DNA of 61,238 bases, taken from Candidatus Omnitrophota bacterium. GTDB lineage: Bacteria > Omnitrophota > Gorgyraeia > Tantalellales > Tantalellaceae. The position numbers were made by a program, and so were the translations under genes. This document shows positions 1 through 61,238 of the stretch, piece by piece. The notes under the pieces were generated by a model. The model ran no database searches and had not been told where the DNA came from. It saw nothing but the letters and a program-made list of their open reading frames with translations. The stretch lies in assembly GCA_014728045.1 (NCBI GenBank), contig WJMH01000012.1, positions 1 through 61,238 on the forward strand. The letters are read 5' to 3'. Each line of letters begins with the position of its first letter. Position 1 is the first letter of the stretch.

Positions 1-16
1 GCATTACAGAAGAAGG

Positions 17-3000
17 ATGAGCACGAAGGTGAGAATGGACAGGCCGGGTACTCGTATCCTGGACGAGGAGAAAAGGGAGAGTATCAACGAAAGCCTTTCC
101 TCCGATGAACTTGCCAAAGAGATCGCCGATCAGCTGGGTGTGGAACAATACGGTATGAGGGCGGCCACCCCTGACAAGGTAGTGACAAGGCTTAAGGCAA
201 AGGGCGTCAGGATCAGCGACGACTGGAGGGAGTACACGGACCTCAAGCGCATGGTCCTATCATTCGCTTCCAGAGTATTTTCTGAGATGAGGGTGATCTC
301 CCATTACAAGGTAAATACATATATAAGGAACAACCTTCCCGAGGGGCTTTTGGCCGATACTCTCGAAAAAAGGCAGGAGAACCTCAGAAAGCTGTATCCG
401 GACAAGATCGACAGCAAGGATTACGGAGAAGATTACCAGATAAGCGCAAGGGTCATACCCGTAAAAGGGCTTTACGCGGCAACAGGGATAAAGGCGCAGA
501 TAGGCCTGGGCAGAAGTTACGGGGAACCCGTGATCTATATTGATGAGGATTACTGCGACGATCGGATCCTGGCTCATGAATTCTATGAAATGGGCATGTG
601 GGAAGCCAAACGCCGGGATCTGGCTCTTGAACCGCAGCAGATGAGAGACTGGATCCGGGAGAACATCGACAAGGCACGTTCTCTTAACAATGAATACCAT
701 GATCAGAACCCTTACCCGGTAACGGGGCACGAAGCTCCGTCGGTGAATTTCATTTATGAGGATGCCTCGGACATCCTGATATCGGGTGCCGAAAACAACG
801 CGAAGGTAATAATAGACGAACTGGTCGATCTCAGGGATAAACCCGGCACCATAACGGAAGCCGTTATCGAAGCTGAAATGGCCAGGATAGAAGCGCGCAT
901 GAGGGAACTGAACGTTTCCAAAAATACGGTCGATAAGAACACCTGGGACAAGCTGCAATTCAAAAAGCAGGCCACCGTATACCACCTCAGAAAACGCATC
1001 GGAGCCTCTGCCAGGACCGCGGACGCCGAAGAGAAACCCGAGAAAAAAGCCGAAGCCCCGGCAAGGAAATCAACGGCTCTCACTCCCCAGGCGAAAATCC
1101 AGCAGAAGATCGCCGAAGCTAAAAGCTGCATGGGGCTTTGGAACAGGTTGTGGGGCGCGGCCGATTATGACCGGGCGATAAAGCTCCTTACCGAGGTGCT
1201 GGAGATGGATAAACACAACCAGCAGGCGCGCCAGCTTTTGGCTACAGCCAAAAGCGCGAAAAAAGACGCCGAAGACAAAATAATCAAAAAGATAACCGAC
1301 AGCCTTAACACGGCCGGCACGGCGATCGCCGACGGCAATGTCAAAAAGGGCAGAAAACATCTTAACTCGGCTCTGGACCAGATCTACGCGCTGGGCGGCA
1401 AGAACGAGAGAGGTAAAAGCCTCAAAGAATGGGCGGATGACCTGAGAACGGAGCTCAACAACGAGATAGCCAAACAGAGAGGCAAGGCTCCCAAGAAGAA
1501 AGCCCCGAAAAAGCCAAAGAAGAAAGAGCAGGGGCCCCCTGAAGATATGCAGCTGGGCAAGAAAGCCATCCGCTCGGTTCCAAGGCCGGTCGTAAGCGAA
1601 GGCGTACCGGAAGCTGAAGAAAGTGAAGAAGCATCAGAAGAAGAAACGGGGCCTGAGATAGCAAGACCGGTGCCCCCGGCTCCCAGACCAGAGCCCGAGG
1701 TCCAGGCACCGATACCGCAGGTTACTCCTGTTATAGAACCCGGCAAAACAGCTTTTTCGGAAGAGGTCGAGAAGTTTCTGAACCTGATAGGCCTGAAGGA
1801 AGACTCCGAGGGCTGGGATATAGTGGGTATTGAAGCCCAGAAAGCGGTCGAATCAGGATGCGTCCTTACGGAAATAATGAATTTTTCGCAATGCAAAAAC
1901 ATAGTTTCAAAGGCCACCAAGGCATACAGTACGTTCACCGCTCTTATAGCCCTTTATGAGCCGATCATAAAGAGCGCCGAGAGCGCTCCGGGAACAGATC
2001 TGGCCGGGGTTATCAGCAGTAATCTCGGAATGATAAGCGCCCAGATAGACCAGCTTGAACCGCAGGTCAGGGAACAGGTCCAGAATAGGGCCGAACAGAG
2101 GGCCGAGCCCGCCGATGCCGGTACTTTTGTAGCCGAGATAAAGTATATCAGGACTGATGCCTATTCCCTTATCCTGGAGCCGATAATATCTAAGCTGAAA
2201 GCCCAGAAAAAGGCGGCATCCATACCGCAGGCACAAATATTGACCGATTATTCGTCGATAATGCAGAGGATCAAGGGGCTGGTCGCTCAGAAAGAACATA
2301 TGACCGGCGATGTCCTCGAGGCTGAAATAGCGGCGCTTGAGTCGGATATCGACAGGTTCAACCTCAACGAGGAGACCCTTGAGGGAAGCCGCGATCCGGA
2401 AACGCAGGAACCTTTGTGGGACCGTTTGCAGGCCGCGCTTAGTGAACTCAAGAGCGCGAAAGAAGAACCGGCCGGACAAGAGCCGGTAATAGAGCCTGTC
2501 TTCGAACCAGAAAGCGAGGAAGAGAAAGGCCTGCTTGAAGAGGAGCTGGCGGGCAAGGAGCTTCTGACCCGGGAAGGGTTTCTGGCGCGTTACGGGATTG
2601 AAAAGGACATGAAATTGTACGAATTCGTTTATAACGGTATTGATTCGGACTGGGAGGAACGGCAGAAAGAAAGCCCCGCTCAGCTGGCTGATAAACAACT
2701 TGAGTTCATAGTGCCGGTTGACTCTGCCGAAGAAGCCGGGTATCGCGAGGCTGTCAGCCAGGCGGTTAGCGAGATCGAGGACGGACGGACCGATCTGGCG
2801 ATGCAGTCACTTATACCGGTAATGGGTTTCGAACAGGAGGAGGCAACGCGTGTAAGGCTTATTTTGATATTACTCAGTTACATAGAAAGCATGGAGATCG
2901 AAGAGGCTGGCCAGGCAGAAGAAAAGCCCGCTGAAGAAGCCGCAGAGATCGAGGAAAAGGGCATACTGGAAAAGGCTTATGAAGAAGCGGATGAAGAACC

Positions 3001-6000
3001 GGACCAGGAAAAGGCGCCTGAGGAAAAAGCCGGACCTGAGATAGCCGCGCCTTCTAAAGCGGAAGAAGAAGCCGCTGAAAAAGGCGAGCCAGAGGGTGCA
3101 GAATTCTCACACAGGACGGAAATGTTCATGGACCTTCTGGGGATAGACAGCCACTTAGCCGTATACAATATCATAGCACGTGAAGTGGAGGATGTTATCG
3201 CTTCCGGCAAGAAACCCGCGGACATACTTGACCTGGGACAGGCACGCGAAACTGCCAGGGAAATCAATCTTGAAGCGCAGAAGTTCCAGAGTCAGGTCAG
3301 TTCCGTGAACGCCGAGCTTACCATACTGGAAAGAAGCGGGCTTTCTACCCTCAAGAGCAGGATAAAGGAAAGGCTCAAGTTCGCACTGGGGCAGGTGAAC
3401 CCGAAGACCAGGAAAACAGTTACCGAGAAAATGATGGCGAGGCTGGAAGATGAGTCAGCCAGACCTACCGATACCGGCAGTCTGATAGCGGAACTCTTCC
3501 AGATGAGAGATGACTCGATAGAGCGGCTCGCGCAGCCTGTACTTTCGGCTCTGCGTGAGGGGAAGACGGTCGCCGAGAGGAATGCCGCGAAGATCATGGG
3601 TCTTCTGCAGACGGCAGAAGAGGATATGACGGCCGGCCACTACACCCGCGCCCGCCAGAAGGCTGACAGGGTGCTTGAACTTGATGCCGGTAACGAGAAC
3701 GCCCGGAACATTCTCGCGCGCATTAATCGTATCGAATCGGGTGAACCCGAGGAAGCTGGGAAGGAACAGGCCGATCGAGACCAGGCGAGGTCCGAGACGC
3801 TTATACAGCATAATGAAATAATGGCCGCCGCGGTCCGCCTTATAGGCAGGCTGAGGCATATTGAAATGTATCCTCCCGTAAGCCAGGAGGATATCATACA
3901 GGCCGAGGACGAGATAACCGAATACAGCATGAGCGAAGAGAGCCTCAGGGGCGCTTTGGATTCATTGACCAAGAAGCCTCTCTGGGAGGAGCTTCAGCAG
4001 ATCCTTGATAAGGTAAAGAAGATATACGAAGCCCAGGAAACCCGCCAGAAGAGCAAGGTGGAAGCGACAGCTGAAAAGGGCATAATCGAGATACGCGTGT
4101 GGCTGAAGGACTGGCGCAGGCAGATGGAGCAGATCGATAATGAGAATATCCCCGATGTGGAAAAACTCGAGGATATCATTCGCGTAAAGATGAAGGAGCT
4201 CAATTACAGGAAGAAGGAGCTTGAAGCGCAAATATCCGAAACGGAAAAACAGACCGGCCAGCCTCGCAGAACAACCCCGCAGCAGCTTGAAGAGATGCTT
4301 TACAGGGATTTCGAGTTCTTTGTCAAAGGTGACGGTGAAGTGGCCGGCATCAGACAGATAATCGCCAAGAAAGGCGCCTTCAAGGTCCTTGAGCACATGG
4401 ACAACTGGCATTCAAGGGTTATGAAGTCCGAGGAGTTCGAAAACAAGAGCGTCAAGTACATTGAAGATTTCATAAAAGAACAGCGCGAAGAGATGCACCG
4501 GATAATGAGAAGGTACGGTATTACCGAAGAGATCGTTCCCGAAGACGTTGAAGAACTAACGCGCATGTTCAATTTCTGCGCTATGCAGGCAACGGTCGAG
4601 GCATCCAAGAGAAGGAAACCCCAGCTTACCGAGACCCAGCAGCTCATCGCCCTGGAAGCGCAAAGGGAACACGACACTCGGGAGTTGCACAAAAAATCGC
4701 ACGTTAATATCAAGGCCGCCAGACCCGATCAGAACGACAGGACAAAGGAACTTATCGAGCGCATTAACAAGGGCCAGAGCATGGAAGATATCGCCGATGA
4801 TGCGATCTCGGTGATCGAGCAGGTCATAGCCGAGAACATGGAAGAGGAACCCTCCAGGTTAAAGGAGGAGTTCGCTTCAATGACGCAGCGCATGTACGAG
4901 GAGGCCCGTGCCCTGGAAATAGTTGGTGCGGTTGAGATAGCTTTCAGCAAGATCATGATGTCCGACCAGACCGAAAGGGAGGCCAGGAAGACCATGGTCG
5001 ATGGCTTGAAGCAACTGAGCGTGGTTTTTGATTCTTCGCCGGGTCTCACCAGGAGCGAGGAGTCCAGGATCAATGCCAGCAACGTGCAGAATATGGCTGA
5101 ACGTGTCCTGGAATCCGCTTTCCGTTCCAGGTTCAGGAAATTCACGAATCTTTATGCCAGCCAGAGAAAGGCTGTAAAGGACGTGATCATCAAGGAAACG
5201 ACCTCCAGTGACGGCAGGATCAGGAGCCGGATAGGCCAGATGCCGACATCTTCCGGTAAGACCATAGCCCTTTATACGGCCGCGTATATCATGGCCATAA
5301 GAGCTTTGAGCGAAGAGGGCAGGAGAAACAGAGAGGGTATACTGGTAACTTCCACCGAAGAATCCAAGGCGAAGGAGGACGCCGAAGAAGCGGCCAGAGT
5401 GCTGTCCGAACTCGGCATACAGGTGGGTTTCGTGGGCACCAGAACTGACGGACAGGTACAGGGATATCTCTTTGACAGAGCCACCGGCGATCTGGAGAAG
5501 GTCGAGAACGACAGCAGGGTATATTCCGAGGCGATGGTCGTTTACGGCACTATTGACAAGTTCGTTCACCGTTCACAGAACGAGAAAATGACACAGGACC
5601 CGAATGAGAGACATTTTATCAGCCGGAAATGGCGACTTCGCATGGATGAGGCTGACGTACCTCTTCTATATGACCTTTCAAACCCGTTCATAGTTTCCAG
5701 CACGCAGGGCGATCCAAGGCTTCTGAGGAGGATCGACCAGGTGGTAACAGAGCATATCGTGCTGCGTAAGCTGAGGGAAGAACTGGGTGTCGGCGCGGAG
5801 AGCTTCAACCTTGCGGCCATGCGCGATAAACTGGCCGAGAGAGATCACCACAGGTCCTACGGTGAGCTTACATCCGAAGAGAAAGCCGAGGTGGACGGCA
5901 TTATACGCAGTAATACGGATCTTTACAAGACGAATACCGACAAGAAGGCGGTGATCCTGAACGAAGACGGTTCCTACAGGCTCACGGAAAAGCTCGGTGA

Positions 6001-9000
6001 ACTGGGCATACCCAAGGACAAGATCAAGGCGAATTTAGCCTCTTACTGCGAACTGGCACAGACGGCGATCGCCGCGCACCTTTTTGACGAGAAATACACC
6101 CATTACATGGAAATGCCCGTTCAGGGAAAACAGGAAATAGTAATGCTGGACGAGGGTACCGGCCGCGTCAAGTTCGGAAGGCTTCCGTACCATCTCCAGG
6201 CCGCAATAGAGGCCAAGGAAGAATTCCCCGTCAGGCCGGAAGAGGATACCGACCTCATTTACCAGATAGACGGTATTGTCCGCGAAAAGATCCTTAACCA
6301 TCCGGGGCTTTACGAAAAGAAGGAGAACGAAAGGTTTGTCATGCTGAACTCCCGCGGTCTCGAGGTACTTCAGCAGGCACTGGTCGATTCGGGCAGGAAG
6401 ATCGACGAAGTCAAACAGGACATGTCCAAGTTCGAGGAGCTGGCCGAGAGGGCCCTGGCGGCGTCTCTTTTCTACGTGAAGGACAAGGATTACAGCGTAA
6501 TGAAGGTGAACGGCAAGGACGAGATCATACTGCTGGACGAGGGTACGGGTAAACCCATGTACGGCAGGAGGCTTTCGCATGGCCTTCACGCCGCTATAGA
6601 GGCCAAGGAAGGCCTTGAAGTTCGGCCCGAGGGCGTTGTCGTAGCATGGGGCACCTTGACGGGATTCCTCAAGCAACCTTTCATACATTCTTTCGGCGGT
6701 GTTACCGCGACAAGCGAGAAGGACGCCATGTGGCAGCTTCACCGCCTCAGGACGGTCGACATCCTGCAGCAACTCAGGGAAGAGCTCTCGATAAGGCAGT
6801 TCAATAAACCCTATTTTAACCTCAGCGACGAGGAAAGGTCCCAGATAGACAAGGCCGTGATAGAAAGCCGCAGGGAGGAAAAAGACCCGCAGATATATGC
6901 TACCCGCACGAGAAAGGTAAAGGCGGTCCTCAGGGTAGTTATGAGAGAACACAAGAACGAGCAGAAGAGGCCCATCCTGATAAAGGTCGCCAATGACCTC
7001 GAAGCCAGGGAGATGGCCGCTCTTATAAGGAACGGCCTCAGTGAGAACACCGGTAAAGATCTCCTCGAGGAAATGGCCCGGAAACAGTTCAATAAACATT
7101 ACAAAGACCTCAGCGAGGAAGAGAAGAACAAGATCAATAACATAGAGCTTATGACCGCGGCCACCTACGCGGACATCGACCAGATAAAGAAAAGAGCCGG
7201 TAAAGAAGGCCAGATCACCATAGTCACCAACCTCGGCGGACGCGGTATAGACATAAAACTTACCGCTGAATCCTCCAGGATAGGCGGACTTTTCGGCATA
7301 TCCACGTATTTTGACGAGCTGTCAGCTTCGGACATACAGTTCAGGGGCCGTGTCGGAAGGAACGGACGCCCCGGTGTATGGATGGGGTTCTGGTCTCTTG
7401 AAGACAGGGCTTTCACCAAATATGCGGAAGCTCATCCGGAAGGGGTCAAGGTGCTCAGGGATCTGCTCGATGCTGTGGAAAAGGACGAATCCAGGCCCAG
7501 CAAGCATATAGGGGGTGAACCCATAGTCAAACAGATCGTTGAAGAGATAAGGGAGTCGATCAAGAAAAGACATATCTATGCTAATCGCCAGCACCAGGAA
7601 CTTTCCGAATACATAGGGAAACTGAAGGTTTCTTTCTTCGAGAAACGCGAAGAAGCGGTGGAAATGTTGCGTCAGGTGGTTGACAGGATGCAGGTGGAGA
7701 AGCAGAAACTTGAGGATATCGACCGCAATATAATCGAACACGGGGAAGAGTTCATGGACCTGATCGGGGAACCGGCGCCCTCAAGGGACGCATCAGCTTC
7801 CCAGATAATCGAAAAAGTAATGATAGCCTGCGACGAGGATGAGGAAGTGGGCAGGAATATCACGGATCTGGCCGCCAAGGGGATCACATCCGCCGATCAC
7901 CTGATAAAGATCATGGGTAGAAGGGAGTCCTTGCTCGAGACCATAAGAGAGCTCGAGGTCGAACGCAAGAAGCTCATGTTCCCGATAGTCAAGATGGACG
8001 TCTCCTGGAAGAGATTTCTCGGGAAAGCCGGAAACATACAGAAGGACCTGGACAGGTTCCTGAGGCATTACGGATGGCGCCAGGCTCTCCTGCAGATAGA
8101 CCCGGTCGTTAACCGCGAAGCCATGGTCAAAGAAGCCTATGAATCGGAGTTCGGTGCTCCCCACAAAAGTTTGAGCTTTTTCCGGATCGCCGTTAGGGCG
8201 CTTCTGGCTATGGGAGCCCTTTTTACCACCACAATGTTCGCTCCGAATGTCATCGTCAGCTTTTTCGATATACTGGGATTGCCGGCGACTCCCGGGTATA
8301 TCCTGCTAATAGCTATCGGCGCTCTTATAGCCGTGAACCCGCGGATAGGCCTTTCGGTACTTACGATGACCGCTTTCTGGGCCATATTCAAAAGCCTTTT
8401 CAGGGTAATGGACATACAGTATCTGACGGTCAAGCTTACTTCCGACGCGTTCTCGCTATTATCGAATGATGCTTATCTTATTTTCCTGACCGGCCTGGCC
8501 GGGGTCGTATTTCTGGCGGTCACGATGATGATGCAGAGGAAATTCCTTAAACAGTTCCAGGAAATGGACAAGAGCCTCAGGAATTTTGCCAGGGCCTTCC
8601 ATGAAATAGACGGAGTGAGTTTTACGGGTTCAATGATCAAGTTCGTGTTCCAGCAGGTGCTCAACCTTGTCAATTACATCGCTCCCATGCTGGCGGGGCT
8701 TTGTCTTATAGTGACCGCGGCGTTTCCGCCTTTCATAGAAGGCGCTTTGGTAGTGGCTCCGGTGACCGTGGGTGTGGGCGCGGCAATTGGCGCTCTGGGC
8801 ATGTTGACCACGGGCGTGACCATACTCGTGAACTGGAAAAGGATAAAGGAAAGAGGAGTGCACCGCCCCAGTCTGGCAGAAAGGTATTTTACGGTCATAA
8901 TAGACAGCGTTCTGACGCTTTCCGCAGGTGTTTTCGTTTTCACGATGGCGACGCAGGTCAATCCTTTAACCTATATAGCCGGGCTTGCCGCGGCCGCGCT

Positions 9001-12000
9001 GCTGATGGTGACCGCGAGGAAGGTCATATCCAAGGCTTTCGGCACGCATGCTCTGCACTGGAAGACAATACGCATGGGGATCTATACCGCAATTCCCGTT
9101 ACATTGCTGATGCTCGGCGTTACCAAGGCCGTCGGCATGACATCCGCCCCCCTGACAACTGTCATGACGCTTGCTTCGGTTCCGTTCCTTTTGAGTTTGA
9201 CCGGATACCTCGTAGCTCAATGGTATTCGGCGAAGAGGCTTTCTCAGATAGAGTCCAAGATAACGGGTATTTCAAGGACCAGAAGCCTTGTGGCCACGAT
9301 CTTCGAACAGAATGTTCTTAACGTAAGGCAGTGGGCTCCGGGGCTGGGAGCTGTGGCCACAGTTACGCTTTCGGTATGGGGTCTGTTCAGCAAAAGCAGT
9401 CTTATTTCAGGGGTACCGATAACCGTCGGGGTTGTGCTCGGCCTTTATCTTGTGCTGAGAATAGCAAAGGCGATTTATAAGTACCAGTACGCCAACAGCA
9501 ATATCTCCGAGAAATCCATCAAGAGCCTGAGGCTCGCAAGGGATGTAATATCCCGCAACGAGATGATCCGGCTCAGAAGCAGTATCATCGCTTTCAAGAA
9601 GGAGCGCTTCAACACGGATAACCCGTATCTGCTGGCGATCAACAAATTATGGGATGCCTCGGAAGACAATTCGGTCCTCAGCAGGATAATGAACGAGATC
9701 ACGATACACGGTCCTCCGAGCGGCGGGAAATGGGATATATCTGATCTTAAACGCAGTATAGAGAATATCATATATTTCCGCAATACCGTGAACCTTCACG
9801 GCGAAGTCATGCAGAGGAACGAACATGGTGAACTTGCGGTGAACGCCTACCTGGCGCTTTTCAGCGAATTCAATCTCGTCAGGACATATCTTGATAAAGC
9901 TTATGAATCGGCGCGTGATCCGGAGAACTGGATGAAGGCGCTGAGGTATTCGTTCCTTTTTGCCATAGGTTTTCCGATGCTTACCGGCGGCGCGAAGGCC
10001 GCCCATGTCAAACGCACAGAAGCGGTCTATAAACATGAGCAGCAGCTCGAGGAGCAGAGGACCATGCAGCAGATGCGCCGTAACAGGCTCACGGAGCTGC
10101 AGAACATGGAATCGGAAATAGAGCGCATGCTTAATTTCATGCGCCGCAAGGCCCTGCAGGGTGATGTTGAACAGTTCGAAAAGACCGAGGAAAGATTAAA
10201 AGCAACGCTGGAACTGTACCGGTCCGGCAACGCTGAGCTGCTTACCGAACAGGAGAGAGGGGATATTAAGTCCAAATCCACCAATTATGAACTCCAGGCG
10301 CAAAGGCACAGAGCGCTTCTTGAAAAGGTGCTGGCCCAGAGAGAGGCATTTAAAAACGCGAGGAAGCAGGCCAGGCTCAAGGAGCTTGCCGACAGGATAG
10401 ACCAGATACTTGATAAGATGAACGATGCGGCCGAAGGCGCGGACAAGGATGCTTTCGACAGGTGGGCCGCGGAACTGGAGCATATGCTTGAACGCCTTGC
10501 GGAAAACCCGGATATAGGGAAGGATCACCGCCTCATTCTTGAGAACAGGAGACTTGCCGGGATATCCAGGTCGATACTGCAGGCAAGGTTAGATGCCAGG
10601 GAAAAGGAAGTCAAAAGGCTTGAAGAGTTGCTCAAACAGATAAATGCCGCCATCATAGATGCCCACAAGAACGTTTTCGACGAAAAGGTGAGTGAAATGA
10701 AGAAAGCTCTTGCCGAAACGGAACTTCTTGATGAAAGGACCAAGGACAGGTATTCAAGAAGCATAGTTAACGCAGAAGCTGCCATGAAAAGAAGGCTCGA
10801 CGCTCTTGAGAAGGCCAGGGACGAAAAAGAAAAGGCCCAGGTAACAGAGATAGAGTCGATACTTGCAAAGATGGAAGGATCCGCCAAGGCCGCCGACGTG
10901 GCTCTCTTCAACAAACTGAAACAGACGTTGGAGAAAGCCCTAGATTCGGCTGATATGGTCGATGATGTGTCGAAGACCGGTTACAGGGTAAGAGCCCACG
11001 AGGCTGGGGTGCTTTTGAAGGAAGTAAGGGACGCCATGGCGGCCTATCATGACAGGGTCATCAAGTTCGCCAGGACCGCACCGCAGTATGCTTTGGCCGA
11101 GAACGCAGAGAACACCGAGCAGGCCTGGGAAAAGTTCAGGGCCGACGCGGAGAAGATCAGAAGCGAGGCCCCCGGGGTCTATGACTCCGAACTGGTGGAT
11201 GCTTATTTCAGGCTCGGGGAGATACTCCTCCGGAGCGCCCTGAGCGACAGGGTGGATACAGCCGATGTCATAAAGGTCAGAGAGCTTCTTTCCCGCGCCA
11301 AAAAGAGCACCGAGGAGATCGACAGGATAAAGGAACTCATAGATACAATAGCCGAGGAAAAGACCCTGGATAACAGGCTCTTCATACAGCTTGTATTCGG
11401 GTATTCGCTTGGGGACAGGTTGCCGCGGTTCGCGGTGGGGGACGGTTCGGGCAGTACTTCGAGTGACCTGCCGGTAAGTGTGGATTTCAGCGGCTTCCCG
11501 CAGGTGCCGCTATCCACTGCAGACCGCATCCGCCTGGTCAATTCCTTCGAGTCCCAGCAGGACGCTTTGGGCAGATGGTGGATAATGATAAGCGACAATG
11601 GTACACAGAGCGATACCAGTGACGATATCTGGATAGCCGCCGATACATATAATGACATGATCCAAGATCTCTATCCGCAGATTCAGCAGCTCGCCACCGA
11701 AACAGGACATACTATAGATCCCTCATGGCCGGCTACGGTATTTATCGCCAATGCCGGCAATAACAGCGCTCCCGAATGGCAGAGGAACATACGTGAGTTG
11801 GTTAACTGGCTGATAATAGCCGAACAGGCCGGGATATATGAACATTCCGCCTCCGACATGATGGATAACATCATGGAGAACATGGACGATGTTAACGATT
11901 ACCTACGTGAGTACGGGGACGGGGAACTTACCCTCAGTGACGAGGAAGAACTAGGATTGCTCCTCTGGGTCTCTCAGGGGACGGCTGACGGGCATTCGGT

Positions 12001-15000
12001 TGACGAATTATTGTTCCATCCCAGGGAACTGGCCCGGCTGATGATGAATTTCTCCATATATGACAGTGACCACGGAGCAAGGGCGAAAGCCGTTGCAGCC
12101 GCCAAGAGGAAAGCCGAAAGCATGTGGAAGGCCGCAAGAAGCAGGAACCTTCTCATTACGGTAGAACGTCTCGTGGAGCTTAAGACCTCTCTTGCGGACG
12201 TGGACAGGATGTCCCATGAGATAGCGGAACTGGACGCCCGTATCAAGAAGGCCGGCCGGGAAGAGAAGATCATCCTCCAGCAGAGGAGGCTCCTTCTCGC
12301 CAGGCGCCTTGCGGCGGCCAGGAAGAAGTCGAGAATTGAACAGGTCCGTATCAAATGGGCCCTCGGCATCGATATGAACGCGGACCTTGTAAAACAGATG
12401 AACCTGCGCGAAGTGAGTGAGGCAGAACTTGTAAAAGCCCTTGAGCAGGTTTCGGGCGATTATTACTCCACGCGCCTTGAAGCCGCCAGACAATGGGTGG
12501 TGGAAGCCGGCCATTACGCCCCGTCTTTAGTAAGGGTGAGGGCCTCCAGCGGACTTATGGTCAACCTTCTGAGCGTTTTCGAGGAAAAACCGATAGATGA
12601 TATAGTTTCTCTAAGTCTGCTGGACTTTCAGGTCGATTATGATCATCTCCGCAATAAAGAGGATCAGATCGCGCAGAGGGAGGTCGAAACGGCTATAGCC
12701 GCTTTCCGTGACGAGGTCAGGGATATGGACAGCGAGATAAACAAACTTGCCGCTCATATAGAAGGTCTTGAGGCCGTTATAGAGAAGGACAGGGAGGTGC
12801 TCATAGAAGCCCGCGCGGCATACGATCGCATGATAAAGCTTTCCACTGAACAGCCGGCACTGATCGATCGCACGAGCGCCGTCCACATAGTAAAGAACCT
12901 GCAGCAGGCGGAGGACGCGCTAAGGTGGCACCAGCTGCAGCTGAGGATAGCAAGGGCTAAGTTCAGGATGTTCGGAAGGTTCGCCGAAAAGAAGGTGGCC
13001 GATCAGAGAAGAAGGGAAGCGGAGATAACTGACCTTGGCCAGCTTTTCTCAATGGCCCTGAGGAACGGCAGGATGAACCGCATATGGGCCAGGATAGCCA
13101 AAACCCGCGCTATCAAGGAAAAAGAAGCATCTGACAGCTGGTATATCCCCAAACTCATATTCAGCATGAAGCTTTTCAAGGGTTTCACTGACCTTGAATG
13201 GAGACAGGAACATGCCTCGGATAACGATATATTCGAGGATGCGATAGAGGAAGCCGATATCGGGATGAGCATGCGTGCCTGCCTGAGGTGGTATCTGTTT
13301 GACCTTGGCGGTGAGAACCGTGAACTTGCCACGGAATACGCCCTTAAATCGGCGATGCTGGAATCAAAGACCAAGGGCTCCGAGCTCATGGTAGAAATAG
13401 CCAATGCGGTTTCCCGCATAAAGAGAGCTCAGGAAGCCGTGGATATAAAGACTGAGGATGTCGGGTACAAGAAGCTCAGGATAGAGGCGATGGCCGACTC
13501 CGACGACAGACGTCGCCAGGAGTTCTATCTCATACAGCTGGGCAGAGACCTGGAAGGGGCCAGGAACGAGTTGCGTATGGCTTACGAAAACCTCAGGAAG
13601 GTCGTGGGTGCTACGCGCACCAGGATAAAAATAGACCGAAAGATGCTCGATGAGATGGACAGGCAGCTTGAGGAGTTCATGTCAAGCCATCCGGATATGT
13701 TCATAAGAGGTATTGACGGCAGATGGCAGGTGACTCCTTACGGTAAAAGAAGCATGGGTCAGCTGAAAAGAGAACTGCAGAGATCGCTGGATGAACTGGA
13801 AAGGCTTCACAGAAGGGAGAGGCTTTCCGGGCTCGACCAGATCAAGCTAAGGGCCATGATCGCCAATCTGAGGGAAGCGATCTCGGTGATGGACAAGCAT
13901 TTCCAGACCGGCAAGAGCGTGGAAAAACAGATGCCGGTCATACTCAGGACGCTTCACGGGGCCAGATTGTCATATATAAAGGACCAGACACCCAGGTGCA
14001 GCGCGGATATGGAAAGGCTCGAACAGTTCACCGTGGAACTTAAGAGGATCATCTCCGAGACGAAAGATGCGGCTACCGGCAAAGACGCCGAAAAGCTGCT
14101 CGGTGAGGTGCAGAAGCACCTGGCCAAGGCATATAAACGCGAGATCAACAAGATCTTCAGCAGGGCGCGCAGGTATAACATCCGGACCGAAGAAGAAAAG
14201 ATGCATCTAATCATAAAATATTCCCAGACGATACTCGATATCGATAATACCGACAGCCAGGCTGAGGGGTATCTCAAAAAGGCCCAGGACAGGATCGCCG
14301 AGATCGAAAAGATCTCCAGCCGGGACAGGGTCAAAAATGCTTTAAGGACAATGGAGGAGAGGCTCAAGGACACCCCTGGTTGGTTGACCTCCTATAGGGA
14401 GTATCTCGCTTATGCCGCGGAAGGGCTGAGTTCTTCCATCGAAGCAAGGAAGCTGGCCGAAAAGGCGGGCATGGACCTTGGTAAGACCAATGTGGATACC
14501 GTGGAAGCGCATCTTATCGACGCCATATGGAACATGGTCGCCAGAGTAGGTATTCCCGAAGGATATTATGAGGGCTGGGAGCCGGATGCACATTACGGAA
14601 AGGGCCATATGCCCACTCTTGAAATGGATAAGCCCTACTGCGCCGAATCCCGTGAACCTTCGAAGATCATCGAGCAGGTCTTCTCCGGTTACGAGCTGGA
14701 CGAAGTTATAGAATACAGGAGATTCCTGAAGGACCTCCGGGTCAAACTTAAACGTCTGCAAGGCTCCAACAGTGCCAAGGCAGGCGAACTGGTCAGGCAT
14801 ATCGATGCCTATATCTCGCTCTCGGAAGCCAAGATAAACGCGATGAGAGCAGAAGGCGCGCGGACCAGGACCGAATCGGAGATAAACGATATGATCGAGA
14901 ACCAGATAAGCGGCATGGAAAGCGACCTCTCTAGGAGGTTCGGCCTGTGGATACCACCGTTCCACGAATACCATACAACCCGCGGATGGATCCTGGAGTA

Positions 15001-18000
15001 TCTCAAGGTCTACCACAGGGCACAGAAGATAGAGATGCTCGGCCCGAACAGTAAGCAGCAGGATAAGATCGATGGATACAAGAAAGAGGCGAGAAAGAAA
15101 ATAGGCCAGAGGCTGGACGATCTCACGGTGGAAGACGATATTGAAGACCTCCTCGAGGATATATCGCTTGTACGCGCTCTTATGCGTTACGATATACAGC
15201 CCGGCAAGGCCAGGTTGTTCGAGATGCAGAGCCAGATAGCCCTGATAAAACTTATGAACGCCGAACTGGAGGAGATCCTGGAGGATGCTTCGACCGGAGA
15301 ATATGAAGAAGCCATAAAGAACGCGGATAAGGTCCTTACCGCTTGCGTGAGACCTGTCCAGGGTGGCAATAACACTTACACGCAGCTGAGAGATAAGCTG
15401 GTGGCGAACCAGACGAAGGTGCTTATAGCCTGTATGCAGTATAAGGCCGCCGAGTATAAAAAGATAACAGATGAAATCTCCAAGGCGGACAATGATGACG
15501 CGGAGGATTATCTTGATGAACTTGAAGAGGCCGAAGAAACTCTCCGCGGGCTTTACCGGATCGCCGCTTCCTTTGACGAAGCCGAAGGGATCACGCCGAT
15601 CACCCCCGACGGGAAAAAGGTGATAACCGCGATGACGGCGGCTTTGGCCATGGTCAGAAAAGAGCTTGATGCTGTCAACGGCGTAAGGTCGCTGGCCTTC
15701 CTGAAAAGAAGCGTATATCAGCTTAACCGTACGGTGGATTTCGAAAACGACGTGGATAAACTTACCGGTTACACTCGGACAACTGACCCGACCTGCCCGC
15801 TGAGCTCTACGCACCTGAGGCAGCTCAGGACCACCGAGAACGACCGCGTGAGCACGAGAATGCTCGATCGCATACTGGAATCGACCAGCCAGGCCCTCAA
15901 ACATGATAAGGACAATTTCCAGGCCGTTGAACTGCGCCGCAGCGTGCAGGATAAGTACACCATGGTACTCATGGGGCGGCTGAATGATTTGCAGAGAGAT
16001 ATAAAAAGAAGAATCGACAGGGGAAGATCCGCCACACGCGGCCAGATATCGGACGTAGAGGAAGTTGTGAACAGGATCCTCGATGTTAATTCCGACAGGC
16101 TTATCGGCCTGCTCAAACCCGGCGAGGAGAGCATTAACATGCTCAGGAAGATATCCGACAGGACCGGTGCGACGGTCCTTAGCTTCGAGCATCTGCCCGA
16201 GAGCGTGCAGATGACTGATGACGGGCGCAGGATATTCCAGATGCTTATCGACAGCTGCGAGAAGGCCGGCGGTAAGCATACCCCCCACAGGAAGATGATA
16301 ATAGAACTTATACAGCGCAGGTACCACCAGGAAACAAGAGAAGCTGTTTTCTGGGGAGGACCCTTGATACATGTCGATATAGGGATCAGTTCCAGCGGTA
16401 TGGGGCAGTTCTTCGGGAAAACGGCCACCACGCCCTGGAGCAACCTGGTGAATGTCGGGTTCACTAAGAACGGTCTGTTCTGGGTTACGACCCCGATACG
16501 CAAGATACCGATACTGGGAGATATTCTTGAACACATGCTGGGTCTGAAAGGATACATAGAGCATAGAAAACGGAGCATGGAAATGCACGGTGCCAAGTCC
16601 AAAGAACACCTCCAGCGCGCCGAGATGGAAGCAGTGAACCACTGGGTAGCCCTCTGGGGAGCCGTGAAACAGTACCAGTCAACGGACTCCGCCAGGGAGA
16701 AGTTAGCGGCCGAACTGGATGTGCTCGTTGCCGAAAGGGACCAGAAGAAGGAATATTTCTCTTTCAGGAGGAATTACACCGAACTTATGGATCTGGAAGG
16801 ACGCATAGCCAACAAGAGGCTTGAGCTATCACGCTGTGACGCCGACATGCGAGCTTTAGAGACGCTTCTGTATTCGCTCGGGGTCAATGACCCGAAGGAA
16901 TTCATCGCCGAGGACAGTGAGTACGCTAAAAAAGGTTTCGTGGACTCCAAGCTTGATGAAGTGTTCGATCTGTTCGGGGCGGGTTCCAAGGAAGCAGCAA
17001 GCGAATGGGGAATGAGGATGAAGATAAGGATCGCCCAGGACAAGGTGGCGGCGCGACTTCCCTCGGCAACGGGAGAGACCTCAAGCGTGATGCTCGAAGT
17101 CTCTTACGGCGAAGGCTACGCGGGCGAGGTACGCGACCAGTGGAAAACAAGCGTGCGTTTCGCAAGGGAAGAGACAGTTTCGGGAATAGTAGACGCGATA
17201 GGCGGGTATACGAGAGATTCCCGCAGGCACGCGCTGAAAGCTAAAGAACACGAACAGCAACTTGAGAGGCAAACGATGCTGCGCGAACTGGCCGAGCTCA
17301 ATGCGAGGTACTGGAGAGTCGTGGCCGATTACGAGCAGCTCGCGGAGAAATACAGGGTTGCCGAAAAAGCCTGTGAAGACGGCCGGAAAAGAAGGAAAGC
17401 CGAAGAGATCAGGCCGATGCAGCTCAGGGACCTGCAGGACCAGCGCGATCAGGCGAGGGCGAGGATGGAAAAGGCTCTGGCCGATATCAGGATGCTGGAA
17501 ATGGAGTTCAAGACAAGTTTTGGCAAGGAGATACCGGATGCGAGTTTTCTCAGGAACTTCGGGTCTGTTCTCGCGCCGCTGGCCATAGACAGTATAGTGC
17601 AGAAAGCGAAAGCTGCCTCCAGCGATGTGGATTTCTCAAGGGATGAAAAGGTACGCGCACTTGAGGAATACATCATAAGCAGCCGCCAGCGACAGTCCAG
17701 CGTACTGCATTACCTCTCGAGCATAAAACTGGGTGTATGCTTCCAGGACAGCGATTTCACGGCAAAACCGGTTGACGCGGTAATGCCCACGCTTACTTTC
17801 GTGCTTTACGGTTCCAACTGGGAAGCAAGGCGCGATAAACAGCGCAACGAACATATATACAACATTTACCAGCTCCGCAGGAGGCAGTCCGAACTTCCCG
17901 TGGAATACCGGGTAAGGCTCATAGAACTACAGGCAGCCGCTGAAATGCTGAAACTGGAGTTTGAGAACCTTTCCGGAGCGAGCAAGACCATACAGGAAGA

Positions 18001-21000
18001 ATACGACCAGGTGCTCAACGATTACAGGAGGCGCCGCATTGATTTGGATACGATGAAGGCGCGCCTGGAGAAGATAGACAGGAACGAATATATAGAAAGC
18101 CTCGCCTCATTCCTTTCCGCGTACGAGAAGTTCTCGATGCTGACCAGACAGCTCGGCATGGAGATGCCGCCTCTGACCGAACTGGGGGCCGAGAAGGATG
18201 CCGGAAAAGGCGAAGAGGTCAAAGCCGGGGAAAAGACCGAAGAATCAGGAACCGTACCGTCTGAAATAGAACAAACATATACGGCCGTGAACATACCTTC
18301 CAGGGAGGAGTTCGGCAAGGGCCTTAAGAGGAGGACCGGCTGGAGATGGGGTGATTACTGGGACAGTTACAGCGCAAGGCACGACAACCAGCAGATAGAG
18401 GCCTTTCTCGAGAAATACGGCCTCGAGCCCGCCGAGACCAACAAGGCCGGGTTCTTCGCCTTTCGCGAGGGTCTTATCGAGCTGAGCTCCAGGAGAGGAC
18501 ACCTGTTCGGCAGGGGAGGGACGCTTTACCGGTATCTGGTTGACCAGAAGAAGATGTCCGAGGAAGACGCTCTCAGGAAGCTCGCCTCGCTCAGGGATAT
18601 ATACTGGTCCAGGTTCTGGCAGGTCCAGGACCAGATCGTCAAACCTTTCCTCGAGAAAAAACTCGGGTACGAGCCCGACACGGATAACGATTTCGCCATA
18701 CTGATGGCATGGACCGATTACGCGATGGGTGCCGGCAGGGATGAAGGCGCCATGATAGAATATCTGGAGACAGAGCTTAGCGATGACAACCTAGTTACCA
18801 AGATACTCAAGAACTTCTTCCGCGTTCAGATGATGCAGGCGCTGGAGAACGATTATGACAGGGTCCTTGACAGGGTGAGAGAGGCTTCCTTCCATATGAC
18901 GGCCGACCAGCTTCAGGGTGAGGTCGAGACGCGCGGCGTGGATATCGATTCTTTCAGGGGACTTATGGCCGGTTTCGAAAAAGAGGTCGGAGAGTTCCTT
19001 GGGGAGGAAATAGATTATAACAACGAAGCCGACAGGTGGATACTGCATCGCGTGGCCATACTCGCATTAAGAGCAGGCGGCAGGGACGATTTCCGCGGGG
19101 ACCTCGCACTTATGAACATGGTCAAGAAGGTATCCGGTGAATTTTTCAATTTCGACAAGATCACCGCCGAGTCAGCCATGAGGATGCCCGGTTCGGACAC
19201 GCTGAGAAGGATATCCGACAGGATACACGAACTTAAGGCAGCCGGGGAGGATACTACGGCCCTGGAAGTTGTCTTCAACGTGCACATGAAGGCCTTGATC
19301 AGGGGCAAGAAGATCAATACCTGCTATGATACTGTCAGATGGATCAGGCGTGAAACGGACAATACCGCCATGTGGCTCCGAGAAAGGGATCTCACTCTGG
19401 CCGATGCGATAAAGAAAAAGAAAACGGACCAGGATTTTTATGTTCCGATGCTCGTCGTCTACATAAATCAGGCCACCTCTGATCGCGACCCCATGATAAC
19501 GAGCGTAGAGGACCTCCTCAAGGAGGAGAACAGACCAGTTCTTGAAAGGGTCATGAGGCTTTATTACGGGGACCTCAATTTCATACTTACCAGATTCAGG
19601 ACGGACGCCGAGAACGAGAAAAAGGCGATACAGGCCTCGCTGGCCGGGGACCTTTCCGACGCGCAGAGGACTAAGCTCGAAAAAAGGCTCAAAGAGCTCG
19701 AGGATTACCTTTCGACCTATGATACCAATAATCCCTTCCTCGTCGAAGCCTCGAAGAAATGGGTCAGGTTCTACCGAGAGAACTTCAAGGATTCGGCCGG
19801 GTTCAATAACTTCCTGGACAAACAGTATAAACCGCTGATGGCCCAGGAAAGCGTGAAGAAATTCCTGAGCGACGTCGCCGGGGTCAAAGAGGTCGACCGC
19901 TTGATGAGCGAGGATATGATGATATACGGCGGGTACCTGGCGATCATTCTCGAGAAACACAAGATAGATGCCAATGACGAAAAGGCCGTCATAAACTTTT
20001 GCGACCTCGCGCTCCATTTCTTTCAAAAGAACAGTTCCCTGAGGGAGTTCAAGATCGGCGAAGGTAAAGAGCAGATCAAGTATTTCATAGGCTTAGGCGA
20101 ACTTATGGGTACACTGGATTCGGTCGCCCGCAGGTCCAACAGGTCGCTTACCGACATACTCAAGGACGATGACCTTAAGGTGAAAATAACGGAACTGCTC
20201 AGCAAATACAGGTTCGAATACGTTGACTTCCCCAGACAGATAGCGCTGACCGAGGGGCTGATCAAGGGCAGTGTCCCGGAAGGCAAGGTCGTAATGGTCA
20301 CAGCGCCTATCGTGGACGGTAACTTCAAAAAGATAGGCGAATCCATCTCCGTAAAGGACAGGGACAACAAGAACCTGGTCACTTTCGCCAGGGTAAAGGA
20401 ACATGATAACCTGCCCGATGATTATGCGAAAAGCGTGCAGAGAAGGGAAGTGCTGGTATACCGCAGGGACGCGGTATATCCGCAAGAGATGTTCCGCCTG
20501 GTCAAGGATACCGATATTTTCACTCTGGAAAGCCTGGTGGGCGCGGTAAAGATAGGCACCATAAGCACAGAGGCCGTCAGGGATGAGGACGGGACCGTGG
20601 TGGATACCCTTCTGGTGAAGAAGTATCTTGCCGGTTATACGGACGGACTGGGCAACAGCGTTGTCAAGATCAACAAGAAGGGATACGGTAGGACGATCTA
20701 TGAAGAGAAGATAAAAGGGGAAAAGGTCCAGAAGATACACTACCAGTACCACGATAACGGTAGCCTCAAGAGCGTGGAGTATGAGAACGTGCTTAACGCC
20801 CCTGACCCGTACAGGGATCCCCAGGGGTATTTTCTCGCTGAACAGCACGGCCTGATCAAGCGCATCGAGTATGCCCCCTCGGATGACATATTCGTGCCGG
20901 GCCTTCTTGAGAAGATAATTTATGATGACGGGACAGTGGCTTATTACACTGACGGACATATTAAAAGGATCACTTTCAGTGAGCCCCACCGGCCTGATAA

Positions 21001-24000
21001 AAAGACGTATCCGCTGGATTATGATTTCGCGGCCCAGCACGGTCTTGTCGCGGAAATGGTCTTTGACGGAACCTCCGAAAACAGGTCCGTCCTGACCCGG
21101 TATGCCGACGGTACCGAAAGAAGGTATATTACCGCGGAGAACCTTGATGAGGCCAGGGAAGAGCGTCGGCAGAGCGTACGGGAAGATGATATGGACAACA
21201 TCAGACCCGGCAACCTCGGCGAGATAAACGTAGGCAAGAATGCGCATATCTTCAAAGGCCCCGGAGATGTAAGAGAGAAGGCTGCTGAGATGCGCAAAGC
21301 GGATTTCAAAAAGTATCTGGTCAGAACCATCGGGGACGAAGGCAGATCATACTGGACGGCGATAAACGCGTTGATGGACAAGATAGAATCCGATCTGGAC
21401 GAGGATTCCTATACTGAAGAAAAGAGGCAAAAGACCGAAGATGCGATCGCCTCACTTGAGGATATTAACCAGGTGCTGGACGATCCGCTTCTTGAGGATT
21501 ACCTTGACGTTCTGAGGGATTTCCACTTTGCCAAGCTGCACGGCGGAGTAAAACGCGTTGTCTATGAAGCAACACAGGAAAAAGTATCTCGTCCGCTGGT
21601 CATTGAATACACCGATGGGACCAGGGCCGCTTTCGTTTACAAGGTCGACGCTGAAGAACTTACGGGTATAGAGAGAAATATATTCTCAAAAGAGAAGAAC
21701 TGTTACCTTAAGATCCTTACCGAAAAAGGCAAGGCCCCGGTAAGGTATATCTACATCAGCAAGAGCAGGATCGCCCTCAAAGACGATTGTCTCAAGTATG
21801 TCGGGTATGAGACGCCCCTCATTGACAGTCGTTTCAGCAGGCTTCACGGCGGCGTGTCCGCGATTATCTATACCGGTGAAAGCAAAAAAGGCGGAAGGAT
21901 ACTCCTCAAACATTATGCCGACGGCAGCTACGAGGAATACAATTACGAGCACAAGATGTTCGGCGCTTATACCAAGACCCTCTATGAAAGGTCAGCGAGC
22001 ACTATCCGAAAGAAGGTCTTCACTTATGACGCCAAGGACAGGCTTATAGAATTCACCGACCACAATGGGATCACGGACAGGTATTATTACGAGCCAGGTT
22101 TTATCTTCGCCAATCGCGGCCAGAGCGGGAACACTCTGGCGATAGAGGTCGATATAGCGGGCGTGCCCGTAAAGAACGGAGCCGTTCTGGTCTTTAAGAA
22201 CGCTAAGATTACAAGCAGAAAGGAACTTGCCGAAGCAGGTGAGGCTGATTTCGCCTTTTTCTTCAACAAGGAGATAGAAAAGCTCGCCGCCACCGGGCAG
22301 CTGAACAGGATACTCAGTGACCCTGATATGGCTTATGACGCAAGCATCTGGAATAAGACCCGTGACGGTTCGGCTCTTCTGGAAAGGACCGTATGGGAAG
22401 AGGACGTTATAGGGACTTTCGCCACTCTCATGTCCGAGTCAAGGTTCAACGATACCTTTGAGCGCATGGTAGGCATATGGGAAGCTTCCATGCTGAGGGA
22501 CGGGGCGAGGACGCTCCAGTACAAGGCTGGTCATCAGAAGATCGATACGCATAAGCTTTACGCCGACAGGATATACGCCGAACTGAAGGAATTGAAGTCG
22601 CAGATCGAACAGGTCCGCAGCGGAGAGAAGGAAATGGACCATTTCCAGATGGAAACCTGGCAGAGGCTGATAGCGATGAAGTTCAGGGCCTGGGAAAGAC
22701 TGGCATACAGGGAACTGGTGGTCGAGGAAAGAAGCCCTGAAAAATGGATGAACAGGCGAACGGGCGCCAGCTGGTTCAGGAACGTCGTTCTCTCTTTCAG
22801 CAGGCGCAACGACCTGGATATTCTTTTCAAGGAAGTCACCGGCGTATCCGCGGAGAACATCACACCCGTTGAAAAAGTCTCCGTGAGAGGAAAGCTGCCG
22901 GTGGCTGAAGAGATCAATACGAACCGGGAGATCACCCTTGCTCTTACCAGCGAGGAAAAGACCGTTGTCGTGGATACCGGAGCGATGGGAATGAAGGACC
23001 TTTCCGATTCGACTTTATCTTTCCTCGTTAATACCAAGGAATCGTTGTGGCCTGCCATAACCATATACGCTGTTGACGGGGAAGGCCGGGAGAAGGTCCT
23101 GAGAGTCCCCGCCGAATCGGTCAAATACGAAGAGTACAGGAAATACCAGAGGGTTGAGTTCACTCCCTCCTCGAGGGATCTGAGTAATTATACCGAAGAA
23201 GAGGATTTCGACACTTCGGACGTTGTTTCGGTAAGGATCGTTTTCAGGAATACCAGCACAACTCCCGCTAATCTGGGGGTCAGGGACATCATGCTCGAGC
23301 GTAGCACTTCTCTGGCCGATACGGTCAAGGTGACCGAAACCGTGACCGTTGCTGAAGATCAGTGGATGTCCGCTTATGACATGGACGGCAGTATGTACAT
23401 CGATCTCAGCCGGGAAGGCGTGCCGAGTGATCTGGAAGGCAGGTTAATCAGGGTACGCGCAAAACTGCCCGCCACTGTCGCAGGGCCGGGCAGCAGAGTT
23501 ACCGTTTCTCTGATCGACGAGCAGACCAGGGCAAAGAGCGAAAAAGCGACAGTCGATGATGAAGGTTATGTTACCGTAGAGATAGAAGCCCTTTCCAAAG
23601 CCGATTTCGATTCCACTAAAATACTTATGCTCAGGGTGGAATCACCTATAGCCGAACAGGGCATGGAATTCACCGTCTGGCACAAGATAGCCGCAGCGTC
23701 GTTCGCGCTGGCCATAGCGTTGGCTTATTATTTGAAAAGGAACCACGCCAAGCTGGTCGAATGGCTGCGTAACCGTAAGATAAAGGGCCTCGGTAAGACC
23801 GTCGTAAGTCATGCGGACCTCAATAAATACATCAGCGAGAACATGCCGGAAGAGATCCGGAACGCAAAGAACATCTACGAGAGAAGGGAACAGCTCAAAA
23901 AGCTTTGCCCGGAACCATTTACAAGTGAGGATTATCCAGACATGGAGGCCGGTCTTGTGGAGATCCCCGGCCTTTATAACCAGACGGGCGTAAAGGCGCA

Positions 24001-27000
24001 TCTGGGTCTGGGGCGTGTGTTCGGCATGCCGGTCATATACATAGACCCGATCTACAGGGCGGAAGGGGACCTTCTTCTGCATGAAATGTACGAGCTGCGT
24101 GAATGGCTGATCAAATCCGTGGAGCTTGGTCTAACGCTCGACCAGATGAGGATATGGATCAGGGAGAACATAGACCAGGCGCGTGAGTTGGCCAGCAAGT
24201 TCCATAATGAAAACCCGCACAAAGTAAGCGGTCACATGCTTTCGGGTACCGATGTAATCTACGATACCACAAGTGATGTCATTATAGCCGCCAGCACCGA
24301 TCAGGAAGGCGCCCCCGAAGAGGAAGGGTCCGTAAGGGAACAGGTGATCAGGGCCACGAGCAAGCAGGAGGTCCTGCTCGCTCTGGGTGTTTCGCAGGAA
24401 GACCTTGCCGGAGAGGATATATCCGCGATCCTGCAGGATGAGAAAATGACGCTGGCTCCCTTTAAGGACAAGGTGCTGTATATCGCCGAGGACCTTGGCA
24501 TAGATATCCTTAACGGTGAAGGGATCGTCCTTTTGGGCGTGCCTCAGCGTGAACTCAGGGAAAAAGCCGATATCATGAGAACCAACGACGGTTTTCCTGA
24601 AAACTTCAGGGTGCCCGTGACGGTGAGGAATCTGCTCAGAAGCGCGGAAGAGCTTAAGGAAGAGGTCGAGAACAAATGTGCCGATCACCATAAGCAGCTT
24701 GAAGCTTCCGGTGAAGCGGAAGTTATAGACGATGAAGTCGGGGAACTTGATGATTCCGATCGGGGAGAAGACCGCGACACCGGCCGGCCCGAAGGGATAC
24801 TTGCTTCCAGGTTCGCCGAAGAAATGGAAAAACCCGATGAGCATACGGAACAGCCGGGAAGAAGCATGAGCGAAGGAGAAGCCTCCGAAGAGTTGCCCGA
24901 GATAAGACAATCCGTTAACGAGATGATCGGAGCGATGAAGGTGCTCGCAAGAGGCCTGAACTGGAGAGAATCACAGCTCAATAAAGCTTTAAACGAAACC
25001 GCCGGAGAACTGAGCGACAGCCAGATAGAGATTCTAAGGTTCACTTGTGATAACGCAGAATATGAGATAAGCGGTACTTTCCACCAGCGCAACAACGTGG
25101 ACATAGCCGCGGGTCTGGAGAACGCTTATAAGACGATGCTCTCAGTGGAAGCGGCTCTGGGAAAGAAGGACATAAAGGTAATGGACGTTATGGGGCGTTT
25201 GGACATTGCCCGCCGTGAGAATAACAGGATACGGGAACATATTGAAAAGATCCTGCAGCTTGTGCGCGATATACGTAAACTTCGCGGTCTTGACGAAGAA
25301 GAAAGAAAGAAAGCCGCCGAAGAAGAGGCGCGCAAGGCCGAAGAAGAAAGAAAGAAAGCCGCCGAAGAAGAGGCGCGCAAGGCCGAAGAGGAAAGAAAGA
25401 AAGCCGCCGAAGAAGAGGCGCGCAAGGCCGAAGAGGAAAGAAAGAAAGCCGCCGAAGAAGAGGCGCAAAGAGACCTTATAAGGTCCCTTGAGGATGAGGT
25501 CGCCCAGAAGGCATCTGAACTGGAGCAGCTTCTCGCCAGCATGAAACGGCTTGAGCAAATAGATTACACGGCCATAATCGATGATTATAACAGGTCCGTG
25601 AGAAAAGATGATGACGCGCTTTCGCCGCACTTACCCAAGGACGGAAATGTCGAAATGGTCAAACAGAAACGGCATCACGTGCTTGCCGAGATAATGGAGA
25701 CAAGAGAGCTGATAACGAAGATAGAAGAAGCTATCGCCAGGATAGCCGAAGTAAAAGGTGATATAGCAGAGGATTCGGTGCGCCCGGTCCTCGAGATGGT
25801 GAATAATGTGATGGACCTTGCCGAAGGGGAGAACTTCTGGGGCCGTGTGAACAGCAGAGCTTACTATTATTCCGATCCCGAACAGGAAGGGAAAGATTAC
25901 AGCGAACAGTACGATAAAGATTACGCGCAGATCATTGCCGCCCATAAAGCGATGATCGAGGAAAAAGAGCAGCAGCTCAGGAAAAAAGCCGAAGAAGAAC
26001 GGGCAAGAAAAGAGCGGGAAGAGTTCCTTAATGAGATTAATGCTGAGGTTTCGGACATTGATGAGGTTATCGCCAGGATCAGGGAGATAATAGCCGGAGC
26101 GGAAAAAGGCAAGGAAGAAGTGGACGCTTTGGTCGCGAGTATACCCCAGGAGGGTATTGAACAGGCACAGATAGATGAGATGACCGCGCAGTTCGACGGG
26201 ATAGAGGCAACAGCGAATGAGCTGGGCCAGAAGAATTCCGACATCAGTGCCGAACTCGATGGCATAAAAGAAGCGCTTTCAGAATACGAAGATACCCCGT
26301 GGGCGGAAGAGGAGATGTTCCGCCTCGGGATCGAGAAACTCGGGGATGCAGGGGACCTTAACGGAGAAGCCTATAAAAGAATACGCGATCTGTTAGAAGC
26401 GCTCAACCAGGCTAGGAACAGCCTTTTGCAGGCGCAGCAGGCGGCCGAGTCTGAAAAGATGGAACCTGAAATAATCGCACCGGTAGAAGAGCCGGAAGAA
26501 GGCGAACAGGCTGAAGATGTCGAACCTGAGATAGTCATTCCTGGAGGTCCCGCCGGACCCAGTGAACCCGGTGAAGACGAACCGGACGGGGAAGAACCCG
26601 AGGACGAGGACCAGAGGTTCAAAAGGCAGCTCGAGGATGCGGAGGATATAATCAGGACACTTCGCAGGCTGGCAAAAACAATAAACGACTGGATGGGTGA
26701 TCTGGAGGTCGATTTCCAGGATAAACAGGGCGAAGAGGAGATAAAAGAGGACGAAGAGATATTCCTGCCCAGGTTGAGGGCCATGGAGCCATGGACCTTC
26801 TTTGACAAGGGCAAGGTAGGCCAGTACAACCTCAGCAATCTTTACAGGTCCGTGGTTATGGCAGGTATTGCGGCTGTAATATGCCACATATTCAGTAACA
26901 ATAGTCTGGTCGTGAGCTTTCCCTATATTGCTCTATTGGTTATCAAATGGCTTGGGCTGGAAGAGAAAGGCAAGAAATGGCAGTCGGGTCTTTTTGCGGG

Positions 27001-30000
27001 GGCTTTCTTCGTTACCGCGCAGATGCTGCTTCCGGGGCTATTAGGGATGAGCACCGTTGGAGTAAGTTTCTGGCTTTTCGCCGGCACGCTTTTCGCTTAT
27101 TCGGTAAAGCCGCTTGTTATGTATCTTTTAAGGCTCTCCAGCGTGGACCTTATCAATAACCGGAGCGCTTATTCGATGGGTAACAGGCAGCCGTTCAATT
27201 ATCTTTGGAACCAGATGAGAGAGCTTTCAGCGATAAAGAGCAAAATGGAGAAGATAAGCCGGGAGATCGATGGCAAGCCGAACGTCCGTGACTGGATATG
27301 GATGGACATGCGTCCTATACGTTCTAGGGGCATCAAGGTCGACGGAAAGGACGGGGAGGATTACGAAGGCGGTGTTGTCGGAAAGACCCTGACATTCCAC
27401 GAGCAGATACAGCAAAGCATAGCTGAGCTCGGAGGTCTTATTCTGGAAGGGAAAGAACGTCTCAGTATAAGTGGTGATGAGGATGTGCAGGCATGGAGCA
27501 GCCAGCAGTGGGAGGAAAATCGCGCCCTTTACAGGTCAAAGAGTCCCAGGATAGGCGTCGTCGGTCGTGTATTCATGCTTTCAGCTGCGCTTTTCGCCAG
27601 CATCACGGCAGCCGCGGCATATTACGGGCTGGTTGACCTCACGTCGATCAGGGGTATGGCTGTGGTAGCGTTTGCGGTGGTGGGTACCTTGATATTCGCC
27701 GGCCAGGTATCCAGGCTGCTCATGAAGAAGGATCTATTGATAGATATACCTTCGGACATGAAGAACACCACGCGCAGGGGCAACAGGCAGATATTCAATC
27801 TTGTGGAGGAACGCACGGGCAGACCTTATTCCGGTAATCCCCTGAGAGTGTGGGATATCTGGAGGCACCTTACACAGAGCGCGGCCGCCAAAAGCATAGA
27901 AATACTTACTGAGGATTATCATGGCGTCGAGGATGTCAACAAAGAGTTCGATACGGGTATGCACAGCCTGGCGGACAGCGCGGTGGCGCGCAGCAATAAA
28001 GACAGCATGGCACTTTCCGAGGCGGAGGGGCTTGTAGAGAAGATCAAACTTCTTACGAAGACATTGCTCTTTCTGGGAATAGTGCTGGGTATTTCCTACG
28101 TGGCGGGGGTTGCCGTTTTCGGTACATCGGCTTGGATCTATCAGCTGGCCTCATCTTCACATCTTGCCGGCTGGACCGAGATATTCAGGCACGGGTTCGC
28201 TTTCATGAAGATAGTGACCGACCTTGCCGCAGGTTCGGCATGGAAGAGCATGCTTGTCAAGACCGGACCATATTTGCTCACGGGACTGATGGCCCTTGCA
28301 ATGAATTACGCAATCAAGAAGCTCATCAGCGAAAAATCCAAGACTTCGGAGGCGTTTTTCGTCAACCTCGCGGGGCTTGCCTTCGCGCTGGGCGTGGTCG
28401 CAGGTCTCGTTCAGCTGGCGGCTCTGGTACAGCCCATACTGCTTGTGACCGCGGTCGGACAGCTTCTGGTTGGTAGCGTGGTCCTCGGCAGCCTCTGGAT
28501 ATTCGGTCTTAAGTTCTTCGGTTATAACATCGGACAGTTCGCCAAGCTTTATCCGGATGAAGAGGTCGTGACATGGAAGGATATCGCCAAGAAAGCCTTC
28601 TGGGGCGCGCTATCGGCCGGTTTCCTTGTCGGTGTACCCAGACTGACGGGTAGCTCCATAGGAGAGGTCATATTCACGGCGACGGGCAGTGTTGCCGCTG
28701 GTATAAGTCTGGGAACGGCCATAAACGTCCTGCTTGCCGGGAGCATGGTGTATTTCACGCTGAGCCTCCTTAGTATGCTCATAGCCAAGGACAGGTTCAA
28801 GGCCATAGCTGTCGACGACAAGCTTTACGTCGGGGACGACGAACCTGCACTTGACGCATCCACCGACAACTTTATCAAGACCTTTCTGGGCGGGCACCGT
28901 TATACCGAACAGGAACTTAGGATAATCGTAGAAGCCAACGCCGAGGGTAAGAAGGCCCTTAACCAGCAGGAGAAGATGATCTACGAAGGCCTGATGGGTC
29001 ACGGCGGGGCTCCTTCCGGGGTGAATTATTTCAGCGACCGGATGAACAGGAAATTCGAGGCCCTTAACGCTTCCCAGCTTTTAAAGCTCATGTCCAGGGA
29101 CGCTTTCAAGAAGCTCGAGCGCGAGGACAGGATACCGGAAGCGATGACAAAGAGCGAACTGGCTGAATTCCTTAACAGGGACGGAAATTACAGGGAACAG
29201 CTGGTTGTAAGGGCCCGTCTTATGTACGAGAACCTTGACATTGATCAGATCTTCCAGAGGCTCAGTGGTGCCGGGTTCAACGGCGTGAAAGAAGAGCTCA
29301 GGAAGATAAAACGGGAAGAGCTGGACGATGTGCGCGAACGTCTCAAGGAAAACGACGACGAAGCCCTCCGGATAAGGGCCGCCGAACTCGAAAAATGGAT
29401 AAAGATGAGCGAGCATATTAAACTATGGGATGTTCAGAACGTCATAAAGGGCAAGAACGAGCAGATCGACGAGTGGCTCGAAGGTATAGACGCAGCAAGC
29501 CTCAGGCAGGTCATCGACAAGGACCATCTTGAAAAAAGGATGGTTCTTATGTACGATTTCATGCCCAAGACCCAGGCGTGGCTCGTTATTGTCATGGCCA
29601 ACTGGGAGGATGAGATAAAGCCCCTGGTTGATTCACTGCTGACGCTCAGGTATCCGCTCAAGAAGATGAAGTTCATCTTCGCCGGTGAGACCTGGGACGA
29701 CAAGACCGAGGAGTCCATAAGGAACGCCAGGCTTAACGCGATGCGCAAGATGCGCGGTCTTACGGCCGAGGCCATCAAGGGCAGCCTTCCCGAGGAATTC
29801 GAGTTCAAGGGCGCGCCCGTAAGAGAGGAGAACGCGGTACGACTGAGAGGATACAAATGGATGCCGAGGAGACTTCGCGTATTACTTACCAGGGTCTTCG
29901 GGCCTTACGTCGAGCCGTCACAGCCTTACACGAAGCCGGGCGCGAACACCTTCGTCCTGAAGGATTCTGACGGGGCTTACGGCATAATATACGATACCGA

Positions 30001-33000
30001 GGACAAACCGGAGTCAACCCAGATAGTAAAGTTCGTATTGGGTCTTACCGACGGTATTTCCGAGACGAGGCGCCTTAAGGATAACTTCAAAACCAAGTTC
30101 ATGAGGGCGGAACCGGTACGCAGCCAGAAACCCGAAACAGATACTTCGATCGGCGCGAAGACCAAATACTACAGAAATTGCATAGCCGACGCGGTCGATC
30201 TTTACAACAAGAAGCTTTCCGCCGAAGACAGGATCGTTTCGAACCGGTATAACCTCAAAAGAGGAAAGGTCCTCAAGAGGCACATGAACTGGTTCGCGAC
30301 GGAGACCCTGCCGACGCTTTTAAATATCATAAAAGACAATAAACTGCACCTTCTTTCCACCGGTCTTCTCTGGAAGGAGATACTCAACAATACCGATCAG
30401 GACGAGAGGAAAAAGCTCCTTAACCTGTATATTAGCTTCGCTAACATACCCGGTTACGGGCGGATAGCCACCGAGTATATTAACAGCCCCAGGGAGAAGG
30501 AGAACGAGTCGGCTTTCATAGAAGAGCTCATATTCGGTGAATTCGAGCGGATCAATGCTCCCAAGAACGGCCAGGGACGTCTCGCGCAGTCGCGTTCCGC
30601 AGGTCTGGCCATGAACTGGGTCAACGGTGCGTATTTCGAGGGTGAGTACGGAGCATGGTATAACATGGGATGGGACGGTTTCCACGCGCTGCCGGACACC
30701 TTCAAGCCGCTCGGTGGTACAACAGGCTGGTTCTGCACAGAACCGGTGGAAGAGATCTACTGGCAGGAGATAGATGATAAGGTCCTCGCGGATATAGGCA
30801 TAGGCGAGAAGGAAAAAGAGATAATGGCCGAGCAGTACGCCACCAAGAAGAAGCTTCACACGATAGGCGCCTGGGACGAGATGCAGGTTGCGGAGGACTA
30901 CATGCTTGGATTTGTCGGGTGGCTTTACGGCCTTAATATAGCCAGTTTCTATACCCTGACGCCGGAGGACGCTACCTCCACCAGCGGTCTTACGATCAAC
31001 ACAAGGGCCCTTCAGGTTTCAAGGTGGAACAAGGGTTACATCATAGGACTTGTGACAGTGGCATGTAAATACAGCGTGCTCAGAGAGCTCTGGAAGAAGA
31101 AAGGCCCTCTTGGGATGATCTCTTTTCTCGTTGCTACGCTTTCCAGCGCCATACATCCGATGCTTTTCAGGCTGGCAAGGGTATTCATGATGGTGTGGTG
31201 CCTGTATTTCATACCGGTCAAAGCTATAGTTTCGGCGCTGCTGCAGATACCGGTGGTCTCGGGGCTTTTCATAGCGTTCGAGAACGCCACGAAACTATTC
31301 AGCGGTCTGTCAGCCATGCAGAACCTGGTAGCCGAGATATTCCCGCAGCTTATGAACTTCATGGCCCTTGGCTGGGGATGGATCCTGGGGCCGATGATAG
31401 TCATTGTGCCCATACTGCTTTTCAAGTATTTCACCGTCAAGGCGATGTTCAAGGGAATAAACAAGAAACTCGGCCTGAGCAGGCAGAAAGAGGAGATAAC
31501 GGAAGAATATATAGAAAAGAGCAGGGAGCAGAGCGTTGAAGATGTCCTGAAGATGATAAATTCCGACGCGCGCGAAGCGTACATCGAGGAAACGGTACGT
31601 GAGAGTGTGAGGGGAGAGGGCGAAAGGAAGTTCATAGCCAAGAAAGCCGGCGCTTTTGTGGGTGATGCGATGCACGAGGCCCAGATGGCCATCGCCCAGC
31701 TTGAGAGCGGGGAGAAGATAATGATGGAATTCTGGGAAAGGCTTGAAGGAATGCTGGCGGAAATGCCTTTCTACATGGAAGGGTCGGACATGGAAAAACA
31801 GATAATGGACAGGCTTTCACCGCGCGATGAGGAAAGCTTCAGGCTTTTATGGCCCCTTCTGGAAAGACATGAAGATGGCACTTATACGCTGCCCGTGGGA
31901 GTGGATATAAGCGATCTGTACCTCAGGGAACTGGCGAGAGTGAGAGTAAAGGCCGGCACGGGTGAAGAGCTTACTCCGGAGGAGGCAGAGAAACTCCGCC
32001 TGCTGGATCTGTTTTATAACAGGGATGTGGACATTCTTTACGGCCAGAAAGGTTATTTCGACCTTCTGGGCATGATATCCCCCCGCATGAGACATAATCT
32101 TGAAGAAGCGGCCCGGGGCGGCAGGTTCACTCCGGATCACGCCATGCAGATAATAACCGCAGATCCGGTCGAGGACCTCAGGGTAAGGATAGCTCTCAGG
32201 ATGAACAAGAAAGAGTATTTTACCTTGAACCTTTTCGAGTTCTACCTTAACGATCCTTCCAAGGGCGGTGCCGCAGCGGACAACGCGAGGGAAGTATATT
32301 TCAACCAGCAACGTGACAAGATGGTCGCTGACGCGCGAGAATTCATAGCAAAGAGCTATGACTGGCAGCAGGCGTATGAAGTGAAGGATTCTTCCATAGA
32401 AGAGTTCAAGCTGATGCGCAGGGCGATCGAAAAAGGCGACCTGACCACCGAGGGGCTTATGCTGAAACCCGTCCAGACATGGGTTACCAAGCTGATAGGC
32501 CTCTTATTCCCGGAGATGAAAACGGTGACGCTGAACCTCATAGCTCCGAAGCTCTGGCTGTTCTACGCAGGGGCTTTGGCTTCAGGTATGCTGGCGATGG
32601 TATTCCTGCCGTCGATGCCGATATTCGCGCTCATACCGGCTATTATGGCCGTTACCTTCGCAGGAGGCATAGTAACGACCCTGGCGGTTATGGCGCTCGT
32701 GCATAAATATATCGGGTCGGCCACAGGGGATGAACGCGCCATGAGGGCGCTAAGCGTGAGGCTGGCCATGCCGAACCTTTTCATAGACTGCTACCAGACC
32801 CTTTACCTTTACGGTAACAAGGTCGCCTGGCAGGAGATAATCAGCGGAAGCCGCGTAGGTTACTGGTGGCTCACCGGAAGGGCCGTAGGTGTTATCGAGG
32901 CGACTCTCAAAAAGCACGCGGAAGGAAAATTCCATGAAAAAGCCGGTAGCATAAGACAGTCTGAATCGCAGAAAGACGCGAAGCTCAAGTCTTCAAGGCT

Positions 33001-34420
33001 TAAATTCCAGACCAAATGGAACTGGGGATTCATGATATTGATATTCGTGCTTGTACCGCTCGGATTGAGGTCGGACCTGAGGGACGTTATCTTCGCCAAC
33101 ATAGATCGCGCGATAACCAACAATTCCTATCTTCTTTCCAGTTTTCCCTTAACGCATTATCTGCTCGTTGCGGGTCTCTGCGTGACGGCGGCATTACTGG
33201 TCACAGGGTTAGTGCGCAAAGCTTTACACAAGTCGGAACAATGGAGACAGGCAGAATTCGCGGTCACGCTGGGTATGCCGTCCGATGTATATGACGAATT
33301 GATGGACTTGGACGTTAACATGAAGAAATTCGGACAGAGGACCGGTGTAACCAATTTCGTGCGCATACAGGCCGGTAAAAAGGAAGATATGATAGAAGAG
33401 CTGAAGAACAGGACAAGGGGGGAAAAATCGGTCCTTGCGCTGCTTGACAGCAGTAAGCTTCCGGTTGACCCGCATACGGACGACATAGACTTCCAGGAAC
33501 TGGAAAACATGGTGAGGTCTTTTGCCAGGGAAGCTCAGACGGACATAATAGAGCTTATGCATCCTGAGCTTACTTCCATAAACCAGGAGACGGTCAAAAA
33601 AATAGCCAGTGTCGACCGCCTCAAATACGTTGTCGGCGTCATGGCACGCCTCATACCCGAAGGTGAGTGTTTAGACCTGAACGAAAAGAGCCTGTACGAT
33701 ATAAGGGTAGACAATATATACAATATGCACAACAGAGAGTATACCGAACGCGCCCGCAGGTACCTTGAGGGACTGAGGAGGCAGCCGTTCAAGAAAGACG
33801 ACCGCAGGTATCTAGTGACAGCTGTGGACAAAGCCATGGACCTGAAACTTCTGGCCAGCTCCATAAGGGAAAGAAGAGAGGCCATGGAGGTCACCGACCA
33901 GGCATCTGACCCGGTCAAGGACATAGTGATCGTGAAGAACACGCACATTTCCTATGATCTGGACAAGATGCTGGAGAAGACCGGACTGGGCGAGTATATC
34001 ACGAAGGAGGACATCATAGTGATAAGCGAGGAAGAGACGCTGACAGCCGAAAACCTCCTGACGAGGATAGAAGAGCAGACCGGTTGGCAGATACAGCCCA
34101 AACAGGTGGCCCTGGGTACCAAAAAAGGCGTCATAGAAGTGGATATGCATAAACCGGAAGTACGCGAACTGTTCAGTGAAAAGAGCGAGGACAGCATGCT
34201 GCTGGTCCAGCTTGAGGACGGACTGGCGAGCCAGCTGTACAAGATGATGGTGGAGATCGCGGCCAACGGTGACGAGAAAGTACAATGGGCTACGGATACC
34301 TTGACGAAGATGAACGGTCTTAAGGTATACACGTACCTACCCAAGATGGAGAAGATAGATCTCGAAGCCGAGATAGAGAACTACGAAAGGTACATCAGCG
34401 AGATCTTAGAGAAAGCGTAA
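17..34420 (+). CDS. Giant multidomain membrane protein A (>=11,467 aa; probably 5'-truncated): zincin-like modules, TPR-like helices, SecA-like ATPase, multi-TM block, six TolC-like half-repeats, beta-repeats, CBM-like domains, processive GT2, conserved C-terminal domain
   Basis: Uninterrupted 34.4-kb ORF ending TAA at 34418-34420. The frame is also open upstream of ATG 17 (cat tac aga aga agg from position 2). There is no RBS or signal peptide at 17 and the N-terminal domain seen in genes B and C is absent, so the true start probably lies outside the window. Confidence 0.96.
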   Translation: MSTKVRMDRPGTRILDEEKRESINESLSSDELAKEIADQLGVEQYGMRAATPDKVVTRLKAKGVRISDDWREYTDLKRMVLSFASRVFSEMRVISHYKVNTYIRNNLPEGLLADTLEKRQENLRKLYPDKIDSKDYGEDYQISARVIPVKGLYAATGIKAQIGLGRSYGEPVIYIDEDYCDDRILAHEFYEMGMWEAKRRDLALEPQQMRDWIRENIDKARSLNNEYHDQNPYPVTGHEAPSVNFIYEDASDILISGAENNAKVIIDELVDLRDKPGTITEAVIEAEMARIEARMRELNVSKNTVDKNTWDKLQFKKQATVYHLRKRIGASARTADAEEKPEKKAEAPARKSTALTPQAKIQQKIAEAKSCMGLWNRLWGAADYDRAIKLLTEVLEMDKHNQQARQLLATAKSAKKDAEDKIIKKITDSLNTAGTAIADGNVKKGRKHLNSALDQIYALGGKNERGKSLKEWADDLRTELNNEIAKQRGKAPKKKAPKKPKKKEQGPPEDMQLGKKAIRSVPRPVVSEGVPEAEESEEASEEETGPEIARPVPPAPRPEPEVQAPIPQVTPVIEPGKTAFSEEVEKFLNLIGLKEDSEGWDIVGIEAQKAVESGCVLTEIMNFSQCKNIVSKATKAYSTFTALIALYEPIIKSAESAPGTDLAGVISSNLGMISAQIDQLEPQVREQVQNRAEQRAEPADAGTFVAEIKYIRTDAYSLILEPIISKLKAQKKAASIPQAQILTDYSSIMQRIKGLVAQKEHMTGDVLEAEIAALESDIDRFNLNEETLEGSRDPETQEPLWDRLQAALSELKSAKEEPAGQEPVIEPVFEPESEEEKGLLEEELAGKELLTREGFLARYGIEKDMKLYEFVYNGIDSDWEERQKESPAQLADKQLEFIVPVDSAEEAGYREAVSQAVSEIEDGRTDLAMQSLIPVMGFEQEEATRVRLILILLSYIESMEIEEAGQAEEKPAEEAAEIEEKGILEKAYEEADEEPDQEKAPEEKAGPEIAAPSKAEEEAAEKGEPEGAEFSHRTEMFMDLLGIDSHLAVYNIIAREVEDVIASGKKPADILDLGQARETAREINLEAQKFQSQVSSVNAELTILERSGLSTLKSRIKERLKFALGQVNPKTRKTVTEKMMARLEDESARPTDTGSLIAELFQMRDDSIERLAQPVLSALREGKTVAERNAAKIMGLLQTAEEDMTAGHYTRARQKADRVLELDAGNENARNILARINRIESGEPEEAGKEQADRDQARSETLIQHNEIMAAAVRLIGRLRHIEMYPPVSQEDIIQAEDEITEYSMSEESLRGALDSLTKKPLWEELQQILDKVKKIYEAQETRQKSKVEATAEKGIIEIRVWLKDWRRQMEQIDNENIPDVEKLEDIIRVKMKELNYRKKELEAQISETEKQTGQPRRTTPQQLEEMLYRDFEFFVKGDGEVAGIRQIIAKKGAFKVLEHMDNWHSRVMKSEEFENKSVKYIEDFIKEQREEMHRIMRRYGITEEIVPEDVEELTRMFNFCAMQATVEASKRRKPQLTETQQLIALEAQREHDTRELHKKSHVNIKAARPDQNDRTKELIERINKGQSMEDIADDAISVIEQVIAENMEEEPSRLKEEFASMTQRMYEEARALEIVGAVEIAFSKIMMSDQTEREARKTMVDGLKQLSVVFDSSPGLTRSEESRINASNVQNMAERVLESAFRSRFRKFTNLYASQRKAVKDVIIKETTSSDGRIRSRIGQMPTSSGKTIALYTAAYIMAIRALSEEGRRNREGILVTSTEESKAKEDAEEAARVLSELGIQVGFVGTRTDGQVQGYLFDRATGDLEKVENDSRVYSEAMVVYGTIDKFVHRSQNEKMTQDPNERHFISRKWRLRMDEADVPLLYDLSNPFIVSSTQGDPRLLRRIDQVVTEHIVLRKLREELGVGAESFNLAAMRDKLAERDHHRSYGELTSEEKAEVDGIIRSNTDLYKTNTDKKAVILNEDGSYRLTEKLGELGIPKDKIKANLASYCELAQTAIAAHLFDEKYTHYMEMPVQGKQEIVMLDEGTGRVKFGRLPYHLQAAIEAKEEFPVRPEEDTDLIYQIDGIVREKILNHPGLYEKKENERFVMLNSRGLEVLQQALVDSGRKIDEVKQDMSKFEELAERALAASLFYVKDKDYSVMKVNGKDEIILLDEGTGKPMYGRRLSHGLHAAIEAKEGLEVRPEGVVVAWGTLTGFLKQPFIHSFGGVTATSEKDAMWQLHRLRTVDILQQLREELSIRQFNKPYFNLSDEERSQIDKAVIESRREEKDPQIYATRTRKVKAVLRVVMREHKNEQKRPILIKVANDLEAREMAALIRNGLSENTGKDLLEEMARKQFNKHYKDLSEEEKNKINNIELMTAATYADIDQIKKRAGKEGQITIVTNLGGRGIDIKLTAESSRIGGLFGISTYFDELSASDIQFRGRVGRNGRPGVWMGFWSLEDRAFTKYAEAHPEGVKVLRDLLDAVEKDESRPSKHIGGEPIVKQIVEEIRESIKKRHIYANRQHQELSEYIGKLKVSFFEKREEAVEMLRQVVDRMQVEKQKLEDIDRNIIEHGEEFMDLIGEPAPSRDASASQIIEKVMIACDEDEEVGRNITDLAAKGITSADHLIKIMGRRESLLETIRELEVERKKLMFPIVKMDVSWKRFLGKAGNIQKDLDRFLRHYGWRQALLQIDPVVNREAMVKEAYESEFGAPHKSLSFFRIAVRALLAMGALFTTTMFAPNVIVSFFDILGLPATPGYILLIAIGALIAVNPRIGLSVLTMTAFWAIFKSLFRVMDIQYLTVKLTSDAFSLLSNDAYLIFLTGLAGVVFLAVTMMMQRKFLKQFQEMDKSLRNFARAFHEIDGVSFTGSMIKFVFQQVLNLVNYIAPMLAGLCLIVTAAFPPFIEGALVVAPVTVGVGAAIGALGMLTTGVTILVNWKRIKERGVHRPSLAERYFTVIIDSVLTLSAGVFVFTMATQVNPLTYIAGLAAAALLMVTARKVISKAFGTHALHWKTIRMGIYTAIPVTLLMLGVTKAVGMTSAPLTTVMTLASVPFLLSLTGYLVAQWYSAKRLSQIESKITGISRTRSLVATIFEQNVLNVRQWAPGLGAVATVTLSVWGLFSKSSLISGVPITVGVVLGLYLVLRIAKAIYKYQYANSNISEKSIKSLRLARDVISRNEMIRLRSSIIAFKKERFNTDNPYLLAINKLWDASEDNSVLSRIMNEITIHGPPSGGKWDISDLKRSIENIIYFRNTVNLHGEVMQRNEHGELAVNAYLALFSEFNLVRTYLDKAYESARDPENWMKALRYSFLFAIGFPMLTGGAKAAHVKRTEAVYKHEQQLEEQRTMQQMRRNRLTELQNMESEIERMLNFMRRKALQGDVEQFEKTEERLKATLELYRSGNAELLTEQERGDIKSKSTNYELQAQRHRALLEKVLAQREAFKNARKQARLKELADRIDQILDKMNDAAEGADKDAFDRWAAELEHMLERLAENPDIGKDHRLILENRRLAGISRSILQARLDAREKEVKRLEELLKQINAAIIDAHKNVFDEKVSEMKKALAETELLDERTKDRYSRSIVNAEAAMKRRLDALEKARDEKEKAQVTEIESILAKMEGSAKAADVALFNKLKQTLEKALDSADMVDDVSKTGYRVRAHEAGVLLKEVRDAMAAYHDRVIKFARTAPQYALAENAENTEQAWEKFRADAEKIRSEAPGVYDSELVDAYFRLGEILLRSALSDRVDTADVIKVRELLSRAKKSTEEIDRIKELIDTIAEEKTLDNRLFIQLVFGYSLGDRLPRFAVGDGSGSTSSDLPVSVDFSGFPQVPLSTADRIRLVNSFESQQDALGRWWIMISDNGTQSDTSDDIWIAADTYNDMIQDLYPQIQQLATETGHTIDPSWPATVFIANAGNNSAPEWQRNIRELVNWLIIAEQAGIYEHSASDMMDNIMENMDDVNDYLREYGDGELTLSDEEELGLLLWVSQGTADGHSVDELLFHPRELARLMMNFSIYDSDHGARAKAVAAAKRKAESMWKAARSRNLLITVERLVELKTSLADVDRMSHEIAELDARIKKAGREEKIILQQRRLLLARRLAAARKKSRIEQVRIKWALGIDMNADLVKQMNLREVSEAELVKALEQVSGDYYSTRLEAARQWVVEAGHYAPSLVRVRASSGLMVNLLSVFEEKPIDDIVSLSLLDFQVDYDHLRNKEDQIAQREVETAIAAFRDEVRDMDSEINKLAAHIEGLEAVIEKDREVLIEARAAYDRMIKLSTEQPALIDRTSAVHIVKNLQQAEDALRWHQLQLRIARAKFRMFGRFAEKKVADQRRREAEITDLGQLFSMALRNGRMNRIWARIAKTRAIKEKEASDSWYIPKLIFSMKLFKGFTDLEWRQEHASDNDIFEDAIEEADIGMSMRACLRWYLFDLGGENRELATEYALKSAMLESKTKGSELMVEIANAVSRIKRAQEAVDIKTEDVGYKKLRIEAMADSDDRRRQEFYLIQLGRDLEGARNELRMAYENLRKVVGATRTRIKIDRKMLDEMDRQLEEFMSSHPDMFIRGIDGRWQVTPYGKRSMGQLKRELQRSLDELERLHRRERLSGLDQIKLRAMIANLREAISVMDKHFQTGKSVEKQMPVILRTLHGARLSYIKDQTPRCSADMERLEQFTVELKRIISETKDAATGKDAEKLLGEVQKHLAKAYKREINKIFSRARRYNIRTEEEKMHLIIKYSQTILDIDNTDSQAEGYLKKAQDRIAEIEKISSRDRVKNALRTMEERLKDTPGWLTSYREYLAYAAEGLSSSIEARKLAEKAGMDLGKTNVDTVEAHLIDAIWNMVARVGIPEGYYEGWEPDAHYGKGHMPTLEMDKPYCAESREPSKIIEQVFSGYELDEVIEYRRFLKDLRVKLKRLQGSNSAKAGELVRHIDAYISLSEAKINAMRAEGARTRTESEINDMIENQISGMESDLSRRFGLWIPPFHEYHTTRGWILEYLKVYHRAQKIEMLGPNSKQQDKIDGYKKEARKKIGQRLDDLTVEDDIEDLLEDISLVRALMRYDIQPGKARLFEMQSQIALIKLMNAELEEILEDASTGEYEEAIKNADKVLTACVRPVQGGNNTYTQLRDKLVANQTKVLIACMQYKAAEYKKITDEISKADNDDAEDYLDELEEAEETLRGLYRIAASFDEAEGITPITPDGKKVITAMTAALAMVRKELDAVNGVRSLAFLKRSVYQLNRTVDFENDVDKLTGYTRTTDPTCPLSSTHLRQLRTTENDRVSTRMLDRILESTSQALKHDKDNFQAVELRRSVQDKYTMVLMGRLNDLQRDIKRRIDRGRSATRGQISDVEEVVNRILDVNSDRLIGLLKPGEESINMLRKISDRTGATVLSFEHLPESVQMTDDGRRIFQMLIDSCEKAGGKHTPHRKMIIELIQRRYHQETREAVFWGGPLIHVDIGISSSGMGQFFGKTATTPWSNLVNVGFTKNGLFWVTTPIRKIPILGDILEHMLGLKGYIEHRKRSMEMHGAKSKEHLQRAEMEAVNHWVALWGAVKQYQSTDSAREKLAAELDVLVAERDQKKEYFSFRRNYTELMDLEGRIANKRLELSRCDADMRALETLLYSLGVNDPKEFIAEDSEYAKKGFVDSKLDEVFDLFGAGSKEAASEWGMRMKIRIAQDKVAARLPSATGETSSVMLEVSYGEGYAGEVRDQWKTSVRFAREETVSGIVDAIGGYTRDSRRHALKAKEHEQQLERQTMLRELAELNARYWRVVADYEQLAEKYRVAEKACEDGRKRRKAEEIRPMQLRDLQDQRDQARARMEKALADIRMLEMEFKTSFGKEIPDASFLRNFGSVLAPLAIDSIVQKAKAASSDVDFSRDEKVRALEEYIISSRQRQSSVLHYLSSIKLGVCFQDSDFTAKPVDAVMPTLTFVLYGSNWEARRDKQRNEHIYNIYQLRRRQSELPVEYRVRLIELQAAAEMLKLEFENLSGASKTIQEEYDQVLNDYRRRRIDLDTMKARLEKIDRNEYIESLASFLSAYEKFSMLTRQLGMEMPPLTELGAEKDAGKGEEVKAGEKTEESGTVPSEIEQTYTAVNIPSREEFGKGLKRRTGWRWGDYWDSYSARHDNQQIEAFLEKYGLEPAETNKAGFFAFREGLIELSSRRGHLFGRGGTLYRYLVDQKKMSEEDALRKLASLRDIYWSRFWQVQDQIVKPFLEKKLGYEPDTDNDFAILMAWTDYAMGAGRDEGAMIEYLETELSDDNLVTKILKNFFRVQMMQALENDYDRVLDRVREASFHMTADQLQGEVETRGVDIDSFRGLMAGFEKEVGEFLGEEIDYNNEADRWILHRVAILALRAGGRDDFRGDLALMNMVKKVSGEFFNFDKITAESAMRMPGSDTLRRISDRIHELKAAGEDTTALEVVFNVHMKALIRGKKINTCYDTVRWIRRETDNTAMWLRERDLTLADAIKKKKTDQDFYVPMLVVYINQATSDRDPMITSVEDLLKEENRPVLERVMRLYYGDLNFILTRFRTDAENEKKAIQASLAGDLSDAQRTKLEKRLKELEDYLSTYDTNNPFLVEASKKWVRFYRENFKDSAGFNNFLDKQYKPLMAQESVKKFLSDVAGVKEVDRLMSEDMMIYGGYLAIILEKHKIDANDEKAVINFCDLALHFFQKNSSLREFKIGEGKEQIKYFIGLGELMGTLDSVARRSNRSLTDILKDDDLKVKITELLSKYRFEYVDFPRQIALTEGLIKGSVPEGKVVMVTAPIVDGNFKKIGESISVKDRDNKNLVTFARVKEHDNLPDDYAKSVQRREVLVYRRDAVYPQEMFRLVKDTDIFTLESLVGAVKIGTISTEAVRDEDGTVVDTLLVKKYLAGYTDGLGNSVVKINKKGYGRTIYEEKIKGEKVQKIHYQYHDNGSLKSVEYENVLNAPDPYRDPQGYFLAEQHGLIKRIEYAPSDDIFVPGLLEKIIYDDGTVAYYTDGHIKRITFSEPHRPDKKTYPLDYDFAAQHGLVAEMVFDGTSENRSVLTRYADGTERRYITAENLDEAREERRQSVREDDMDNIRPGNLGEINVGKNAHIFKGPGDVREKAAEMRKADFKKYLVRTIGDEGRSYWTAINALMDKIESDLDEDSYTEEKRQKTEDAIASLEDINQVLDDPLLEDYLDVLRDFHFAKLHGGVKRVVYEATQEKVSRPLVIEYTDGTRAAFVYKVDAEELTGIERNIFSKEKNCYLKILTEKGKAPVRYIYISKSRIALKDDCLKYVGYETPLIDSRFSRLHGGVSAIIYTGESKKGGRILLKHYADGSYEEYNYEHKMFGAYTKTLYERSASTIRKKVFTYDAKDRLIEFTDHNGITDRYYYEPGFIFANRGQSGNTLAIEVDIAGVPVKNGAVLVFKNAKITSRKELAEAGEADFAFFFNKEIEKLAATGQLNRILSDPDMAYDASIWNKTRDGSALLERTVWEEDVIGTFATLMSESRFNDTFERMVGIWEASMLRDGARTLQYKAGHQKIDTHKLYADRIYAELKELKSQIEQVRSGEKEMDHFQMETWQRLIAMKFRAWERLAYRELVVEERSPEKWMNRRTGASWFRNVVLSFSRRNDLDILFKEVTGVSAENITPVEKVSVRGKLPVAEEINTNREITLALTSEEKTVVVDTGAMGMKDLSDSTLSFLVNTKESLWPAITIYAVDGEGREKVLRVPAESVKYEEYRKYQRVEFTPSSRDLSNYTEEEDFDTSDVVSVRIVFRNTSTTPANLGVRDIMLERSTSLADTVKVTETVTVAEDQWMSAYDMDGSMYIDLSREGVPSDLEGRLIRVRAKLPATVAGPGSRVTVSLIDEQTRAKSEKATVDDEGYVTVEIEALSKADFDSTKILMLRVESPIAEQGMEFTVWHKIAAASFALAIALAYYLKRNHAKLVEWLRNRKIKGLGKTVVSHADLNKYISENMPEEIRNAKNIYERREQLKKLCPEPFTSEDYPDMEAGLVEIPGLYNQTGVKAHLGLGRVFGMPVIYIDPIYRAEGDLLLHEMYELREWLIKSVELGLTLDQMRIWIRENIDQARELASKFHNENPHKVSGHMLSGTDVIYDTTSDVIIAASTDQEGAPEEEGSVREQVIRATSKQEVLLALGVSQEDLAGEDISAILQDEKMTLAPFKDKVLYIAEDLGIDILNGEGIVLLGVPQRELREKADIMRTNDGFPENFRVPVTVRNLLRSAEELKEEVENKCADHHKQLEASGEAEVIDDEVGELDDSDRGEDRDTGRPEGILASRFAEEMEKPDEHTEQPGRSMSEGEASEELPEIRQSVNEMIGAMKVLARGLNWRESQLNKALNETAGELSDSQIEILRFTCDNAEYEISGTFHQRNNVDIAAGLENAYKTMLSVEAALGKKDIKVMDVMGRLDIARRENNRIREHIEKILQLVRDIRKLRGLDEEERKKAAEEEARKAEEERKKAAEEEARKAEEERKKAAEEEARKAEEERKKAAEEEAQRDLIRSLEDEVAQKASELEQLLASMKRLEQIDYTAIIDDYNRSVRKDDDALSPHLPKDGNVEMVKQKRHHVLAEIMETRELITKIEEAIARIAEVKGDIAEDSVRPVLEMVNNVMDLAEGENFWGRVNSRAYYYSDPEQEGKDYSEQYDKDYAQIIAAHKAMIEEKEQQLRKKAEEERARKEREEFLNEINAEVSDIDEVIARIREIIAGAEKGKEEVDALVASIPQEGIEQAQIDEMTAQFDGIEATANELGQKNSDISAELDGIKEALSEYEDTPWAEEEMFRLGIEKLGDAGDLNGEAYKRIRDLLEALNQARNSLLQAQQAAESEKMEPEIIAPVEEPEEGEQAEDVEPEIVIPGGPAGPSEPGEDEPDGEEPEDEDQRFKRQLEDAEDIIRTLRRLAKTINDWMGDLEVDFQDKQGEEEIKEDEEIFLPRLRAMEPWTFFDKGKVGQYNLSNLYRSVVMAGIAAVICHIFSNNSLVVSFPYIALLVIKWLGLEEKGKKWQSGLFAGAFFVTAQMLLPGLLGMSTVGVSFWLFAGTLFAYSVKPLVMYLLRLSSVDLINNRSAYSMGNRQPFNYLWNQMRELSAIKSKMEKISREIDGKPNVRDWIWMDMRPIRSRGIKVDGKDGEDYEGGVVGKTLTFHEQIQQSIAELGGLILEGKERLSISGDEDVQAWSSQQWEENRALYRSKSPRIGVVGRVFMLSAALFASITAAAAYYGLVDLTSIRGMAVVAFAVVGTLIFAGQVSRLLMKKDLLIDIPSDMKNTTRRGNRQIFNLVEERTGRPYSGNPLRVWDIWRHLTQSAAAKSIEILTEDYHGVEDVNKEFDTGMHSLADSAVARSNKDSMALSEAEGLVEKIKLLTKTLLFLGIVLGISYVAGVAVFGTSAWIYQLASSSHLAGWTEIFRHGFAFMKIVTDLAAGSAWKSMLVKTGPYLLTGLMALAMNYAIKKLISEKSKTSEAFFVNLAGLAFALGVVAGLVQLAALVQPILLVTAVGQLLVGSVVLGSLWIFGLKFFGYNIGQFAKLYPDEEVVTWKDIAKKAFWGALSAGFLVGVPRLTGSSIGEVIFTATGSVAAGISLGTAINVLLAGSMVYFTLSLLSMLIAKDRFKAIAVDDKLYVGDDEPALDASTDNFIKTFLGGHRYTEQELRIIVEANAEGKKALNQQEKMIYEGLMGHGGAPSGVNYFSDRMNRKFEALNASQLLKLMSRDAFKKLEREDRIPEAMTKSELAEFLNRDGNYREQLVVRARLMYENLDIDQIFQRLSGAGFNGVKEELRKIKREELDDVRERLKENDDEALRIRAAELEKWIKMSEHIKLWDVQNVIKGKNEQIDEWLEGIDAASLRQVIDKDHLEKRMVLMYDFMPKTQAWLVIVMANWEDEIKPLVDSLLTLRYPLKKMKFIFAGETWDDKTEESIRNARLNAMRKMRGLTAEAIKGSLPEEFEFKGAPVREENAVRLRGYKWMPRRLRVLLTRVFGPYVEPSQPYTKPGANTFVLKDSDGAYGIIYDTEDKPESTQIVKFVLGLTDGISETRRLKDNFKTKFMRAEPVRSQKPETDTSIGAKTKYYRNCIADAVDLYNKKLSAEDRIVSNRYNLKRGKVLKRHMNWFATETLPTLLNIIKDNKLHLLSTGLLWKEILNNTDQDERKKLLNLYISFANIPGYGRIATEYINSPREKENESAFIEELIFGEFERINAPKNGQGRLAQSRSAGLAMNWVNGAYFEGEYGAWYNMGWDGFHALPDTFKPLGGTTGWFCTEPVEEIYWQEIDDKVLADIGIGEKEKEIMAEQYATKKKLHTIGAWDEMQVAEDYMLGFVGWLYGLNIASFYTLTPEDATSTSGLTINTRALQVSRWNKGYIIGLVTVACKYSVLRELWKKKGPLGMISFLVATLSSAIHPMLFRLARVFMMVWCLYFIPVKAIVSALLQIPVVSGLFIAFENATKLFSGLSAMQNLVAEIFPQLMNFMALGWGWILGPMIVIVPILLFKYFTVKAMFKGINKKLGLSRQKEEITEEYIEKSREQSVEDVLKMINSDAREAYIEETVRESVRGEGERKFIAKKAGAFVGDAMHEAQMAIAQLESGEKIMMEFWERLEGMLAEMPFYMEGSDMEKQIMDRLSPRDEESFRLLWPLLERHEDGTYTLPVGVDISDLYLRELARVRVKAGTGEELTPEEAEKLRLLDLFYNRDVDILYGQKGYFDLLGMISPRMRHNLEEAARGGRFTPDHAMQIITADPVEDLRVRIALRMNKKEYFTLNLFEFYLNDPSKGGAAADNAREVYFNQQRDKMVADAREFIAKSYDWQQAYEVKDSSIEEFKLMRRAIEKGDLTTEGLMLKPVQTWVTKLIGLLFPEMKTVTLNLIAPKLWLFYAGALASGMLAMVFLPSMPIFALIPAIMAVTFAGGIVTTLAVMALVHKYIGSATGDERAMRALSVRLAMPNLFIDCYQTLYLYGNKVAWQEIISGSRVGYWWLTGRAVGVIEATLKKHAEGKFHEKAGSIRQSESQKDAKLKSSRLKFQTKWNWGFMILIFVLVPLGLRSDLRDVIFANIDRAITNNSYLLSSFPLTHYLLVAGLCVTAALLVTGLVRKALHKSEQWRQAEFAVTLGMPSDVYDELMDLDVNMKKFGQRTGVTNFVRIQAGKKEDMIEELKNRTRGEKSVLALLDSSKLPVDPHTDDIDFQELENMVRSFAREAQTDIIELMHPELTSINQETVKKIASVDRLKYVVGVMARLIPEGECLDLNEKSLYDIRVDNIYNMHNREYTERARRYLEGLRRQPFKKDDRRYLVTAVDKAMDLKLLASSIRERREAMEVTDQASDPVKDIVIVKNTHISYDLDKMLEKTGLGEYITKEDIIVISEEETLTAENLLTRIEEQTGWQIQPKQVALGTKKGVIEVDMHKPEVRELFSEKSEDSMLLVQLEDGLASQLYKMMVEIAANGDEKVQWATDTLTKMNGLKVYTYLPKMEKIDLEAEIENYERYISEILEKA
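293..790 (+). other. Zincin-like module, copy 1 in protein A (HExxE variant: HEFYE)
   Basis: AQIGLGRSYGEPVIYIDEDYCDDRILAHEFYE; aligns by eye over ~165 aa with the copy at 23801-24296. Confidence 0.55.
5130..8150 (+). other. SecA-like DEAD-box ATPase region within protein A
   Basis: SecA motifs in the correct order: MPTSSGKT (5240-5263, Walker A), VVYGT, MDEAD (5642-5656), IVMLDEGTGR / GLHAAIEAKEG (cross-linking domain), GGVTAT, TNLGGRGIDIKL, GGL, QFRGRVGRNGRPG (from 7337), SLED. Confidence 0.9.
8171..9480 (+). other. Multi-pass transmembrane block 1 of protein A (about 11-12 hydrophobic helices)
   Basis: Consecutive ~20-aa hydrophobic stretches from LSFFRIAVRALLAMG to VVLGLYLVLRIAK. The helix count is by eye. 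Confidence 0.85.
9922..10000 (+). promoter_or_regulatory. Candidate internal RBS, in-frame ATG and Sec signal peptide inside gene A
   Basis: GGAG at 9922-9925, ATG at 9932, then MKALRYSFLFAIGFPMLTGGAKA|AH (basic n-region, hydrophobic h-region, AxA site). Confidence 0.4.
11267..18157 (+). other. Six TolC/outer-membrane-efflux (OEP)-like half-repeats in a 3+3 arrangement within protein A
   Basis: Each unit reads helix, beta-strand, loop, beta-strand, two long coiled helices, ending in (L/V/F)G. The clearest is 13022-13609 (LFSMALRN...WYIPKL...LRWYLFDLGG...LRKVVG). The others are ~11267-12367, 12401-12976, ~16230-16882, 16949-17524 and 17579-18157. Confidence 0.65.
20700..22100 (+). repeat. Degenerate beta-rich protein repeats, 4 x [F(A/S)xxHG(L/G)(I/V)...YxDG(T/S)], plus one YD-like unit
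   Basis: FLAEQHGLIKRIEY..YDDGT (20831), FAAQHGLVAEMVF..YADGT (21026), FAKLHGGVKRVVY..YTDGT (21527), FSRLHGGVSAIIY..YADGS (21833); FTYDAKDRLIEFTDHNG near 22020. Confidence 0.65.
22928..23644 (+). other. Two tandem beta-sandwich domains resembling CBM11/CIA30 (galactose-binding-like fold), followed by a single TM helix at 23687-23734
   Basis: DLSDSTLSFLV...VD...FDTSDVVSVRIVF...VRDIML and DLEGRLIRVRAK...VSLID...FDSTKILMLRVES both follow the DL(S)..+.F....D....FD.+.+..+ pattern. Confidence 0.5.
23801..24296 (+). other. Zincin-like module, copy 2 in protein A (HEMYE)
   Basis: AHLGLGRVFGMPVIYIDPIYRAEGDLLLHEMYE...QMRIWIRENIDQAR; clearly paralogous to 293-790. Confidence 0.55.
25295..25466 (+). repeat. 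In-frame 45-bp tandem repeat, ~3.8 copies, encoding EEERKKAAEEEARKA (charged single-alpha-helix / TolA-like linker)
   Basis: Unit gaagaagaaagaaagaaagccgccgaagaagaggcgcgcaaggcc starts at 25295, 25340, 25385 and 25430 (partial). Copies 3 and 4 differ from copies 1 and 2 by one synonymous change (gaa>gag). Confidence 0.97.
26852..28786 (+). other. Multi-pass transmembrane block 2 of protein A, preceding the GT2 domain
   Basis: Three groups of hydrophobic helices at ~26852-27140, ~27560-27720 and ~28070-28786. Confidence 0.8.
29558..32885 (+). other. Processive family-2 glycosyltransferase (cellulose-synthase-like) domain with C-terminal TM helices, within protein A
   Basis: LRYPLKK..ETWDD, TKPGAN, IYDTED (DxD-type, 29990), EYGAW, PLGGT, GAWD..VAED (30893-30898), QVSRW (QxxRW, 31013-31027), then TM helices and a terminal W-x-x-T element (32864). 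Confidence 0.9.
33260..34417 (+). other. Conserved C-terminal domain of protein A (paralogous to the C-terminus of protein B)
   Basis: SFARE...HPE, SLYDIRVDN and YTYLP..ID.E.E..Y..Y.....A-stop align with 53128-54222. Confidence 0.8.
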
Positions 34421-34424
34421 TGAC

Positions 34425-34479
34425 GAGGCTGCATGCCGCGGGCTCCAGGCAGAGAGCCGGAAGCCCGCGGATGGGCCTT
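34425..34479 (+). other. Long GC-rich stem-loop immediately after the gene A stop codon
   Basis: ccgcgggct (34436-34444) is the exact reverse complement of agcccgcgg (34462-34470). Pairing continues inward (cc/gg, ggc/gcc around an agaga loop) and outward (cat/atg, aggc/gcct). Confidence 0.65.
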
Positions 34480-34504
34480 GAACATAAAGGACCTTAACCC
34501 AACC

Positions 34505-34560
34505 AGGAACGCCCTTACTTTCAGGCCTGCCAAGCTGCCTGGGGTAGGGGCGTTCTTCAC
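34505..34560 (+). terminator. Probable intrinsic terminator of gene A
   Basis: gaacgcccttactttcaggc (from 34507) pairs with gcctggggtaggggcgttc (to 34555), using G-U pairs and one bulge. A U-rich tail (ttcttcact) and AT-rich sequence follow. Confidence 0.6.
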
Positions 34561-34659
34561 TAGATTTGATAAATGACTATAATAGAATGACTTATAAAAA
34601 TATGGACAAAACGGTATAAAATCATTAATGTTAAATTGGAAAAAGTAGGCTATGTGACG

Positions 34660-34689
34660 TTGACCTGTTGCTTATATATATGATATATT
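34660..34689 (+). promoter_or_regulatory. Putative sigma70-type promoter of gene B
   Basis: TTGACC (34660-34665), 18-nt spacer, TATATT (34684-34689) preceded by TG (extended -10), in an AT-rich spacer. Confidence 0.5.
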
Positions 34690-34742
34690 ATTAGTAGCCA
34701 TTTAAAGTAAGACCATAAAAAAGCCAGAAAATTCAGATATAC

Positions 34743-34748
34743 GGGGGG
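34743..34748 (+). promoter_or_regulatory. Ribosome-binding site of gene B
   Basis: GGGGGG ending 7 nt upstream of the GTG start at 34756. Confidence 0.55.
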
Positions 34749-34755
34749 AAATGCG

Positions 34756-36300
34756 GTGCTTAAACGCACGAAGTTCTTAAAAATAGTATCAATACTAATA
34801 TTATTGATATTCGTACATGAACAGCTGGGGTGGACCTATGACGGTACGGCTGTATGGACCCAGCTGAACGAAGTTCCCTCCCGGTCCGGGAACAAGCTTA
34901 CCCGGCAGATCAAGATCCCCAATGATGTAGGTGAAGTCTGCCAGGCATCTACCGGCCAGGCCGGAGAGGTCATAATAAACATACAGGACGCCCACGCCTC
35001 ACTTTCATCACAGCATTCCATAGTAGATATACTTGATACCCTTGTTGCCAATTACGATGTCAGGTTCATCGCCCTTGAGGGCTCGCAGGGTTACATTGAC
35101 ACAACGCTCTTAAAAACATTTCCCGATGAAAAGATCCGTAAAAACACCGCTGAGTTCCTTATGCGCGAAGGGCGCATGAGCGCGGGTGAGTTCTTCGACG
35201 CGACGCGCGACAGGAAGGATCTGGTGCTTTACGGTGTCGAGGACAACGCCCTTTACCGGAGGAACGTGGAGGGCTTCAGGAAGATCATGGATGAAAGGGC
35301 GCATTATGCCCGGCAGGTTATCGCGCTCCGGGATCAGCTTGATGAGTTAGCCAAAAAGATATTTTCCCCGGAGCTTTACCTCCTGGCCAGATGTTCACGC
35401 CTCCATCGGCAGGGCAGGCTGAGTTTTTCCGATTACTGGAAGGAAATAAAGGGTCTTTCCGGGGATGAGGCGTCCGTTGAGGGTCTGGTGAACGTGGAAA
35501 AGCTCCTGGAGTCGATCCGCACGGAAGAAAATATTGATTTTGCGGGAGCCAACCTACAGAGAAGACAGCTGATAGATGTTCTCAGCGGCACCATGGACCA
35601 GGGGGATATCGAGAAGCTTGTCTTAAGGTCTCTTCTTTTCAAAAAGAACAAGATTTCACAGTCGGATTTCCACGGGTACCTCATCGATCTTGCGGAGGCT
35701 TACGGGGTGGACCTCTCCTGTTACGGTGATCTTGCCAGGTTTACTGAGTATGTCAGGCTGTACGAGAGCATAGACATAATCTCACTTTTCAGAGAGGTCT
35801 CCTTGTTTGAAGAGAGGCTCAGAGAATCGCTTTTCCGTAACGGGGACGAACGTGAACTAGCCCGGTGGATAAAGCTGACCCGGCTGACGGGAGATCTGTA
35901 CAACGTAGAACTTTCCAACGACGATTATGCGGACATCGCCTCACGTATCGGCGAATGTGATGGAATCTCATGCGCGCGCTTTATCCGAAGAGCCTGCACA
36001 GAATATGGAGTACCTGTGGGGCCAGGTTATGATGCCGGTAACATTTTCGGGGGCGTCGAAAAGGCCCTTGAGTTCTACAGGGTGGCCGAGGAGCGCAACA
36101 GCGCCATTCTTACGAACACCATACGAAGTATGCGGCGTGAGAACAAGCAGGTCGCCGCGCTGATAACAGGAGGTTTCCATACCGGGGGCCTTACGCGGCT
36201 CATGCGCGAGAATCGGCTCTCGTACCTTGTGGTAACGCCCAAGTTCGAAAAGGGGAAAGAAAGGCCTTATATAGCCATACTTACCAACAAGAAGAAGCCA
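34756..36300 (+). other. Signal peptide plus conserved N-terminal domain of protein B (Tiki/TraB/EreA/ChaN-like motif order)
   Basis: IQDAH (H 34993), ALEG (E 35077), ERN (R 36094), ITGGFH (H 36178); colinear with 54421-55960 in gene C. Confidence 0.7.
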
Positions 36301-39300
36301 TACCAAAGACTTCTCGAGTCGGGCAAGTATCAACTTGCCATCAGCGCGTATTTCCAGGACATGGATGAGGATAAGTTCGTAAGCGCTGCTGTCTACGCGC
36401 TTTCCAACGTGGTCAAAGAGGGCGGCAACTGGCGTTACGAGGCCGACAGGTGGTACAGGCTCTACAGAGATGAACACGCAAGGCTTAAAGAGGAATCGCA
36501 AGAGAAGATAAAGGGAAGTCTCGCTCCGGAGGAATTCGCCAGGATCCTCGGGGTGGGAGAATACGAAGGTCAGGGGCAGCTCAGGATCGAAAACTGGCAG
36601 GATACGGTCATGGTCGCAAGGATCAAGGACGACCAGAGCGCTTATTTCCGATTGGACCTTGGCGAGGGCGGCGTACTGGAATCCCCCCGGGTACTGTCGC
36701 CTCGTCAGGGCCGAAAGATCCTCGCTGCCCTTGACCGGATAAAGGACTCCGAGGGAGGCAGAGGTCTGGAGGAACGGGTCGGTGAACTCGAGGGCCAGCT
36801 GCAGCGTATCACGGAGCTGGTTGAAGGGGATCTCAAGAGCTCCCGGGATGAGGAACTCATCAGCAGGCTCGGAACCGACCGGGAACTTCTTTTTGCCGTG
36901 GTTTCCCGGCTCGACGGGCCGGGGGAAGTGACCAGGGATCAGGTGGCCAGCAAACTGAAGGCCGATTCGGGTTTTGCCCTGCCCGGTGGATGGGATAAGA
37001 ACGCGCGGCTTGCCAATGCCGTGGAAGAATTCACTCTCCTGGTAAAAGATACCAGAAAGGATATTAACAGGATAAAGAGCGACCTGAGCAATAACCAGAA
37101 GCTGGTGAAGAGCATTGCCGGTATTTTCTTGGGGAACAGGGAGGACCTTACCGCCGGTAATGTCGCGGATTTTCTTCAACGGGACATGAAAGAGCCTCTT
37201 TATGGAAGGTGGGATGAGGTGCCTTCCTTCAGGAAGGCCGTGCAGGAATTCACCGAATGGGTGGGTAAAGTAACTCCTCAGATCATGGACCAGAAGCGAA
37301 AGAGCTATCATTGGGATATAGCCGACCAGGGAAGGTTCGATAACACAATGGCGGTATTCAGCATGCTCTTCAGGCGGATAGGCATTTCCGAGGGCAGGGA
37401 AGAAGCGCCGGTGATCTCACGGATAAGGGGCACGCCCGAGAGACCGGTCAAGGTGCTTGAGGTGGGTTCCGGCAAGCTTTTGCCGGTCACCGGTTATTTC
37501 AGGGGAACACTGGGCAGTTACATGTCACGTCACGGAGGCTCTTTCAAAAGCACTTTTACCCGGGCCTACGAAGAGGGGTTCCCGAACCTGAAGGCGGAAG
37601 CGATCGATCCCAGACTTGAAGACAGGCCCGAGAAAGGTTTCCACAGGGGCAACGCCCTCAAGATGGACATGTTCAAAGATGAGGATTTCGATGATATTTT
37701 CGCTTTTATGGTTTTCAACCCTGAATGCTACTACGAATACAGCTCATTCAACGAGGAGTTCTGGGAAGAGAATTTCCCCGGCGAACTGATGACCGAAGAA
37801 AAATATTACGGGAAAATAGCGGCTGAATTATTGAGGATACTCAAGCCCGGCGGGCGTTTATACATGAGCACCGGCACCAGACACAATGATATTTTCAACC
37901 GTATACTCCTGGAATCTGGTTTCCGGTGTGAATACCTTGATAATGAAGTAGGATATCAGGTGTTCGCCAAACCGGCCGGTGATCCGCTTTCCGAGGAGGA
38001 GCGCAGAGTGTTAACCAAAAGGTCTCTTTCGCGCGTCTACCAGTACCTTACCCATTGTATATCGATAATAAAGGCCCAGCTTGAACTTGTGCCCGAAGAA
38101 GGCGAGCTTAGCGATTCACAGATCGAAGCTCTTAACAAGATCGGGGATACCGCAGAGAACATGCTCGAAGAGCTCAGGGGAGATGACCTTTACGTTCCTT
38201 ATGTAAAAGCGGTCAAAAATCTTCTGAGCAATGATAGCCCCGGTTCGCTGTATTACATATTGGGTTGTCTGCAGCCTTTTCTCACTTATTCCAGGGTATT
38301 ACCGCCCAAAAGAAATATTAATAAGAAGTATTATCAGCATATGAAGAAAAGCCTGGAAGAGATGGTAACAATAGCCTCGCGCATCGACGAGGCCGGGATC
38401 GAAGATATACGGTTCTTTGATTCTGAGAAGTCCGGGGAAGAATACGTAAGCCTCAGGGACTGGCAGAGAAGAAGGCCCATTAGCAGCAGCGAATGGCTGA
38501 CGTACCTGTTCGATACGGGGCGGGAAGATCTCGTTGACCGCATCATGCGCAGCACGGGATCCCGCGAGGTCTTTGAAAAGTACATACCGTCGGTGAATGT
38601 GTTCATGGAGATGGCCGATTCCGGAAGGGTCGCGCCCGGTCCCGGCGAGGAAGAGTTGTTCAAAGACACCAGGGGTTTTCTCCTTGAGACAGATCCGTCC
38701 AGGTTGGAGGAGCTGGGCGGCTTCGCCAGCAGCAAGATAGCTTCATCCTTCTTGGAAGAAGAGAAGAGGCCGTTTTCTTCAGGTGGCGGAGGTTTCCCCT
38801 CTATCCTTTCCATCCTGCTGGCAGGCGGGGTATGGACACTTACCCAGGGTGTGGTTTCGGCGGCAGAGCCGGCAGCGGGCCGGGTGACGTTCAGTGCCGC
38901 TGGCGCGCTGGGCGTGTTCCTCAGCACGGGAACTGTAGTTGCGCTTCTTGCTTTTAGCGCGGGCGCGATCGTAATCGCGCTGATCTCTTCGAAGGTTTTG
39001 AAAAAGTATTTCTCGAGAACATATCTCGGCAGAACGCGCCTTCGTTCGTTCCTGATAGGCGCGGCAGCATTCATGTTGTTCTTTTTCACTTTTAATATGG
39101 CAGAGTCAAGAGGCCCTAAGTCACTGAAGGACCTTTTGAGGACACCTGTCAGTAACGCCAAACAGATCATCAACAGTCTCAGGTCCGAGGAGCCCGAGAA
39201 AGAAGTGGCTCTGGGCGTGCGCCATTCACTCTCGAGCATTAAGGGCATACCGGCCGAAACCATCCTGACCGGAACAGGCACCAGGATGCGCCTTGTTCCC

Positions 39301-42300
39301 TATAGCCGCGTCCAGGACCTTATATCTTCGCCCCCGGAGGGATACAGGATCTACGGTGTCTTTAATACCGCACCACAGAGGAACGGCAGGCACACGACCC
39401 TGGTGGGATCTCAGGGGCGGGTGCTGCGGGCGCGCAACAGCATCTCGACCCGCGCGGGAGGAGCGTTCTATCTGAAATATCCCGACGGCACCGCCAGAAT
39501 AGTAAGCAACACAGATGAGAACTATGAAAAATATATAGAGGGCGAGGATTTTGAGGTGGCGATACAGGCGGGTCCCCTTGTAAAGGAAAACGGATCTATA
39601 AAGGATTCTCTTCCCACCGAATCCACTTCTAGGATCTACGTGGGGGTCGATTCTCTGACGAACCGCACGAAGTTTATGCATGTGGGCTCGGGTGTAACAG
39701 GTTACAGCGACGTCGAGGAGGTACTGGAAAAGCATTTCAAGGGATTTGCGGAGGTGATGCTTTTTGACTGCGGACAGTTCGATATTACGGAGGTCTCAAG
39801 GGACGGTGTTGCCGGCAAGGAACTGGAAGGTGAAGAGGTTTATTGTCTTGCTGTTATGGGTAAGGATCTTCCCGGCCGGAAACCTTTCGCGGAACCTGAC
39901 TGGAAGAAGAGCCCGCTGTATCTTGCCGTTCTAAGCGGGATCGCCGGTATTATAACGCCATTTCTTTTCAGTGACGGGGTGACGTCATCGCTGATGCTCA
40001 TACTGGCCTCGGTCACGGGTCTTTACGCGGCATCTTTCGGCATCTGGAAACACCTCCTTCTGGGAGGGGTAAGACGAGGCTCTTTCCGGAGCGCCGAATA
40101 CCGTTCAAGTTCAAGGGAAGTTGCGCGCCAGAGGGTGCAGATCCTTTTCGCGGAAATCTCCAGGTCCCTTACCGGCGGACGGGTTAGCAGAAAAAGCCGC
40201 GATCTGGTCGGCGGCAGTATTGATTTCGCCAGGGGGCCGGCGCAGGTAGTGCTTGTTGACGAGGATTCATCTCAAGAGGAAAAGGATATTCTCGGCACGG
40301 ATCATGCGGCTTTTGACAAGCAGAAGAACCTGTTATATATTACCGGCAATATGGCCAGGGCACCGGACTGGTTACTCTCTGTTATCCTTGCACATGAAAC
40401 CGCCCATCGTTTTACCCGAAGCGAGTGCCGGGCGAACCTTTTCACCTTGTTCAATATACCCGGGGCGATCAATACCCTGAAGGGGATCTTCTTCACCCCC
40501 GTTGATTACCGCATGGCTTCTTTCGCGAAAGATGCCGATATCCGCCAGAGGAACACAAGGAAAGCGCGTCTTGCGCAATTGCTCGCCGGGAGAATGAAAA
40601 ACGAGGGATATGATATCTCCGCAGAGGATATAAGCACTCTCGGCAGGGTATTCCTGGCCCGGAACGCTTTCAGCGGGGATACAGCAAAGCTATTCGCCTT
40701 CCTGGAAAAAGAGGGGATAGAGCTTTCCCGGACAGGAAGGCTGCTCAGTGAATATTATAATTCATATCGGGATTTTTACGATGCCTACCGGAGCGCTTCT
40801 TCCGGGGGCAGGCTGGATGCGAGTCTTGTTGACGCTAACAGGCTGCTTCCTATAATACGGCTTGTTGATACCTTCGAAGAGGACCAGGACAGGATAGGTT
40901 CTGTAATAACCCGTCTTGATATGGAGAGCTTCAAGCATACTTTTCAGCTTTTGGAAGAGGTTTTTGAACGGGAGGGCATTTCCGACAGGAGAGCGCTCAG
41001 TGTCCTGAAGACACTTATGGGCGAAAGGGATAAAGGCCTGATCAACATGATGGCCGAAGCGCGCGGGACAGGGGCTCTCACGGTGAGTGACCGTGTCCTC
41101 ATGGAGACATCGACGCCTAAAGAAAGGATATACCAATTCAATAACGGTCTATTGAAGGATACAGGCGAACGCGAGTATGCGCTAATGGTTTTCAGGATGG
41201 GCCTTCCCGAGAGGATAAAACGCCGCGTGAAGCATTACCTGGAAGCGAACGGGTTCGATGTGGCCAGCATCGAAAGCAGAAAAGCCGGGATGGACCGTGT
41301 GCTCAGTTACTGGGGCGAAGGCGGCATGCTCGAAGAGGCGCTGAGCGAGCTGGCCGAGGACGGGGTGGGCATTTTCCGGGCAAAAGTGGCCCTGGCCCGT
41401 GGCGACGGCAGGGATTTCGAGAACTGGTTCGCAAGAGTGCAGAGCGAGCATCCGGAGCTTGTTTCCGTTAAGAGGCTGGGGTTTTGGCTGGAGGTGCTCA
41501 GGCGGGGGTATGAGACCGTGATAGTCCGTTCCTCTGTTCCGAGAGAGAGGCTCTCCAGGAAATTCGCTGCTCCGGAAGAAGCCGTCGGTATGAAATTCCA
41601 GGACTTTTTCAGCGAATATGTAGTAGGGGATGAGAACGCCTTCAGGGCCGAGCCGGAGAGCTTAAGGGGGAAGTTCATCGAACCGGCATTACATCCGAGA
41701 GGAGAGCTCCGCCGTATCTTTAAGTCCGCCCAGAAGGTCCTGCCGCTTGAACAGGTGGGCCTTGCCAACTGTATAGACTGCCCGACATACAAAAAATTGA
41801 ATGATAAACGGCAGATCTATCTCCCGGCGGAAAGAGGCAGCTCCCCCGGAGAGATCCCGGCAGTCGTCCGCAGATTCAAGAAGAGCTTAGCGCCGGTCAT
41901 GCCGTTAGATAAATACGCCATCCTGGCGGCGCCCTGGGTGGAGGAGACGTTTTTCTTCTTCGCGCCGATGTTCCTGGGCGGCCTGCTTTTCGGGGTCGCC
42001 AGTTACTGGACAATCGCGCTTGTCGCCGCTGTAAGAGGGGTTTTCTTCTTTCTGCATGAGAGGCCCCGCGAGCTGATGAGCATGCCCCAGGAAGAGATCT
42101 TAAAGCTGTTCAACCCCTCTTACCAAGAGCTCAGAAAGCATGTTTACGCGGACCTTAAATACGTCACCGCTCTTGCCGGGGCATTTGGTATAGAAGAGGG
42201 ATCCGAGGAGATGTACATGTTGCGTGTTATAGCACTTACGCATGACCTGGGAGGAGTGCTGGGCGTAAAACGCGACGAGCAGATCGAGAAAAAGCTCATG

Positions 42301-45300
42301 CTGCTGGCTCTGAACAAGAACGTGGCTTACCGTAACCGCGATCCACTGGACGTGGAAGCCGAGCTTGTGAGCAAGGGAGCAGTGCTTACCGATGAGGAAA
42401 AAGCTTTCATAAGTACCATGGACCATTCCAACAATTCCCTCAGGATCCTGGACAGCTGCGACATAAAAGTCCCGCCTGTTGTGAGAAAGATAATATCAGG
42501 CCATATGGAATCGCCCACCCAGAAGGAACTTGCCGGGTGGACCGAACAGGAGAGACGACTTTTCGCGTGTTTCGCTATAGCGGATGTCTTCGAGACCGGC
42601 AACAATTACTACAAGCAGACGGGAAGGGACCCTGAATACTGGAGAAGTTTCGAATCCCCCGATGAGACAATGAAGTTCATAAGAGAGGTCAAGTTCAGGA
42701 ACAGGCACCTGCTGGTACCTTATCTGGAGAAGGCCGAAGAGTTCATCTCCGCGGGCGGGTTCCAGGAGGCCATCGAGTTCAGCCGTAAACCCATAAGTGA
42801 AGCAGAAATGAGCATGGAGATCATACCGCGGGCGCCGCCTCCGCGCAGGACAGTTCCCCTTGCGGTAGCCGTTTCGGGCGCACTTTTCCCGGGATTGCCC
42901 CTTGTTCTTCCGCAACTTTCTTTAGCTCCGGGATTATTCATCGTGGGAAGCACGACTTTAATAATTATGCTCCATGCGGCGGCCAATGCCCTCGCGCTCT
43001 TCTCGGGGAAATTACCGGCAACTATAGATACCGAGAGGTTCGGAAGGGATAAAAGGCATGTCATACTCCAGACGAACGGTAATGTCTCGGATACAGGGGA
43101 TGCGCTTTATAACGAAGTCTTTTCGGGGGCTGCGCAGATCATAAAAGAGAGGGAGTTCTTCACGTCCGAGCAGCTCAGTATCCTGGGAGGCAACGTCAAG
43201 TTCCGCCTGGTGGAGGGCACCAAGTACCTTATCGATGCGGTGGACCTGACAGGAAAGAGCGACTGGGTCATATCTGTCAACAGGTTCATTTTTGATAATT
43301 ACCATAGCGACAAGGAAGCCTGCCTGACGAAACTTGCGTACCTGCTGGCTTCGCAGTATGACCATATACTTTTTACCGAGTTCTGCCGCGAGAGGAACTT
43401 CGAGCCGGGGGTCGGCGAGAGCGCGGCCATAAATCTTCTGCGGGATACCGCGAGGGTTAACGATAACAGGGACGACGCCGAGAAGCTCGCCAGGTTCCTT
43501 GAGATGGCCAAGTTCCCCTTACGGGACGGGGAAGCGTCTGCCGATGAGACGCCATCGGGCGAATTGCCTTATTTCGCGGATTTTGAATACGAATACGGAA
43601 AGCTGCTCAGCAAGATCCGGGAAGGTTCCTTCTATGGCCTGGATTTCGTGGGCGACCCCGAATGGCTGGACCTGATAATCAATTTCTTCAACAGTAACCT
43701 CGAGTATTTCCACAACAAGCGCCTGAAAAGCGGTAGTGTGCAGACTTACCTGGCCTTTTTCTACAAGATGGAACACCTTGATAAATCCGAGGTCCTGAAA
43801 CATCTCAGGTGGTATGAGAACTATTCCGATTACGGGTGGCTGAAGGCCAAACTCGGCGATGATTTCCGCACTTCCACCATGATAGAGACCGAAGAAGAGC
43901 GAAAGGTCAATATATATTATAATCTGAGCAACGAAGAGTACAGGACTTCGGACCTTGCAAAGCGGCTTTTCCCCGAAGAGGACCCGGATTTCCTGAAAAA
44001 GACCGTCGAGGGTCTTTTCCCCGGCATACGTTTTCACGTCCGGGACCTTGAAGAGGTATATGTAAGGTTCCTCGGAGAGGGCGTCAAAAAGGACGCTTTC
44101 TACTGCATGCTCGTGACCGAAGAGGGGCCGTATGAGTTCGTCCTTCTTCTCAGGCACAAGGAAGTGGATGATGAAGGATATGAGATCATACAGCCCAACC
44201 TGCTGGAGCCGGGAGAAATGGAACAGCTCAAATGGGCGAATATCCAATTCCCCGACCGGGCGCCGCGTATAGGTTCGGTCATCACCAAGCCCGGGACCGA
44301 CACTGTCATACAGATGGGAGTTTCCTATCTCGGCAAAGACCTGGGTCGCATCGCTTCCAGTTCCAATAACAAGCTCACCGACGAGGCGAAGCTTCATTTT
44401 CTGAGGAGCGGGATAGCCTGTTATATAAAAGGCGCCTTCAGAATGGGGGGATTCAGGGTGGTCGACGACCCGAAACCGCAGAACCTGAGTTCTCTGGACA
44501 TGAAAGTCAGCATTGTTGACTATGGTAAACGTTCACGCGGGGACCGCATCGTGTTCCTTACAAAACTTGTGAAATTTCTGGCCTCGGACAGGGGTTTCTG
44601 GGGGATAGGCGGTATAGGTTTCGAAGGCGAGACCAGATATAACACGATATTTGACGCCTTTCTGGAGGCTTTTGAAAGCTACAGAGGACCGAGGAACATA
44701 AACCGTGAGTACAGGAAAGCCCTGGGGATCGAACTTTTAAGGACAATATATGAGGATCCCTACAACTTATTGACCGAAAAAGCGACGGGCGAGCCTCTTC
44801 CGGTCAAGAAAGCCCTGAAAGAGTACCTTGAGAATGTTTTCAAGCATTACCGCCCCTCGTACGTTCTCGCTTCGGACAGGCTGGTAGAAGAGTTCGACTG
44901 GGATCATGTCGCCCGAAGATGCGCCCGGATCGACGCTGGTGAAGAGGTGGTGCATTTCGCAAGTCCCTCTTCCGGACGTAACCCTTACTGGTATATCGCC
45001 CGCATGGCCGGAGTGAGCGAAAAGGCCATGGCCGTGGAAGACCTCACTGCCGGGGAAATGGAGGACATGGTCGACCTGATCATGCTGGATTACCTCACAG
45101 TTCCCAGTAACGAGTATCTTGTGATGCTCAAGAAGCTTTCCCGCAGGCTCCGGGTGGAACCGGTAATTCCCGGAACAAAGGAAGAATACAGGGCGTGGTT
45201 ACGCACCCTTAAGGAACAGGCCCGCGCTTTATCCGAGGGCCGGGATATAGAGCAAAGGACGCCGCAGGTCGATGGAAGGCTGGACGGCGACTTTCTGCTT

Positions 45301-48300
45301 TCTCTCTGCAGGCCCCAGGTCGAGGCTATCCTGGAGGACCTGGCATCCCTGCCCGAAGGATACATGCCGCTTCTTGATAATCCCCATGTTGCCTTCAGGA
45401 AAGAAGAGGTCCTTCTTTCAGTGGCAGACAGGTGGGTCAAGGAGAGTTCCGGCGTCGAGGACGCGGCCATGGTGGAGTTGATGGAAAAAGCCAGAGAAAA
45501 ACTCATAGCGCTGGGCGGATCAGCCGAGGTGGGCGAAAAAACCCCCGATGACTTCGGAAAGAGTTTCTACGGAAGGATCGAAGGTCTTTCCCCGCGTATC
45601 AGGGCCGAGGTCATAGTTGACGAGGCCGCAAGGAACGGCATCACCCGCCTTACCATACAGGATAAGGATACCGCCGAGGAAGCGGTATCTTACGCGCGTA
45701 AAAAGGGTTATCTCATAGACCTGACCTACTATCGCGGTATCCCGGCGGTGGGATGGAAAAAGGCAAAAAAACCCTCGATGCGCCCGGAAACAGCTCCGGT
45801 ACGTGAACGCAAAAAGGGTGCGGGTGTTCCGGCCATGCCCGCCGGGGATATGCCCATGGAAAAGAGCGGTTTTTACAGGGCATGGGAAGAGGCGGTATTC
45901 ACGGGCCATGCTCCGGGAAGGTACTTTCCGACGATTACAAAAGATCCGGCGGAACAGCTCGGCAGTTTCCGGGAGGGCGCCGAATTCCTCTACAATTACA
46001 AGAAGATCATCCCCGGCCTCAATTACATCGCCTCGATGGAACCGGATGAACGTGAGATGGCCAGACGCCTCTCCAGGGAGATCTTTACCAAGCTCCGGAT
46101 AGAGAAGTGGCCTCTTAAGGACACTGAAAGGCTCAACAGTCTGCGAGGTATGGTCAGGAACCTTATGACGGCCGTTTACAATGACAGCCGCACCGGCGAG
46201 AAAATGCGGAGGATAATGCGGGGTGTCACCAATATGATAGGGCTTCTGACCCTCTTCAGGGAACACGCCTTATGTATCGAAAGACTGATCCGTTCGGGGA
46301 AAGTGCCCGGCGGGGTGGACAGTCTCCGGCCGTATATACCCGAGAAATTCCTGGATGTGCCTGGCGGTGTGTCCGAGCGGGAGTATTTTGATTTCATGGC
46401 GGGGCTTGTGCCCTACCAGAGGGTCTTTGAAAAAGGCATACATGCGGAGTTGAGCGGCACGGTGCTCGAACGGGTGGACAGAGGCACCACCAGCATGAAA
46501 GCCTATACGAGCGACCAGCTTCATTTCGTTGTGAAATTCCCGGACCCCGAACAGCAGAGGGATGTGCGCAAAGATATTAAATCGGGCCTTGTCATGGCAA
46601 GAATGCACTTGGGGGGTCTTGCCGCCAATACTTTACCTATAAGGGACATCAGTATCAGAACCAGCCAGGGGACAGAGCAGCTGTCCGAGGCTTTGATACA
46701 GACAAAGGTTACCCCTCTAGGCGAGGCTATCTCTCAAATGGATGAGGCTGGTGACAGTCAGGGCGTCGAGAGCCTCTTGGCAAAATGGTGGAACCTTCAG
46801 AAACAGATGTGGCAAAGAGGCGTTCTGGACAGGCGCATGGACCTGCTTAACGGGTACGGTTACGATGAAGTTACCGGAAGGGTGCTGCTGATAGGTTTTC
46901 ATGAGCTAAGCCGGGAAGTGGGGGATTTCTGGCCGGAGGGCCTTGCGGATAACATCATAGAACTTAACGATAAAAGGAATATCGAAAAGCTTAGCGAGAC
47001 AGCTCCTCTAGTGAACGCCGCCGAGTCATACGCCTCCATAGGCTCGGAAATAAAGGAGGGCCTGCGCGTTGTAAAAAATGATCAGGGCGAAGTGTACGTG
47101 TCTTTGTGGCCGTCCGAAGAAGAGATGTCCTCGGAGGAGCTTTACATACCTCTTAATGACCCGTTCAGGATCGACGACAAGGAATTCGGTAAGATAATAG
47201 GGATAATCGAGAGGCTCATGCAGAGCGGATCTTTCTTTGAGGGGGAGTTGGCCGATGAGGTCATATCCGGGATGCTCGCGCACATCAAAGCCGAGGTCTT
47301 CGGGGTGTTCGCCGAAAGAGAACAGGCTTTGCCGGGAGAAGCTATTTCACCCGCCGGTCCCTGGGGTGGGCAAGCGCCGTTAGAACCATCGACCCTGAGG
47401 TCGTTAAAACGCATGGTCCTTCCGGGAATGGGCTTCTGGCAATACGCGCTCGGCGTCGCGCCGTGGCTTGAAGAAGTCGTTTTCTTCGCGGCCCCGGCGG
47501 TGATCTCGCATGTTTTCTTCGGTCTGGACGCGGTGGGGGCTTTCCTGTTCGTCGCTTCTTCCAGGGCGGCCTTTTTCATGCTTCATGAAGGAGCCAGGCC
47601 TCACGCGCCTCCTGCCGAATACTTCCTACCACTCGCGGTATCAGCTGCGGGTGCGGCGTTATCCGTTCTGCCGGGAGTGGTGCCAGAGCTGGGCAGCATG
47701 CCTGCTGTTTTTATCCCCGTCTCAACCGCCCTTTTGGCGCTCCTGCATCTGACGGCCAACGTTGTCTCTTTTATCACCGGGTATAAGCCAGCTTCCATCG
47801 ATGGCGGGAAAGAAGGACCTGCCGATCCCTGGCAGGGCCTGGACCGGTATGCCAGGAAGGTCTATACCAATATCGTGCAAAAATCTTTCCTCTTCAAGCA
47901 GGCCGAGGAAGGCGAACTTCAGGCCGAACGTTACCTGAACACCTATGAGGAAGAAGATAGTGAGGCTCTGCGCCAAGCCTTGAACGAACTGGTGGATGAA
48001 CATTACCTGGTCCGCATTGAAAAAGAAGAGGATGAACTTTATTACGGGTTAGGGGAAAAAGGCCGTTCCATGTTCATGGCCGCCACCGAGGACCTGTTGA
48101 AAGCGTGGATCAAAGGCATGAAGCAGAACGATCTCAAATGGAGAAGGGACCATATCCGTGACATTAGTTTCGGGTCCATGCTGCGGACGGCACCCGCCTA
48201 CAAGCAGCCGGATCCGGAAAGGATGGCGCTATTCAAGAAGCATTATGACAAGATATTCGACGTCATAACGGAGCTTATCAAGGACGAGATCAGGCTCTTC

Positions 48301-51300
48301 GAACAGGGAGAGGGTAACGACAGCGCTCTGGGCGGCCCCTTGAGCATCATCACTGGCCTGATGCAGAAATGCAGCGCCCTTAACGAACGGGTCCTGGTGG
48401 AAAATATGGTCGAGCATCTGATGATGCTCCCGTATTCGCCCAACGAAAAGGTCCGGGCGGCTTTCCAGCAGTTCTACATGAAGCTTCTCACCGTCGATCC
48501 TGAAAGGGCGAGGACTTTTCTTTTTTATTTGATGACGCATTATTCCGAATATGGCGACGCGATCAAGGAAACCGACAATCCGGTTTTCGGTATTATGGAG
48601 TTCCTGCATGAGGCAGGTGACGAGAACTTTTATTATTTCCTCAGGAGGATAACCGCCTACACTTTCCGCGACCATTCCGGCCAGGTCAACGTCGGACCCA
48701 ACCATCCTCTCAGGTGCCGTACGCGGTGCGGGAGTTACGGTCCAGACCTTGAGGGGGTGATCAGGGACTCCATACATAACCATCTGGGCGTTTACGTTCT
48801 GGGGCTTCTGGAAAGATACCTGGAGTTCTGCGGTACGGGCGACTGGCGGATACTCGCTGATGAGGAATACCAGGTGGACGCTTTCAAGAATGACGAGTTC
48901 CCCCCGCAGGACGCGGTATTCCCCATGCAGACAGTGGAACTATACAAGGGGCCGGAGGCGGATGATACCTATGCCTTGAGAAGAAGCGAGATCGTAAGGG
49001 AGATCTTTCGCCTTCTGGAAGGCGAGTTCGCGGATGAATTAAAAGTCGCAGGAAAGACCAAGTGGGAGAAGCTCAGGAACATGACCGACGAACAGCTGCA
49101 GACGCTTTACGACGCTGTCAACGAAAAGCTCGATACCAGTCTCAAAGTCGACTATGCCGGGTACAGCTTCTCCGGGTACATATACGCTTACCGCGAACTC
49201 TGTAAAAGATACAAGAGAGTGGCGAGCGTCGAGAAACTTACGGATGAACTGGTCAAACTGGCCAGGAACTACAGGGTAAGCAACAGGGTCATTACCGGTA
49301 ACAGGTGGGCCAAGGAGGATGACCCGGCATACCTGGCGATAAAGAGCGATGACCCGGCCGAAGCACTTTCGGCAATACTGAGGGCCAAGAGGAACATACG
49401 GAATGAAGTCTTCAGCGGTGAGCTTGATTATGATCGCCTGGAGATCATGGAACAGTTCCAGCGGGACTGGGGCAGGGATGATACGGGTAACGCCTACGGG
49501 GGAGCATGGGTCAAGGACGACCTTGTCGGTCTTTACATGACCGATAACATGCTCACCATGATAGAGAACCTGCACATAGAGAGAGCCTCAAGGCAGTTCA
49601 TGGAGATAAATTCACGGAATATCGTAAGCGCGCTTGAGTATCTGAGAGTCCTCGCCGAACTGAGTTATACAGAGGGACTCGTTTCGCGTTCTTTCAGGGA
49701 CCATGTCGATACGCTTCTTCAGAGGAAGGGCCTGGACTTCTCCGTGGCCAGGGATATAATCCATTTCATGCAGCAGGAATTCGTAGAGATAAAGAACTAT
49801 ATCAACCAGAACTCGGAGAACTACATCCACGCCATGCTGGACGCCGAGGGAATATACGGCGAGCGCAGGACAAAAGAATTTGACAGAAGGCTCAACGAAC
49901 TTATCAATTATGACAAGGTCTACAATTCGGCCAGAGGTCTGATAAGAAAGATCGGCAAATACGCCGAAAAACGAAGAGGGGTTTTCATAGAAGGCGAAGA
50001 GGAGAAACCGGTGGAGGAAGAGCCACTGCTCATCGGAGGGACCGTGCCAGGGGAAGCCCTGGATAAGACCGTTTCGTCGGGCCGGTACGCGCTTTCCTCT
50101 AAAGGACTTGAGCTGGCGAGGACCTCCTCGGAAGGATTGCCCATACCCGAGGGCGTAATAATACCCGCCACAGCATCGGATGAAGTAACGGATGAACTTG
50201 CCGTAGAAGGCATCAGGATGCTCGAACGCCATCTTAATACCCTTGAGGGTTTCGAGAACATGAAGTTCGGTTCTTCACAGGACCCGCTTATTGTCTCGGT
50301 GAGGTCGGGAGCCTATGTCGTGATGCCCGGACAGATGCCGACGATAGCCAATGTCGGTCTTTCAAGGGATACCATTGACGGTTTTACTGATCAGCTTGTT
50401 GAACGCGGCGTAGATCTGCGGGACGCACGCTGGACCGCCTGGGACTGTTATTCGAGGTTCCTGCAGAGTTACGGGGTTTCAGTGCTGGGAATAAGCGAAC
50501 AGCATTTTATTTCCCGGGAGGAAGATCTGCTGAGCGAGACCGGTGCAGCTGATAAAAAGGACCTTTCACTTGAGAAAATGAAGGCCCTGGCCGGACGGTT
50601 CGAAGGCGTGATCATTGACGTTGCCGGCAGGGATAAGCTGCCCCTGACCGCGGAAGAACAGTTCAAGTACTGCGTGGCCGCGGTTAAACGGTCCTGGGCC
50701 GAATCGGACGATTACCGTGATAATATTGGCCTTAAGGGAAGATGGCCGGGAACCGCGGTGCTTATACAGCGCATGGTCTTCGGAAATATAAACAGGGATT
50801 CGGGTGTCGGGGTAGTAAATTCACGGATGGTGAACGTGCGTAAACTGGGGCTTGAAGGCGATTTCCTCTGGTTCGGCCAGGGGGACGACATAGCCCAGCA
50901 CCGGGCCGAGGGCCTGGTCCAGATACAGGATATCGGCGAGCAGACGCCTTGGAAAAAAGACCTTGAAAGATACGCCGAGATGATCGAGACATCCCTGGGT
51001 ACCATGGCGGAAATAGAGTTCACTGTGGAACTTGGCAAGGTGTACATATTGCAGGTCAGGGACGCCTATATCGATGTTCGCGCGCAGGATTACCTGTTGA
51101 TGCCTTCTGAGGGTGACCTCCTGGCCAGAAGGGGCAGGGTCATACCCGCCTCGGGAGGAGCCTATAGAGGCAAGGTATACGTGCTCCACGGGCGCAAGCC
51201 CGATCTCGAAGAGATAGACCGGCTGTACGCCGAATCCAGGGCGGCAGGCGGTGACGGCGTATTGATAGTCGCCGATGACCTCAGTCCCGAGCAGCTGGGC

Positions 51301-54225
51301 AGGCTCATCCTCAGGGATGATAAGGGCCGTCTCAAGATAGGAGGGATCATAACAAAGCGCGGCGGTAAACTGTCTCATGCCGGCGATATAGCCAGGGCGC
51401 ACCGCATGGCCGCTGTCGCCAACGTGAAAGATATAAGGTTCCAGTCCCCGGAAATTAAAAGAAAAGGCTTTTTCATCAACGACAGGCGTATACTGGAAGG
51501 GGAAATGCTGTCCATATCAGGTACTACCGGGATAATTTACCAGGGCCTTCTGCCGCTTTCGGTGGGTGAATTCATCGACGGAGGTATCCAGCCCACTATT
51601 TCCTACAGTTATTTCGTTGAACATCTCAAACGGCGCGGTCAGGTGCTCACGGTGATCAATCAGGTGCTGGACGCGATACAGGAGAAGAAGGACGTGAATC
51701 TTTTGGCCTATCTGAGGACCCTTGTGGACGTGCACAGTGAGATGCTGCAGAAAAAGGCACCTTACGTGTTCGCCGTTATCAACGGCGTTCTTGAAAGCGG
51801 TTCCATACAGATCGACCAGCTCAGGAGCAAGGTCAAGGACGCTCTCGGGCAGAAAGGCGGTGAGACCGCTGCCGGGGCCGTGACCAAACAGATGGAACGG
51901 ACCATCACTCGTGCTCTTGCCAGCAAGGAGTTCATTGACGAGTTCGGTATTTCTTCGGAAGACATATCCGATATCATCTTTATGGGAGAAAGCGCGGAAA
52001 GCCTGCGGGGAAGGATGGTGGTCGATCTTACCCTGCAGGTCAAAGGAGAAGGTGATCGGTCGGATCTGATCCCCCTGCGGGTCGCCCTCTACAAGGTGGG
52101 TTATGACCTTGACCCTGATCTATTGGCCACCAACGAAACCTTGGCGACCAGGCTTATAGATTATCTGGAAGAAGGTATTATGACCGGCAAGCAGGAGATA
52201 CTTTACGAGGCGGGAATACCTCCTAACACGATAAGGGAGGCCTATGAAAACGCCGAAAGGGACAGAGAGAAGGCCGTCATCGCCCTGGCATCCCGCCTTG
52301 CGGAACTGGATGTCGCTTACGACCAGATGCAGCGCGCGGTCGCACGGATAGGGACCCTTAACACCGCAGAGATGTACCGTCTGCACAAAGCCATGGACAG
52401 GAGCTTCACCAGGAGCAAGATGGTGTTCATGGTGCTACCCGAAAAAGAGGATTACGAGGCGATCAAGATACGTTCAGGAAAGGTCTACCCGACGCTGAAC
52501 GATGTCCTGATGAGCAAGCATTTCGGGGGAAGACGTCTCACGTCCGAACAGCTCAAAGGTCTAAAGGCCCAGGTCGCCAGATTATTGTTCAGGGCCTATG
52601 ACAGCAGACTTGATGTGTATGACACCCTCAGCAGTGCTTTCGGCCTTAAGAAGCGGCATGCCCACATGATGTATTCTGAGATGGCCGATGAGATCGCGAA
52701 GATAAAGCCCGGTGACCTGACCGAAGAAAAGCGCGAACTTTTACGGGGCCTTTTCGGTATAGAGGACCGTTCCGGGATCGGAGAAAAGCTCAGGTACGAG
52801 TATACCAGACTTGGTTTCATGAAAAGGTTCCCCATGACTATAAGGCCCCAGGACCTTATAGTCAGGCCCTGGAAGAGCGATAAGATGAAGGTCGAGGTCG
52901 TTAGCTGGGGGTCTTTCGTGCGGCGGGCCGACGAGAACGAGGTGTTAAGATATCTGCATGAACAGATGAAACTGCCCTACCAGACGATATTCAGGGCCAT
53001 GGCCGGTCTCTACGGTCATAGAAAAGCCCTTGACTTCATAAGGCTCGCCTATTTGCGGGAGCCCGCCGGAACGTACCTTTCGAAAGTGCTTTTGACGAAG
53101 ATCTCTGAGATAACCGCTGTATCCAGCATAACGGTAGGTATACCTAAAGGTACGTTCAACAAACTTGAAGCCCGTGATATAGCCAGGCTCGACAAGGCGG
53201 CGCACATAAGGATTGCGGTGCTGGAAAGCGCCGATAGAGAGGGCATGCTGGATGAGGTCGAACAGGCCAGACGTAGGAATAATTCCGCTTCTTCTGTTCT
53301 GGTGGATACGGATGGGAAGATGACGTCCGGGCGCACGGCTTCAGTGATACTATCCTTTGCAAGGGAAGTTAAGAACAAGATCTTTCTGCTGGGGCATCCT
53401 GAAGTCACTGATCTGACGCCAGAGAACATATCCAAGATAGACGACCTTCCGAGGCTTTTGAGGGAAATAGGTTCAAAATATCTTGACGTGCTGGAACCCC
53501 TGGAACTGTCGTCAGTAAGCATTTACAACATGAGGGTAAAGAATTCCTACAGCTCTGTCAATACCCGGGACAGGGTGAAGTACTCCCCGAGGTCGCTGGA
53601 CGAACAGAAGAGCTCCAGGCTCGTGCATTACGCCGACGGCCAGGATATCCTGGATGGGGGGAGGACGATAGTGCCTCCCGGGCTTGAAATCGCCAGGAGG
53701 CGGAGAAGGATGAACGTTACCGTGGATAATGACCGGCTTCAGGACAGTTTCATGATAATGGCACCTGAGAGTATTCGCACCCTGGAAGAGAAGAATCTTT
53801 TCAGGGACAGGATCATCGAGATGTGGATGCTGGAGGGGGTCATTTCAAAGCAGGACGTGATAATACTTGACCGCAAAGAGGAAGGGTACAGTAATAGTGA
53901 CCTCTTCGAAAGAGTAAGGCAGGTCGAGCCGGAGGCGGATGTGTCCAATGTGGGCATCAGGGTGATAAGCGGTAAACTGGGTTATGAGAACAGGCAGCTT
54001 CTGCAGCTCGATCTTGCACCGGAGGCCACTAATAACTTCAACCAGTACGAGGTCTTCGTGAACCTTCTTTTAACGGGAGAGCCGGGCAAGCTCACCGGCC
54101 TGGCCGGGGTAAAGGCTCTTGAAGGGAAACTGTATATTTATCTGCCTGAAGCCAGACCCGTCGATTTCGAGAAGGAATTGCGCGTTTATTACGAGAAATA
54201 CCGGCAGGTGCTTATAAGAGCTTAA
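34756..54225 (+). CDS. Giant multidomain protein B (6,489 aa): signal peptide, Tiki/ChaN-like N-domain, SAM methyltransferase, NAGPA-like domain, zincin, HD domains, 2 CPBP-like proteases, 2 kinase-like domains, PPDK-like ATP-grasp plus His domain, conserved C-terminal domain
   Basis: Uninterrupted ORF with GTG start, RBS and signal-like N-terminus (MLKRTKFLKIVSILILLIFVHEQLGWT); ends TAA at 54223-54225. Confidence 0.97.
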   Translation: MLKRTKFLKIVSILILLIFVHEQLGWTYDGTAVWTQLNEVPSRSGNKLTRQIKIPNDVGEVCQASTGQAGEVIINIQDAHASLSSQHSIVDILDTLVANYDVRFIALEGSQGYIDTTLLKTFPDEKIRKNTAEFLMREGRMSAGEFFDATRDRKDLVLYGVEDNALYRRNVEGFRKIMDERAHYARQVIALRDQLDELAKKIFSPELYLLARCSRLHRQGRLSFSDYWKEIKGLSGDEASVEGLVNVEKLLESIRTEENIDFAGANLQRRQLIDVLSGTMDQGDIEKLVLRSLLFKKNKISQSDFHGYLIDLAEAYGVDLSCYGDLARFTEYVRLYESIDIISLFREVSLFEERLRESLFRNGDERELARWIKLTRLTGDLYNVELSNDDYADIASRIGECDGISCARFIRRACTEYGVPVGPGYDAGNIFGGVEKALEFYRVAEERNSAILTNTIRSMRRENKQVAALITGGFHTGGLTRLMRENRLSYLVVTPKFEKGKERPYIAILTNKKKPYQRLLESGKYQLAISAYFQDMDEDKFVSAAVYALSNVVKEGGNWRYEADRWYRLYRDEHARLKEESQEKIKGSLAPEEFARILGVGEYEGQGQLRIENWQDTVMVARIKDDQSAYFRLDLGEGGVLESPRVLSPRQGRKILAALDRIKDSEGGRGLEERVGELEGQLQRITELVEGDLKSSRDEELISRLGTDRELLFAVVSRLDGPGEVTRDQVASKLKADSGFALPGGWDKNARLANAVEEFTLLVKDTRKDINRIKSDLSNNQKLVKSIAGIFLGNREDLTAGNVADFLQRDMKEPLYGRWDEVPSFRKAVQEFTEWVGKVTPQIMDQKRKSYHWDIADQGRFDNTMAVFSMLFRRIGISEGREEAPVISRIRGTPERPVKVLEVGSGKLLPVTGYFRGTLGSYMSRHGGSFKSTFTRAYEEGFPNLKAEAIDPRLEDRPEKGFHRGNALKMDMFKDEDFDDIFAFMVFNPECYYEYSSFNEEFWEENFPGELMTEEKYYGKIAAELLRILKPGGRLYMSTGTRHNDIFNRILLESGFRCEYLDNEVGYQVFAKPAGDPLSEEERRVLTKRSLSRVYQYLTHCISIIKAQLELVPEEGELSDSQIEALNKIGDTAENMLEELRGDDLYVPYVKAVKNLLSNDSPGSLYYILGCLQPFLTYSRVLPPKRNINKKYYQHMKKSLEEMVTIASRIDEAGIEDIRFFDSEKSGEEYVSLRDWQRRRPISSSEWLTYLFDTGREDLVDRIMRSTGSREVFEKYIPSVNVFMEMADSGRVAPGPGEEELFKDTRGFLLETDPSRLEELGGFASSKIASSFLEEEKRPFSSGGGGFPSILSILLAGGVWTLTQGVVSAAEPAAGRVTFSAAGALGVFLSTGTVVALLAFSAGAIVIALISSKVLKKYFSRTYLGRTRLRSFLIGAAAFMLFFFTFNMAESRGPKSLKDLLRTPVSNAKQIINSLRSEEPEKEVALGVRHSLSSIKGIPAETILTGTGTRMRLVPYSRVQDLISSPPEGYRIYGVFNTAPQRNGRHTTLVGSQGRVLRARNSISTRAGGAFYLKYPDGTARIVSNTDENYEKYIEGEDFEVAIQAGPLVKENGSIKDSLPTESTSRIYVGVDSLTNRTKFMHVGSGVTGYSDVEEVLEKHFKGFAEVMLFDCGQFDITEVSRDGVAGKELEGEEVYCLAVMGKDLPGRKPFAEPDWKKSPLYLAVLSGIAGIITPFLFSDGVTSSLMLILASVTGLYAASFGIWKHLLLGGVRRGSFRSAEYRSSSREVARQRVQILFAEISRSLTGGRVSRKSRDLVGGSIDFARGPAQVVLVDEDSSQEEKDILGTDHAAFDKQKNLLYITGNMARAPDWLLSVILAHETAHRFTRSECRANLFTLFNIPGAINTLKGIFFTPVDYRMASFAKDADIRQRNTRKARLAQLLAGRMKNEGYDISAEDISTLGRVFLARNAFSGDTAKLFAFLEKEGIELSRTGRLLSEYYNSYRDFYDAYRSASSGGRLDASLVDANRLLPIIRLVDTFEEDQDRIGSVITRLDMESFKHTFQLLEEVFEREGISDRRALSVLKTLMGERDKGLINMMAEARGTGALTVSDRVLMETSTPKERIYQFNNGLLKDTGEREYALMVFRMGLPERIKRRVKHYLEANGFDVASIESRKAGMDRVLSYWGEGGMLEEALSELAEDGVGIFRAKVALARGDGRDFENWFARVQSEHPELVSVKRLGFWLEVLRRGYETVIVRSSVPRERLSRKFAAPEEAVGMKFQDFFSEYVVGDENAFRAEPESLRGKFIEPALHPRGELRRIFKSAQKVLPLEQVGLANCIDCPTYKKLNDKRQIYLPAERGSSPGEIPAVVRRFKKSLAPVMPLDKYAILAAPWVEETFFFFAPMFLGGLLFGVASYWTIALVAAVRGVFFFLHERPRELMSMPQEEILKLFNPSYQELRKHVYADLKYVTALAGAFGIEEGSEEMYMLRVIALTHDLGGVLGVKRDEQIEKKLMLLALNKNVAYRNRDPLDVEAELVSKGAVLTDEEKAFISTMDHSNNSLRILDSCDIKVPPVVRKIISGHMESPTQKELAGWTEQERRLFACFAIADVFETGNNYYKQTGRDPEYWRSFESPDETMKFIREVKFRNRHLLVPYLEKAEEFISAGGFQEAIEFSRKPISEAEMSMEIIPRAPPPRRTVPLAVAVSGALFPGLPLVLPQLSLAPGLFIVGSTTLIIMLHAAANALALFSGKLPATIDTERFGRDKRHVILQTNGNVSDTGDALYNEVFSGAAQIIKEREFFTSEQLSILGGNVKFRLVEGTKYLIDAVDLTGKSDWVISVNRFIFDNYHSDKEACLTKLAYLLASQYDHILFTEFCRERNFEPGVGESAAINLLRDTARVNDNRDDAEKLARFLEMAKFPLRDGEASADETPSGELPYFADFEYEYGKLLSKIREGSFYGLDFVGDPEWLDLIINFFNSNLEYFHNKRLKSGSVQTYLAFFYKMEHLDKSEVLKHLRWYENYSDYGWLKAKLGDDFRTSTMIETEEERKVNIYYNLSNEEYRTSDLAKRLFPEEDPDFLKKTVEGLFPGIRFHVRDLEEVYVRFLGEGVKKDAFYCMLVTEEGPYEFVLLLRHKEVDDEGYEIIQPNLLEPGEMEQLKWANIQFPDRAPRIGSVITKPGTDTVIQMGVSYLGKDLGRIASSSNNKLTDEAKLHFLRSGIACYIKGAFRMGGFRVVDDPKPQNLSSLDMKVSIVDYGKRSRGDRIVFLTKLVKFLASDRGFWGIGGIGFEGETRYNTIFDAFLEAFESYRGPRNINREYRKALGIELLRTIYEDPYNLLTEKATGEPLPVKKALKEYLENVFKHYRPSYVLASDRLVEEFDWDHVARRCARIDAGEEVVHFASPSSGRNPYWYIARMAGVSEKAMAVEDLTAGEMEDMVDLIMLDYLTVPSNEYLVMLKKLSRRLRVEPVIPGTKEEYRAWLRTLKEQARALSEGRDIEQRTPQVDGRLDGDFLLSLCRPQVEAILEDLASLPEGYMPLLDNPHVAFRKEEVLLSVADRWVKESSGVEDAAMVELMEKAREKLIALGGSAEVGEKTPDDFGKSFYGRIEGLSPRIRAEVIVDEAARNGITRLTIQDKDTAEEAVSYARKKGYLIDLTYYRGIPAVGWKKAKKPSMRPETAPVRERKKGAGVPAMPAGDMPMEKSGFYRAWEEAVFTGHAPGRYFPTITKDPAEQLGSFREGAEFLYNYKKIIPGLNYIASMEPDEREMARRLSREIFTKLRIEKWPLKDTERLNSLRGMVRNLMTAVYNDSRTGEKMRRIMRGVTNMIGLLTLFREHALCIERLIRSGKVPGGVDSLRPYIPEKFLDVPGGVSEREYFDFMAGLVPYQRVFEKGIHAELSGTVLERVDRGTTSMKAYTSDQLHFVVKFPDPEQQRDVRKDIKSGLVMARMHLGGLAANTLPIRDISIRTSQGTEQLSEALIQTKVTPLGEAISQMDEAGDSQGVESLLAKWWNLQKQMWQRGVLDRRMDLLNGYGYDEVTGRVLLIGFHELSREVGDFWPEGLADNIIELNDKRNIEKLSETAPLVNAAESYASIGSEIKEGLRVVKNDQGEVYVSLWPSEEEMSSEELYIPLNDPFRIDDKEFGKIIGIIERLMQSGSFFEGELADEVISGMLAHIKAEVFGVFAEREQALPGEAISPAGPWGGQAPLEPSTLRSLKRMVLPGMGFWQYALGVAPWLEEVVFFAAPAVISHVFFGLDAVGAFLFVASSRAAFFMLHEGARPHAPPAEYFLPLAVSAAGAALSVLPGVVPELGSMPAVFIPVSTALLALLHLTANVVSFITGYKPASIDGGKEGPADPWQGLDRYARKVYTNIVQKSFLFKQAEEGELQAERYLNTYEEEDSEALRQALNELVDEHYLVRIEKEEDELYYGLGEKGRSMFMAATEDLLKAWIKGMKQNDLKWRRDHIRDISFGSMLRTAPAYKQPDPERMALFKKHYDKIFDVITELIKDEIRLFEQGEGNDSALGGPLSIITGLMQKCSALNERVLVENMVEHLMMLPYSPNEKVRAAFQQFYMKLLTVDPERARTFLFYLMTHYSEYGDAIKETDNPVFGIMEFLHEAGDENFYYFLRRITAYTFRDHSGQVNVGPNHPLRCRTRCGSYGPDLEGVIRDSIHNHLGVYVLGLLERYLEFCGTGDWRILADEEYQVDAFKNDEFPPQDAVFPMQTVELYKGPEADDTYALRRSEIVREIFRLLEGEFADELKVAGKTKWEKLRNMTDEQLQTLYDAVNEKLDTSLKVDYAGYSFSGYIYAYRELCKRYKRVASVEKLTDELVKLARNYRVSNRVITGNRWAKEDDPAYLAIKSDDPAEALSAILRAKRNIRNEVFSGELDYDRLEIMEQFQRDWGRDDTGNAYGGAWVKDDLVGLYMTDNMLTMIENLHIERASRQFMEINSRNIVSALEYLRVLAELSYTEGLVSRSFRDHVDTLLQRKGLDFSVARDIIHFMQQEFVEIKNYINQNSENYIHAMLDAEGIYGERRTKEFDRRLNELINYDKVYNSARGLIRKIGKYAEKRRGVFIEGEEEKPVEEEPLLIGGTVPGEALDKTVSSGRYALSSKGLELARTSSEGLPIPEGVIIPATASDEVTDELAVEGIRMLERHLNTLEGFENMKFGSSQDPLIVSVRSGAYVVMPGQMPTIANVGLSRDTIDGFTDQLVERGVDLRDARWTAWDCYSRFLQSYGVSVLGISEQHFISREEDLLSETGAADKKDLSLEKMKALAGRFEGVIIDVAGRDKLPLTAEEQFKYCVAAVKRSWAESDDYRDNIGLKGRWPGTAVLIQRMVFGNINRDSGVGVVNSRMVNVRKLGLEGDFLWFGQGDDIAQHRAEGLVQIQDIGEQTPWKKDLERYAEMIETSLGTMAEIEFTVELGKVYILQVRDAYIDVRAQDYLLMPSEGDLLARRGRVIPASGGAYRGKVYVLHGRKPDLEEIDRLYAESRAAGGDGVLIVADDLSPEQLGRLILRDDKGRLKIGGIITKRGGKLSHAGDIARAHRMAAVANVKDIRFQSPEIKRKGFFINDRRILEGEMLSISGTTGIIYQGLLPLSVGEFIDGGIQPTISYSYFVEHLKRRGQVLTVINQVLDAIQEKKDVNLLAYLRTLVDVHSEMLQKKAPYVFAVINGVLESGSIQIDQLRSKVKDALGQKGGETAAGAVTKQMERTITRALASKEFIDEFGISSEDISDIIFMGESAESLRGRMVVDLTLQVKGEGDRSDLIPLRVALYKVGYDLDPDLLATNETLATRLIDYLEEGIMTGKQEILYEAGIPPNTIREAYENAERDREKAVIALASRLAELDVAYDQMQRAVARIGTLNTAEMYRLHKAMDRSFTRSKMVFMVLPEKEDYEAIKIRSGKVYPTLNDVLMSKHFGGRRLTSEQLKGLKAQVARLLFRAYDSRLDVYDTLSSAFGLKKRHAHMMYSEMADEIAKIKPGDLTEEKRELLRGLFGIEDRSGIGEKLRYEYTRLGFMKRFPMTIRPQDLIVRPWKSDKMKVEVVSWGSFVRRADENEVLRYLHEQMKLPYQTIFRAMAGLYGHRKALDFIRLAYLREPAGTYLSKVLLTKISEITAVSSITVGIPKGTFNKLEARDIARLDKAAHIRIAVLESADREGMLDEVEQARRRNNSASSVLVDTDGKMTSGRTASVILSFAREVKNKIFLLGHPEVTDLTPENISKIDDLPRLLREIGSKYLDVLEPLELSSVSIYNMRVKNSYSSVNTRDRVKYSPRSLDEQKSSRLVHYADGQDILDGGRTIVPPGLEIARRRRRMNVTVDNDRLQDSFMIMAPESIRTLEEKNLFRDRIIEMWMLEGVISKQDVIILDRKEEGYSNSDLFERVRQVEPEADVSNVGIRVISGKLGYENRQLLQLDLAPEATNNFNQYEVFVNLLLTGEPGKLTGLAGVKALEGKLYIYLPEARPVDFEKELRVYYEKYRQVLIRA
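37441..37900 (+). other. Class I SAM-dependent methyltransferase-like domain in protein B
   Basis: VLEVGSG (motif I, 37453), AEAID (motif II), GNALKM..F.DEDFDDIF, ELLRILKPGGRLY. Confidence 0.8.
39300..39860 (+). other. Degenerate phosphodiester glycosidase (NAGPA/DUF2233)-like domain in protein B
   Basis: AIQAGPLVKENG, SRIYVGVD, G...SDV..VL and VMLFDCG resemble the family motifs GGP.L+.+G, PRTAIG and A+NLDGG, but diverge from them. Confidence 0.45.
40290..40450 (+). other. Zincin-like HExxH motif (HETAH) in protein B
   Basis: LLYIT...LSVILAHETAHRFTRSECRAN; His at 40393 and 40405, with a downstream Glu. Confidence 0.6.
41860..43030 (+). other. CPBP (CAAX protease/Abi)-like intramembrane protease domain split by an inserted HD domain
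   Basis: APWVEE (41941), FFFLH (H 42055), then the insert, then LHAAAN (H 42973, N 42985); colinear with the intact copy at 47401-47810. Confidence 0.7.
42070..42828 (+). other. HD-superfamily metal-dependent phosphohydrolase domain in protein B
   Basis: H (42139), THDLG (H 42241, D 42244), DHS (H 42424), GHM (H 42502), IADVFE (D 42583): the full H..HD..H..H..D ligand set. Confidence 0.85.
44041..44760 (+). other. Protein-kinase-like domain in protein B
   Basis: FLGEGVKKDAF (Gly-rich loop), DDPKPQN (catalytic loop, 44464-44484), IVDYG (DFG-like, 44512-44526); no clear VAIK lysine. Confidence 0.65.
46441..46920 (+). other. Second, probably inactive kinase-like domain in protein B
   Basis: RVDRGTTS, FVVKF (K 46534), GVLDRRMDLLNGYG and VLLIGF; the DFG Asp is replaced by Gly. 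Confidence 0.35.
47401..47810 (+). other. Intact CPBP (CAAX protease/Abi)-like intramembrane protease domain in protein B
   Basis: APWLEE (E 47470, 47473), FFMLH (H 47584) and LHLTAN (H 47746, N 47758), set in four hydrophobic helices. Confidence 0.7.
50080..51546 (+). other. Pyruvate phosphate dikinase-like ATP-grasp domain plus phospho-His swivel domain, with no C-terminal PEP/pyruvate barrel
   Basis: KG..L...GLPIPEG, PLIVSVRSGA..MPGQM.T..NVGL, WDCYSRFLQSY, GTAVLIQRMVFGN, GQGDDI, IEFTVE.G..YILQVR, GGKLSHAGDIAR (His 51376), GEMLSISGTTG.IYQG. Confidence 0.92.
53128..54222 (+). other. Conserved C-terminal domain of protein B (paralogous to the C-terminus of protein A)
   Basis: ITVGIP, SFARE...HPE, SIYNMRVKN, ISKQDVIIL, YIYLPEARPVDFEKELRVYYEKYRQVLIRA-stop. 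Confidence 0.8.
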
Positions 54226-54286
54226 GGTGTACTACGGAAAAACATGGAAATACAGTTAAAATATAAAATAGTTAGAAACATATATA

Positions 54287-54315
54287 TTGACTTTTATTGG
54301 CATTTACGCTATACT
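54287..54315 (+). promoter_or_regulatory. Putative sigma70-type promoter of gene C
   Basis: TTGACT (54287-54292), 17-nt spacer, TATACT (54310-54315): close to consensus. Confidence 0.65.
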
Positions 54316-54407
54316 TAGATATAGGCTGTAAAAATAGAAAAAGTCAGATACTTACACTAAGCGTGGAAGTGCGCTCAATATATATATAATATTATATGAA
54401 AACATTT

Positions 54408-54415
54408 AAAGGAGA
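54408..54415 (+). promoter_or_regulatory. Ribosome-binding site of gene C
   Basis: AAAGGAGA; the GGAG ends 6 nt upstream of ATG 54421. Confidence 0.8.
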
Positions 54416-54420
54416 AGACC

Positions 54421-55960
54421 ATGTATTCAAAAAGCCCTAAAAGATCCCTTTTCTTGAAGGCGGTAAGCGTTTTTCTTGTGCTTACCTTTTCCATGTACAA
54501 CATAAGCTATGCCGTTACCCAGGACAATCTGGAACCGGCCGGTATCAAGCAGGATATGCCTTTATCCGTGGAGGATATTGGTATAGCCATTGATTGCGGT
54601 ACGGTCAAGAACCGTTTCAACGGCAATGACGGGAAGGTCATAGTGCACATCCAGGACGCGCACTGTAATTACGAGGCGCAGTCCAATATAAACAAGATGC
54701 TTGACCAGCTGACAAGGGAATGCGAGATAGACATGATATCTGTCGAAGGGGCTGAAGGGATCGTCGACACTACATGGTTCAGGGCATTCCCGGACTCAGA
54801 GATACGCAAAGAGGTCGCTACTTATTTCATGAAAAAGGGCGAGATAACGGGCGCCGAATTCTTTTCCATAACAAGTGAATACCAGGGCACCATATTCGGT
54901 GCCGAGACCAGGGATTATTACGTGAAGAACCTGAGGGCCTTCACGGAAGTATATCCGTACAAGGAAACTATTGAGAAATATTTCACGGACGCCCGTACCG
55001 TGTCCAACCGTCTCAAATCCATAGTCTACACGCCGAAGCTCAAGGAACTGGACCTCAAGATAAGGTCTTTTGACGAAAAACAGACCGAGCTCAGCGATTA
55101 TGCCGCCTACCTTAATAAGACAGCCGAACAACAGAGAATAGATCTCAAGGACCTTGAGGATTTCAAAAAACTCGTCCAGACCCTCGAATACGAGGAAAAG
55201 ATAGATTTCGATATCGTTGACCAGGAAAGAAGCAAATATATCGATGTTCTCAGCAAAAAGATGGACAAGGAGAAGATGACCGAATTGGTGACCCAGAGCA
55301 TCAGGTTCAAGAAGGGTCATATCAAGGCGGTGGATTTCTATTCCTATCTCAGGGAACTGGCCAAGGAACACGATATAGATATGGTGCACGAGTACCAGAA
55401 CCTTTTTTATTACTATATATACACCAAACTTTATGAGGGTATCGATAACGAGAGGCTTTTCAAGGAGATCGACACTATTGAAGCCCGGCTCAAGGAGTCC
55501 TTTTTCGAGAACGGAACCCAGAGGAAGCTCGACAAGTACTCGAACATGCTGGATATGTTCATCGATCTCATAAACATAGAGCTTACCAATGACGATTATG
55601 ATCTATTCAAGGGATATTCCGAAGAGTTCACGCTTGAAGAGGTACTGGATTTCATGACAGGACTTGTGGAGAGGTACAACCTCAATTACACGGTCGACGG
55701 TATGCCCCTTGAGATAAAGAACAATATACCCAAGATGGTTGATTTCTACGAGATCGCCATAAAGAGGGATAACGCCCTTATCGAGAACACTCTCAAGCAG
55801 ATGCAGCAAGAGGGCAAGAACAGGTGCGTTCTCATAGCTGGCGGTTTCCACACCAGAGGTATTAAGCACATTCTTGAGAAAAAAGGTGTTTCTTACGTAG
55901 TGGTGACCCCCAAGATCACCAAAAATGTCGAAACGCCTTATATAAAGGTACTTACGAACC
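54421..55960 (+). other. Signal peptide plus conserved N-terminal domain of protein C (paralog of the protein B N-domain)
   Basis: HIQDAH (H 54661), SVEG (E 54745), KRD (R 55765), IAGGFH (H 55849), SYVVVTPK, PYIKVLTN. Confidence 0.75.
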
Positions 55961-58900
55961 AGAGGACGTCGCTTGAGGATATAATCACCGAAAGCGCGGC
56001 AGTTCCCGGTATAGGCATAACCGCGACACGGGAAGAGATAGTAAGGCCCAAGGGGGATATGCTGAGTCCGCTTCTCAGGGTAGCCTACACCATACCGATG
56101 TATCTTGAAGACCCGGAGGCGCTCAAAAAGCTTTCGGACGCGACAGGTCATATCCCGGAGAGCGAGTCGCTTTTCACCACGGCCGAAGGTTCGTATAAAG
56201 AGATGGTGACCCTGCTTGTGAGGGGCTGGCTCGTCAAGGTCAGGGAAAAGGCCGATCCGGAAGTATGGAAGACAGCGGTCGGAGACTGGCATCTTCTTCT
56301 CGGCGCTTTCCTCAAAAAATACGAGGAAGAGGCCGCAAAGCAGGGAACTCAGGTGATAGCGGGGCTTAAGATACCGGCCCCGGTACTTACCGAAGAGATG
56401 CTCGATGCCATAAGCGGCGAGTTCAGGGCCATATTCAGGGACGAGGTCGTTAAGAGCGTTACACCCGGGACCGAAACCGTTGATACATATGATATATATC
56501 CTTCTCTTACTTCAGCCCAGGCTGACGGGTACAATGAGGTGATCAGACCTTACATGGAGGCCACTCCGGACCCGGTAAAGATCTTTACTTTCAAGATAGA
56601 CGGCCGGAACAGGGAGATAAAGGTGTTCGCCCTTGAGAACCTCAAGGACGCCGTGGAGGAATACAACCTGGACCCCGTACACGGAGAAGAACTTCCCTTG
56701 ACCGTGGAAGTACATCCCGGACGTGGTCTTGGTCACGACGACCCCAGGCTTTACATATCAGCCGGCGCCTTGAAAGCCCTCAATGACAATCAGTTAAAAC
56801 GCTTGGCAAAGCATGAGCTTTATCATATACTTTTATTGGAAAAAGGTGAAGCTTATGACGAAGAGAAGGTCATCGAAATGATGGGAGGGGACAACCTTAT
56901 GGATATAAGGGTCACTCTGGCCAGGGTGGAGGAACAGAGGCAGGCCGTTAAAGCCGAAGAAGCCAAAAGAGTGCACGACAGCCTTATAAAAAGCTCTCTG
57001 GACATGGCTGAAGCCACTTCCAAAGGCATAGGCCCGGACGTGGTCATCATCGTAAGCTCTTCGGATGAACAGGCTGATTTCTGGCAGGAGAGGCTCACCG
57101 GTGACGATAATAAGACCGGTTCCGGCGAAGCTGTCAAGGAAGGCGCGGTCGTTCTTTCCGTGTCCGAATCGAATTGGAAGGGCGGCGCCGGCAATGGCAT
57201 GGGCACGCTTAACGGTTTTGTACAGGCCGCGCGTAAAGCGAACAGTCTCGGGCTTATAGACGTTGATTCATATGCTTCGGTTACGGAGTTCATTGACGCT
57301 ATGCTCACTTACTGCAAGGGCAAGGCCGCTTTCATGTTCCATACCGCGGGTAAAGGTACCCGTACCGCTCCGTTACCCGGTGCGGAGGTCAACTCAAAGC
57401 CGAATATCAAGCTTCCGAAGATGGTTGATGTGAAAGGCCAGCAGAGGCCGCTTACCATACTTGAGGCCGTTCTCATGGAAACCAATATTTACGCTCCTTC
57501 AAGGACAGACAGACTGGGTGTTTTCTGGGGTGACCAGGTGGTCATCAACGAGAACGATATATCCTTCGGCGGGAAGCACCACGTTGAGATATTCGGGCAG
57601 CTTGTTCCGCTGGATCCGGATATCAAGTCCTACGGAGTGCTCATTCCGGGAGAAGAAGGCGACTGTAAGCAGAGAGAGAAACTGTCTATGGATGAGGTCA
57701 AAAAACTGCTCCCGGAGGGCAGCAGCGACGTATACAAGAGCATAGGTTCATTCACTATTTCGCTCCCCTTTCTGGAAGCGATGATCATGATGCCAGAACA
57801 CAAAAAGCTGCTTGAGTCCGAATCGGGCAGCCTGAACACAGATCCCGACTGGTGGCAGCCGCTAACCTCCACGAGAGATGAGTATATAGAGATGATCGGC
57901 AAAAAAGGCGTCTCCCGCGCTAAAGCGGGCCAGACCTGGGACAGGATGCAGGACCTCTGGGTAAAATTCGTCGCTTCCGACAATTGGGACCCGGATAGCG
58001 GCCTGTACAGGCAGCTTGGATTCAACGACGTCGGGAAGAACTCGCTCTGGTGGGATTACGGGCAGAACAAATTCTACCTGAGGAACATGCAGATCCTCAC
58101 CGAGTACAGCCCCGAAGGGGAAGCTGCAAGGAATTTCTTTGACGCGGAGATAACCGACAGCAAGACTGACCAGCTGGAAATCGAAAAATCCGTCATCAAG
58201 AATTCCGATGTGAAAAGAGGAAGGCTCGTCAACTGTGTCGTCATAGACAGCCAGCTTGAAGAGGTCTACGCCGAGAACGCTGTTATTATAGGAAGCGTGG
58301 TATTAAAGCTTAACGCTGAGGACGCGTTGTGCTACAATGTCGTTAGCGAGTCCGTGAATCTCGCTCCGGGGCAGGTCCTGGCCAATATCTTCCATCCCAA
58401 ACTCGGACGTATACCGATGCGCACGGATATCGGAAGGGACGGCAGCGCCGACTGGAAAGGCGGAGTCCATGTATACGACAACGCTTACACTTACAGTAAG
58501 ATAGCCGAGCTGATGAAGGGCCTCAAGATGGAAGAGGTTATGGAGACCAAGAAAAAAGCTATTTCTGCGGTAAGGATAGGTTTAGATTGGGCGGGTAGAA
58601 GACAGGATCTCACCGCTCAGAATCTCAGCGACAAGAGAAATATAGGCATTTCAGAGGCACGCCACATCGTCGCGCACAGGATGCTGACTTTCGGTGACGT
58701 GCCGTATTTCACGGTGGCCAGTTACGCCAAGCTTTTTAATGTTTCCCCGCGCCAGGCGGGAGAAGAACTGGAGGACCTTGCTTCTGCGGAGAGGGAAGGC
58801 GCCCCGACAAGCGGCGTGGAAAGCCTTGAGGCCTATGTTACCCTTACAAAAGGGAAATTGAGCGACCTGGTGGACCAGGTCAACGAACAGGGGCTTATCA

Positions 58901-61238
58901 CGGCCCCCGAGAAAAAGATGCTCGATGACGCGATCGCGGTCGCCAAGGACATCGAGAGCCTGAGCTTTATATACGCGGCGATGCTCAACGAGAAAGGCTA
59001 CCTCAACAAGATAGATACGGGGGTAGAAGATGCTGTTGTGATATACCGGAAAGTTCCCACACAGAATAGAAAGGATGTAATGGAACAGAAGAAACCGTTA
59101 AAGTTCGGTACCAGCGGACTTCGCGATACCGTTGACAACATGACCGATCTTGAATGTTACATAAACACCAGGGGATTCATAAAATTCCTCAAGGAAAGAG
59201 GCGAGATAAGGTTCGAGGAAGGCGGCCCGGCACCGACGATAGTCGTAGGGGGCGACCGCCGTCCTTCCACGCCCAGGATAATGCTGGCTGTCATCAAGGC
59301 AATAGAGGATGAAGGCTGCGCGGCCGAATACATAGGTCTTGCGCCGAGTCCGACCGTTGCTTATTACGCCATGCAGAAGGGCCTGCCCAGCGTCATGGTC
59401 ACGGGTAGTCATATACCCGCGGACAGGAACGGCATCAAGTTCACCAAGAAGTCCGGAGAGGTGCTCAAGACCGACGAGACCGATATACTCAAGAACGTCG
59501 CCATAGCCAGAGAAGAGGAGTCCGAGAAGGGTTTCAAGGCCTCTGATTTCGGGCGGGAAGGCTTGTTCAAGGCTAAACGGGACCTTCCGGACGCGACCGA
59601 CAAGGGTATACACGAATATGTAAAACGTTATCTGGGAGTTTTCCCCTCGGACGCCCTTAAAGGCAAAAAAATAGTCCTTTACCAGCATTCCGCCGTGGGA
59701 AGGGATATAGTGCAGGAGATATTCGAGGGCCTTGGCGCCGAGGTTATCGTGGAGCAGAGGAGCGAGGAATTCGTTCCCGTGGACACCGAGAAAGTCCCCG
59801 AATCCTCGAGAAAGCTCTTCAAGGAATGGGCCGCAAAGCACGAGCCCGATTTTATAATTTTCACCGACGGTGATTCCGACAGACCCGGTTTCGTTGACGA
59901 GAAGGGTAATTTCCTTTCCGGAGACTCTCTCGGGGCGTTGGTATCGATGTACCTTGAGCCGGATTCGGTGGCTATTCCCACCAGCGCTAATGATGCCGTG
60001 GTGGATGCCCTTAAGAACAAGGGTATCGACGTCACCCAGACCAGGATCGGTTCGCCCTATGTCATAGCGGCAATGAACCATATGCTTGAGAAGAACCCGG
60101 ACGCTAAAGTGGCCAGTTGGGAATCCAACGGAGGATATTTATTGGGCAGCGAGGTCAAGATAGGCGGTAAGAGCCTTAAACCGTTACCTACAAGGGATGC
60201 GGTGCTCCCGCTTTTATTGCCGATGCTTCTTTCCATAAAGGAAGGAAAGACCGCTTCTGAGATGATTGCGACCAACCTTCCGGCGAGAGTCGTGGTTTCG
60301 GATGCCGTGAACAACAAGATGGAAGGCACCGAAGCGTATACCCCTGATATGGGCAAGGCGATCGTCAAGAAGTTCTCGCCCGAGGATTCCAATATAGCCG
60401 AATACGACTTCAACAGAAATGTTGTAACGTACAAGGACGATCTTGGGTTCCTGTCCGCGGACAGCAAAAGGGAGAGTGCTCCTGCCGAGCTTATCGAACA
60501 GATGCAGAGGATCAGGGATACTCTCGGTGAGTATTTCACCAATTCCGCCGTGGACAAGTTGACCTTTATCGACGGCATCAAGATGCATTTTGAGAACAAT
60601 GACGGTATACACATAAGGCCCTCCGGTAACGAGCCTATTCTCAGATTCTACGTGCAGGCTCCGACCCAGAAAAGGGCCCAGGAAATAGTGGATAACCGCC
60701 TGGAATACATAAGGCCCATCGTTCAGGCGATGGCAACCCCGGGCACCGAAGCGGTAAGGACCGATTCGGAATCCGGAAAGGCCATAGCCGAGCTGGACGA
60801 GAGGATCAAGGCAGGTAAGCCTGTCAGGTTCGTTCCTTCTTTCAGGACGGGAGCGGATGGTTACACCTGGGGTCAGCCTGTGGAAGAGAACGTGATACTT
60901 GAAATAATGGGTGCCAGGACACCTGAAGAGAAGGTAGCTCTCGCCCATGAGTACGGCATACCTCCGGAGGAGGTCATAGGCGAAAGATGGGTGGCTGCCG
61001 GCCAGGTCGATACGGATATGGGCGTGAAACTCCCATCAGACGTCCTGTCGCTGTGGCCGGACCAGATGCCGGGAAGTAATATCACGGCGAAGCTGCTGAC
61101 CTCTGGAAGGCCGCTCTCACTGCAGTATCACAGGTTCCCCGAGATGATCATACCTCTGGCGGACGGATACGCTTATCTGGGGCTTAATAGGGACGTGACG
61201 CCGGAAGAGTTCATGGATAACCTCCGTAAGGGTGATGT
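54421..61238 (+). CDS. Giant multidomain protein C (3'-partial, >=2,272 aa): signal peptide, Tiki/ChaN-like N-domain, zincin, FPGT/FKP-like nucleotidyltransferase, phosphomannomutase, type I phosphomannose isomerase
   Basis: Not in the ORF track because there is no stop in the window. My manual frame-1 translation from ATG 54421 (MYSKSPKRSLFLKAVSVFLVLTFSMYNISYA|V) to the window end has no stop codon. Strong RBS and promoter upstream. Confidence 0.95.
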   Translation, partial: MYSKSPKRSLFLKAVSVFLVLTFSMYNISYAVTQDNLEPAGIKQDMPLSVEDIGIAIDCGTVKNRFNGNDGKVIVHIQDAHCNYEAQSNINKMLDQLTRECEIDMISVEGAEGIVDTTWFRAFPDSEIRKEVATYFMKKGEITGAEFFSITSEYQGTIFGAETRDYYVKNLRAFTEVYPYKETIEKYFTDARTVSNRLKSIVYTPKLKELDLKIRSFDEKQTELSDYAAYLNKTAEQQRIDLKDLEDFKKLVQTLEYEEKIDFDIVDQERSKYIDVLSKKMDKEKMTELVTQSIRFKKGHIKAVDFYSYLRELAKEHDIDMVHEYQNLFYYYIYTKLYEGIDNERLFKEIDTIEARLKESFFENGTQRKLDKYSNMLDMFIDLINIELTNDDYDLFKGYSEEFTLEEVLDFMTGLVERYNLNYTVDGMPLEIKNNIPKMVDFYEIAIKRDNALIENTLKQMQQEGKNRCVLIAGGFHTRGIKHILEKKGVSYVVVTPKITKNVETPYIKVLTNQRTSLEDIITESAAVPGIGITATREEIVRPKGDMLSPLLRVAYTIPMYLEDPEALKKLSDATGHIPESESLFTTAEGSYKEMVTLLVRGWLVKVREKADPEVWKTAVGDWHLLLGAFLKKYEEEAAKQGTQVIAGLKIPAPVLTEEMLDAISGEFRAIFRDEVVKSVTPGTETVDTYDIYPSLTSAQADGYNEVIRPYMEATPDPVKIFTFKIDGRNREIKVFALENLKDAVEEYNLDPVHGEELPLTVEVHPGRGLGHDDPRLYISAGALKALNDNQLKRLAKHELYHILLLEKGEAYDEEKVIEMMGGDNLMDIRVTLARVEEQRQAVKAEEAKRVHDSLIKSSLDMAEATSKGIGPDVVIIVSSSDEQADFWQERLTGDDNKTGSGEAVKEGAVVLSVSESNWKGGAGNGMGTLNGFVQAARKANSLGLIDVDSYASVTEFIDAMLTYCKGKAAFMFHTAGKGTRTAPLPGAEVNSKPNIKLPKMVDVKGQQRPLTILEAVLMETNIYAPSRTDRLGVFWGDQVVINENDISFGGKHHVEIFGQLVPLDPDIKSYGVLIPGEEGDCKQREKLSMDEVKKLLPEGSSDVYKSIGSFTISLPFLEAMIMMPEHKKLLESESGSLNTDPDWWQPLTSTRDEYIEMIGKKGVSRAKAGQTWDRMQDLWVKFVASDNWDPDSGLYRQLGFNDVGKNSLWWDYGQNKFYLRNMQILTEYSPEGEAARNFFDAEITDSKTDQLEIEKSVIKNSDVKRGRLVNCVVIDSQLEEVYAENAVIIGSVVLKLNAEDALCYNVVSESVNLAPGQVLANIFHPKLGRIPMRTDIGRDGSADWKGGVHVYDNAYTYSKIAELMKGLKMEEVMETKKKAISAVRIGLDWAGRRQDLTAQNLSDKRNIGISEARHIVAHRMLTFGDVPYFTVASYAKLFNVSPRQAGEELEDLASAEREGAPTSGVESLEAYVTLTKGKLSDLVDQVNEQGLITAPEKKMLDDAIAVAKDIESLSFIYAAMLNEKGYLNKIDTGVEDAVVIYRKVPTQNRKDVMEQKKPLKFGTSGLRDTVDNMTDLECYINTRGFIKFLKERGEIRFEEGGPAPTIVVGGDRRPSTPRIMLAVIKAIEDEGCAAEYIGLAPSPTVAYYAMQKGLPSVMVTGSHIPADRNGIKFTKKSGEVLKTDETDILKNVAIAREEESEKGFKASDFGREGLFKAKRDLPDATDKGIHEYVKRYLGVFPSDALKGKKIVLYQHSAVGRDIVQEIFEGLGAEVIVEQRSEEFVPVDTEKVPESSRKLFKEWAAKHEPDFIIFTDGDSDRPGFVDEKGNFLSGDSLGALVSMYLEPDSVAIPTSANDAVVDALKNKGIDVTQTRIGSPYVIAAMNHMLEKNPDAKVASWESNGGYLLGSEVKIGGKSLKPLPTRDAVLPLLLPMLLSIKEGKTASEMIATNLPARVVVSDAVNNKMEGTEAYTPDMGKAIVKKFSPEDSNIAEYDFNRNVVTYKDDLGFLSADSKRESAPAELIEQMQRIRDTLGEYFTNSAVDKLTFIDGIKMHFENNDGIHIRPSGNEPILRFYVQAPTQKRAQEIVDNRLEYIRPIVQAMATPGTEAVRTDSESGKAIAELDERIKAGKPVRFVPSFRTGADGYTWGQPVEENVILEIMGARTPEEKVALAHEYGIPPEEVIGERWVAAGQVDTDMGVKLPSDVLSLWPDQMPGSNITAKLLTSGRPLSLQYHRFPEMIIPLADGYAYLGLNRDVTPEEFMDNLRKGD
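56700..56880 (+). other. Zincin-like HExxH motif (HELYH) in protein C
   Basis: VHPGRGLGHDDPRLYIS...AKHELYHILL...DEEKV; His at 56812 and 56824. Confidence 0.6.
57031..58500 (+). other. Sugar-1-phosphate nucleotidyltransferase domain (fucose-1-P guanylyltransferase / FKP N-domain-like) with a C-terminal beta-helix-like region
   Basis: DVVIIVSSSDEQA, GAGNGMGTL, FHTAGKGTRTAPL..SKP (57340), FWGDQ, WWDYG, then SVIKNSDVKRGRLVNCVVIDS..AVIIGSVV. Confidence 0.7.
59092..60720 (+). other. Complete phosphomannomutase / alpha-D-phosphohexomutase (ManB-type) domain in protein C
   Basis: KFGTSGLR, GGDRRPS, VTGSHIPADRNGIKF (phospho-Ser 59407), YQHSAVGRD, FVPVDTE, TDGDSDR (metal loop, 59866), TRIGSPYVIAAM, WESNGG, TRDA, IRPSGNEPILRFY. 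Confidence 0.95.
60820..61238 (+). other. Type I phosphomannose isomerase (cupin)-like domain, N-terminal part (cut by the window edge)
   Basis: YTWG, IGERW, AKLL...LSLQYH (Q 61123, H 61129), PEM (E 61141), YAYLGL...T.EEF. Three of the four Zn ligands are visible. Confidence 0.75.

Follow-up and report, generated by a model that had tools for sequence, protein, structure and literature searches.

How very small-celled bacteria make, fold and place proteins of 10,000–100,000 residues in their envelope is the question behind this locus. The window, the whole 61,238-nt stretch of DNA analyzed here, contains three giant open reading frames in tandem (ORF1, ORF2 and ORF3). ORF1 was originally predicted to carry a SecA-like motor directly ahead of a multi-pass membrane domain, and the pair was proposed to be a dedicated translocation motor, possibly threading giant polypeptides through its own membrane part. 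The host frame was as follows.

17..34420, + strand: giant ORF1, which carries the SecA-like module (ORF list; collinear with contig L001)

This single uninterrupted frame encoded 11,467 aa in the window. Its 5' end was lost at the window edge, and comparison with L001 put the missing part at about 690 aa, consisting of a signal-like helix and a 'head' module. Residues 13–5531 of ORF1 were collinear with residues 702–6184 of the L001 protein (L001g) at 64% identity, and the closest database relatives were the Omnitrophota MAG proteins P0001 and L001. No TM helices were found in L001g between the N-terminal signal-like helix and the motor.

The SecA-like part of ORF1 was resolved into the following elements.

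5132..8152, + strand: SecA-like ATPase domain (aa 1706–2712), with NBD1, two PPXD copies, NBD2, scaffold helix and two-helix-finger-like hairpin (Pfam, NCBIfam, PDB phmmer, AF2 and Foldseek)
5243..5263, + strand: Walker A (motif I), PTSSGKT, aa 1743–1749 (sequence and alignment of relatives)
+ strand: motif Ib, YGTIDKFVHRSQNE (sequence)
5642..5665, + strand: Walker B (motif II), MDEADVPL, aa 1876–1883 (sequence and alignment of relatives)
+ strand: motif III, GGVTATS (sequence)
5864..6256, + strand: PPXD copy 1, aa ~1950–2080 (Pfam SecA_PP_bind, two stretches)
6257..6631, + strand: PPXD copy 2, aa ~2081–2205 (Pfam, PDB phmmer)
6869..7426, + strand: NBD2 (Pfam P-loop_SecA, PDB phmmer)
7226-7255, + strand: motif V in NBD2, TNLGGRGIDI (sequence)
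7337-7375, + strand: motif VI in NBD2, QFRGRVGRNGRPG (sequence)
7520..7765, + strand: long helix, aa 2502–2583 (AF2 helix, model residues 813–894)
7889..8152, + strand: two-helix-finger-like helix-loop-helix, aa 2625–2712, MDVSWKRFL ... RHYGWRQ ... IDP (MAFFT, hhalign, AF2)

Residues 1706–2712 alone gave Pfam matches to SecA_PP_bind (7.9e-22, in two stretches), P-loop_SecA (2.3e-14) and SecA_DEAD (1e-10), all exceeding the gathering scores. Against the PDB, phmmer returned only SecA and SecA2 chains (best 2.2e-26). With the AF2 model of the domain (pLDDT 71.5, pTM 0.64), the top 36 Foldseek matches were all SecA (E 2e-28), and the best target TM-score was 0.62, to the SecY-bound SecA 6itc. Helicase motifs I, Ia, Ib, II (DEAD), III, V and VI were present in order. 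This confirmed the SecA-type ATPase predicted at 5130–8150 (ORF1 aa 1705–2712), with its intact Walker A and DEAD Walker B.

The catalytic motifs were conserved across 10 relatives at 25–35% identity, with two exceptions. The GKT of Walker A was kept in eight of the nine clade relatives that covered the motif, P0135 having GKG. The leading D-E of Walker B was present in all nine relatives covering it and the full DExD in eight, P0041 having DEAH. Motif Ib carried the clade signature KFVHRSQNE in place of the EFGFDYLRDN of SecA. Judged by its motifs, the motor of ORF1 is intact and catalytically complete, of the DEAD type.

The preprotein-binding domain (PPXD) was inserted in NBD1, as in SecA, and was tandemly duplicated. 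The two copies were 43% identical to each other (E 4e-25), copy 2 being the closer to canonical SecA. Copy 2 was also the most conserved sub-domain in comparison with L001g (86% identity, versus 83% for NBD2 and 64% for copy 1).

The long helix following NBD2 spanned 82 residues in the AF2 model, and the part up to about aa 2549, its first half, matched the beginning of the scaffold (HSD) helix of SecA. Alignment of the clade profile with the canonical SecA profile by hhalign covered motif VI and the start of the scaffold helix (Prob 98%, E 2e-13). By these alignments, ORF1 keeps the first part of the scaffold helix. The helical wing domain, on the other hand, was missing from the AF2 model, where the scaffold helix stops at aa 2583 and another long helix starts at aa 2625, only about 40 aa later. 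In the SecA-like domain, Pfam SecA_SW gave no match at E ≤ 10, and the C-terminal SEC-C tail (PF02810) no Pfam match.

The last element resembled the two-helix finger of SecA. MAFFT placed L2657, D2661, W2664 and P2696 in nearly invariant SecA columns, and AF2 formed the helices at model residues 936–995 and 1007–1023, with Y2685 and W2687 in the loop. The hhalign match was weak (E 5.6e-4, probability only 30%). We interpreted this hairpin as probably a retained finger-like element. It ended about 7 aa ahead of the first TM helix in ORF1, compared with a linker of 40–70 aa in more distant relatives.

The domain was compared with housekeeping SecA and with SecA2. Its scores against NCBIfam SecA models were 176.6 bits against a cutoff of 862 (NF006630), 145 against 814 and 133 against 800. 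For SecA2, they were 138.5 against 930 (TIGR03714), 121.9 against 1085 (TIGR04397), 108 against 1100 (NF012136) and 74.7 against 725 (TIGR04221). Since the scores fell far under the SecA equivalog cutoffs, the ORF1 domain, as a sequence, is not the housekeeping SecA. In an NJ tree, the TM-block-bearing clade was monophyletic and apart from canonical SecA, with 100/100 bootstrap.

Two further features completed the module.

8171..9463, + strand: block of about 12 TM helices in six hairpins, aa 2719–3149 (hydropathy and charge averaged over the family)
9464..10006, + strand: conserved post-TM cytoplasmic domain at the module end, aa 3150–3330 (L002g homology; kept in P0103 and P0135)

The first hydrophobic helix began about 7 aa past the last SecA-like helix, at aa ~2719 (window 8171), and the last ended at aa ~3149, so that the multi-pass membrane domain indeed followed the motor directly. 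Alternate loops of the block were net positive. Both of its ends are predicted to be cytoplasmic, and hence the next ~5,800 aa as well.

Homologous TM blocks were found in P0039, P0040, P0042–45, P0103, P0135 and L002g, and in relatives the block lay ~150–300 aa past motif VI. Residues L2882, P2890 and R2956 were invariant. Going by this alignment, the TM block is a conserved family in its own right. The AF2 model of the block from a 9-sequence alignment was poor (pLDDT 48, pTM 0.29), its best-modelled part being the post-TM domain (pLDDT 70–80).

Comparison of the TM block with SecY and other channels, which the original prediction had called for, gave no detectable similarity. Pfam at E ≤ 10 returned no family, SecY (PF00344) included, and a PDB profile search nothing significant. 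hhalign against E. coli SecY gave E 0.44, and the reversed-sequence control was no worse (0.17). The best Foldseek match had E 2.2, on the low-confidence model (pLDDT 48). A self-comparison by hhalign gave no convincing internal repeat (best off-diagonal E 0.02, probability 2%).

The SecA-like domain, TM block and post-TM domain together form a module of ~1,600 aa. Two other MAG contigs also carried it (64% and 34% identity), as did seven large proteins that are more distant. The homology of L002g to ORF1 covered aa 1706–3305 exactly and nothing else. Identity between ORF1 and L001 was 76% in the motor, 56% upstream and 66% downstream. These comparisons indicated that the module is inherited as a block and is under stronger constraint than its flanks. 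The motor was conserved and always accompanied by a homologous multi-pass TM block, which argues for a functional motor-membrane unit.

The relatives came from the exhaustive representative search only. Neither the TM block by itself nor the 9-sequence TM alignment returned any when used as the query of a word-indexed homologue search. Pattern scans turned up L001 and L002 alone in the genome collection and, with patterns built from a 4-sequence alignment, no confirmed relative in the metagenome collection. The 'Actinomycetota' label of L002 is doubtful in view of the 54% GC content of its contig. P0045 (1,483 aa) was considered as a stand-alone SecA-TM protein and rejected. Its contig, L003, has a frameshift on the upstream side of the gene and a stretch of N on the downstream side, and the short gene call was taken as an assembly artefact of a larger gene.

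Divergent SecA-like domains in giant proteins of Omnitrophota and some other bacteria are described in the accessible part of West-Roberts et al. 2023 (bioRxiv 10.1101/2023.11.21.568195), and the PF07517 architecture cluster also appears in that of bioRxiv 10.64898/2026.06.07.730766. By Pfam, TM prediction, NJ tree and relatives, ORF1 showed these features given there by West-Roberts et al. 2023 for the giant-protein clade: giant size, multiple TM helices, some of them adjoining the motor, SecA_DEAD and preprotein-binding domains with no Pfam wing or scaffold domain, and a place in a long-branched clade apart from normal SecA. Their 'Archaeovorin' and 'Dockerin' types, as described in that part of the text, are defined by glycosyl hydrolase, dockerin or peptidase domains, none of which Pfam found in ORF1. 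The ORF1 module is thus a divergent SecA-derived ATPase of the type typical of Omnitrophota-type giant proteins, which is already known. The dedicated-translocase hypothesis is not new either; in the accessible text of West-Roberts et al. 2023, the SecA-like domains were proposed to export the giant protein itself, with the adjacent TM regions as anchors.

Relative to that text, four points are new. The SecA-like part, TM block and post-TM domain are one homologous module of ~1,600 aa; a subclade has two PPXD copies in tandem; the scaffold helix start is retained; and a two-helix-finger-like hairpin is probably retained. New here as well, at the level of sequence comparison, is that the TM block is a conserved family without detectable SecY similarity.

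We lean slightly toward the interpretation that the module, a motor with its own membrane domain, serves as a dedicated accessory translocase for giant proteins. The original idea of a motor dedicated to translocation and anchored covalently is plausible. The module would sit in the inner membrane with the motor on the cytoplasmic side. The motor would hydrolyse ATP, clamp unfolded polypeptide and push the chain across the membrane. As substrates it may take segments of the giant chain to which it belongs and/or the neighbouring products of ORF2 and ORF3. The finger-like hairpin would be held against the TM block of ORF1 itself, so this block, rather than SecYEG, would be favoured as the membrane partner of the motor; this is the weakest step.

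Counted for the translocase interpretation, besides the SecA identity, the conserved motifs, motor and TM block, the scaffold helix start and finger-like hairpin, the separate clade and the normal SecA and SecYEG that West-Roberts et al. 2023 report in complete genomes with such genes, was that only ORF1 contained the module (no second copy was found in ORF1, ORF2 or ORF3), and that ORF2 and ORF3 begin with signal-peptide-like helices. Counted against it were the lack of SecY or channel similarity in the TM block, its unreliable model, the weak finger assignment and the 40–70 aa linkers of the distant relatives. Of the original proposal, the attached motor stood, as an intact and conserved ATPase joined to a co-conserved TM block. 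The simple version, in which it threads the rest of the protein, did not fit the predicted cytoplasmic position of both flanks of the TM block. The ~5,800 aa after the block, which are highly charged, look cytoplasmic, and L001g has no TM helix between its signal-like helix and the motor, so no simple substrate path is evident.

In a stronger form of the translocase interpretation, the ~1,600 aa unit would be a self-contained single-chain translocon, with a membrane domain that conducts protein through a channel not related to SecY. It would have evolved for moving giant-protein segments of several thousand residues, either in cis or on behalf of the giant ORFs next to it. We consider this rather doubtful.

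The TM block may instead only tether the motor, replacing the wing and the C-terminal lipid/SecB-binding tail, with translocation through the housekeeping SecYEG. Such an anchoring role is suggested in the accessible part of West-Roberts et al. 2023 (bioRxiv 10.1101/2023.11.21.568195), which reports a separate normal SecA and SecYEG in complete Omnitrophota genomes with such giant genes. The motor keeps elements by which SecA contacts SecY (PPXD, scaffold helix and, probably, a finger-like hairpin), its best Foldseek TM-scores were to SecY-bound conformations, and the TM block had no SecY-like or channel-like signal. A plain anchor, however, needs neither 12 helices nor conserved Pro and Arg residues. 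Nor does it need the positively charged loops and post-TM domain, which were conserved across relatives at 20–25% identity. The hairpin lying ~7 aa from the first TM helix in the ORF1 subclade would also constrain docking on a separate channel. We regard the pure anchor as possible, though on the unlikely side.

A role outside translocation is improbable. In that case the module would be an ATP-driven clamp or unfoldase for polypeptides, tethered to the membrane, and would help to fold, assemble, remodel or hold a giant scaffold protein that is membrane-attached and essentially cytoplasmic. Such a role would agree with the predicted topology and with the flanks of the module (~1,700 aa before and ~5,800 aa after), which are 33–34% charged and without TM helices, unlike typical secreted adhesins. 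It would also agree with the Pfam results, in which a TPR repeat was the sole domain in aa 1–1700 and none was found in aa 3150–8940. On the other hand, the SecA-specific preprotein clamp is the most conserved part and is even duplicated, the N-termini of ORF2 and ORF3 are signal-peptide-like, and we know of no SecA relative that acts outside translocation.

Finally, giant genes from MAGs are liable to assembly errors, as in L003, where the frameshift and N-gap lie within such a gene. Even so, it is hardly credible here that mis-assembly or sequencing error fused the genome's ordinary secA to the gene of a membrane protein, or that the domain is inactive and decaying. The architecture recurred in independent assemblies at 74%, 64%, 34% and ~25% identity, which rules out fusion by sequencing error, and the frame is uninterrupted over 34 kb. 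All catalytic motifs are kept, no region is more constrained than the motor, and the scores are far from those of a housekeeping secA.

Among candidate machines for handling giant proteins, the most obvious is a SecA-derived motor joined to a conserved membrane domain of its own. The module boundaries (aa 1706–3330), conserved catalytic residues and set of homologues are now defined, which makes the ~1,600 aa module suitable as a construct for expression, assay and imaging by itself. Should the TM block turn out to be a channel, it would be a protein-conducting pore that does not depend on SecY. Should it act purely as an anchor, the module would still show clearly that SecA has been repurposed as an accessory motor in cis.

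Compared with housekeeping SecA (TIGR00963 / NF009538; 1M6N, 3DIN, 6ITC), the ORF1 domain shares the DEAD-type NBD1 and NBD2, all motifs, the PPXD within NBD1, the scaffold helix and the overall fold, at a structural-alignment identity of only 15–17%. Housekeeping SecA has a wing domain and a C-terminal zinc-binding tail, both absent from ORF1, and a single PPXD, which is duplicated in ORF1. It is soluble and stand-alone, whereas the ORF1 domain lies inside a giant chain and is joined covalently to the 12 TM helices behind it.

A motor and a membrane domain on one polypeptide, with a dedicated substrate, are also found in the PCAT bacteriocin exporters (ABC-type) and in EccC of type VII secretion. 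The likeness to ORF1 is a general analogy of an ATPase and a TM domain on one chain; the ATPase and TM folds are unrelated, and no sequence or structure match was found.

Accessory Sec systems, SecA2 or SecA2-SecY2-Asp, export very large serine-rich adhesins in Gram-positive bacteria. The ORF1 domain is not an orthologue of SecA2 (75–139 bits against cutoffs of 725–1100), and its organism belongs to a diderm candidate phylum. The membrane domain that partners the motor in ORF1 is fused in cis and is not SecY-like by sequence. The shared concept is that of a second, specialised SecA paralogue working beside the general Sec system for a few very large substrates.

Three giant reading frames lie in tandem in the window. 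The first (ORF1) is truncated at its 5' end by the window edge and holds both the SecA-like stretch and the membrane (TM) block:

17-34420, + strand, ORF1, 11,467 aa
5130-8150, + strand, SecA-like stretch, ORF1 aa 1705-2712
8171-9463, + strand, TM block of hydrophobic helices, ORF1 aa ~2719-3149
34756-54225, + strand, ORF2, 6,489 aa
54421-61236, + strand, ORF3, starting at 54421 and running off the window end

The SecA-like stretch, searched alone, gave three Pfam SecA matches, all exceeding the gathering scores: SecA_PP_bind (7.9e-22, in two stretches), P-loop_SecA (2.3e-14) and SecA_DEAD (1e-10). A phmmer search of PDB sequences returned SecA and SecA2 chains only (best 2.2e-26). An AlphaFold2 model of the motor, built from an alignment with 36 SecA homologues (pLDDT 71.5, pTM 0.64), was compared with the PDB by Foldseek. 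The top 36 matches were all SecA (best E 2e-28), and the highest target TM-scores, 0.60-0.62, were those of SecY-bound SecA (6itc, 5eul and 3dl8). The helicase motifs followed in canonical order: PTSSGKT (aa 1743-1749), YGTIDKFVHRSQNE, MDEADVPL (aa 1876-1883), GGVTATS, TNLGGRGIDI and QFRGRVGRNGRPG. The agreement of Pfam, PDB, Foldseek and the ordered motifs makes the SecA likeness real and far beyond chance. It also bore out the original observation of a complete, ordered motif set with intact Walker A (GKT) and DEAD.

The motor scored 75-177 bits in NCBIfam, against SecA/SecA2 cutoffs of 725-1493. When it was compared with housekeeping SecA in an NJ tree of nucleotide-binding domain 2 (NBD2; 176 columns, 51 sequences), all sequences with a TM block grouped as one separate clade in 100/100 bootstraps, and the distances inside this clade exceeded those among canonical SecA. 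Judged from sequence, the motor is not a housekeeping SecA.

Relatives were collected by a genome-collection scan and an exhaustive search of 1.84 billion representatives. Contig L001, from an Omnitrophota MAG, aligned collinearly over ORF1 aa 13-5531 (64% identity), and protein P0039, from the exhaustive search, showed 74% identity. Contig L002 matched ORF1 over exactly aa 1706-3305 (34% identity) and nowhere else. These limits therefore delimit the module as the SecA-like domain, the TM block and a post-TM domain of ~180 aa. Seven further distant large proteins (P0040, P0042-45, P0103 and P0135) aligned at 20-30% identity over the SecA-like part as well as the TM block, and their first predicted TM helix always lay ~150-300 aa past motif VI. 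Motifs I-VI were kept across the giant-protein clade, which bears the signature 'KFVHRSQNE' in place of SecA 'EFGFDYLRDN'. A fusion by sequencing error was rejected, as the same module recurs in L001, L002, P0039 and the seven distant proteins with its motifs kept; by these alignments the SecA-TM fusion is not an artefact.

L002 (CAZGMX010000016.1, GC 54%) is binned as 'uncultured Actinomycetota' and contains an open frame of >7,000 aa with the SecA-like and TM module. The taxonomic label may stem from mistaken binning; alternatively, the module may exist outside Omnitrophota, as a 2023 preprint reports (West-Roberts et al. 2023, bioRxiv 10.1101/2023.11.21.568195).

The motor was the region best conserved between the window and L001, with 76% identity overall, compared with 71% in the TM block, 56% upstream and 66% downstream. 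Within it, NBD2 reached 83% and the second copy of the preprotein cross-linking domain (PPXD) 86%. The PPXD occurs as a tandem pair (aa ~1950-2080 and 2081-2205; copies 43% identical, E 4e-25). Two copies were found in ORF1, in the giant genes of L001 (L001g) and L002, in P0039 and in P0001, and one in more distant relatives. Copy 2 was closer to canonical SecA and under more constraint than copy 1.

The Pfam wing/scaffold model did not match the motor. In a profile-profile comparison, ~100 residues past motif VI, which take in the start of the scaffold helix, were homologous to SecA (Prob 98%, E 2e-13). The AlphaFold2 model placed an 82-residue helix at the scaffold position, and only ~40 aa separated it from the next long helix. 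The wing domain is absent from the motor so modelled.

Four lines of evidence made it probable that the two-helix finger of SecA is retained in aa 2625-2712. This final element ahead of the membrane block is a helix-loop-helix, in which L2657, D2661, W2664 and P2696 aligned with the near-invariant SecA columns of the 'L..D..W..HL ... DP' motif, and the loop bears Y2685 and W2687. Hhalign matched it to the SecA finger region with E 5.6e-4 but a probability of just 30%, and a PDB profile search gave non-significant matches to T. maritima SecA residues 748-823. The hairpin is joined to TM1 by ~7 aa in the ORF1 subclade and by a 40-70 aa linker in distant relatives.

Family-averaged hydropathy and charge (nine-member alignment) served to predict the topology of the TM block. 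The ~12 TM helices expected right after the motor held up in number; by hydropathy they start at aa ~2719, and they are arranged as hairpins with turns of 2-6 residues. Alternate loops carried a net positive charge throughout the family (aa 2839-2876, 2937-2963, 3000-3022, 3066-3109 and 3148 onward). The positive-inside rule then predicts that the block starts and ends in the cytoplasm, on the same side as the ATPase. L2882, P2890 and R2956 were invariant. Pfam gave no family for the block at E<=10, a PDB profile search gave no match, and hhalign against E. coli SecY gave E 0.44, not better than a reversed-sequence control. The block had no detectable sequence relative beyond its own clade. 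Its AlphaFold2 model was poor (pLDDT 48), so the empty Foldseek result is uninformative on the fold.

ORF1 thus carries a SecA-type motor that is intact, under constraint and equipped with a polypeptide clamp, and this motor is fused to a membrane domain that co-evolves with it. From the known function of SecA domains and the strong conservation of the clamp domain, we infer that the module would use ATP to translocate polypeptides, as a motor that is integrated in the membrane and serves the giant proteins specifically. Its membrane partner would be its own TM block. This is the weakest step, favoured because the block is co-conserved with the motor, has conserved residues and loops, and is tethered closely to the finger-like hairpin. 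SecYEG as the partner is a serious alternative, and West-Roberts et al. (2023) placed a normal SecA and SecYEG elsewhere in the complete genomes that carry such domains. A SecY-independent single-chain translocon we consider unlikely.

ORF2, ORF3 and the full-length L001 homologue of ORF1 begin with a hydrophobic helix that is flanked by positive charge and looks like a Sec signal peptide. It belongs to an N-terminal head module of ~520 aa with an 'IQDAH' motif, common to the giant frames (ORF2 aa 3-520 and ORF3 aa 7-522, 32% identity). The head was also found in L001g (L001 region 1-5700 compared) and in contig L003; that of ORF1 is removed by the window edge. A C-terminal tail module of ~385 aa is shared by ORF1 (aa 11082-11467) and ORF2 (aa 6124-6489; E 5e-13) and recurs in the upstream gene of L001. 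Neither head nor tail matched Pfam. In L003 (GCA_015231405.1, JADGBR010000028.1) gene calling splits a related giant gene into three (855, 1,483 and 2,046 aa) because of a frame change at ~10,000 (9960-10060) and a scaffold gap of N's (14450-14491). Its SecA-like module is only ~1,080 aa from the head, so the position of the module in giant proteins varies.

Other features of the window were recorded. The sole other Pfam domain in the 11,467 aa of ORF1 was a TPR_19 repeat (aa 379-419, window 1151-1273; 4e-6). In ORF2 (aa ~5168-5592, window ~50260-51530) an ATP-grasp domain of pyruvate-phosphate-dikinase type (PPDK_N, 1.3e-11) precedes a PEP-utilising 'swivelling' mobile domain (7.8e-9), a predicted phosphotransfer enzyme module within a giant membrane protein. 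Three stretches of ORF2 (window ~37600-37900, ~40100-40200 and ~42160-42300) gave hints of a class-I SAM methyltransferase (E 0.005), an HD phosphohydrolase (E 0.027) and, read from the translation, an HExxH motif ('AHETAH'), none of which reached Pfam cutoffs. The intergenic regions 34421-34755 and 54226-54420 are AT-rich (GC down to 0.445 in the 54001-56000 composition window). Sigma-70-like hexamers precede the downstream frames (TTGACC-18-TATATT, 34660-34689; TTGACT-17-TATACT, 54287-54315), which suggests separate transcription units; hexamer counts in the intergenic regions were not clearly higher than in shuffled sequence. The coding strand of window 1-26000 was much richer in A than in T (AT skew 0.16-0.33), and GC skew was uniformly positive throughout the window, consistent with Glu/Lys/Arg-rich coding sequence on a single strand.

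The topology of this giant protein is paradoxical: in the L001 homologue the N-terminus is signal-like, yet the ATPase must be cytoplasmic. In L001g a signal-peptide-like helix (aa 44-62, compared with aa 2338 onward) is followed by ~2,290 aa with no convincing TM helix before the motor, and ORF1 aa 1-1700 likewise lacks TM helices. In the ~5,800 aa after TM12 (ORF1 aa 3150-8940), 33% of residues are charged and TM helices are lacking; a cytoplasmic location is predicted, which sits badly with reading ORF1 as an extracellular adhesin. Neither stretch points to a simple path for a substrate, and the module may instead, with lower probability, have a non-translocase role as a clamp or unfoldase that is tethered to the membrane and serves a mostly cytoplasmic scaffold. 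The dedicated, covalently attached translocation motor proposed at the outset was supported in part: the intact, constrained motor fused to a co-conserved TM block stood, and the threading of the chain fitted poorly with the predicted topology.

The proposed translocation motor matches a published hypothesis. According to West-Roberts et al. (2023), the SecA-like domains form a long-branched clade, neighbouring TM regions may anchor them, and they may serve to export the very giant protein that contains them. Among the long proteins of Omnitrophota, a 2026 preprint (bioRxiv 10.64898/2026.06.07.730766) lists a SecA_DEAD architecture cluster of 20 proteins. From these two sources, the ORF1 module belongs to a described kind; the biology is striking, yet already familiar to specialists. 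New here are the precise limits of the module, the finding that its TM block and post-TM domain are homologous throughout the clade, the doubled PPXD, the retained start of the scaffold helix and probably the finger, and the negative test of the TM block for SecY similarity.

Among the three giant frames the SecA-like and TM module is confined to ORF1, and ORF2, ORF3 and L001g begin with the signal-peptide-like helix and head. The putative translocation motor could therefore work in cis or for neighbouring giants, the latter in analogy to accessory SecA2 systems.

Follow-up and report, generated by a model that had tools for sequence, protein, structure and literature searches.

What is a segment shaped like a signal peptide doing in the interior of a giant bacterial protein? 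The window analyzed here, a 61,238-nt stretch of DNA from a Candidatus Omnitrophota bacterium, contains giant ORF A (nt 17-34420, plus strand), which encodes 11,467 residues without an N-terminal signal peptide and carries at residues 3306-3328 (nt 9932-10000, plus strand) the signal-like hydrophobic sequence MKALRYSFLFAIGFPMLTGGAKA. A first-pass annotation had offered three explanations: an internal translation start yielding a nested exported protein, the fossil boundary of a gene fusion, or an internal signal at which signal peptidase I splits the polyprotein. The answer bears on how bacteria with tiny genomes insert or export proteins of 10,000 to 100,000+ residues. The reading we prefer, and to which we give an even chance of being correct, is that M3306-A3328 acts as a signal-shaped start-transfer element, the 13th membrane segment of the protein, which opens an exported loop of about 4,560 residues.

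A signal-shaped segment inside a continuous reading frame

The segment has the shape of a Sec signal recognized by signal peptidase I (MKALRYSFLFAIGFPMLTGGAKA/AHVKR, the slash marking the candidate cut). Its 23 residues comprise a basic n-region (MKALR, +2), an apolar 12-residue h-region (YSFLFAIGFPML) and a c-region (TGGAKA) with Ala at -3 and -1 and breakers at -5 and -4, and Ala follows at +1. The signal form with an AxA site ahead of AHVKR that had been described previously is thus present at residues 3306-3328. The segment departs from an ordinary signal peptide in that it begins at residue 3306, within an uninterrupted ORF, rather than at an N terminus, and in having K at +4 and R at +5, where the early mature region of a signal peptide substrate is normally neutral or acidic. 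Over the first 18 residues after the candidate cleavage site the net charge is about -1.

Transmembrane (TM) calls were made with our own TopPred-type re-implementation using the GES scale, not with DeepTMHMM or SignalP. The segment scores 1.37 (cutoff 1.0) and is the only strong hydrophobic peak between a block of 12 predicted TM helices and a hydrophobic stretch at residues 7887-7907, whereas 0.79 is the highest value anywhere in the roughly 8,300 soluble residues that flank it. The GES score and the conserved peak fit a membrane start-transfer segment, although on the Kyte-Doolittle scale (19-residue window) the value is 1.22, below the threshold of 1.6. The uncharged core spans 16 residues and includes Pro and Gly-Gly breakers. 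The flanks, taken over 20 residues, are neutral in charge before and after the segment, and each includes basic residues. In the AF2 model the segment has a pLDDT of 33-46, similar to that of the TM helices, and is unpacked against the neighboring domain. An amphipathic in-plane helix was ruled out, as the segment is uniformly hydrophobic with a hydrophobic moment of 0.1-0.2.

Our own signal heuristic ranked the segment first of 575 Met positions. By this crude measure, when the 8,471 soluble residues were shuffled with their composition kept, a Met-started signal-like motif with a full AxA site appeared in 11% of cases and any Met-started signal-like motif in 48%, and therefore in a protein so long the shape of the segment is not significant by itself. 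What places it above chance is the conservation of the hydrophobic peak in four of four homologous proteins together with its topological parity with residues 7887-7907.

The segment follows a SecA-like ATPase and a 12-helix membrane block

Upstream of the segment lies a SecA-like ATPase (residues ~1733-2418; nt 5213-7270, plus strand), recognized by Pfam (SecA_PP_bind, 1.6e-18, in two stretches; P-loop_SecA, 4.9e-13; DEAD weakly) and by its motifs, which are Walker A MPTSSGKT, DEAD, two copies of the preprotein cross-linking domain (PPXD) and TNLGGRGIDI. No Pfam match to the SecA scaffold/wing domain (PF07516) was found in ORF A. When the SecA domain of ORF A was used as a protein query, ordinary SecA was matched (E=5.6e-20) and no giants were among the matches. 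Twelve predicted TM helices arranged as hairpins follow at residues 2728-3147 (nt 8198-9457, plus strand); sequence searches of this block against the PDB returned nothing significant. Its even-numbered loops are rich in K/R and the preceding SecA-like ATPase is cytoplasmic, and hence the C-terminal end of the block and residues 3148-3305 are predicted to be cytoplasmic as well. Those residues (nt 9458-9931, plus strand) form a helical domain of ~160 residues with a K/R-rich start and the motifs DNPY and H(G/A)PPxGGKW, which is conserved in two homologues (L001 and P0003, below) and modeled by AF2 at pLDDT 72-82. No fold or family match was obtained for this domain; Foldseek with the AF2 model of residues 3101-3500 returned coiled-coil noise only. 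A search of the three giant ORFs for a paralogous copy of the domain plus segment found none elsewhere, and an Rfam scan of the window gave no RNA family.

The hydrophobic peak is conserved while the downstream cargo is not

Relatives of ORF A are few. Only three matches came from an exhaustive HMMER search that covered 1.84 billion representatives, scans of metagenomes and viruses added no further relatives, and homologous-protein searches with queries of 191 and 720 residues gave no matches. The sole close relative (63-65% identity) comes from Candidatus Omnitrophota MAGs, and ORF A is collinear over residues 400-5551 with a 5,115-residue partial protein of an Omnitrophota MAG at 65% identity. 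Comparisons were made among the window protein and three relatives: the ortholog (on the 66 kb contig JBAROK010000007.1, also labeled L001), P0002, which is encoded on a 1,678-nt contig of JGI sample 3300042731, and P0003, the last being the most distant.

The hydrophobic peak is kept in all four proteins, with GES scores of 1.37 in the window and 1.36, 0.91 and 1.74 in the homologues. Against a homologue of 33% identity, 14 of 28 residues of the segment are invariant, and a G-x-P-x-L-x-G-G-A motif within it is conserved beyond the needs of a generic signal. The initial Met is found in three of the four and is replaced by Leu in P0003. The AKA/A site is the same in the ortholog; P0002 has GGA/Q at this place and P0003 also offers small residues. 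The basic early mature positions recur as well (AYVKR in L001, R at +5 in P0002). In P0003 the equivalent is a clear 25-residue uncharged TM segment with a basic N-flank and an acidic C-flank, and the 1,340 residues after it are acidic and rich in Tyr and contain no other certain TM. The cargo that follows the segment differs wholly between homologues sharing the upstream module, being a coiled coil in the window protein and beta-rich in P0003. A PDB sequence search with P0003 gave nothing significant, and the impression of a GH5-like barrel at its C terminus (GWVLGNE motif) was set aside, as neither Pfam nor the PDB supports it.

A second isolated hydrophobic segment lies 4,558 residues downstream

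Residues 3329-7886 (4,558 residues; nt 10001-23674, plus strand), the proposed exported loop, hold no strong hydrophobic peak. The maximum GES score between residues 3335 and 7880 is 0.79, in agreement with the earlier statement that TM helices are lacking up to ~23680. The first part is a long charged coiled coil, YD-like repeats occupy ~6780-7400 and a beta-rich stretch directly precedes residue 7887; a single-sequence AF2 model of residues 6770-7960 had a pLDDT of 36. At relaxed thresholds, Pfam gave only RHS_repeat (E=0.089) and OEP (E=0.15) in residues 3329-7886, and NCBIfam (also relaxed) and PDB sequence searches found no relatives. The label TolC-bearing that this region had received finds no support in Pfam, as the OEP match (residues about 5733-5834) scores 12.2 bits where the cutoff is 22, and membership in the TolC/OEP family was rejected. 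TolC/OEP (PF02321) has in common with ORF A only long alpha-helical, coiled-coil-like sequence. Residues 3329-6700 contain 15-19% K/R and 16-19% D/E, a composition like that of the cytoplasmic N-terminal 2,700 residues, which runs counter to export, as does the finding that no domain of known extracytoplasmic location is significant in residues 3329-7886.

The loop ends at the isolated hydrophobic segment VWHKIAAASFALAIALAYYLK (residues 7887-7907; nt 23675-23737, plus strand), which has a GES score of 1.18 and is a candidate stop-transfer TM helix running from out to in. The 20 residues on its C side carry 7 K/R and 1 D/E, those on its N side 2 K/R and 3 D/E, and the charge pattern of the downstream TM cluster places residues 7908-8939 in the cytoplasm. 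Given this basic C-flank and the inside location of residues 7908-8939, segments 3306-3328 and 7887-7907 should either both span the membrane or both fail to do so. If both span it, residues 7887-7907 provide the stop-transfer partner that restores topology after the start-transfer segment.

Proposed topology and the non-spanning alternative

In the start-transfer reading the segment would be part of one continuous giant polypeptide with no start of its own. After insertion of the 12 TM helices, M3306-A3328 would enter the translocon N-in/C-out and begin the transfer of residues 3329-7886 over the cytoplasmic membrane, which helix 7887-7907 would then stop. So long a translocation could plausibly be driven by the tethered SecA-like motor, as we infer in keeping with the self-export proposed by West-Roberts et al. 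Of the earlier proposal of an internal signal, the signal-like character and the export of the downstream region are favored by hydrophobicity, conservation and parity, whereas cleavage is a candidate only. The YD-like and beta-rich sequence ahead of residue 7887 also fits export, and the low AF2 confidence that the segment shares with the TM helices fits membrane insertion.

Several observations sit uneasily with a start-transfer role, namely the short 16-residue core, the sub-threshold Kyte-Doolittle value and the lack of clear charge asymmetry in the flanks. Another is the basic C-flank, K-A-A-H-V-K-R, with K/R at +4/+5 in the window protein, the ortholog and P0002. In E. coli, basic residues early in the mature region hinder Sec export.

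The most serious competitor, which we consider rather unlikely, is that the segment is a hydrophobic element that does not cross the membrane, being either a hairpin that dips into it or a linker, buried or flexible; residues 7887-7907 would then not be a TM helix and residues 3148-8939, mostly charged coiled coil, would be cytoplasmic, tethered by the TM blocks. The short core interrupted by a central Pro and Gly-Gly, the low Kyte-Doolittle score and the basic residues on both sides of the segment would suit such an element, and the conserved G-x-P-x-L-x-G-G-A motif suggests a specific structure. The downstream composition, indistinguishable from that of the cytoplasmic N-terminal part, fits as well, and the parity argument allows "neither" as readily as "both". 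In a survey of long Omnitrophota proteins, 46% were "TM-only" with the bulk predicted to be cytoplasmic (10.64898/2026.06.07.730766). However, both isolated peaks exceed the GES cutoff for "certain" segments and stand apart from the soluble sequence (~8,300 residues), the flanks of residues 7887-7907 bear a clear out-to-in charge signature, the segment shows no amphipathicity, and its counterpart in P0003, 25 residues long and bordered by an acidic C-flank, is unambiguously a TM. Should the segment be non-spanning after all, most of ORF A would probably be a cytoplasmic, membrane-tethered scaffold.

Possible processing by signal peptidase I

A sub-case of the start-transfer reading is that signal peptidase I cuts at A-K-A/A-H and separates the SecA-like/12-TM module (residues 1-3328) from the downstream part, which would stay anchored through residues 7887-7907 and later TM segments. 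Cleavage is possible in that the 16-residue core, the Pro and Gly-Gly breakers and the A-K-A/A end could expose the site, but we regard it as unlikely. The canonical layout (23 residues, +2 n-region, 12-residue h-region, Ala at -3, -1 and +1) argues for it, as do the identical AKA/A of the ortholog, the small residues in P0002 (GGA/Q) and P0003, and a core hardly long enough to serve as a stable anchor. West-Roberts et al. state that it is not known where giant proteins are cut (10.1101/2023.11.21.568195). Against cleavage, a long N-terminal extension suppresses signal peptidase cutting of internal signal-anchors in model systems (PMC8277137), the aligned -3 position of P0002 is Gln, and the segment is conserved beyond the level typical of cleaved signals. 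Caution is also called for by the K/R at +4 and +5 and by the very long sequence that would form the "n-region" upstream.

A broader proposal combines these elements into a self-contained, cis-acting auto-translocation cassette, made up of the SecA-like motor with its two PPXD copies, the 12-TM block, the ~160-residue domain and the segment. The motor would recognize its own internal signal and drive a cargo of several thousand residues through the membrane, and a signal peptidase I cut at AKA/A would part machine and cargo; the cassette would be modular, with other cargo in other lineages, as P0003 and the window protein suggest. We put this forward as a speculative and improbable scheme.

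Unlikely readings: gene boundary and internal initiation

Could the segment instead descend from the signal peptide of a separate exported protein that became fused behind a SecA-TM gene? The retention of a full N-terminal signal anatomy, including the Met and the basic n-region, would be explained by such a fossil boundary, as would the differing downstream cargo behind a common upstream module. In P0002 a gene call starts at the homologous Met and runs for 163 residues, with the next gene 52 nt later, which hints at a differently partitioned locus; that call begins only 8 nt from the contig edge, however, which makes it ambiguous. Two long homologues each have a single ORF through the site, and none of the homologues with readable upstream DNA is split at the segment, a check that the first-pass annotation had called for. 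In the ortholog the ORF is uninterrupted and collinear through the segment, with conservation even across the site, and the ARDPENW sequence just upstream is conserved as strongly as the segment. Nor is there a compositional relic, the GC content being 0.50 at the site compared with 0.43 and 0.28 in real spacers; an internal promoter or spacer relic was likewise rejected, neither an excess of promoters nor an AT-rich tract being seen. We consider a fossil boundary quite unlikely. A fossil origin would be compatible with a present role as an internal signal.

Initiation at the ATG at 9932 with GGAGAA as ribosome-binding site, giving a nested 8,162-residue protein with a signal peptide, is very improbable, as the motif is common, is not kept intact in the ortholog, lies in strong predicted structure and has no promoter nearby. 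The elements reported earlier do exist: GGAGAA at nt 9922-9927 (plus strand) and an ATG at 9932-9934, in frame with ORF 17..34420 and encoding M3306. GGAGA lies 5 nt upstream, a geometry matching the real start of the third ORF, which begins at 54421 behind GGAGAAgaccATG. The Met kept in three of four proteins and the metagenomic gene call of P0002, which begins at the homologous Met, would also fit a start, but P0003 has Leu and the P0002 call lies at a contig edge. GGAGAA-N4-ATG occurs three times against 0.97 expected, a number reached by 11 of 100 shuffles, and 62 of 574 in-frame ATGs (10.8%) have a Shine-Dalgarno (SD)-like 4-mer at 4-10 nt. The first-pass annotation had asked whether the SD is kept at synonymous positions, and in the one ortholog it is not: this has CCA for CCG, which turns the motif into AGAGAA with its first G gone, while the peptide DPENWM is retained. 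The 63-nt window around the ATG folds at -21.5 kcal/mol (mean -14.0), more structured than ~95% of in-frame ATG windows, whereas the values at real starts are -4.4 and -8.3 kcal/mol. Base pairing within a hairpin, the inner stem of which the ortholog retains, takes up the GG of the SD as well as the AU of the start codon, and the accessibility of the SD region is at the 22nd percentile among ATGs. GGAGAA arises from the codons CCG GAG AAC (Pro-Glu-Asn), and its likeness to a ribosome-binding site appears to be an incidental by-product of the conserved peptide D-P-E-N-W-M.

Relation to known systems

A comparable arrangement is that of the cytochrome b/c1 precursor FbcH of Bradyrhizobium japonicum, whose internal signal cleavage was reportedly shown by experiment by Thony-Meyer and colleagues in 1991, with an exported cytochrome of ~30 kDa. 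Like ORF A, FbcH has within one ORF a polytopic membrane domain followed by an internal signal-like segment that exports the downstream part. In contrast, cleavage of ORF A is a candidate only, and the part that would be exported has ~4,560 residues and would be re-anchored by a stop-transfer helix. Flavivirus and pestivirus polyproteins also use short hydrophobic segments with small residues at -3/-1 for lumenal transfer and cleavage of modules, although these are viral proteins without homology to ORF A, processed in the eukaryotic ER by the host signal peptidase. Bacterial type II signal-anchors resemble the segment in their N-in/C-out entry after a cytoplasmic loop and in having a later stop-transfer partner. 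Such anchors typically run to ~19-23 apolar residues, however, and their trans flank is acidic or neutral, whereas the segment has 16, Pro/Gly-Gly breakers and a basic trans flank.

SecA DEAD and PPXD domains adjoining TM regions have been described as a hallmark of Omnitrophota giants, for which self-export was proposed (West-Roberts et al. 2023, 10.1101/2023.11.21.568195). ORF A, with SecA DEAD-like and PPXD domains, no scaffold/wing domain and adjoining TM helices, is like the "Archaeovorin-type" giants of more than 10,000 residues; a search of the text of that work brought up no specific signal-like segment after the SecA-TM region. A later Omnitrophota survey dropped internal signal-peptide calls as chunking artefacts (10.64898/2026.06.07.730766). 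The present analysis adds a conserved signal-shaped segment directly after the SecA-like/TM module with a candidate stop-transfer partner 4,560 residues on. For one giant this offers a specific topology that can be put to the test and a place where it may be processed, and it supplies a motif that could be sought in other SecA-bearing giants. The window also resembles the Omnitrophota giants of West-Roberts et al. in its many TM clusters and in the PPDK and PGM/PMM domains found on the giant ORFs next to ORF A.

SecA-like ATPase and membrane block of protein A

Three giant ORFs, arranged in tandem and all on the forward strand, fill the window. The first (17..34420) encodes A, a protein of 11,467 aa whose closest relative is an Omnitrophota MAG. 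The second (34756..54225; 6,489 aa) has a GTG start, and the third, preceded by GGAGAAgaccATG, runs from 54421 and is open at the window end. No signal peptide was found at the N-terminus of A. Residues 1733-2418 (window 5213-7270, forward strand) constitute a SecA-like ATPase recognized by both Pfam and its motifs: two copies of the SecA preprotein cross-linking domain (1.6e-18), the SecA P-loop domain (4.9e-13) and a weak DEAD match, with the motor motifs MPTSSGKT, DEAD and TNLGGRGIDI all intact. In tandem at residues 2044 and 2173 lie the two PPXD copies, each an LDEGTG...AIEAKE unit. The ATPase has no recognizable scaffold/wing domain, and the region when used as query matched ordinary SecA proteins (E=5.6e-20).

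All transmembrane (TM) calls were made using an in-house re-implementation of the TopPred-type GES method, with a 'certain' cutoff of 1.0. Twelve TM helices are predicted in one block (residues 2728-3147), the even-numbered loops of which are enriched in K/R. Owing to these loops and to the cytoplasmic ATPase upstream, residues 3148-3305 (window 9458-9931, forward strand) were placed in the cytoplasm. They form a conserved helical domain of ~160 aa (motifs DNPY and H(G/A)PPxGGKW; AF2 pLDDT 72-82) located between the last TM hairpin and segment M3306-A3328, which it directly adjoins. This domain gave no Pfam, PDB or Foldseek match, is kept even in P0003 (23-31% identical), and may be functionally linked to the signal-like segment.

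A conserved signal-shaped segment within A

Segment M3306-A3328 (nt 9932-10000) reads MKALRYSFLFAIGFPMLTGGAKA and is followed by AHVKR. Its form is textbook: over 23 residues, an n-region of charge +2 leads into an h-region of 12 residues, which is followed by a Gly-Gly breaker and A-x-A. The sequence is as given in the first-pass annotation, which had seen a Sec signal with an AxA site. A crude in-house signal heuristic ranked M3306 top among 575 Met positions, and found an equally good motif in 11% of composition shuffles of 8,471 soluble residues. Because the protein is so long, shape alone is weak evidence.

It is hydrophobicity, conservation in homologues and a TM counterpart in P0003, rather than shape, that raise the segment above chance. 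Its GES score is 1.37, whereas the score never exceeds 0.79 in 2,700 cytoplasmic N-terminal residues or in the 4,546 residues C-terminal of the segment, which bears out the earlier claim that no TM helix follows up to ~23680. The segment is not amphipathic. An exhaustive HMMER search of 1.84 billion representatives returned three homologues in all, and metagenome and viral scans added no further relatives. All four proteins have the hydrophobic peak (1.37 in A; 1.36, 0.91 and 1.74 in the others), and 14 of 28 positions are invariant relative to a homologue of 33% overall identity. In P0003 the counterpart is an uncharged TM of 25 residues, flanked by basic sequence on its N-terminal side and by very acidic sequence on its C-terminal side. 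Beyond it lie 1,340 acidic, Tyr-rich residues containing no other certain TM.

Topology of residues 3329-7886

The only other isolated hydrophobic peak in A is at residues 7887-7907 (GES 1.18). Seven K/R are found in the 20 residues C-terminal of it, and the charge pattern of the next TM cluster places residues 7908-8939 in the cytoplasm. As residues 3148-3305 are also placed there, the two isolated segments stand or fall together as TM helices. Were both to span the membrane, residues 3329-7886 would be an exported loop of 4,558 aa.

The reading we prefer, with belief and doubt about evenly balanced, is that M3306-A3328 is a 13th membrane segment, an internal, signal-shaped start-transfer sequence within one polypeptide. 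The segment would start transfer of residues 3329-7886 across the membrane, helix 7887-7907 would act as stop-transfer to close the loop, and the SecA-like motor might drive export in cis. The probabilities attached to this and the other readings refer to overlapping categories.

The main rival, which we consider rather unlikely, has a hydrophobic element that does not span the membrane and a downstream region that stays in the cytoplasm. The uncharged core has only 16 residues and falls below the Kyte-Doolittle threshold, and the first ~3,000 residues past the site are charged coiled coil having the composition of the cytoplasmic N-terminal part. Against this stand the GES score above the 'certain' cutoff, the peak shared by all four proteins, and the 25-residue P0003 TM with its acidic C-flank. 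The C-flank in A is basic (KAAHVKR), and basic C-flanks disfavor Sec export in E. coli. The proposal that the downstream region is extracytoplasmic is supported in part: hydrophobicity, conservation and the pairing with 7887-7907 favor it, and the composition does not.

Searches of Pfam, NCBIfam and PDB gave no significant domain of known location downstream of the site. YD/RHS-like repeats such as FTYDAKDRLIEFTDHNGITDRYYYE and KHYADGSYEEYNYE occur at window 20350-22200 (forward strand; residues ~6780-7400), where Pfam RHS_repeat scored only E=0.089, and a beta-rich stretch separates them from TM 7887-7907. The 'TolC' label that the first-pass annotation gave to the section after the segment is not supported, as the Pfam OEP match (E=0.15) reached 12.2 bits versus a cutoff of 22.

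Cleavage, gene boundary and internal initiation

Signal peptidase I cleavage at the candidate site AKA|A is unlikely overall. The short core and the conserved small residues suit cleavage, but the basic residues at +4/+5 and the long extension upstream do not; in model systems a long N-terminal extension suppresses cleavage of internal signal-anchors (PMC8277137).

A fossil gene boundary, which as an evolutionary origin would be compatible with the other readings, is doubtful. P0001 (5,115 aa, partial, Omnitrophota; 65% identity to A, collinear over residues 400-5551) is a single ORF with unbroken conservation across the site, and P0003 (1,588 aa, partial) is also continuous, with Leu replacing Met. 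P0002 (163 aa; gene 9..500; 1,678-nt contig of JGI sample 3300042731) begins with the Met homologous to M3306 and stops where A goes on, the next gene following 52 nt later. Its start lies 8 nt from the contig edge, and as evidence for a split gene it is ambiguous.

Internal initiation at ATG 9932 (9932-9934, in the frame of A) is very improbable, and GGAGAA at 9922-9927 is probably not a genuine RBS. The GGAGAA-N4-ATG geometry does literally match that of the third ORF's start, as had been noted. However, Shine-Dalgarno-like (SD) motifs are common: an SD-like 4-mer precedes 62 of the 574 in-frame ATGs of the three ORFs (10.8%) by 4-10 nt, and the exact pattern occurs three times versus 0.97 expected (at least three in 11/100 shuffles). 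The ATG also lies in strong predicted structure. The 63-nt window around it folds at -21.5 kcal/mol (z=-2.0), a value equaled in only ~5% of 572 in-frame ATG windows, whereas real starts gave -4.4 and -8.3 kcal/mol. The predicted hairpin (9908-9944) centers on the palindromic GATCCGGAGAACTGGATG, which the Asp-Pro...Trp-Met codons form, and its AUCCGG/CUGGAU stem draws both the SD's GG and the AU of AUG into base pairs. No excess of promoter signals was found around 9932, where GC is 0.50 versus 0.43 and 0.28 in two real spacers. The sole ortholog with DNA (63% identity) retains D-P-E-N-W-M but has CCA as Pro codon and therefore reads AGAGAA, so that the SD is not kept at the synonymous position while the peptide stays. 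It preserves only the inner 6-bp stem, its overall fold being unremarkable.

Relation to known systems and neighboring ORFs

The segment is a variant of two known things, internal signal sequences and the SecA-bearing Omnitrophota giants. A matches the latter, in which SecA domains adjoin TM regions; West-Roberts et al. 2023 (10.1101/2023.11.21.568195) describe this arrangement, propose self-export and state that the cleavage points of giant proteins are unknown. A 2026 survey (10.64898/2026.06.07.730766) treated internal signal-peptide calls as artefacts of chunking and suppressed them. What the segment offers is a topology specific enough to be tested and a candidate site of processing for a giant protein.

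The end of the second ORF matched PPDK_N (3.8e-12) and PEP-utilizer (4.5e-09) in Pfam (window 49156-54222), and the third ORF (window 54421-61236) carries a complete PGM/PMM I-IV set (3.9e-19 to 1.1e-07). Such sugar/phosphoenolpyruvate enzymes within giant membrane proteins are also found in the reported 'Archaeovorin'-type proteins. Residues 1-5000 of the second ORF gave no Pfam match at E<=0.01. Two similar TM modules within them (residues ~2390-2745 and ~4235-4340; motifs APW(V/L)EE...F(F/M)LHE...LH(A/L)(A/T)AN) recall intramembrane proteases of the CPBP/CAAX type. Paralogous N-terminal regions of ~520 aa are common to the second and third ORFs (32% identity, E=1e-75; 34756-36300 versus 54421-55990), and in each they lie behind an N-terminus that resembles a signal or anchor. 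Paralogy also links the last ~390 aa of A with those of the second ORF (23% identity, E=5e-13; 33260-34417 versus 53125-54222).

What the first reader, a model, noticed from the sequence alone, without database searches (positions are those of the whole stretch)
11267..18157. Possible single-chain TolC: six outer-membrane-efflux half-repeats in one polypeptide
Seen: six segments with the OEP pattern (entry helix, beta-strand, loop, beta-strand, two long helices, terminal Gly), arranged 3+3 around a ~900-aa helical/TPR-like spacer (13610-16230). Established: a TolC channel is a homotrimer, each protomer has two such repeats, and together they give six repeats and a 12-stranded barrel. Inference: protein A encodes a complete pseudo-trimeric channel in cis, flanked by inner-membrane anchors, a SecA-like motor and a GT2 synthase. 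That would be an envelope-spanning export machine in one gene. Repeats 1 and 4 are the weakest calls.
Basis: partly seen in the sequence, partly recalled or inferred. Interest (0 to 1): 0.88.

Follow-up and report, generated by a model that had tools for sequence, protein, structure and literature searches.

The report
TolC-like repeats inside a giant protein
A stretch of an 11,467-residue membrane protein from an uncultured Omnitrophota bacterium looks like several copies of the building block of the TolC outer-membrane exit channel strung in one chain, which has not been reported before, but only one copy is solidly supported and a closed single-chain channel is unproven.

Summary
The region (nt 11267-18157) is aa 3751-6047 of one 11,467-aa ORF (nt 17-34420). 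This is a SecA-domain, multi-TM giant protein of Candidatus Omnitrophota; its only relatives are three Omnitrophota MAG fragments.

Each has entry helices, a 40-60-aa non-helical stretch, a 55-70-aa helix, a 34-50-aa helix, and a terminal Gly conserved in all orthologs. R1 is atypical.

Homology to the outer-membrane efflux protein family (Pfam OEP, PF02321):
- Robust only for R5: 22.2 bits against a cut-off of 22, reproduced in two orthologs and with an independent HMM.
- Suggestive for R3, weak for R2 and R4, absent for R1 and R6.
- No control window matched OEP (0 of 113).

A low-confidence AlphaFold model (pLDDT 52) still returned only outer-membrane-factor channels as its top 35 PDB matches. 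It placed strands exactly where the sequence pattern predicts in R5 and R6.

Not shown:
- that the six segments are homologous to each other;
- six β-hairpins;
- a closed 12-stranded barrel;
- periplasmic location of the region (the positive-inside rule argues the other way);
- any GT2 domain.

If true, it is a new variant of a known fold.

The parts
17..34420 (+). ORF A, 11,467 aa: giant multi-TM, SecA-domain protein that contains the finding. There is no in-frame stop in the 16 nt upstream, so the true start could lie outside the window.
   Evidence: 66% identical over aa 377-7855 to an ORF of a Candidatus Omnitrophota MAG. pN 0.20 against pS 0.76.
5213..7270 (+). SecA-like ATPase module (aa 1733-2418): DEAD, SecA preprotein cross-linking domain, SecA P-loop.
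   Evidence: Pfam: SecA_PP_bind 2.8e-20, P-loop_SecA 2.5e-13, DEAD 1.7e-3. SecA_DEAD 1.4e-5 in single windows.
8180..9463 (+). First transmembrane cluster (aa 2722-3149), about 12 hydrophobic helices. Loop charges give N-in and C-in.
   Evidence: hydropathy and loop K/R counts
9953..10009 (+). Weakly hydrophobic conserved segment FLFAIGFPMLTGGAKAAHV (aa 3313-3331). It is a candidate 13th TM helix that would be needed to put the downstream region in the periplasm.
   Evidence: mean Kyte-Doolittle 1.22. Conserved in P0001. It is also the best control hit to the OMF β-region.
11267..12367 (+). R1 (aa 3751-4117), atypical. It has a helix, a candidate amphipathic hairpin (3786-3830, nt 11372-11506), about 190 aa of α/β-looking insert, then a helical hairpin 4019-4116 (nt 12071-12364). 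The terminal Gly is not conserved.
   Evidence: sequence reading; helices in the AF2 model; no OEP signal; an ortholog indel falls in the candidate hairpin loop
12368..12976 (+). R2 (aa 4118-4320): entry helices, 45 unmodelled residues with an amphipathic β pattern, a 70-aa helix, a 50-aa helix, and a conserved terminal Gly.
   Evidence: AF2 DSSP (helix pLDDT 74-89). Pfam OEP 10.3 bits, E 0.59, in register, in the ortholog only.
12977..13612 (+). R3 (aa 4321-4532): same layout, with a conserved terminal Gly.
   Evidence: Pfam OEP 14.4 bits, E 0.034, in register in the ortholog. Own OMF HMM 7.0-7.6 bits in sliding windows, but only 3.6 with exact limits against 2.9 for the reversed sequence. 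An ortholog indel falls in the S1-S2 loop.
13613..16273 (+). Spacer (aa 4533-5419), 887 aa, mostly helical by eye, of unknown fold. It is less conserved than the repeats.
   Evidence: No Pfam hit above cut-off: NAD_binding_10 19.9 bits against 27.2, Fis1_TPR_C E 0.055. No PDB sequence match. 61% identity and pN 0.25.
16274..16912 (+). R4 (aa 5420-5632): entry helix, 58 unmodelled residues (PLIHVDIGISSSG...WSNLVNVGF), helices of 13+51 aa and 34 aa, and a conserved Gly at 5622.
   Evidence: AF2 DSSP. No Pfam OEP hit. Weak in-register hhalign match to R5 (105 columns, score 21). Own HMM 1.4-3.7 bits.
16913..17524 (+). R5 (aa 5633-5836), the best-supported OEP-type repeat. Strands at 5689-5697 and 5709-5717 (nt 17081-17167), a 61-aa helix, a 36-aa helix, and a terminal Gly.
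   Evidence: Pfam OEP 22.2 bits, E 1.4e-4, on aa 5733-5834 (profile positions 80-185 of 187). Ortholog 18.2 bits. Own HMM 15-19 bits in P0002 and 6.6-9.4 in the window; 0 of 300 shuffles reach the native score. AF2 strands, helix pLDDT 74-91.
17525..18157 (+). R6 (aa 5837-6047): segmented entry helices, strands at 5904-5909 and 5926-5931 (nt 17726-17809), helices of 21+43 aa and 9+23 aa, and a conserved terminal Gly.
   Evidence: AF2 DSSP (β region pLDDT 31-37). No OEP sequence signal. 74% and 38% identity to the orthologs.
26840..33214 (+). Second transmembrane cluster (aa 8942-11066), at least 12 hydrophobic helices separated by soluble loops. No GT2 or other Pfam domain.

Best explanation
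Between its two transmembrane clusters, this giant SecA-type Omnitrophota protein carries a tandem array of TolC/outer-membrane-factor-type (OEP) structural repeats. There are five regular repeats (R2-R6) and one irregular one (R1), split 3+3 by an 887-aa insertion.

**Proposed working (inferred, not shown)**
- Each repeat contributes one amphipathic β-hairpin and one long antiparallel helix pair.
- Side by side, the repeats build a TolC-like duct, with a β-barrel in the outer membrane and an α-barrel in the periplasm, from a single chain rather than from three two-repeat protomers.
- The simplest closed geometry is six hairpins giving 12 strands.
- The spacer sits at a repeat junction, the level of TolC's equatorial domain (TolC anatomy from my own knowledge, not a tool result), so it could bulge outward without breaking the duct.
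- The chain is tethered to the inner membrane on both sides. On its cytoplasmic N-terminal side it carries a SecA-like ATPase, which may drive export of the chain itself or of a substrate through the duct.

**What is shown**
- OEP-type sequence signal in R5, with weaker signal in R3 and R2.
- OMF-like helix lengths in all the repeats.
- OMF-only top structural matches.
- Purifying selection on the region.
For: - **Pfam, R5.** PF02321 is the top family for R5 in the window (22.2 bits, E 1.4e-4, cut-off 22) and in the ortholog (18.2 bits).
- **Pfam, R3 and R2.** The orthologs hit the same profile region, ending at the repeat-terminal Gly (14.4 and 10.3 bits).
- **Controls.** 0 of 113 control windows from A, B, C and the ortholog hit OEP at E<=1, and OEP ties for the family hit by most windows.
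- **Independent HMM.** An HMM built from 14 proteobacterial OMFs ranks R5 (three orthologs) and R3 (two) as the top five loci among 692 windows. Shuffled and reversed R5 never reach the native score.
- **AlphaFold.** The model shows a 55-70-aa helix followed by a 34-50-aa helix in R2-R6, and about 57+36 aa in R1. It places strands on the predicted amphipathic stretches of R5 and R6.
- **Foldseek against PDB.** Ranks 1-35 are all OMF channels (OprN, TOprJ, CmeC, VceC, TolC, SilC, OprM, MtrE, CusC), with probability 0.8-1.0 for most and 310-460 aligned columns.
- **Indels.** The only two A-versus-ortholog indels inside the repeats lie in predicted S1-S2 loops. The large P0002 insertions lie in the R5 S1-S2 loop.
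- **Constraint.** pN is 0.14-0.21 in the repeats against 0.25 in the spacer, with pS about 0.73.
Against: - Only R5 is statistically solid. In the window's own sequence R2, R3, R4, R6 and R1 give no Pfam OEP hit.
- R3's score with my own HMM is matched by its reversed sequence.
- NCBIfam TolC models, PDB phmmer/hmmsearch and hhalign against a 14-sequence OMF alignment are all non-significant.
- The repeats are not detectably similar to each other.
- The AlphaFold β regions have pLDDT 20-40. There are no strands in R2-R4, and pTM is 0.31.
- Foldseek E-values are only 1.7e-3 to 0.1, with TM-scores of 0.15-0.23.
- R1 has about 190 extra residues between its candidate hairpin and its helices.
- There is no signal peptide. 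Loop charges put the chain after TM12 in the cytoplasm.
- No adaptor or transporter partner domains are found in the window.
Confidence: 0.45

Rival explanations
1. This is a generic antiparallel coiled-coil hairpin array that is not inserted in the outer membrane. It would be a cytoplasmic or periplasmic scaffold or spacer of the giant protein. The OEP signal in R5 and the OMF structural matches would then reflect only the shared long helical-hairpin geometry and heptad composition.
For: - The same segments also hit unrelated coiled-coil families at similar E-values (TACC_C, HIP1_clath_bdg, DUF4618, EmrA hairpin).
- A profile built from the repeats themselves finds only keratin and tektin in the PDB.
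- No similarity between the repeats rises above control windows.
- The β regions have very low pLDDT.
- The positive-inside rule puts the region in the cytoplasm, and there is no signal peptide.
- DeepTMHMM surveys of Omnitrophota giants reported no credible β-barrels (10.64898/2026.06.07.730766).
Against: - 113 control windows from the same helix-rich proteins never hit OEP.
- R5 hits OEP in three orthologs down to 38% identity, always in register.
- Shuffled and reversed R5 do not score.
- The top 35 Foldseek hits are OMFs only, ahead of SMC, cohesin and MSP-1 by about 100-fold in E-value.
- Every repeat has a 40-60-aa non-helical stretch with alternating hydrophobic residues at the same position, and the ortholog indels concentrate there.
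Confidence: 0.27
2. The OEP-type repeats are real, but they do not form a self-contained single-chain 12-stranded channel. Only some repeats (for example R3-R6, or five hairpins) line a pore. Alternatively each triplet is a half-channel that pairs with a second copy of the protein or with a separate canonical OMF.
For: - R1 is irregular, lacks a conserved terminal Gly and has no OEP signal.
- The 887-aa spacer cleanly separates two triplets of similar size.
- Per-repeat best hhalign matches do not alternate cleanly between OMF repeat 1 and repeat 2. R3 and R5 match repeat 1; R1, R2 and R4 match repeat 2; R6 matches neither.
- AlphaFold gave no confident inter-repeat packing (pTM 0.31).
Against: - The count of six, which is exactly the number of repeats in a TolC trimer, is economically explained by closure in cis.
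- All six segments are under similar constraint (65-76% identity).
- There is no evidence for or against oligomerisation.
Confidence: 0.2
3. These are periplasmic adaptor (HlyD/EmrA membrane-fusion-protein) type α-hairpins that dock onto a separate outer-membrane factor, rather than the channel itself.
For: R2 hits the coiled-coil hairpin part of TIGR00998 EmrA/EmrK at E 0.0018 (17.3 bits against a cut-off of 390.8).
Against: - No HlyD, lipoyl or β-barrel adaptor domains were found by Pfam in any window.
- Foldseek returns OMFs, not adaptors.
- The helix pairs are unequal (about 60 aa and about 36 aa), as in the H3/H4 helix pair of OMFs, not the equal arms of adaptor hairpins.
Confidence: 0.04

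Closest known systems
TolC / OprM / CusC outer-membrane factors (Pfam OEP PF02321; TC 1.B.17)
   Same: - The repeat layout: entry helix, β-hairpin, long down-helix, shorter up-helix, terminal Gly.
- A Pfam OEP match for R5, with sub-threshold in-register matches for R3 and R2.
- Helix lengths that fit a roughly 100 Å α-barrel.
- Solved OMFs are the only top structural neighbours of the model.
   Different: - Known OMFs are 400-500-aa secreted proteins or lipoproteins with exactly two repeats. They trimerise into a multi-chain barrel with four strands per chain (PMC8277102; 10.1101/268029).
- Here up to six repeats lie in one chain, internal to an 11,467-aa protein, split by an 887-aa insert.
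- There is no signal peptide and no adjacent adaptor or transporter genes.
- Sequence similarity is at the detection limit.
SecA-domain giant proteins of Omnitrophota (West-Roberts et al. 2023, bioRxiv 10.1101/2023.11.21.568195; the 'PF07517 SecA DEAD-like' architecture group in 10.64898/2026.06.07.730766)
   Same: - More than 10,000 aa, with many TM helices.
- Divergent SecA DEAD and preprotein-binding domains without the SecA wing or scaffold.
- Omnitrophota origin.
- Mostly unannotatable sequence, and neighbouring giant genes that carry sugar-metabolism domains.
   Different: - Neither paper mentions TolC, OEP or any outer-membrane channel module.
- This particular region has relatives in only two 50%-identity clusters out of 1.84 billion representatives.
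Single-chain outer-membrane β-barrels and one-polypeptide trans-envelope proteins in general
   Same: The idea of one polypeptide supplying a whole barrel, and of a protein anchored in the inner membrane that reaches the outer membrane. This is a resemblance from general knowledge only.
   Different: Those barrels are not of the OMF α/β-barrel type. No OMF-type barrel made by a single chain turned up in the two papers checked or in my literature searches.

Membership tests
Outer-membrane factor / OEP family (PF02321, TolC-like) | Sequence match to the OEP profile at or above Pfam's gathering score (22 bits) for each repeat | tested here: inconclusive
   - R5: 22.2 bits when scanned alone; 21.5, 19.3 and 18.2 in larger pieces; 18.2 in the ortholog.
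- R3: 14.4 bits and R2: 10.3 bits, in the ortholog only.
- R1, R4, R6: none.
- 0 of 113 control windows hit.
- NCBIfam TolC models: no hit.
Outer-membrane factor / OEP family (PF02321, TolC-like) | Each repeat has two membrane β-strands followed by a long down-helix and a shorter up-helix | tested here: inconclusive
   The helix pairs are present in all six segments. Strands were modelled only in R5 and R6, at pLDDT 31-58. The β regions of R2-R4 were unmodelled, at pLDDT 20-32.
Outer-membrane factor / OEP family (PF02321, TolC-like) | Three-dimensional similarity to solved OMF structures | tested here: inconclusive
   Foldseek ranks 1-35 are all OMFs, with probability up to 1.00. However, E-values are 1.7e-3 to 0.12, target-normalised TM-scores 0.15-0.23 and rmsd above 25 Å, from a model with mean pLDDT 51.7.
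Outer-membrane factor / OEP family (PF02321, TolC-like) | Protomer of about 400-500 aa with exactly two repeats that homotrimerises | tested here: not met
   Five to six repeat-like segments lie in one 11,467-aa chain, arranged 3+3 around an 887-aa insert. This is why I call it a variant and not a member.
Outer-membrane factor / OEP family (PF02321, TolC-like) | Delivery to the periplasm (N-terminal signal peptide or lipobox) | tested here: not met
   There is no N-terminal hydrophobic segment on A (none above threshold in aa 1-2700). The region follows about 12 TM helices whose loop charges predict a cytoplasmic C-side. A weak 13th segment (3313-3331) could reverse this. The topology is unresolved.
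Outer-membrane factor / OEP family (PF02321, TolC-like) | Closed 12-stranded β-barrel continuous with a 12-helix α-barrel | not testable with these tools
   The spacer-deleted six-repeat construct was modelled (collected), but confidence is too low and no coordinates are returned.
Outer-membrane factor / OEP family (PF02321, TolC-like) | Genomic association with a periplasmic adaptor and an inner-membrane RND, ABC or MFS transporter | tested here: not met
   No HlyD, RND or ABC-transporter Pfam domains were found in ORFs A, B or C. The only motor-like module is the SecA-like ATPase in the same chain.
SecA-domain giant proteins of Omnitrophota | More than 10,000 aa, numerous TM helices, divergent SecA DEAD and preprotein-binding domains, Omnitrophota genome | tested here: met
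   - 11,467 aa.
- At least 24 hydrophobic helices.
- SecA_PP_bind 2.8e-20 and P-loop_SecA 2.5e-13.
- The ortholog contig is titled Candidatus Omnitrophota bacterium, and the relatives carry the same name.

The most novel reading that the evidence does not exclude
A complete TolC-type exit duct (12 strands, 12 helices) is encoded by six tandem repeats of a single polypeptide. The same chain is anchored in the inner membrane on both sides and carries a SecA-like ATPase. That would be a one-gene, envelope-spanning conduit, through which this predatory-lineage bacterium could thread the rest of the giant protein or export a substrate.
Probability: 0.28. Interest if true: 0.9.

Novelty: new variant of a known kind. 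Interest (0 to 1): 0.7.

Why it matters
**For channel biology.** In the review, the barrel survey and the literature searches I checked, every described outer-membrane factor is a trimer of two-repeat protomers. A natural single-chain version would show that the TolC barrel can be built in cis. It would give a ready-made asymmetric scaffold for studying channel gating and assembly, because each of the six repeats could be mutated separately.

**For Omnitrophota.** It would be the first concrete suggestion of how a giant, inner-membrane-anchored, SecA-bearing protein reaches or crosses the outer membrane. Both papers on these proteins leave that question open.

**If the rival is right.** The region is just one more coiled-coil stretch in a giant protein, and of little interest.

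Tried and rejected
**Searches for relatives**
- The search for homologous proteins with the whole region and with the first triplet found nothing. The 8,000-candidate word filter missed even the 65%-identical P0001.
- A third search, seeded with TolC, CusC and MdtP to collect diverse OMFs, listed only TolC sequences about 90% identical and was wasted.
- Metagenome scans (two), one genome scan and a viral scan found nothing. The second genome scan found the one Omnitrophota ortholog.

**Sequence comparisons that were non-significant**
- Self-BLAST and phmmer between repeats and against TolC.
- phmmer and hmmsearch against PDB sequences with single triplets, with the R5R6 ortholog profile, and with a MAFFT profile of nine repeats. 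The last found only keratins and tektins.
- NCBIfam.
- hhalign against 3- and 14-sequence OMF alignments: all probabilities below 5%, with R2-R5 in the top 5% of windows alongside two control loci.
- hhalign of the R5 and R6 profiles against all windows: the other repeats do not stand out.

**Other attempts**
- A β-amphipathic moment scan was not discriminating.
- I rejected paralogue-enriched alignments for AlphaFold, because MAFFT's register changed with the set of rows.
- The ortholog sequence beyond P0001 is not accepted by structure prediction.

**Claims checked and not supported**
- The GT2 claim was checked against Pfam in large and small pieces and not found.
- The spacer is not a recognisable TPR or other domain.

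Full report
**What is at the coordinates**

The window holds three consecutive giant ORFs on the + strand:
- A: nt 17-34420, 11,467 aa.
- B: nt 34756-54225, 6,489 aa.
- C: starts near nt 54421 and runs off the end.

The finding (nt 11267-18157) is aa 3751-6047 of A.

Pfam finds a SecA-like module in A (DEAD, SecA_PP_bind 2.8e-20, P-loop_SecA 2.5e-13) at aa 1733-2418, and TPRs near aa 380. Hydropathy shows two TM clusters, at aa 2722-3149 and 8942-11066. Nothing else in A reaches a Pfam cut-off, and in particular no GT2 does.

This is the architecture described for SecA-domain giant proteins of Omnitrophota (10.1101/2023.11.21.568195; 10.64898/2026.06.07.730766).

**Origin and relatives**

An exhaustive HMMER search of 1.84 billion representative proteins with aa 5400-6060 found only two relatives:
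- P0001: a 5,115-aa fragment, 65% identical, covering A 400-5551.
- P0002: a 1,054-aa fragment, 38% identical, covering A 5580-6624.

Both are 'hypothetical protein, Candidatus Omnitrophota bacterium'. A genome scan then recovered a 22-kb piece of a Candidatus Omnitrophota MAG contig. Its ORF 'O' is 99.8% identical to P0001 and 66% identical to A over aa 377-7855.

The region is under purifying selection. pN is 0.14-0.21 in the repeats and 0.25 in the spacer, with pS about 0.73, which is saturated. It is therefore real coding sequence, but the family is tiny. That limits every profile and structure method used below.

**The pattern**

I delimit the following (aa):
- R1: 3751-4117
- R2: 4118-4320
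- R3: 4321-4532
- spacer: 4533-5419
- R4: 5420-5632
- R5: 5633-5836
- R6: 5837-6047

An AlphaFold2 model was made of the spacer-deleted fusion, aa 4000-4534 plus 5418-6049 (1,167 aa, 5 alignment rows). It had mean pLDDT 51.7 and pTM 0.31.

Its secondary structure is nevertheless regular. Each of R2-R6 has, in order:
- entry helix(es);
- 40-60 non-helical residues;
- a 55-70-aa helix (in some repeats with one break);
- a 34-50-aa helix ending at a Gly.

That Gly is conserved in all orthologs for R2-R6.

An unequal helix pair of about 60 and about 36 residues, preceded by an entry helix of about 30 residues, matches the H2/H3/H4 helices of an outer-membrane-factor (OMF) repeat. That comparison rests on my own knowledge of TolC, not on a tool result.

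Strands were modelled only in two repeats:
- R5: SSVMLEVSY and WKTSVRFAR.
- R6: KLGVCF and LTFVLY.

These are exactly the alternating hydrophobic/polar stretches visible in the sequence, but they were modelled at low confidence.

The only two indels between A and O inside the repeats lie in the predicted S1-S2 loops of R1 and R3. P0002's large insertions lie in the R5 S1-S2 loop. Exposed loops would be expected to behave this way.

R1 is irregular:
- Its candidate hairpin (3786-3830) is separated from its helix pair (4019-4116) by about 190 residues.
- Its terminal Gly is not conserved.

**Is it OEP?**

Scanned as a 2,801-aa piece, the region gives no Pfam hit at all. Scanned repeat by repeat, OEP (PF02321) appears as follows:

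| Repeat | Sequence | Bits | E-value | Note |
|---|---|---|---|---|
| R5 | window | 22.2 | 1.4e-4 | cut-off 22; profile positions 80-185 of 187 |
| R5 | O | 18.2 | 0.0023 | in register |
| R3 | O | 14.4 | 0.034 | in register |
| R2 | O | 10.3 | 0.59 | in register |

All four alignments end at the repeat-terminal Gly.

As a control, I scanned 125 windows singly: the six repeats from A and from O, plus 113 control windows of 210 aa from the rest of A, B, C and O. OEP matched exactly four windows at E<=1, which are the four listed above, so 0 of 113 controls matched. OEP tied with SecA_PP_bind as the family hit by most windows.

I then built an independent HMM from TolC, CusC, MdtP and 11 plasmid-borne OMFs. 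It ranked these as the top five loci among 692 sliding windows:

| Locus | Bits |
|---|---|
| P0002 R5 | 18.7 |
| A R5 | 9.4 |
| O R3 | 7.6 |
| A R3 | 7.0 |
| O R5 | 4.8 |

With exact repeat limits, R5 stays clear of shuffled and reversed controls. R3 does not: it scores 3.6 against 2.9 for its reversed sequence.

The negative or non-significant tests were:
- NCBIfam TolC models.
- PDB sequence searches.
- hhalign against 3- and 14-sequence OMF alignments (all probabilities below 5%).
- Every comparison between the repeats themselves.

In short, R5 is OEP-like beyond reasonable doubt for a remote homologue. R3 is suggestive, R2 and R4 are weak, and R1 and R6 have no sequence support.

**Structure comparison**

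Foldseek of the low-confidence model against 350,542 PDB chains gave outer-membrane factors, and nothing else, in ranks 1-35: OprN, TOprJ1, CmeC, VceC, TolC, SilC, ST50, OprM, MtrE and CusC. These hits had 310-460 aligned columns and probability mostly 0.8-1.0.

The scores are weak, though: E-values run from 1.7e-3 to 0.12, TM-scores are 0.15-0.23 and rmsd exceeds 25 Å. The first non-OMF hits (MSP-1, cohesin, SMC) have E-values at or above 0.27.

The alignment given to AlphaFold contained no OMF sequence, so this result is independent of the Pfam evidence. The tool does not say which repeats were aligned. R5-R6 is the likeliest, because only those repeats had strands.

**Topology, the main weakness**

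A has no signal peptide. The first TM cluster reads as about 12 helices with alternating K/R-rich and short neutral loops. That pattern puts both ends, and hence the following 5,800 residues, in the cytoplasm.

A weakly hydrophobic, conserved segment at 3313-3331 could be a 13th helix that reverses this. Another candidate lies at 7885-7903. Both published surveys state that TM-based localisation of these giants is unreliable. I could not resolve the question.

**Interpretation**

The best reading is a tandem array of OMF-type repeats that forms a TolC-like duct from one chain. The spacer would sit at a repeat junction, at the equatorial level, and the SecA-like ATPase and TM bundles would supply the inner-membrane end.

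The count of six equals the repeat count of a TolC trimer, so closure in cis is the economical geometry. It is an inference, not a result. My estimates are:
- about 0.8 that R5 is a true OEP-fold repeat;
- about 0.55 that at least five of the segments are;
- about 0.3 that they form a complete single-chain 12-stranded channel.

The rivals are a plain coiled-coil hairpin array (0.27), real OEP repeats that assemble in some other way (0.20), and adaptor-type hairpins (0.04).

**Novelty**

Reviews and a survey of solved barrels describe OMFs only as multi-chain barrels with four strands per chain (PMC8277102; 10.1101/268029). Neither paper on Omnitrophota giant proteins mentions TolC or OEP, and one reports no credible β-barrel calls. 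If the reading is correct, this is a new architectural variant of a known fold in a new context.

**Limits**

- There are only three orthologous sequences.
- There is one low-confidence model, with no coordinates returned.

Noticed in passing
window 34756-36330 and 54421-55990: ORFs B and C each start with a hydrophobic N-terminal anchor or signal-like segment. This is followed by a roughly 520-aa paralogous module (32% identity, E 5e-87) with no Pfam match, containing the motif (I/V)(N/H)IQDAH.
   Followed up: partly
window 50257-51531 (ORF B aa 5168-5592): A pyruvate phosphate dikinase-type ATP-binding domain (PPDK_N, 3.4e-11) and a PEP-utilising mobile domain (1.1e-8) are embedded in the 6,489-aa ORF B.
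   Followed up: no
window 59101-60696 (ORF C aa ~1561-2092): A complete phosphoglucomutase/phosphomannomutase (domains I-IV, E 1.8e-19 to 5.3e-8) lies inside the third giant ORF, which runs off the window. Sugar-phosphate metabolism is fused into a giant protein.
   Followed up: no
window 18158-19888 (ORF A aa 6048-6624): The roughly 570 aa directly after R6 are about as conserved between A and the distant ortholog P0002 as the repeats (42% identity over aa 5580-6624). They have many invariant W, G, D and R residues (for example TGWRWxDxWD, NKAGFxAFREGL, DNDFxxxMAWTDYxMGxGR). There is no Pfam or PDB sequence match. This is possibly a functional domain attached to the repeat array.
   Followed up: partly
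window 11504-12046 (ORF A aa 3830-4010): About 180 aa of alternating β- and α-looking sequence (RWWIMISDNG, DIWIAADTY, ATVFIANAGN, LGLLLWVSQG) are inserted within R1. It looks like a small globular domain, with no Pfam or PDB hit.
   Followed up: partly
window 1-16: There is no in-frame stop codon upstream of the ATG at nt 17, so ORF A may begin outside the window. The known orthologous sequences do not reach this part of the protein.
   Followed up: no
whole window; dip at 8001-10000: There is a strong purine excess on the coding strand (AT skew +0.1 to +0.3, GC skew about +0.1) across all three giant ORFs. AT skew falls to -0.03 at nt 8001-10000, where the first TM cluster lies.
   Followed up: no
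window 23669-23725 (ORF A aa 7885-7903): An isolated hydrophobic segment, FTVWHKIAAASFALAIALA, lies in the long stretch between the two TM clusters. If it spans the membrane, it changes the predicted side of everything downstream.
   Followed up: no

Follow-up and report, generated by a model that had tools for sequence, protein, structure and literature searches.

The giant proteins of Omnitrophota, which range from 10,000 to over 100,000 aa, raise a question: do they work as single chains or as cut pieces? Since no cleavage points were known, domain analysis of these proteins was blocked, as stated by West-Roberts et al. (2023, bioRxiv 10.1101/2023.11.21.568195). The processing proteases named as candidates for them are of the C39 and S8 types, and CPBP, CAAX and PF02517 are unmentioned in the main texts of the two reports concerned (bioRxiv 10.1101/2023.11.21.568195; 2026 preprint, 10.64898/2026.06.07.730766). 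Here, a 61,238-nucleotide stretch of a Candidatus Omnitrophota genome (contig WJMH01000012.1, hereafter “the window”) gives this question a concrete form: one of its giant ORFs contains two copies of a membrane module with the catalytic residues of CPBP proteases, and the first copy is split by a domain that resembles the HD superfamily. What is this module, what is nested within it, and might it be a processing enzyme built into the giant protein?

Two module copies in one giant protein

The window carries tandem ORFs of 11,467, 6,489 and >2,279 aa, with many TM helices. Both module copies lie in the 6,489-aa ORF B (34756..54225, + strand), a single uninterrupted reading frame for a giant membrane-anchored multidomain protein, which is identical to one entry of the representative protein library (P0001) and has hydrophobic clusters at aa 1-19, 1377-1449, 1721-1763, 2398-2432, 2700-2739 and 4241-4340. 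PPDK_N and PEP-utilizers domains were found near aa 5170-5590 of ORF B, and SecA_PP_bind and P-loop_SecA in ORF A of the same window. The SecA-like, PPDK and phosphoglucomutase domains encoded around the module have all been reported from Omnitrophota giant genes (West-Roberts et al., 2023, bioRxiv 10.1101/2023.11.21.568195), and the window shares with such genes its tandem ORFs of many thousand residues, multiple TM regions and a divergent SecA DEAD/preprotein-binding domain.

The N-terminal half of copy 1 (41833..42069, + strand, ORF B aa 2360-2438; profile positions 1-81, local hmmsearch iE 1.1e-43) includes a flanking P-A-V-V motif (41857-41868) followed by a short amphipathic helix, then helix 1 with E2396-E2397 (41941-41946) and helix 2 with FFFLH at its end (42043-42057). 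The insert itself spans 253 aa (42070..42828, + strand, aa 2439-2691), and the C-terminal half (42829..43080, + strand, aa 2692-2775; profile positions 80-171, iE 6.2e-42) consists, in order, of RAPPP, helix 3, helix 4 with HAAAN (42973-42987) and a flanking P-A-T-I motif (43015-43026). Copy 2, 5.5 kb downstream, is an uninterrupted four-helix module (47368..47850, + strand, aa 4205-4365) with EE at 47470-47475, FFMLH at 47572-47586 and HLTAN at 47746-47760, between P-S-T-L on its N side (47386-47397) and P-A-S-I on its C side (47788-47799). Sequence comparison revealed no third copy in the window.

When the insert is removed, copy 1 aligns to copy 2 at 40% identity over 151 aa with two 1-residue gaps (E 6e-35, or 1.5e-26 after correction for composition), so that the flanks of the insert are homologous to copy 2 and the insertion maps to a single loop, both as proposed in the first-pass annotation of this DNA. 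This loop directly follows the motif-2 His (FFFLHERPR / insert / RAPPP), and the insert begins four residues past that His. The coordinates and residue strings of the annotation were recovered exactly for both copies; EE, FxxxH and HxxxN are retained, and the motif-1 Arg is missing, in each of them.

Structure prediction with AlphaFold2 (AF2) yielded the same four long helices with high confidence in the intact and in the split copy. For copy 2 (26-sequence alignment; pLDDT 86.2, pTM 0.81) these helices cover residues 23-50, 56-71, 82-104 and 112-136, and for the nested copy 1 (pLDDT 82, pTM 0.72) they cover residues 25-53 and 58-74 in the N-terminal half (pLDDT 96-98) and 340-358 and 366-390 in the C-terminal half (pLDDT 93-97). 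Lys and Arg residues average 3.0 per copy in the N-flank, 2.8 in loop 2-3 and 1.9 in the C-flank vs. 0.07 in loops 1-2 and 3-4. On the basis of this charge distribution, the catalytic residues are assigned to the cytoplasmic side together with the insert and the two flanks, and the module is predicted to make four passes through the inner membrane, starting and ending in the cytoplasm.

A rare family with invariant polar residues

The four-helix module is very rare and almost confined to giant proteins of Candidatus Omnitrophota: a search of 1.84 billion representative proteins returned 22 matches, one of them spurious, leaving about 21 true ones; the proteins concerned are all large, and those with a named source all come from Candidatus Omnitrophota. 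The module is intact in most of the family, and the domains next to the module are shuffled among members, with no fixed partner. Across 28 module copies with 22-40% mutual identity, Y26, E35, E36, H127 and N131 (copy 2 numbering) are invariant, and F69 and H73 nearly so, with no exception at H73 in an alignment of 26 copies. The conserved motifs EE, FxxxH and HxxxN fall, in this order, on helices 1, 2 and 4, while P-A-x-I/L motifs are conserved on both cytoplasmic flanks.

A twilight relationship to CPBP proteases

The module has several features in common with the CPBP/Rce1-like proteases (CAAX-type glutamic intramembrane endopeptidases, PF02517; e.g., MmRce1 and the myxosortase MrtX), namely a Glu-Glu pair at the start of one helix, F-x-x-x-H ending the next helix and H-x-x-x-N two helices later, as well as an extended AP-x-x-EE-x-h-F motif found in true CPBPs. 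It differs from them in its conserved P-A-x-I/L flanks and in its setting: CPBPs stand alone, whereas the module is embedded, often in multiple copies, in proteins of thousands of residues. Furthermore, 26 of the 28 copies have Phe or Thr at the position of the motif-1 Arg, which is retained only in one family member (P0015), whose copies read EEGLFRG and EEGLFRW. MmRce1 has eight helices. MrtX has seven (PMC11980579), while the module has only the four core helices. In both MrtX and MmRce1, catalysis relies on a water bridged by Glu and His and on an oxyanion hole formed by His and Asn (PMC11980579).

The Pfam CPBP model (PF02517) matches neither window copy nor the family consensus. It is, however, the sole Pfam family matched by more than one module member: the P0015 copies align to positions 11-92 of its 93 (E 9e-4), with 19.9 bits against a gathering score of 22.4 bits that no tested member reaches. 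The best NCBIfam match of the module is the CPBP protease MrtJ (E 1.2e-3). An hhalign comparison with 12 phage CPBPs (E 4.4e-4, probability 34%) placed the AP-x-x-EE-x-h-F and F-x-x-x-H motifs of the module in register with theirs, and its confident part stopped short of motif 3. Rce1 was not found when PDB sequences were searched with the module profile, and Foldseek searches with the module model gave no significant match, whether to Rce1, to a CPBP or to any other protein, in the PDB (best E 2.2) or in BFVD, in which a CAAX-protease-like protein ranked fifth (E 2.2, TM-score about 0.38). Hence, of the CPBP protease identity originally assigned to these copies, the catalytic residues stand as those of CPBP, but all profile scores are sub-threshold and Foldseek adds no significant match; homology of the module to CPBPs appears supported at the twilight level.

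The nested domain and its recurrence

The insert in copy 1 looks like a divergent HD-superfamily domain, although it falls below every curated cut-off. All HD ligands are present in the expected order (H, HD, H, H, D), the putative ones being H2462 (42139-42141), H2496-D2497 (42241-42246), H2557 (42424-42426), H2583 (42502-42504) and D2610 (42583-42585), all on the + strand. Profile matches are weak and repeatedly to HD models: the insert scores 14.3 bits against Pfam HD (PF01966, E 0.05), the consensus of its domain family 16.6 bits, and an un-nested homologue on a metagenome contig (L001; 43% identity to the insert, with the same ligand set) 19.1 bits (E 0.0016, profile positions 12-114 of 116), all under the gathering cut-off of 22 bits. 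Among NCBIfam models, the insert matches HDIG (TIGR00277, E 0.017) and TIGR00295 (E 0.0019). Its AF2 model is all-helical (pLDDT mostly 84-94), and with the composite of TM helices and insert as query, which weakens the search, HD-superfamily proteins make up 20 of the 50 top Foldseek matches in the PDB, none of them significant (best E 0.15). Soluble Foldseek matches of the insert are dominated by HD-superfamily structures (PDEs, SAMHD1, dNTPase, 2ogi), from which it differs by its nesting within a loop of a membrane protein. The HD phosphohydrolase assignment of the first-pass annotation is therefore retained for the ligand set and the repeated weak matches, but not at the level of a curated family; the insert is not of the HD-GYP type because it has no GYP motif.

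The same nested arrangement was found twice in a second giant protein (P0010, 7,165 aa), in which both module copies have a homologous insert at the same loop. The nesting is thus not an accident or an assembly artefact, and because the P0010 inserts are only 31-33% identical to that of the window, the arrangement is old and maintained. Both P0010 inserts have HN instead of the HD dyad, and one of them (P0010a) has additionally a Tyr at the position of the fourth His and an Asn at that of the final Asp, which argues against hydrolysis as the conserved role of the nested domain. No CPBP-type protease harbouring a soluble domain in the loop adjoining its active site emerged from our limited literature search.

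Possible function and alternatives

Taken together, the module most likely represents a strongly divergent offshoot of the CPBP/Rce1-like proteases, in a minimal, membrane-pinning form that carries an HD-like insert in copy 1, and is as such a candidate built-in processing enzyme of the giant proteins. By its four crossings the module would tether to the membrane a giant polypeptide that is largely cytoplasmic. Its Glu-Glu pair (helix 1), its motif-2 His (end of helix 2) and its His-x3-Asn (helix 4) are all predicted to lie toward the cytoplasmic side, a layout that the activation of water by Glu and His and an oxyanion hole made of His and Asn would require. The module may then be an active endopeptidase acting on the giant protein itself or on its neighbours, and the P-A-x-I/L motifs of its cytoplasmic flanks would be candidate sites. 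These flanks are the sole conserved candidates, and we found no pointer to cleavage within TM segments, as had been suggested at first. In copy 1, the HD-like domain would sit in the cytoplasmic loop between helices 2 and 3, right by the entrance to the putative active site, where it could modulate access or activity through ligand binding, not necessarily hydrolysis. It is tempting to speculate further that the modules cut in cis at their flanking P-A-x-I/L motifs and so divide ORF B into about three large cytoplasmic pieces, with a nucleotide-binding HD-like domain making the cuts of the nested copy conditional on a small molecule, but we consider this full polyprotein scheme improbable.

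A minimal module with CPBP catalytic residues at defined positions, together with its flank motifs, provides a concrete cleavage hypothesis that can be tested by mutation. If the module is indeed a CPBP, it would show this protease cut down to its four core helices, and also a case in which the loop beside the active site houses a soluble domain.

The most serious alternative, which we judge unlikely but well worth weighing, is that the module, whether it descends from a CPBP protease or just looks like one, serves to anchor the protein in the membrane (as a “staple”) and no longer cleaves anything. Its polar residues would then stabilize the helix bundle, interact with a metal or lipid, or take part in a non-proteolytic reaction, as do those of CPBP-like scaffold or acyl-transfer proteins, and the anchor would have received the HD-like insert as a further cytoplasmic domain. 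The widespread loss of the motif-1 Arg is consistent with this, as are the shuffled neighbouring domains and the degenerate nested domain of P0010, and the anchor of a cytoplasmic polypeptide needs what the module has, an even helix count that leaves its two ends in the cytoplasm. A non-protease role is also described for a CPBP-family protein in the lipoprotein N-acylation of S. aureus (PMC7387801). However, a simple anchor would not need E-E, H, H and N to be kept so strictly in the membrane helices of such divergent copies, and plain hydrophobic helices in other parts of ORFs A and B anchor without such residues. If the module were an anchor only, the present result would be a modest one, the annotation of a domain family specific to one lineage.

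Less probable still is a convergent or chance resemblance to CPBP, in which case the module would represent a new, unrelated four-helix family, for instance with a metal or ion site. The sub-threshold CPBP matches, the low hhalign probability and the lack of a significant Foldseek match to Rce1 or any CPBP model all fit such a reading, but it would have to produce three motifs in the same order on equivalent helices and the AP-x-x-EE-x-h-F of true CPBPs. It would also have to explain why the two members with full EEGLFRG and EEGLFRW match nearly the whole Pfam profile, and why CPBP tops two independent libraries.

Finally, that the split of copy 1 is an assembly error or a contig chimera, or that a recent insertion disrupted and inactivated this copy so that only copy 2 is functional, might be suggested by its being the only split copy of the window in a mostly intact family, but this is very improbable and largely refuted by the reading frame, which is continuous over both junctions within the 19.5-kb ORF, and by the recurrence in P0010; the junctions show neither repeats nor a compositional break, no motif residue is lost from either half of copy 1, and AF2 models the two halves at pLDDT >90.

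Paralogous copies and position of the insert

The first-pass annotation described an HD domain lodged within one of two CPBP-like copies (CAAX-type or Rce1-like glutamic intramembrane proteases, Pfam PF02517), and the residue strings and coordinates it gave for both proved exact on re-check. Copy 1, a four-helix membrane module in the giant ORF B, is split into an N-half (41833-42069) and a C-half (42829-43080) by a 253-aa HD-like insert (42070-42828, aa 2439-2691), and its uninterrupted paralog, copy 2, lies downstream in the same ORF (47368-47850, aa 4205-4365). With the insert removed, copy 1 is a 163-aa sequence 40% identical to copy 2 over 151 aa (E 1.5e-26, composition-corrected), with only two one-residue gaps in the alignment, which bears out the claim that its flanks are homologous to copy 2. 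Among the CPBP motifs (1, EE(xxxR); 2, FxxxH; 3, HxxxN), the insert begins four residues past the motif-2 His, and a conserved (R/H)APP motif comes directly after its end. No DNA-level traces of a recent insertion (repeats, composition) were found at copy 1, nor was a third module copy in the window. AF2 modeling of split copy 1 returned the same four helices (pLDDT 93-98 in the membrane part, pTM 0.72 overall), so the two halves are predicted to form the same bundle.

Distribution and conservation of the module

A two-copy profile, run exhaustively with HMMER against 1.84 billion representative proteins, matched 22 proteins, including ORF B itself and one spurious repeat protein (P0020, a repeat-driven match that was discarded). 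The remaining matches were large proteins or their fragments, commonly with two copies each, and the named relatives are all Omnitrophota MAG proteins. Word-indexed homology searches, the index being evidently poor in giant proteins, gave nothing for copy 1 or for the insert alignment and a single 286-aa fragment for an alignment of 28 copies; a scan of genome contigs with the two-copy alignment gave no match.

Across the 28 copies extracted for conservation analysis (22-40% identity to copy 2), Y26, E35, E36, H127 and N131 are invariant (copy 2 numbering), and F39, F69, H73 and several Pro/Ala positions nearly so. The copies form two subfamilies, EE-x-x-F-F and EE-x-I-F-T, with those of one matched protein (P0015) as an outlier pair (EEGLFRG and EEGLFRW). 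Conservation extends into the flanks, with (S/P)-P-A-x-I/L-x-x-L-K-x-x-x-A-P...Y-A upstream and x-P-A-x-I/L about ten residues past the Asn downstream, tandem copies having a single P-A-x-L common to both neighbors. Four of the five P-A-x-I/L sites in ORF B are module flanks; as a general processing signal the motif was rejected, ORFs A, B and C holding 3, 5 and 1 sites vs. 3.2, 2.5 and 1.0 expected, i.e., no enrichment.

The module has no fixed neighbor domain, flanking domains being shuffled among proteins. The domain directly upstream of copy 2 (ORF B aa 3705-4204, 45868-47367) stands directly downstream of the module in three matched proteins (P0003, P0004 and P0007), and the one directly upstream of copy 1 (aa 2129-2357, 41140-41826) comes after the module in P0003. 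Domain order around the module is thus permuted among proteins.

Relationship to CPBP proteases

The module motifs stand in CPBP order on helices 1, 2 and 4 of the four, and an extended AP-x-x-EE-x-h-F is common to the module and real CPBPs. In the P0015 copies, the match to Pfam Rce1-like extends across profile positions 11-92 of 93 (E 9e-4, 19.9 bits for a cut-off of 22.4); this is the only Pfam family matched by more than one module family member, and the best NCBIfam match of the module is the CPBP protease MrtJ (E 1.2e-3). Compared by hhalign with a profile of 12 real CPBPs from viral contigs (found by codon pattern and a follow-up scan), the module aligned weakly, with motifs 1 and 2 in register (E 4.4e-4, probability 34%).

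Curated CPBP thresholds were reached by neither window copy nor the consensus. PDB sequence searches with module profiles, the insert, the insert profile and a P0015 copy gave nothing meaningful (a match to a de novo TIM barrel was a repeat artefact), and a made-up CPBP consensus, probably masked as low complexity, had no tblastn match in plasmids. Foldseek with the AF2 model of copy 2 (pLDDT 86.2, pTM 0.81) found nothing significant in PDB or BFVD, helical membrane bundles being hard for this tool; a CAAX-protease-like giant-virus protein ranked fifth (E 2.2). Overall, we consider it fairly likely that the module is homologous to the CPBP superfamily.

The His-to-His spacing in copy 2 is 54 residues, apparently just as in MmRce1 (E140, H173, H227 and N231), and the Glu-to-His spacing is apparently similar. 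The catalytic meaning of the module residues can be read as in MrtX and MmRce1, where Glu and His bridge a water and His and Asn form the oxyanion hole (PMC11980579). The main rival to a module that keeps protease chemistry, though a less likely one, is an anchor without catalytic activity in which a CPBP-like polar core has been retained. Convergence without homology is a smaller possibility, to be set against the common motif order and extended motif 1.

The insert as an HD-like domain

The insert carries the residues H...HD...H...H...D in order, and its AF2 model is all-helical (pLDDT mostly 84-94). Its profile matches, weak yet in agreement, are to Pfam HD (E 0.05), HDIG (E 0.017) and TIGR00295 (E 0.0019), and on metagenome contig Ga0272443_10001247 (L001) a homologue with 43% identity aligns to HD profile positions 12-114 of 116 (E 0.0016). 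The GYP motif is absent from the insert. HD-superfamily structures made up 20 of the top 50 Foldseek PDB matches of the whole nested model, none of them significant (cyclic-nucleotide PDEs, SAMHD1, dNTP triphosphohydrolase and the putative phosphohydrolase 2ogi). Overall, we consider membership of the HD superfamily quite likely.

The nested architecture recurs beyond the window: P0010, a matched protein of 7,165 aa, has two split module copies with homologous inserts in the same place, each 2-4 residues past the motif-2 His (33% and 31% identity to the window insert, E 5e-36 and 4e-28). Both have HN in place of the HD dyad, and one (P0010a) also has Tyr at the fourth His position and Asn for the final Asp, so that catalysis does not appear to be the conserved trait of the nested form; as judged from these sequences, the degeneration speaks more for binding or a structural task than for hydrolysis.

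Since modules are mostly uninterrupted, nesting is the derived condition. It may have arisen once or on two separate occasions: window copy 1 does not group with the P0010 nested copies in an NJ module tree, and the window insert has its nearest relative in the un-nested L001 domain. That domain, with an intact HD, lies within a soluble stretch and is followed by a cytidine-deaminase-like H-x-E...C-x-x-C pattern. The L001 giant protein (1-6750) also carries a different membrane module, repeated twice (...AFRPLSWWSL.GLGGG.DW..., SFRR..ASVIAST.AIRE..., ..HDIGHDDLAL.KL), and a HIT/GalT-like HKHYHWQ motif.

Topology and possible function

Per copy, the N-flank holds 3.0 Lys and Arg residues on average, loop 2-3 holds 2.8 and the C-flank 1.9, compared with 0.07 for loop 1-2 and likewise for loop 3-4, a bias which places both module ends and the insert-bearing loop in the cytoplasm. 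No hydrophobic segment was found between copies 1 and 2 or between copy 2 and the ATP/PEP-dependent PPDK-like domain, in keeping with a position in the cytoplasm. The EE near the start of helix 1, the His that ends helix 2 and the HxxxN in the last part of helix 4 are all on the side facing the cytoplasm, and the insert start adjoins these residues.

We propose that the module anchors a giant polypeptide of the cytoplasm at the inner membrane and probably keeps glutamic endopeptidase chemistry, its putative active site opening toward the cytoplasm. The only identifiable candidate cis-substrates are the P-A-x-I/L motifs conserved in the two module flanks, and cleavage there would give about three large ORF B pieces. 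The nested HD-like domain is in a position to cap the putative active site or to regulate it. The module, whose functions we infer throughout, offers a testable handle on whether Omnitrophota giant proteins get processed. The giant-gene context was already known; new here is a minimal CPBP-like module, confined to one lineage and in some cases holding a nested HD-like domain, which neither main text of the Omnitrophota giant-protein papers mentions, and a literature search found no work combining Omnitrophota with CAAX.

Giant ORFs of the window

Three giant ORFs, head-to-tail on the + strand, fill the window: ORF A (17-34420, 11,467 aa), ORF B (34756-54225, 6,489 aa) and ORF C (from about 54400 past the window end, >2,279 aa). 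ORF A includes a divergent SecA-like region (aa ~1730-2420, 5200-7300, + strand) with SecA preprotein-binding (SecA_PP_bind, E 3.6e-20), SecA P-loop (E 3e-13) and weak DEAD matches, and downstream of it some 10 hydrophobic helices are clustered at aa 2719-3147, which accounts for an AT-skew dip at 8001-10000. ORF B has PPDK_N and PEP-utilizer domains, and ORF C embeds a complete four-domain phosphoglucomutase/phosphomannomutase (aa 1568-2099, 59100-60700, + strand). Domains of these kinds, alongside numerous TM helices, have been reported in Candidatus Omnitrophota giant genes (bioRxiv 10.1101/2023.11.21.568195), which, with the named module relatives, makes Omnitrophota the probable source of the window.

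The N-terminal ~520 aa of ORFs B (34756-36330) and C (54400-56000) are homologous (32% identity, E 1.4e-75): both open with a hydrophobic segment, after which comes a common ...I(N/H)IQDAH...(L/V)EG(S/A)(Q/E)G... motif. This region matches no Pfam family and seems to form a conserved "head" domain in such giant proteins. The C-terminal ~380 aa of ORFs A (33260-34417) and B (53125-54222) are also homologous (23% identity, E 5e-13), so that these giant proteins have a C-terminal domain in common as well. About 120 aa past a hydrophobic helix pair (aa 1721-1763), ORF B carries an HExxH motif (ILAHETAHRF, aa 1880-1884, 40393-40407), which could be a zinc-metalloprotease-like site and has no Pfam match. 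GC content drops to 0.445 at 54001-56000, where ORF B ends and ORF C begins, vs. about 0.52 elsewhere.
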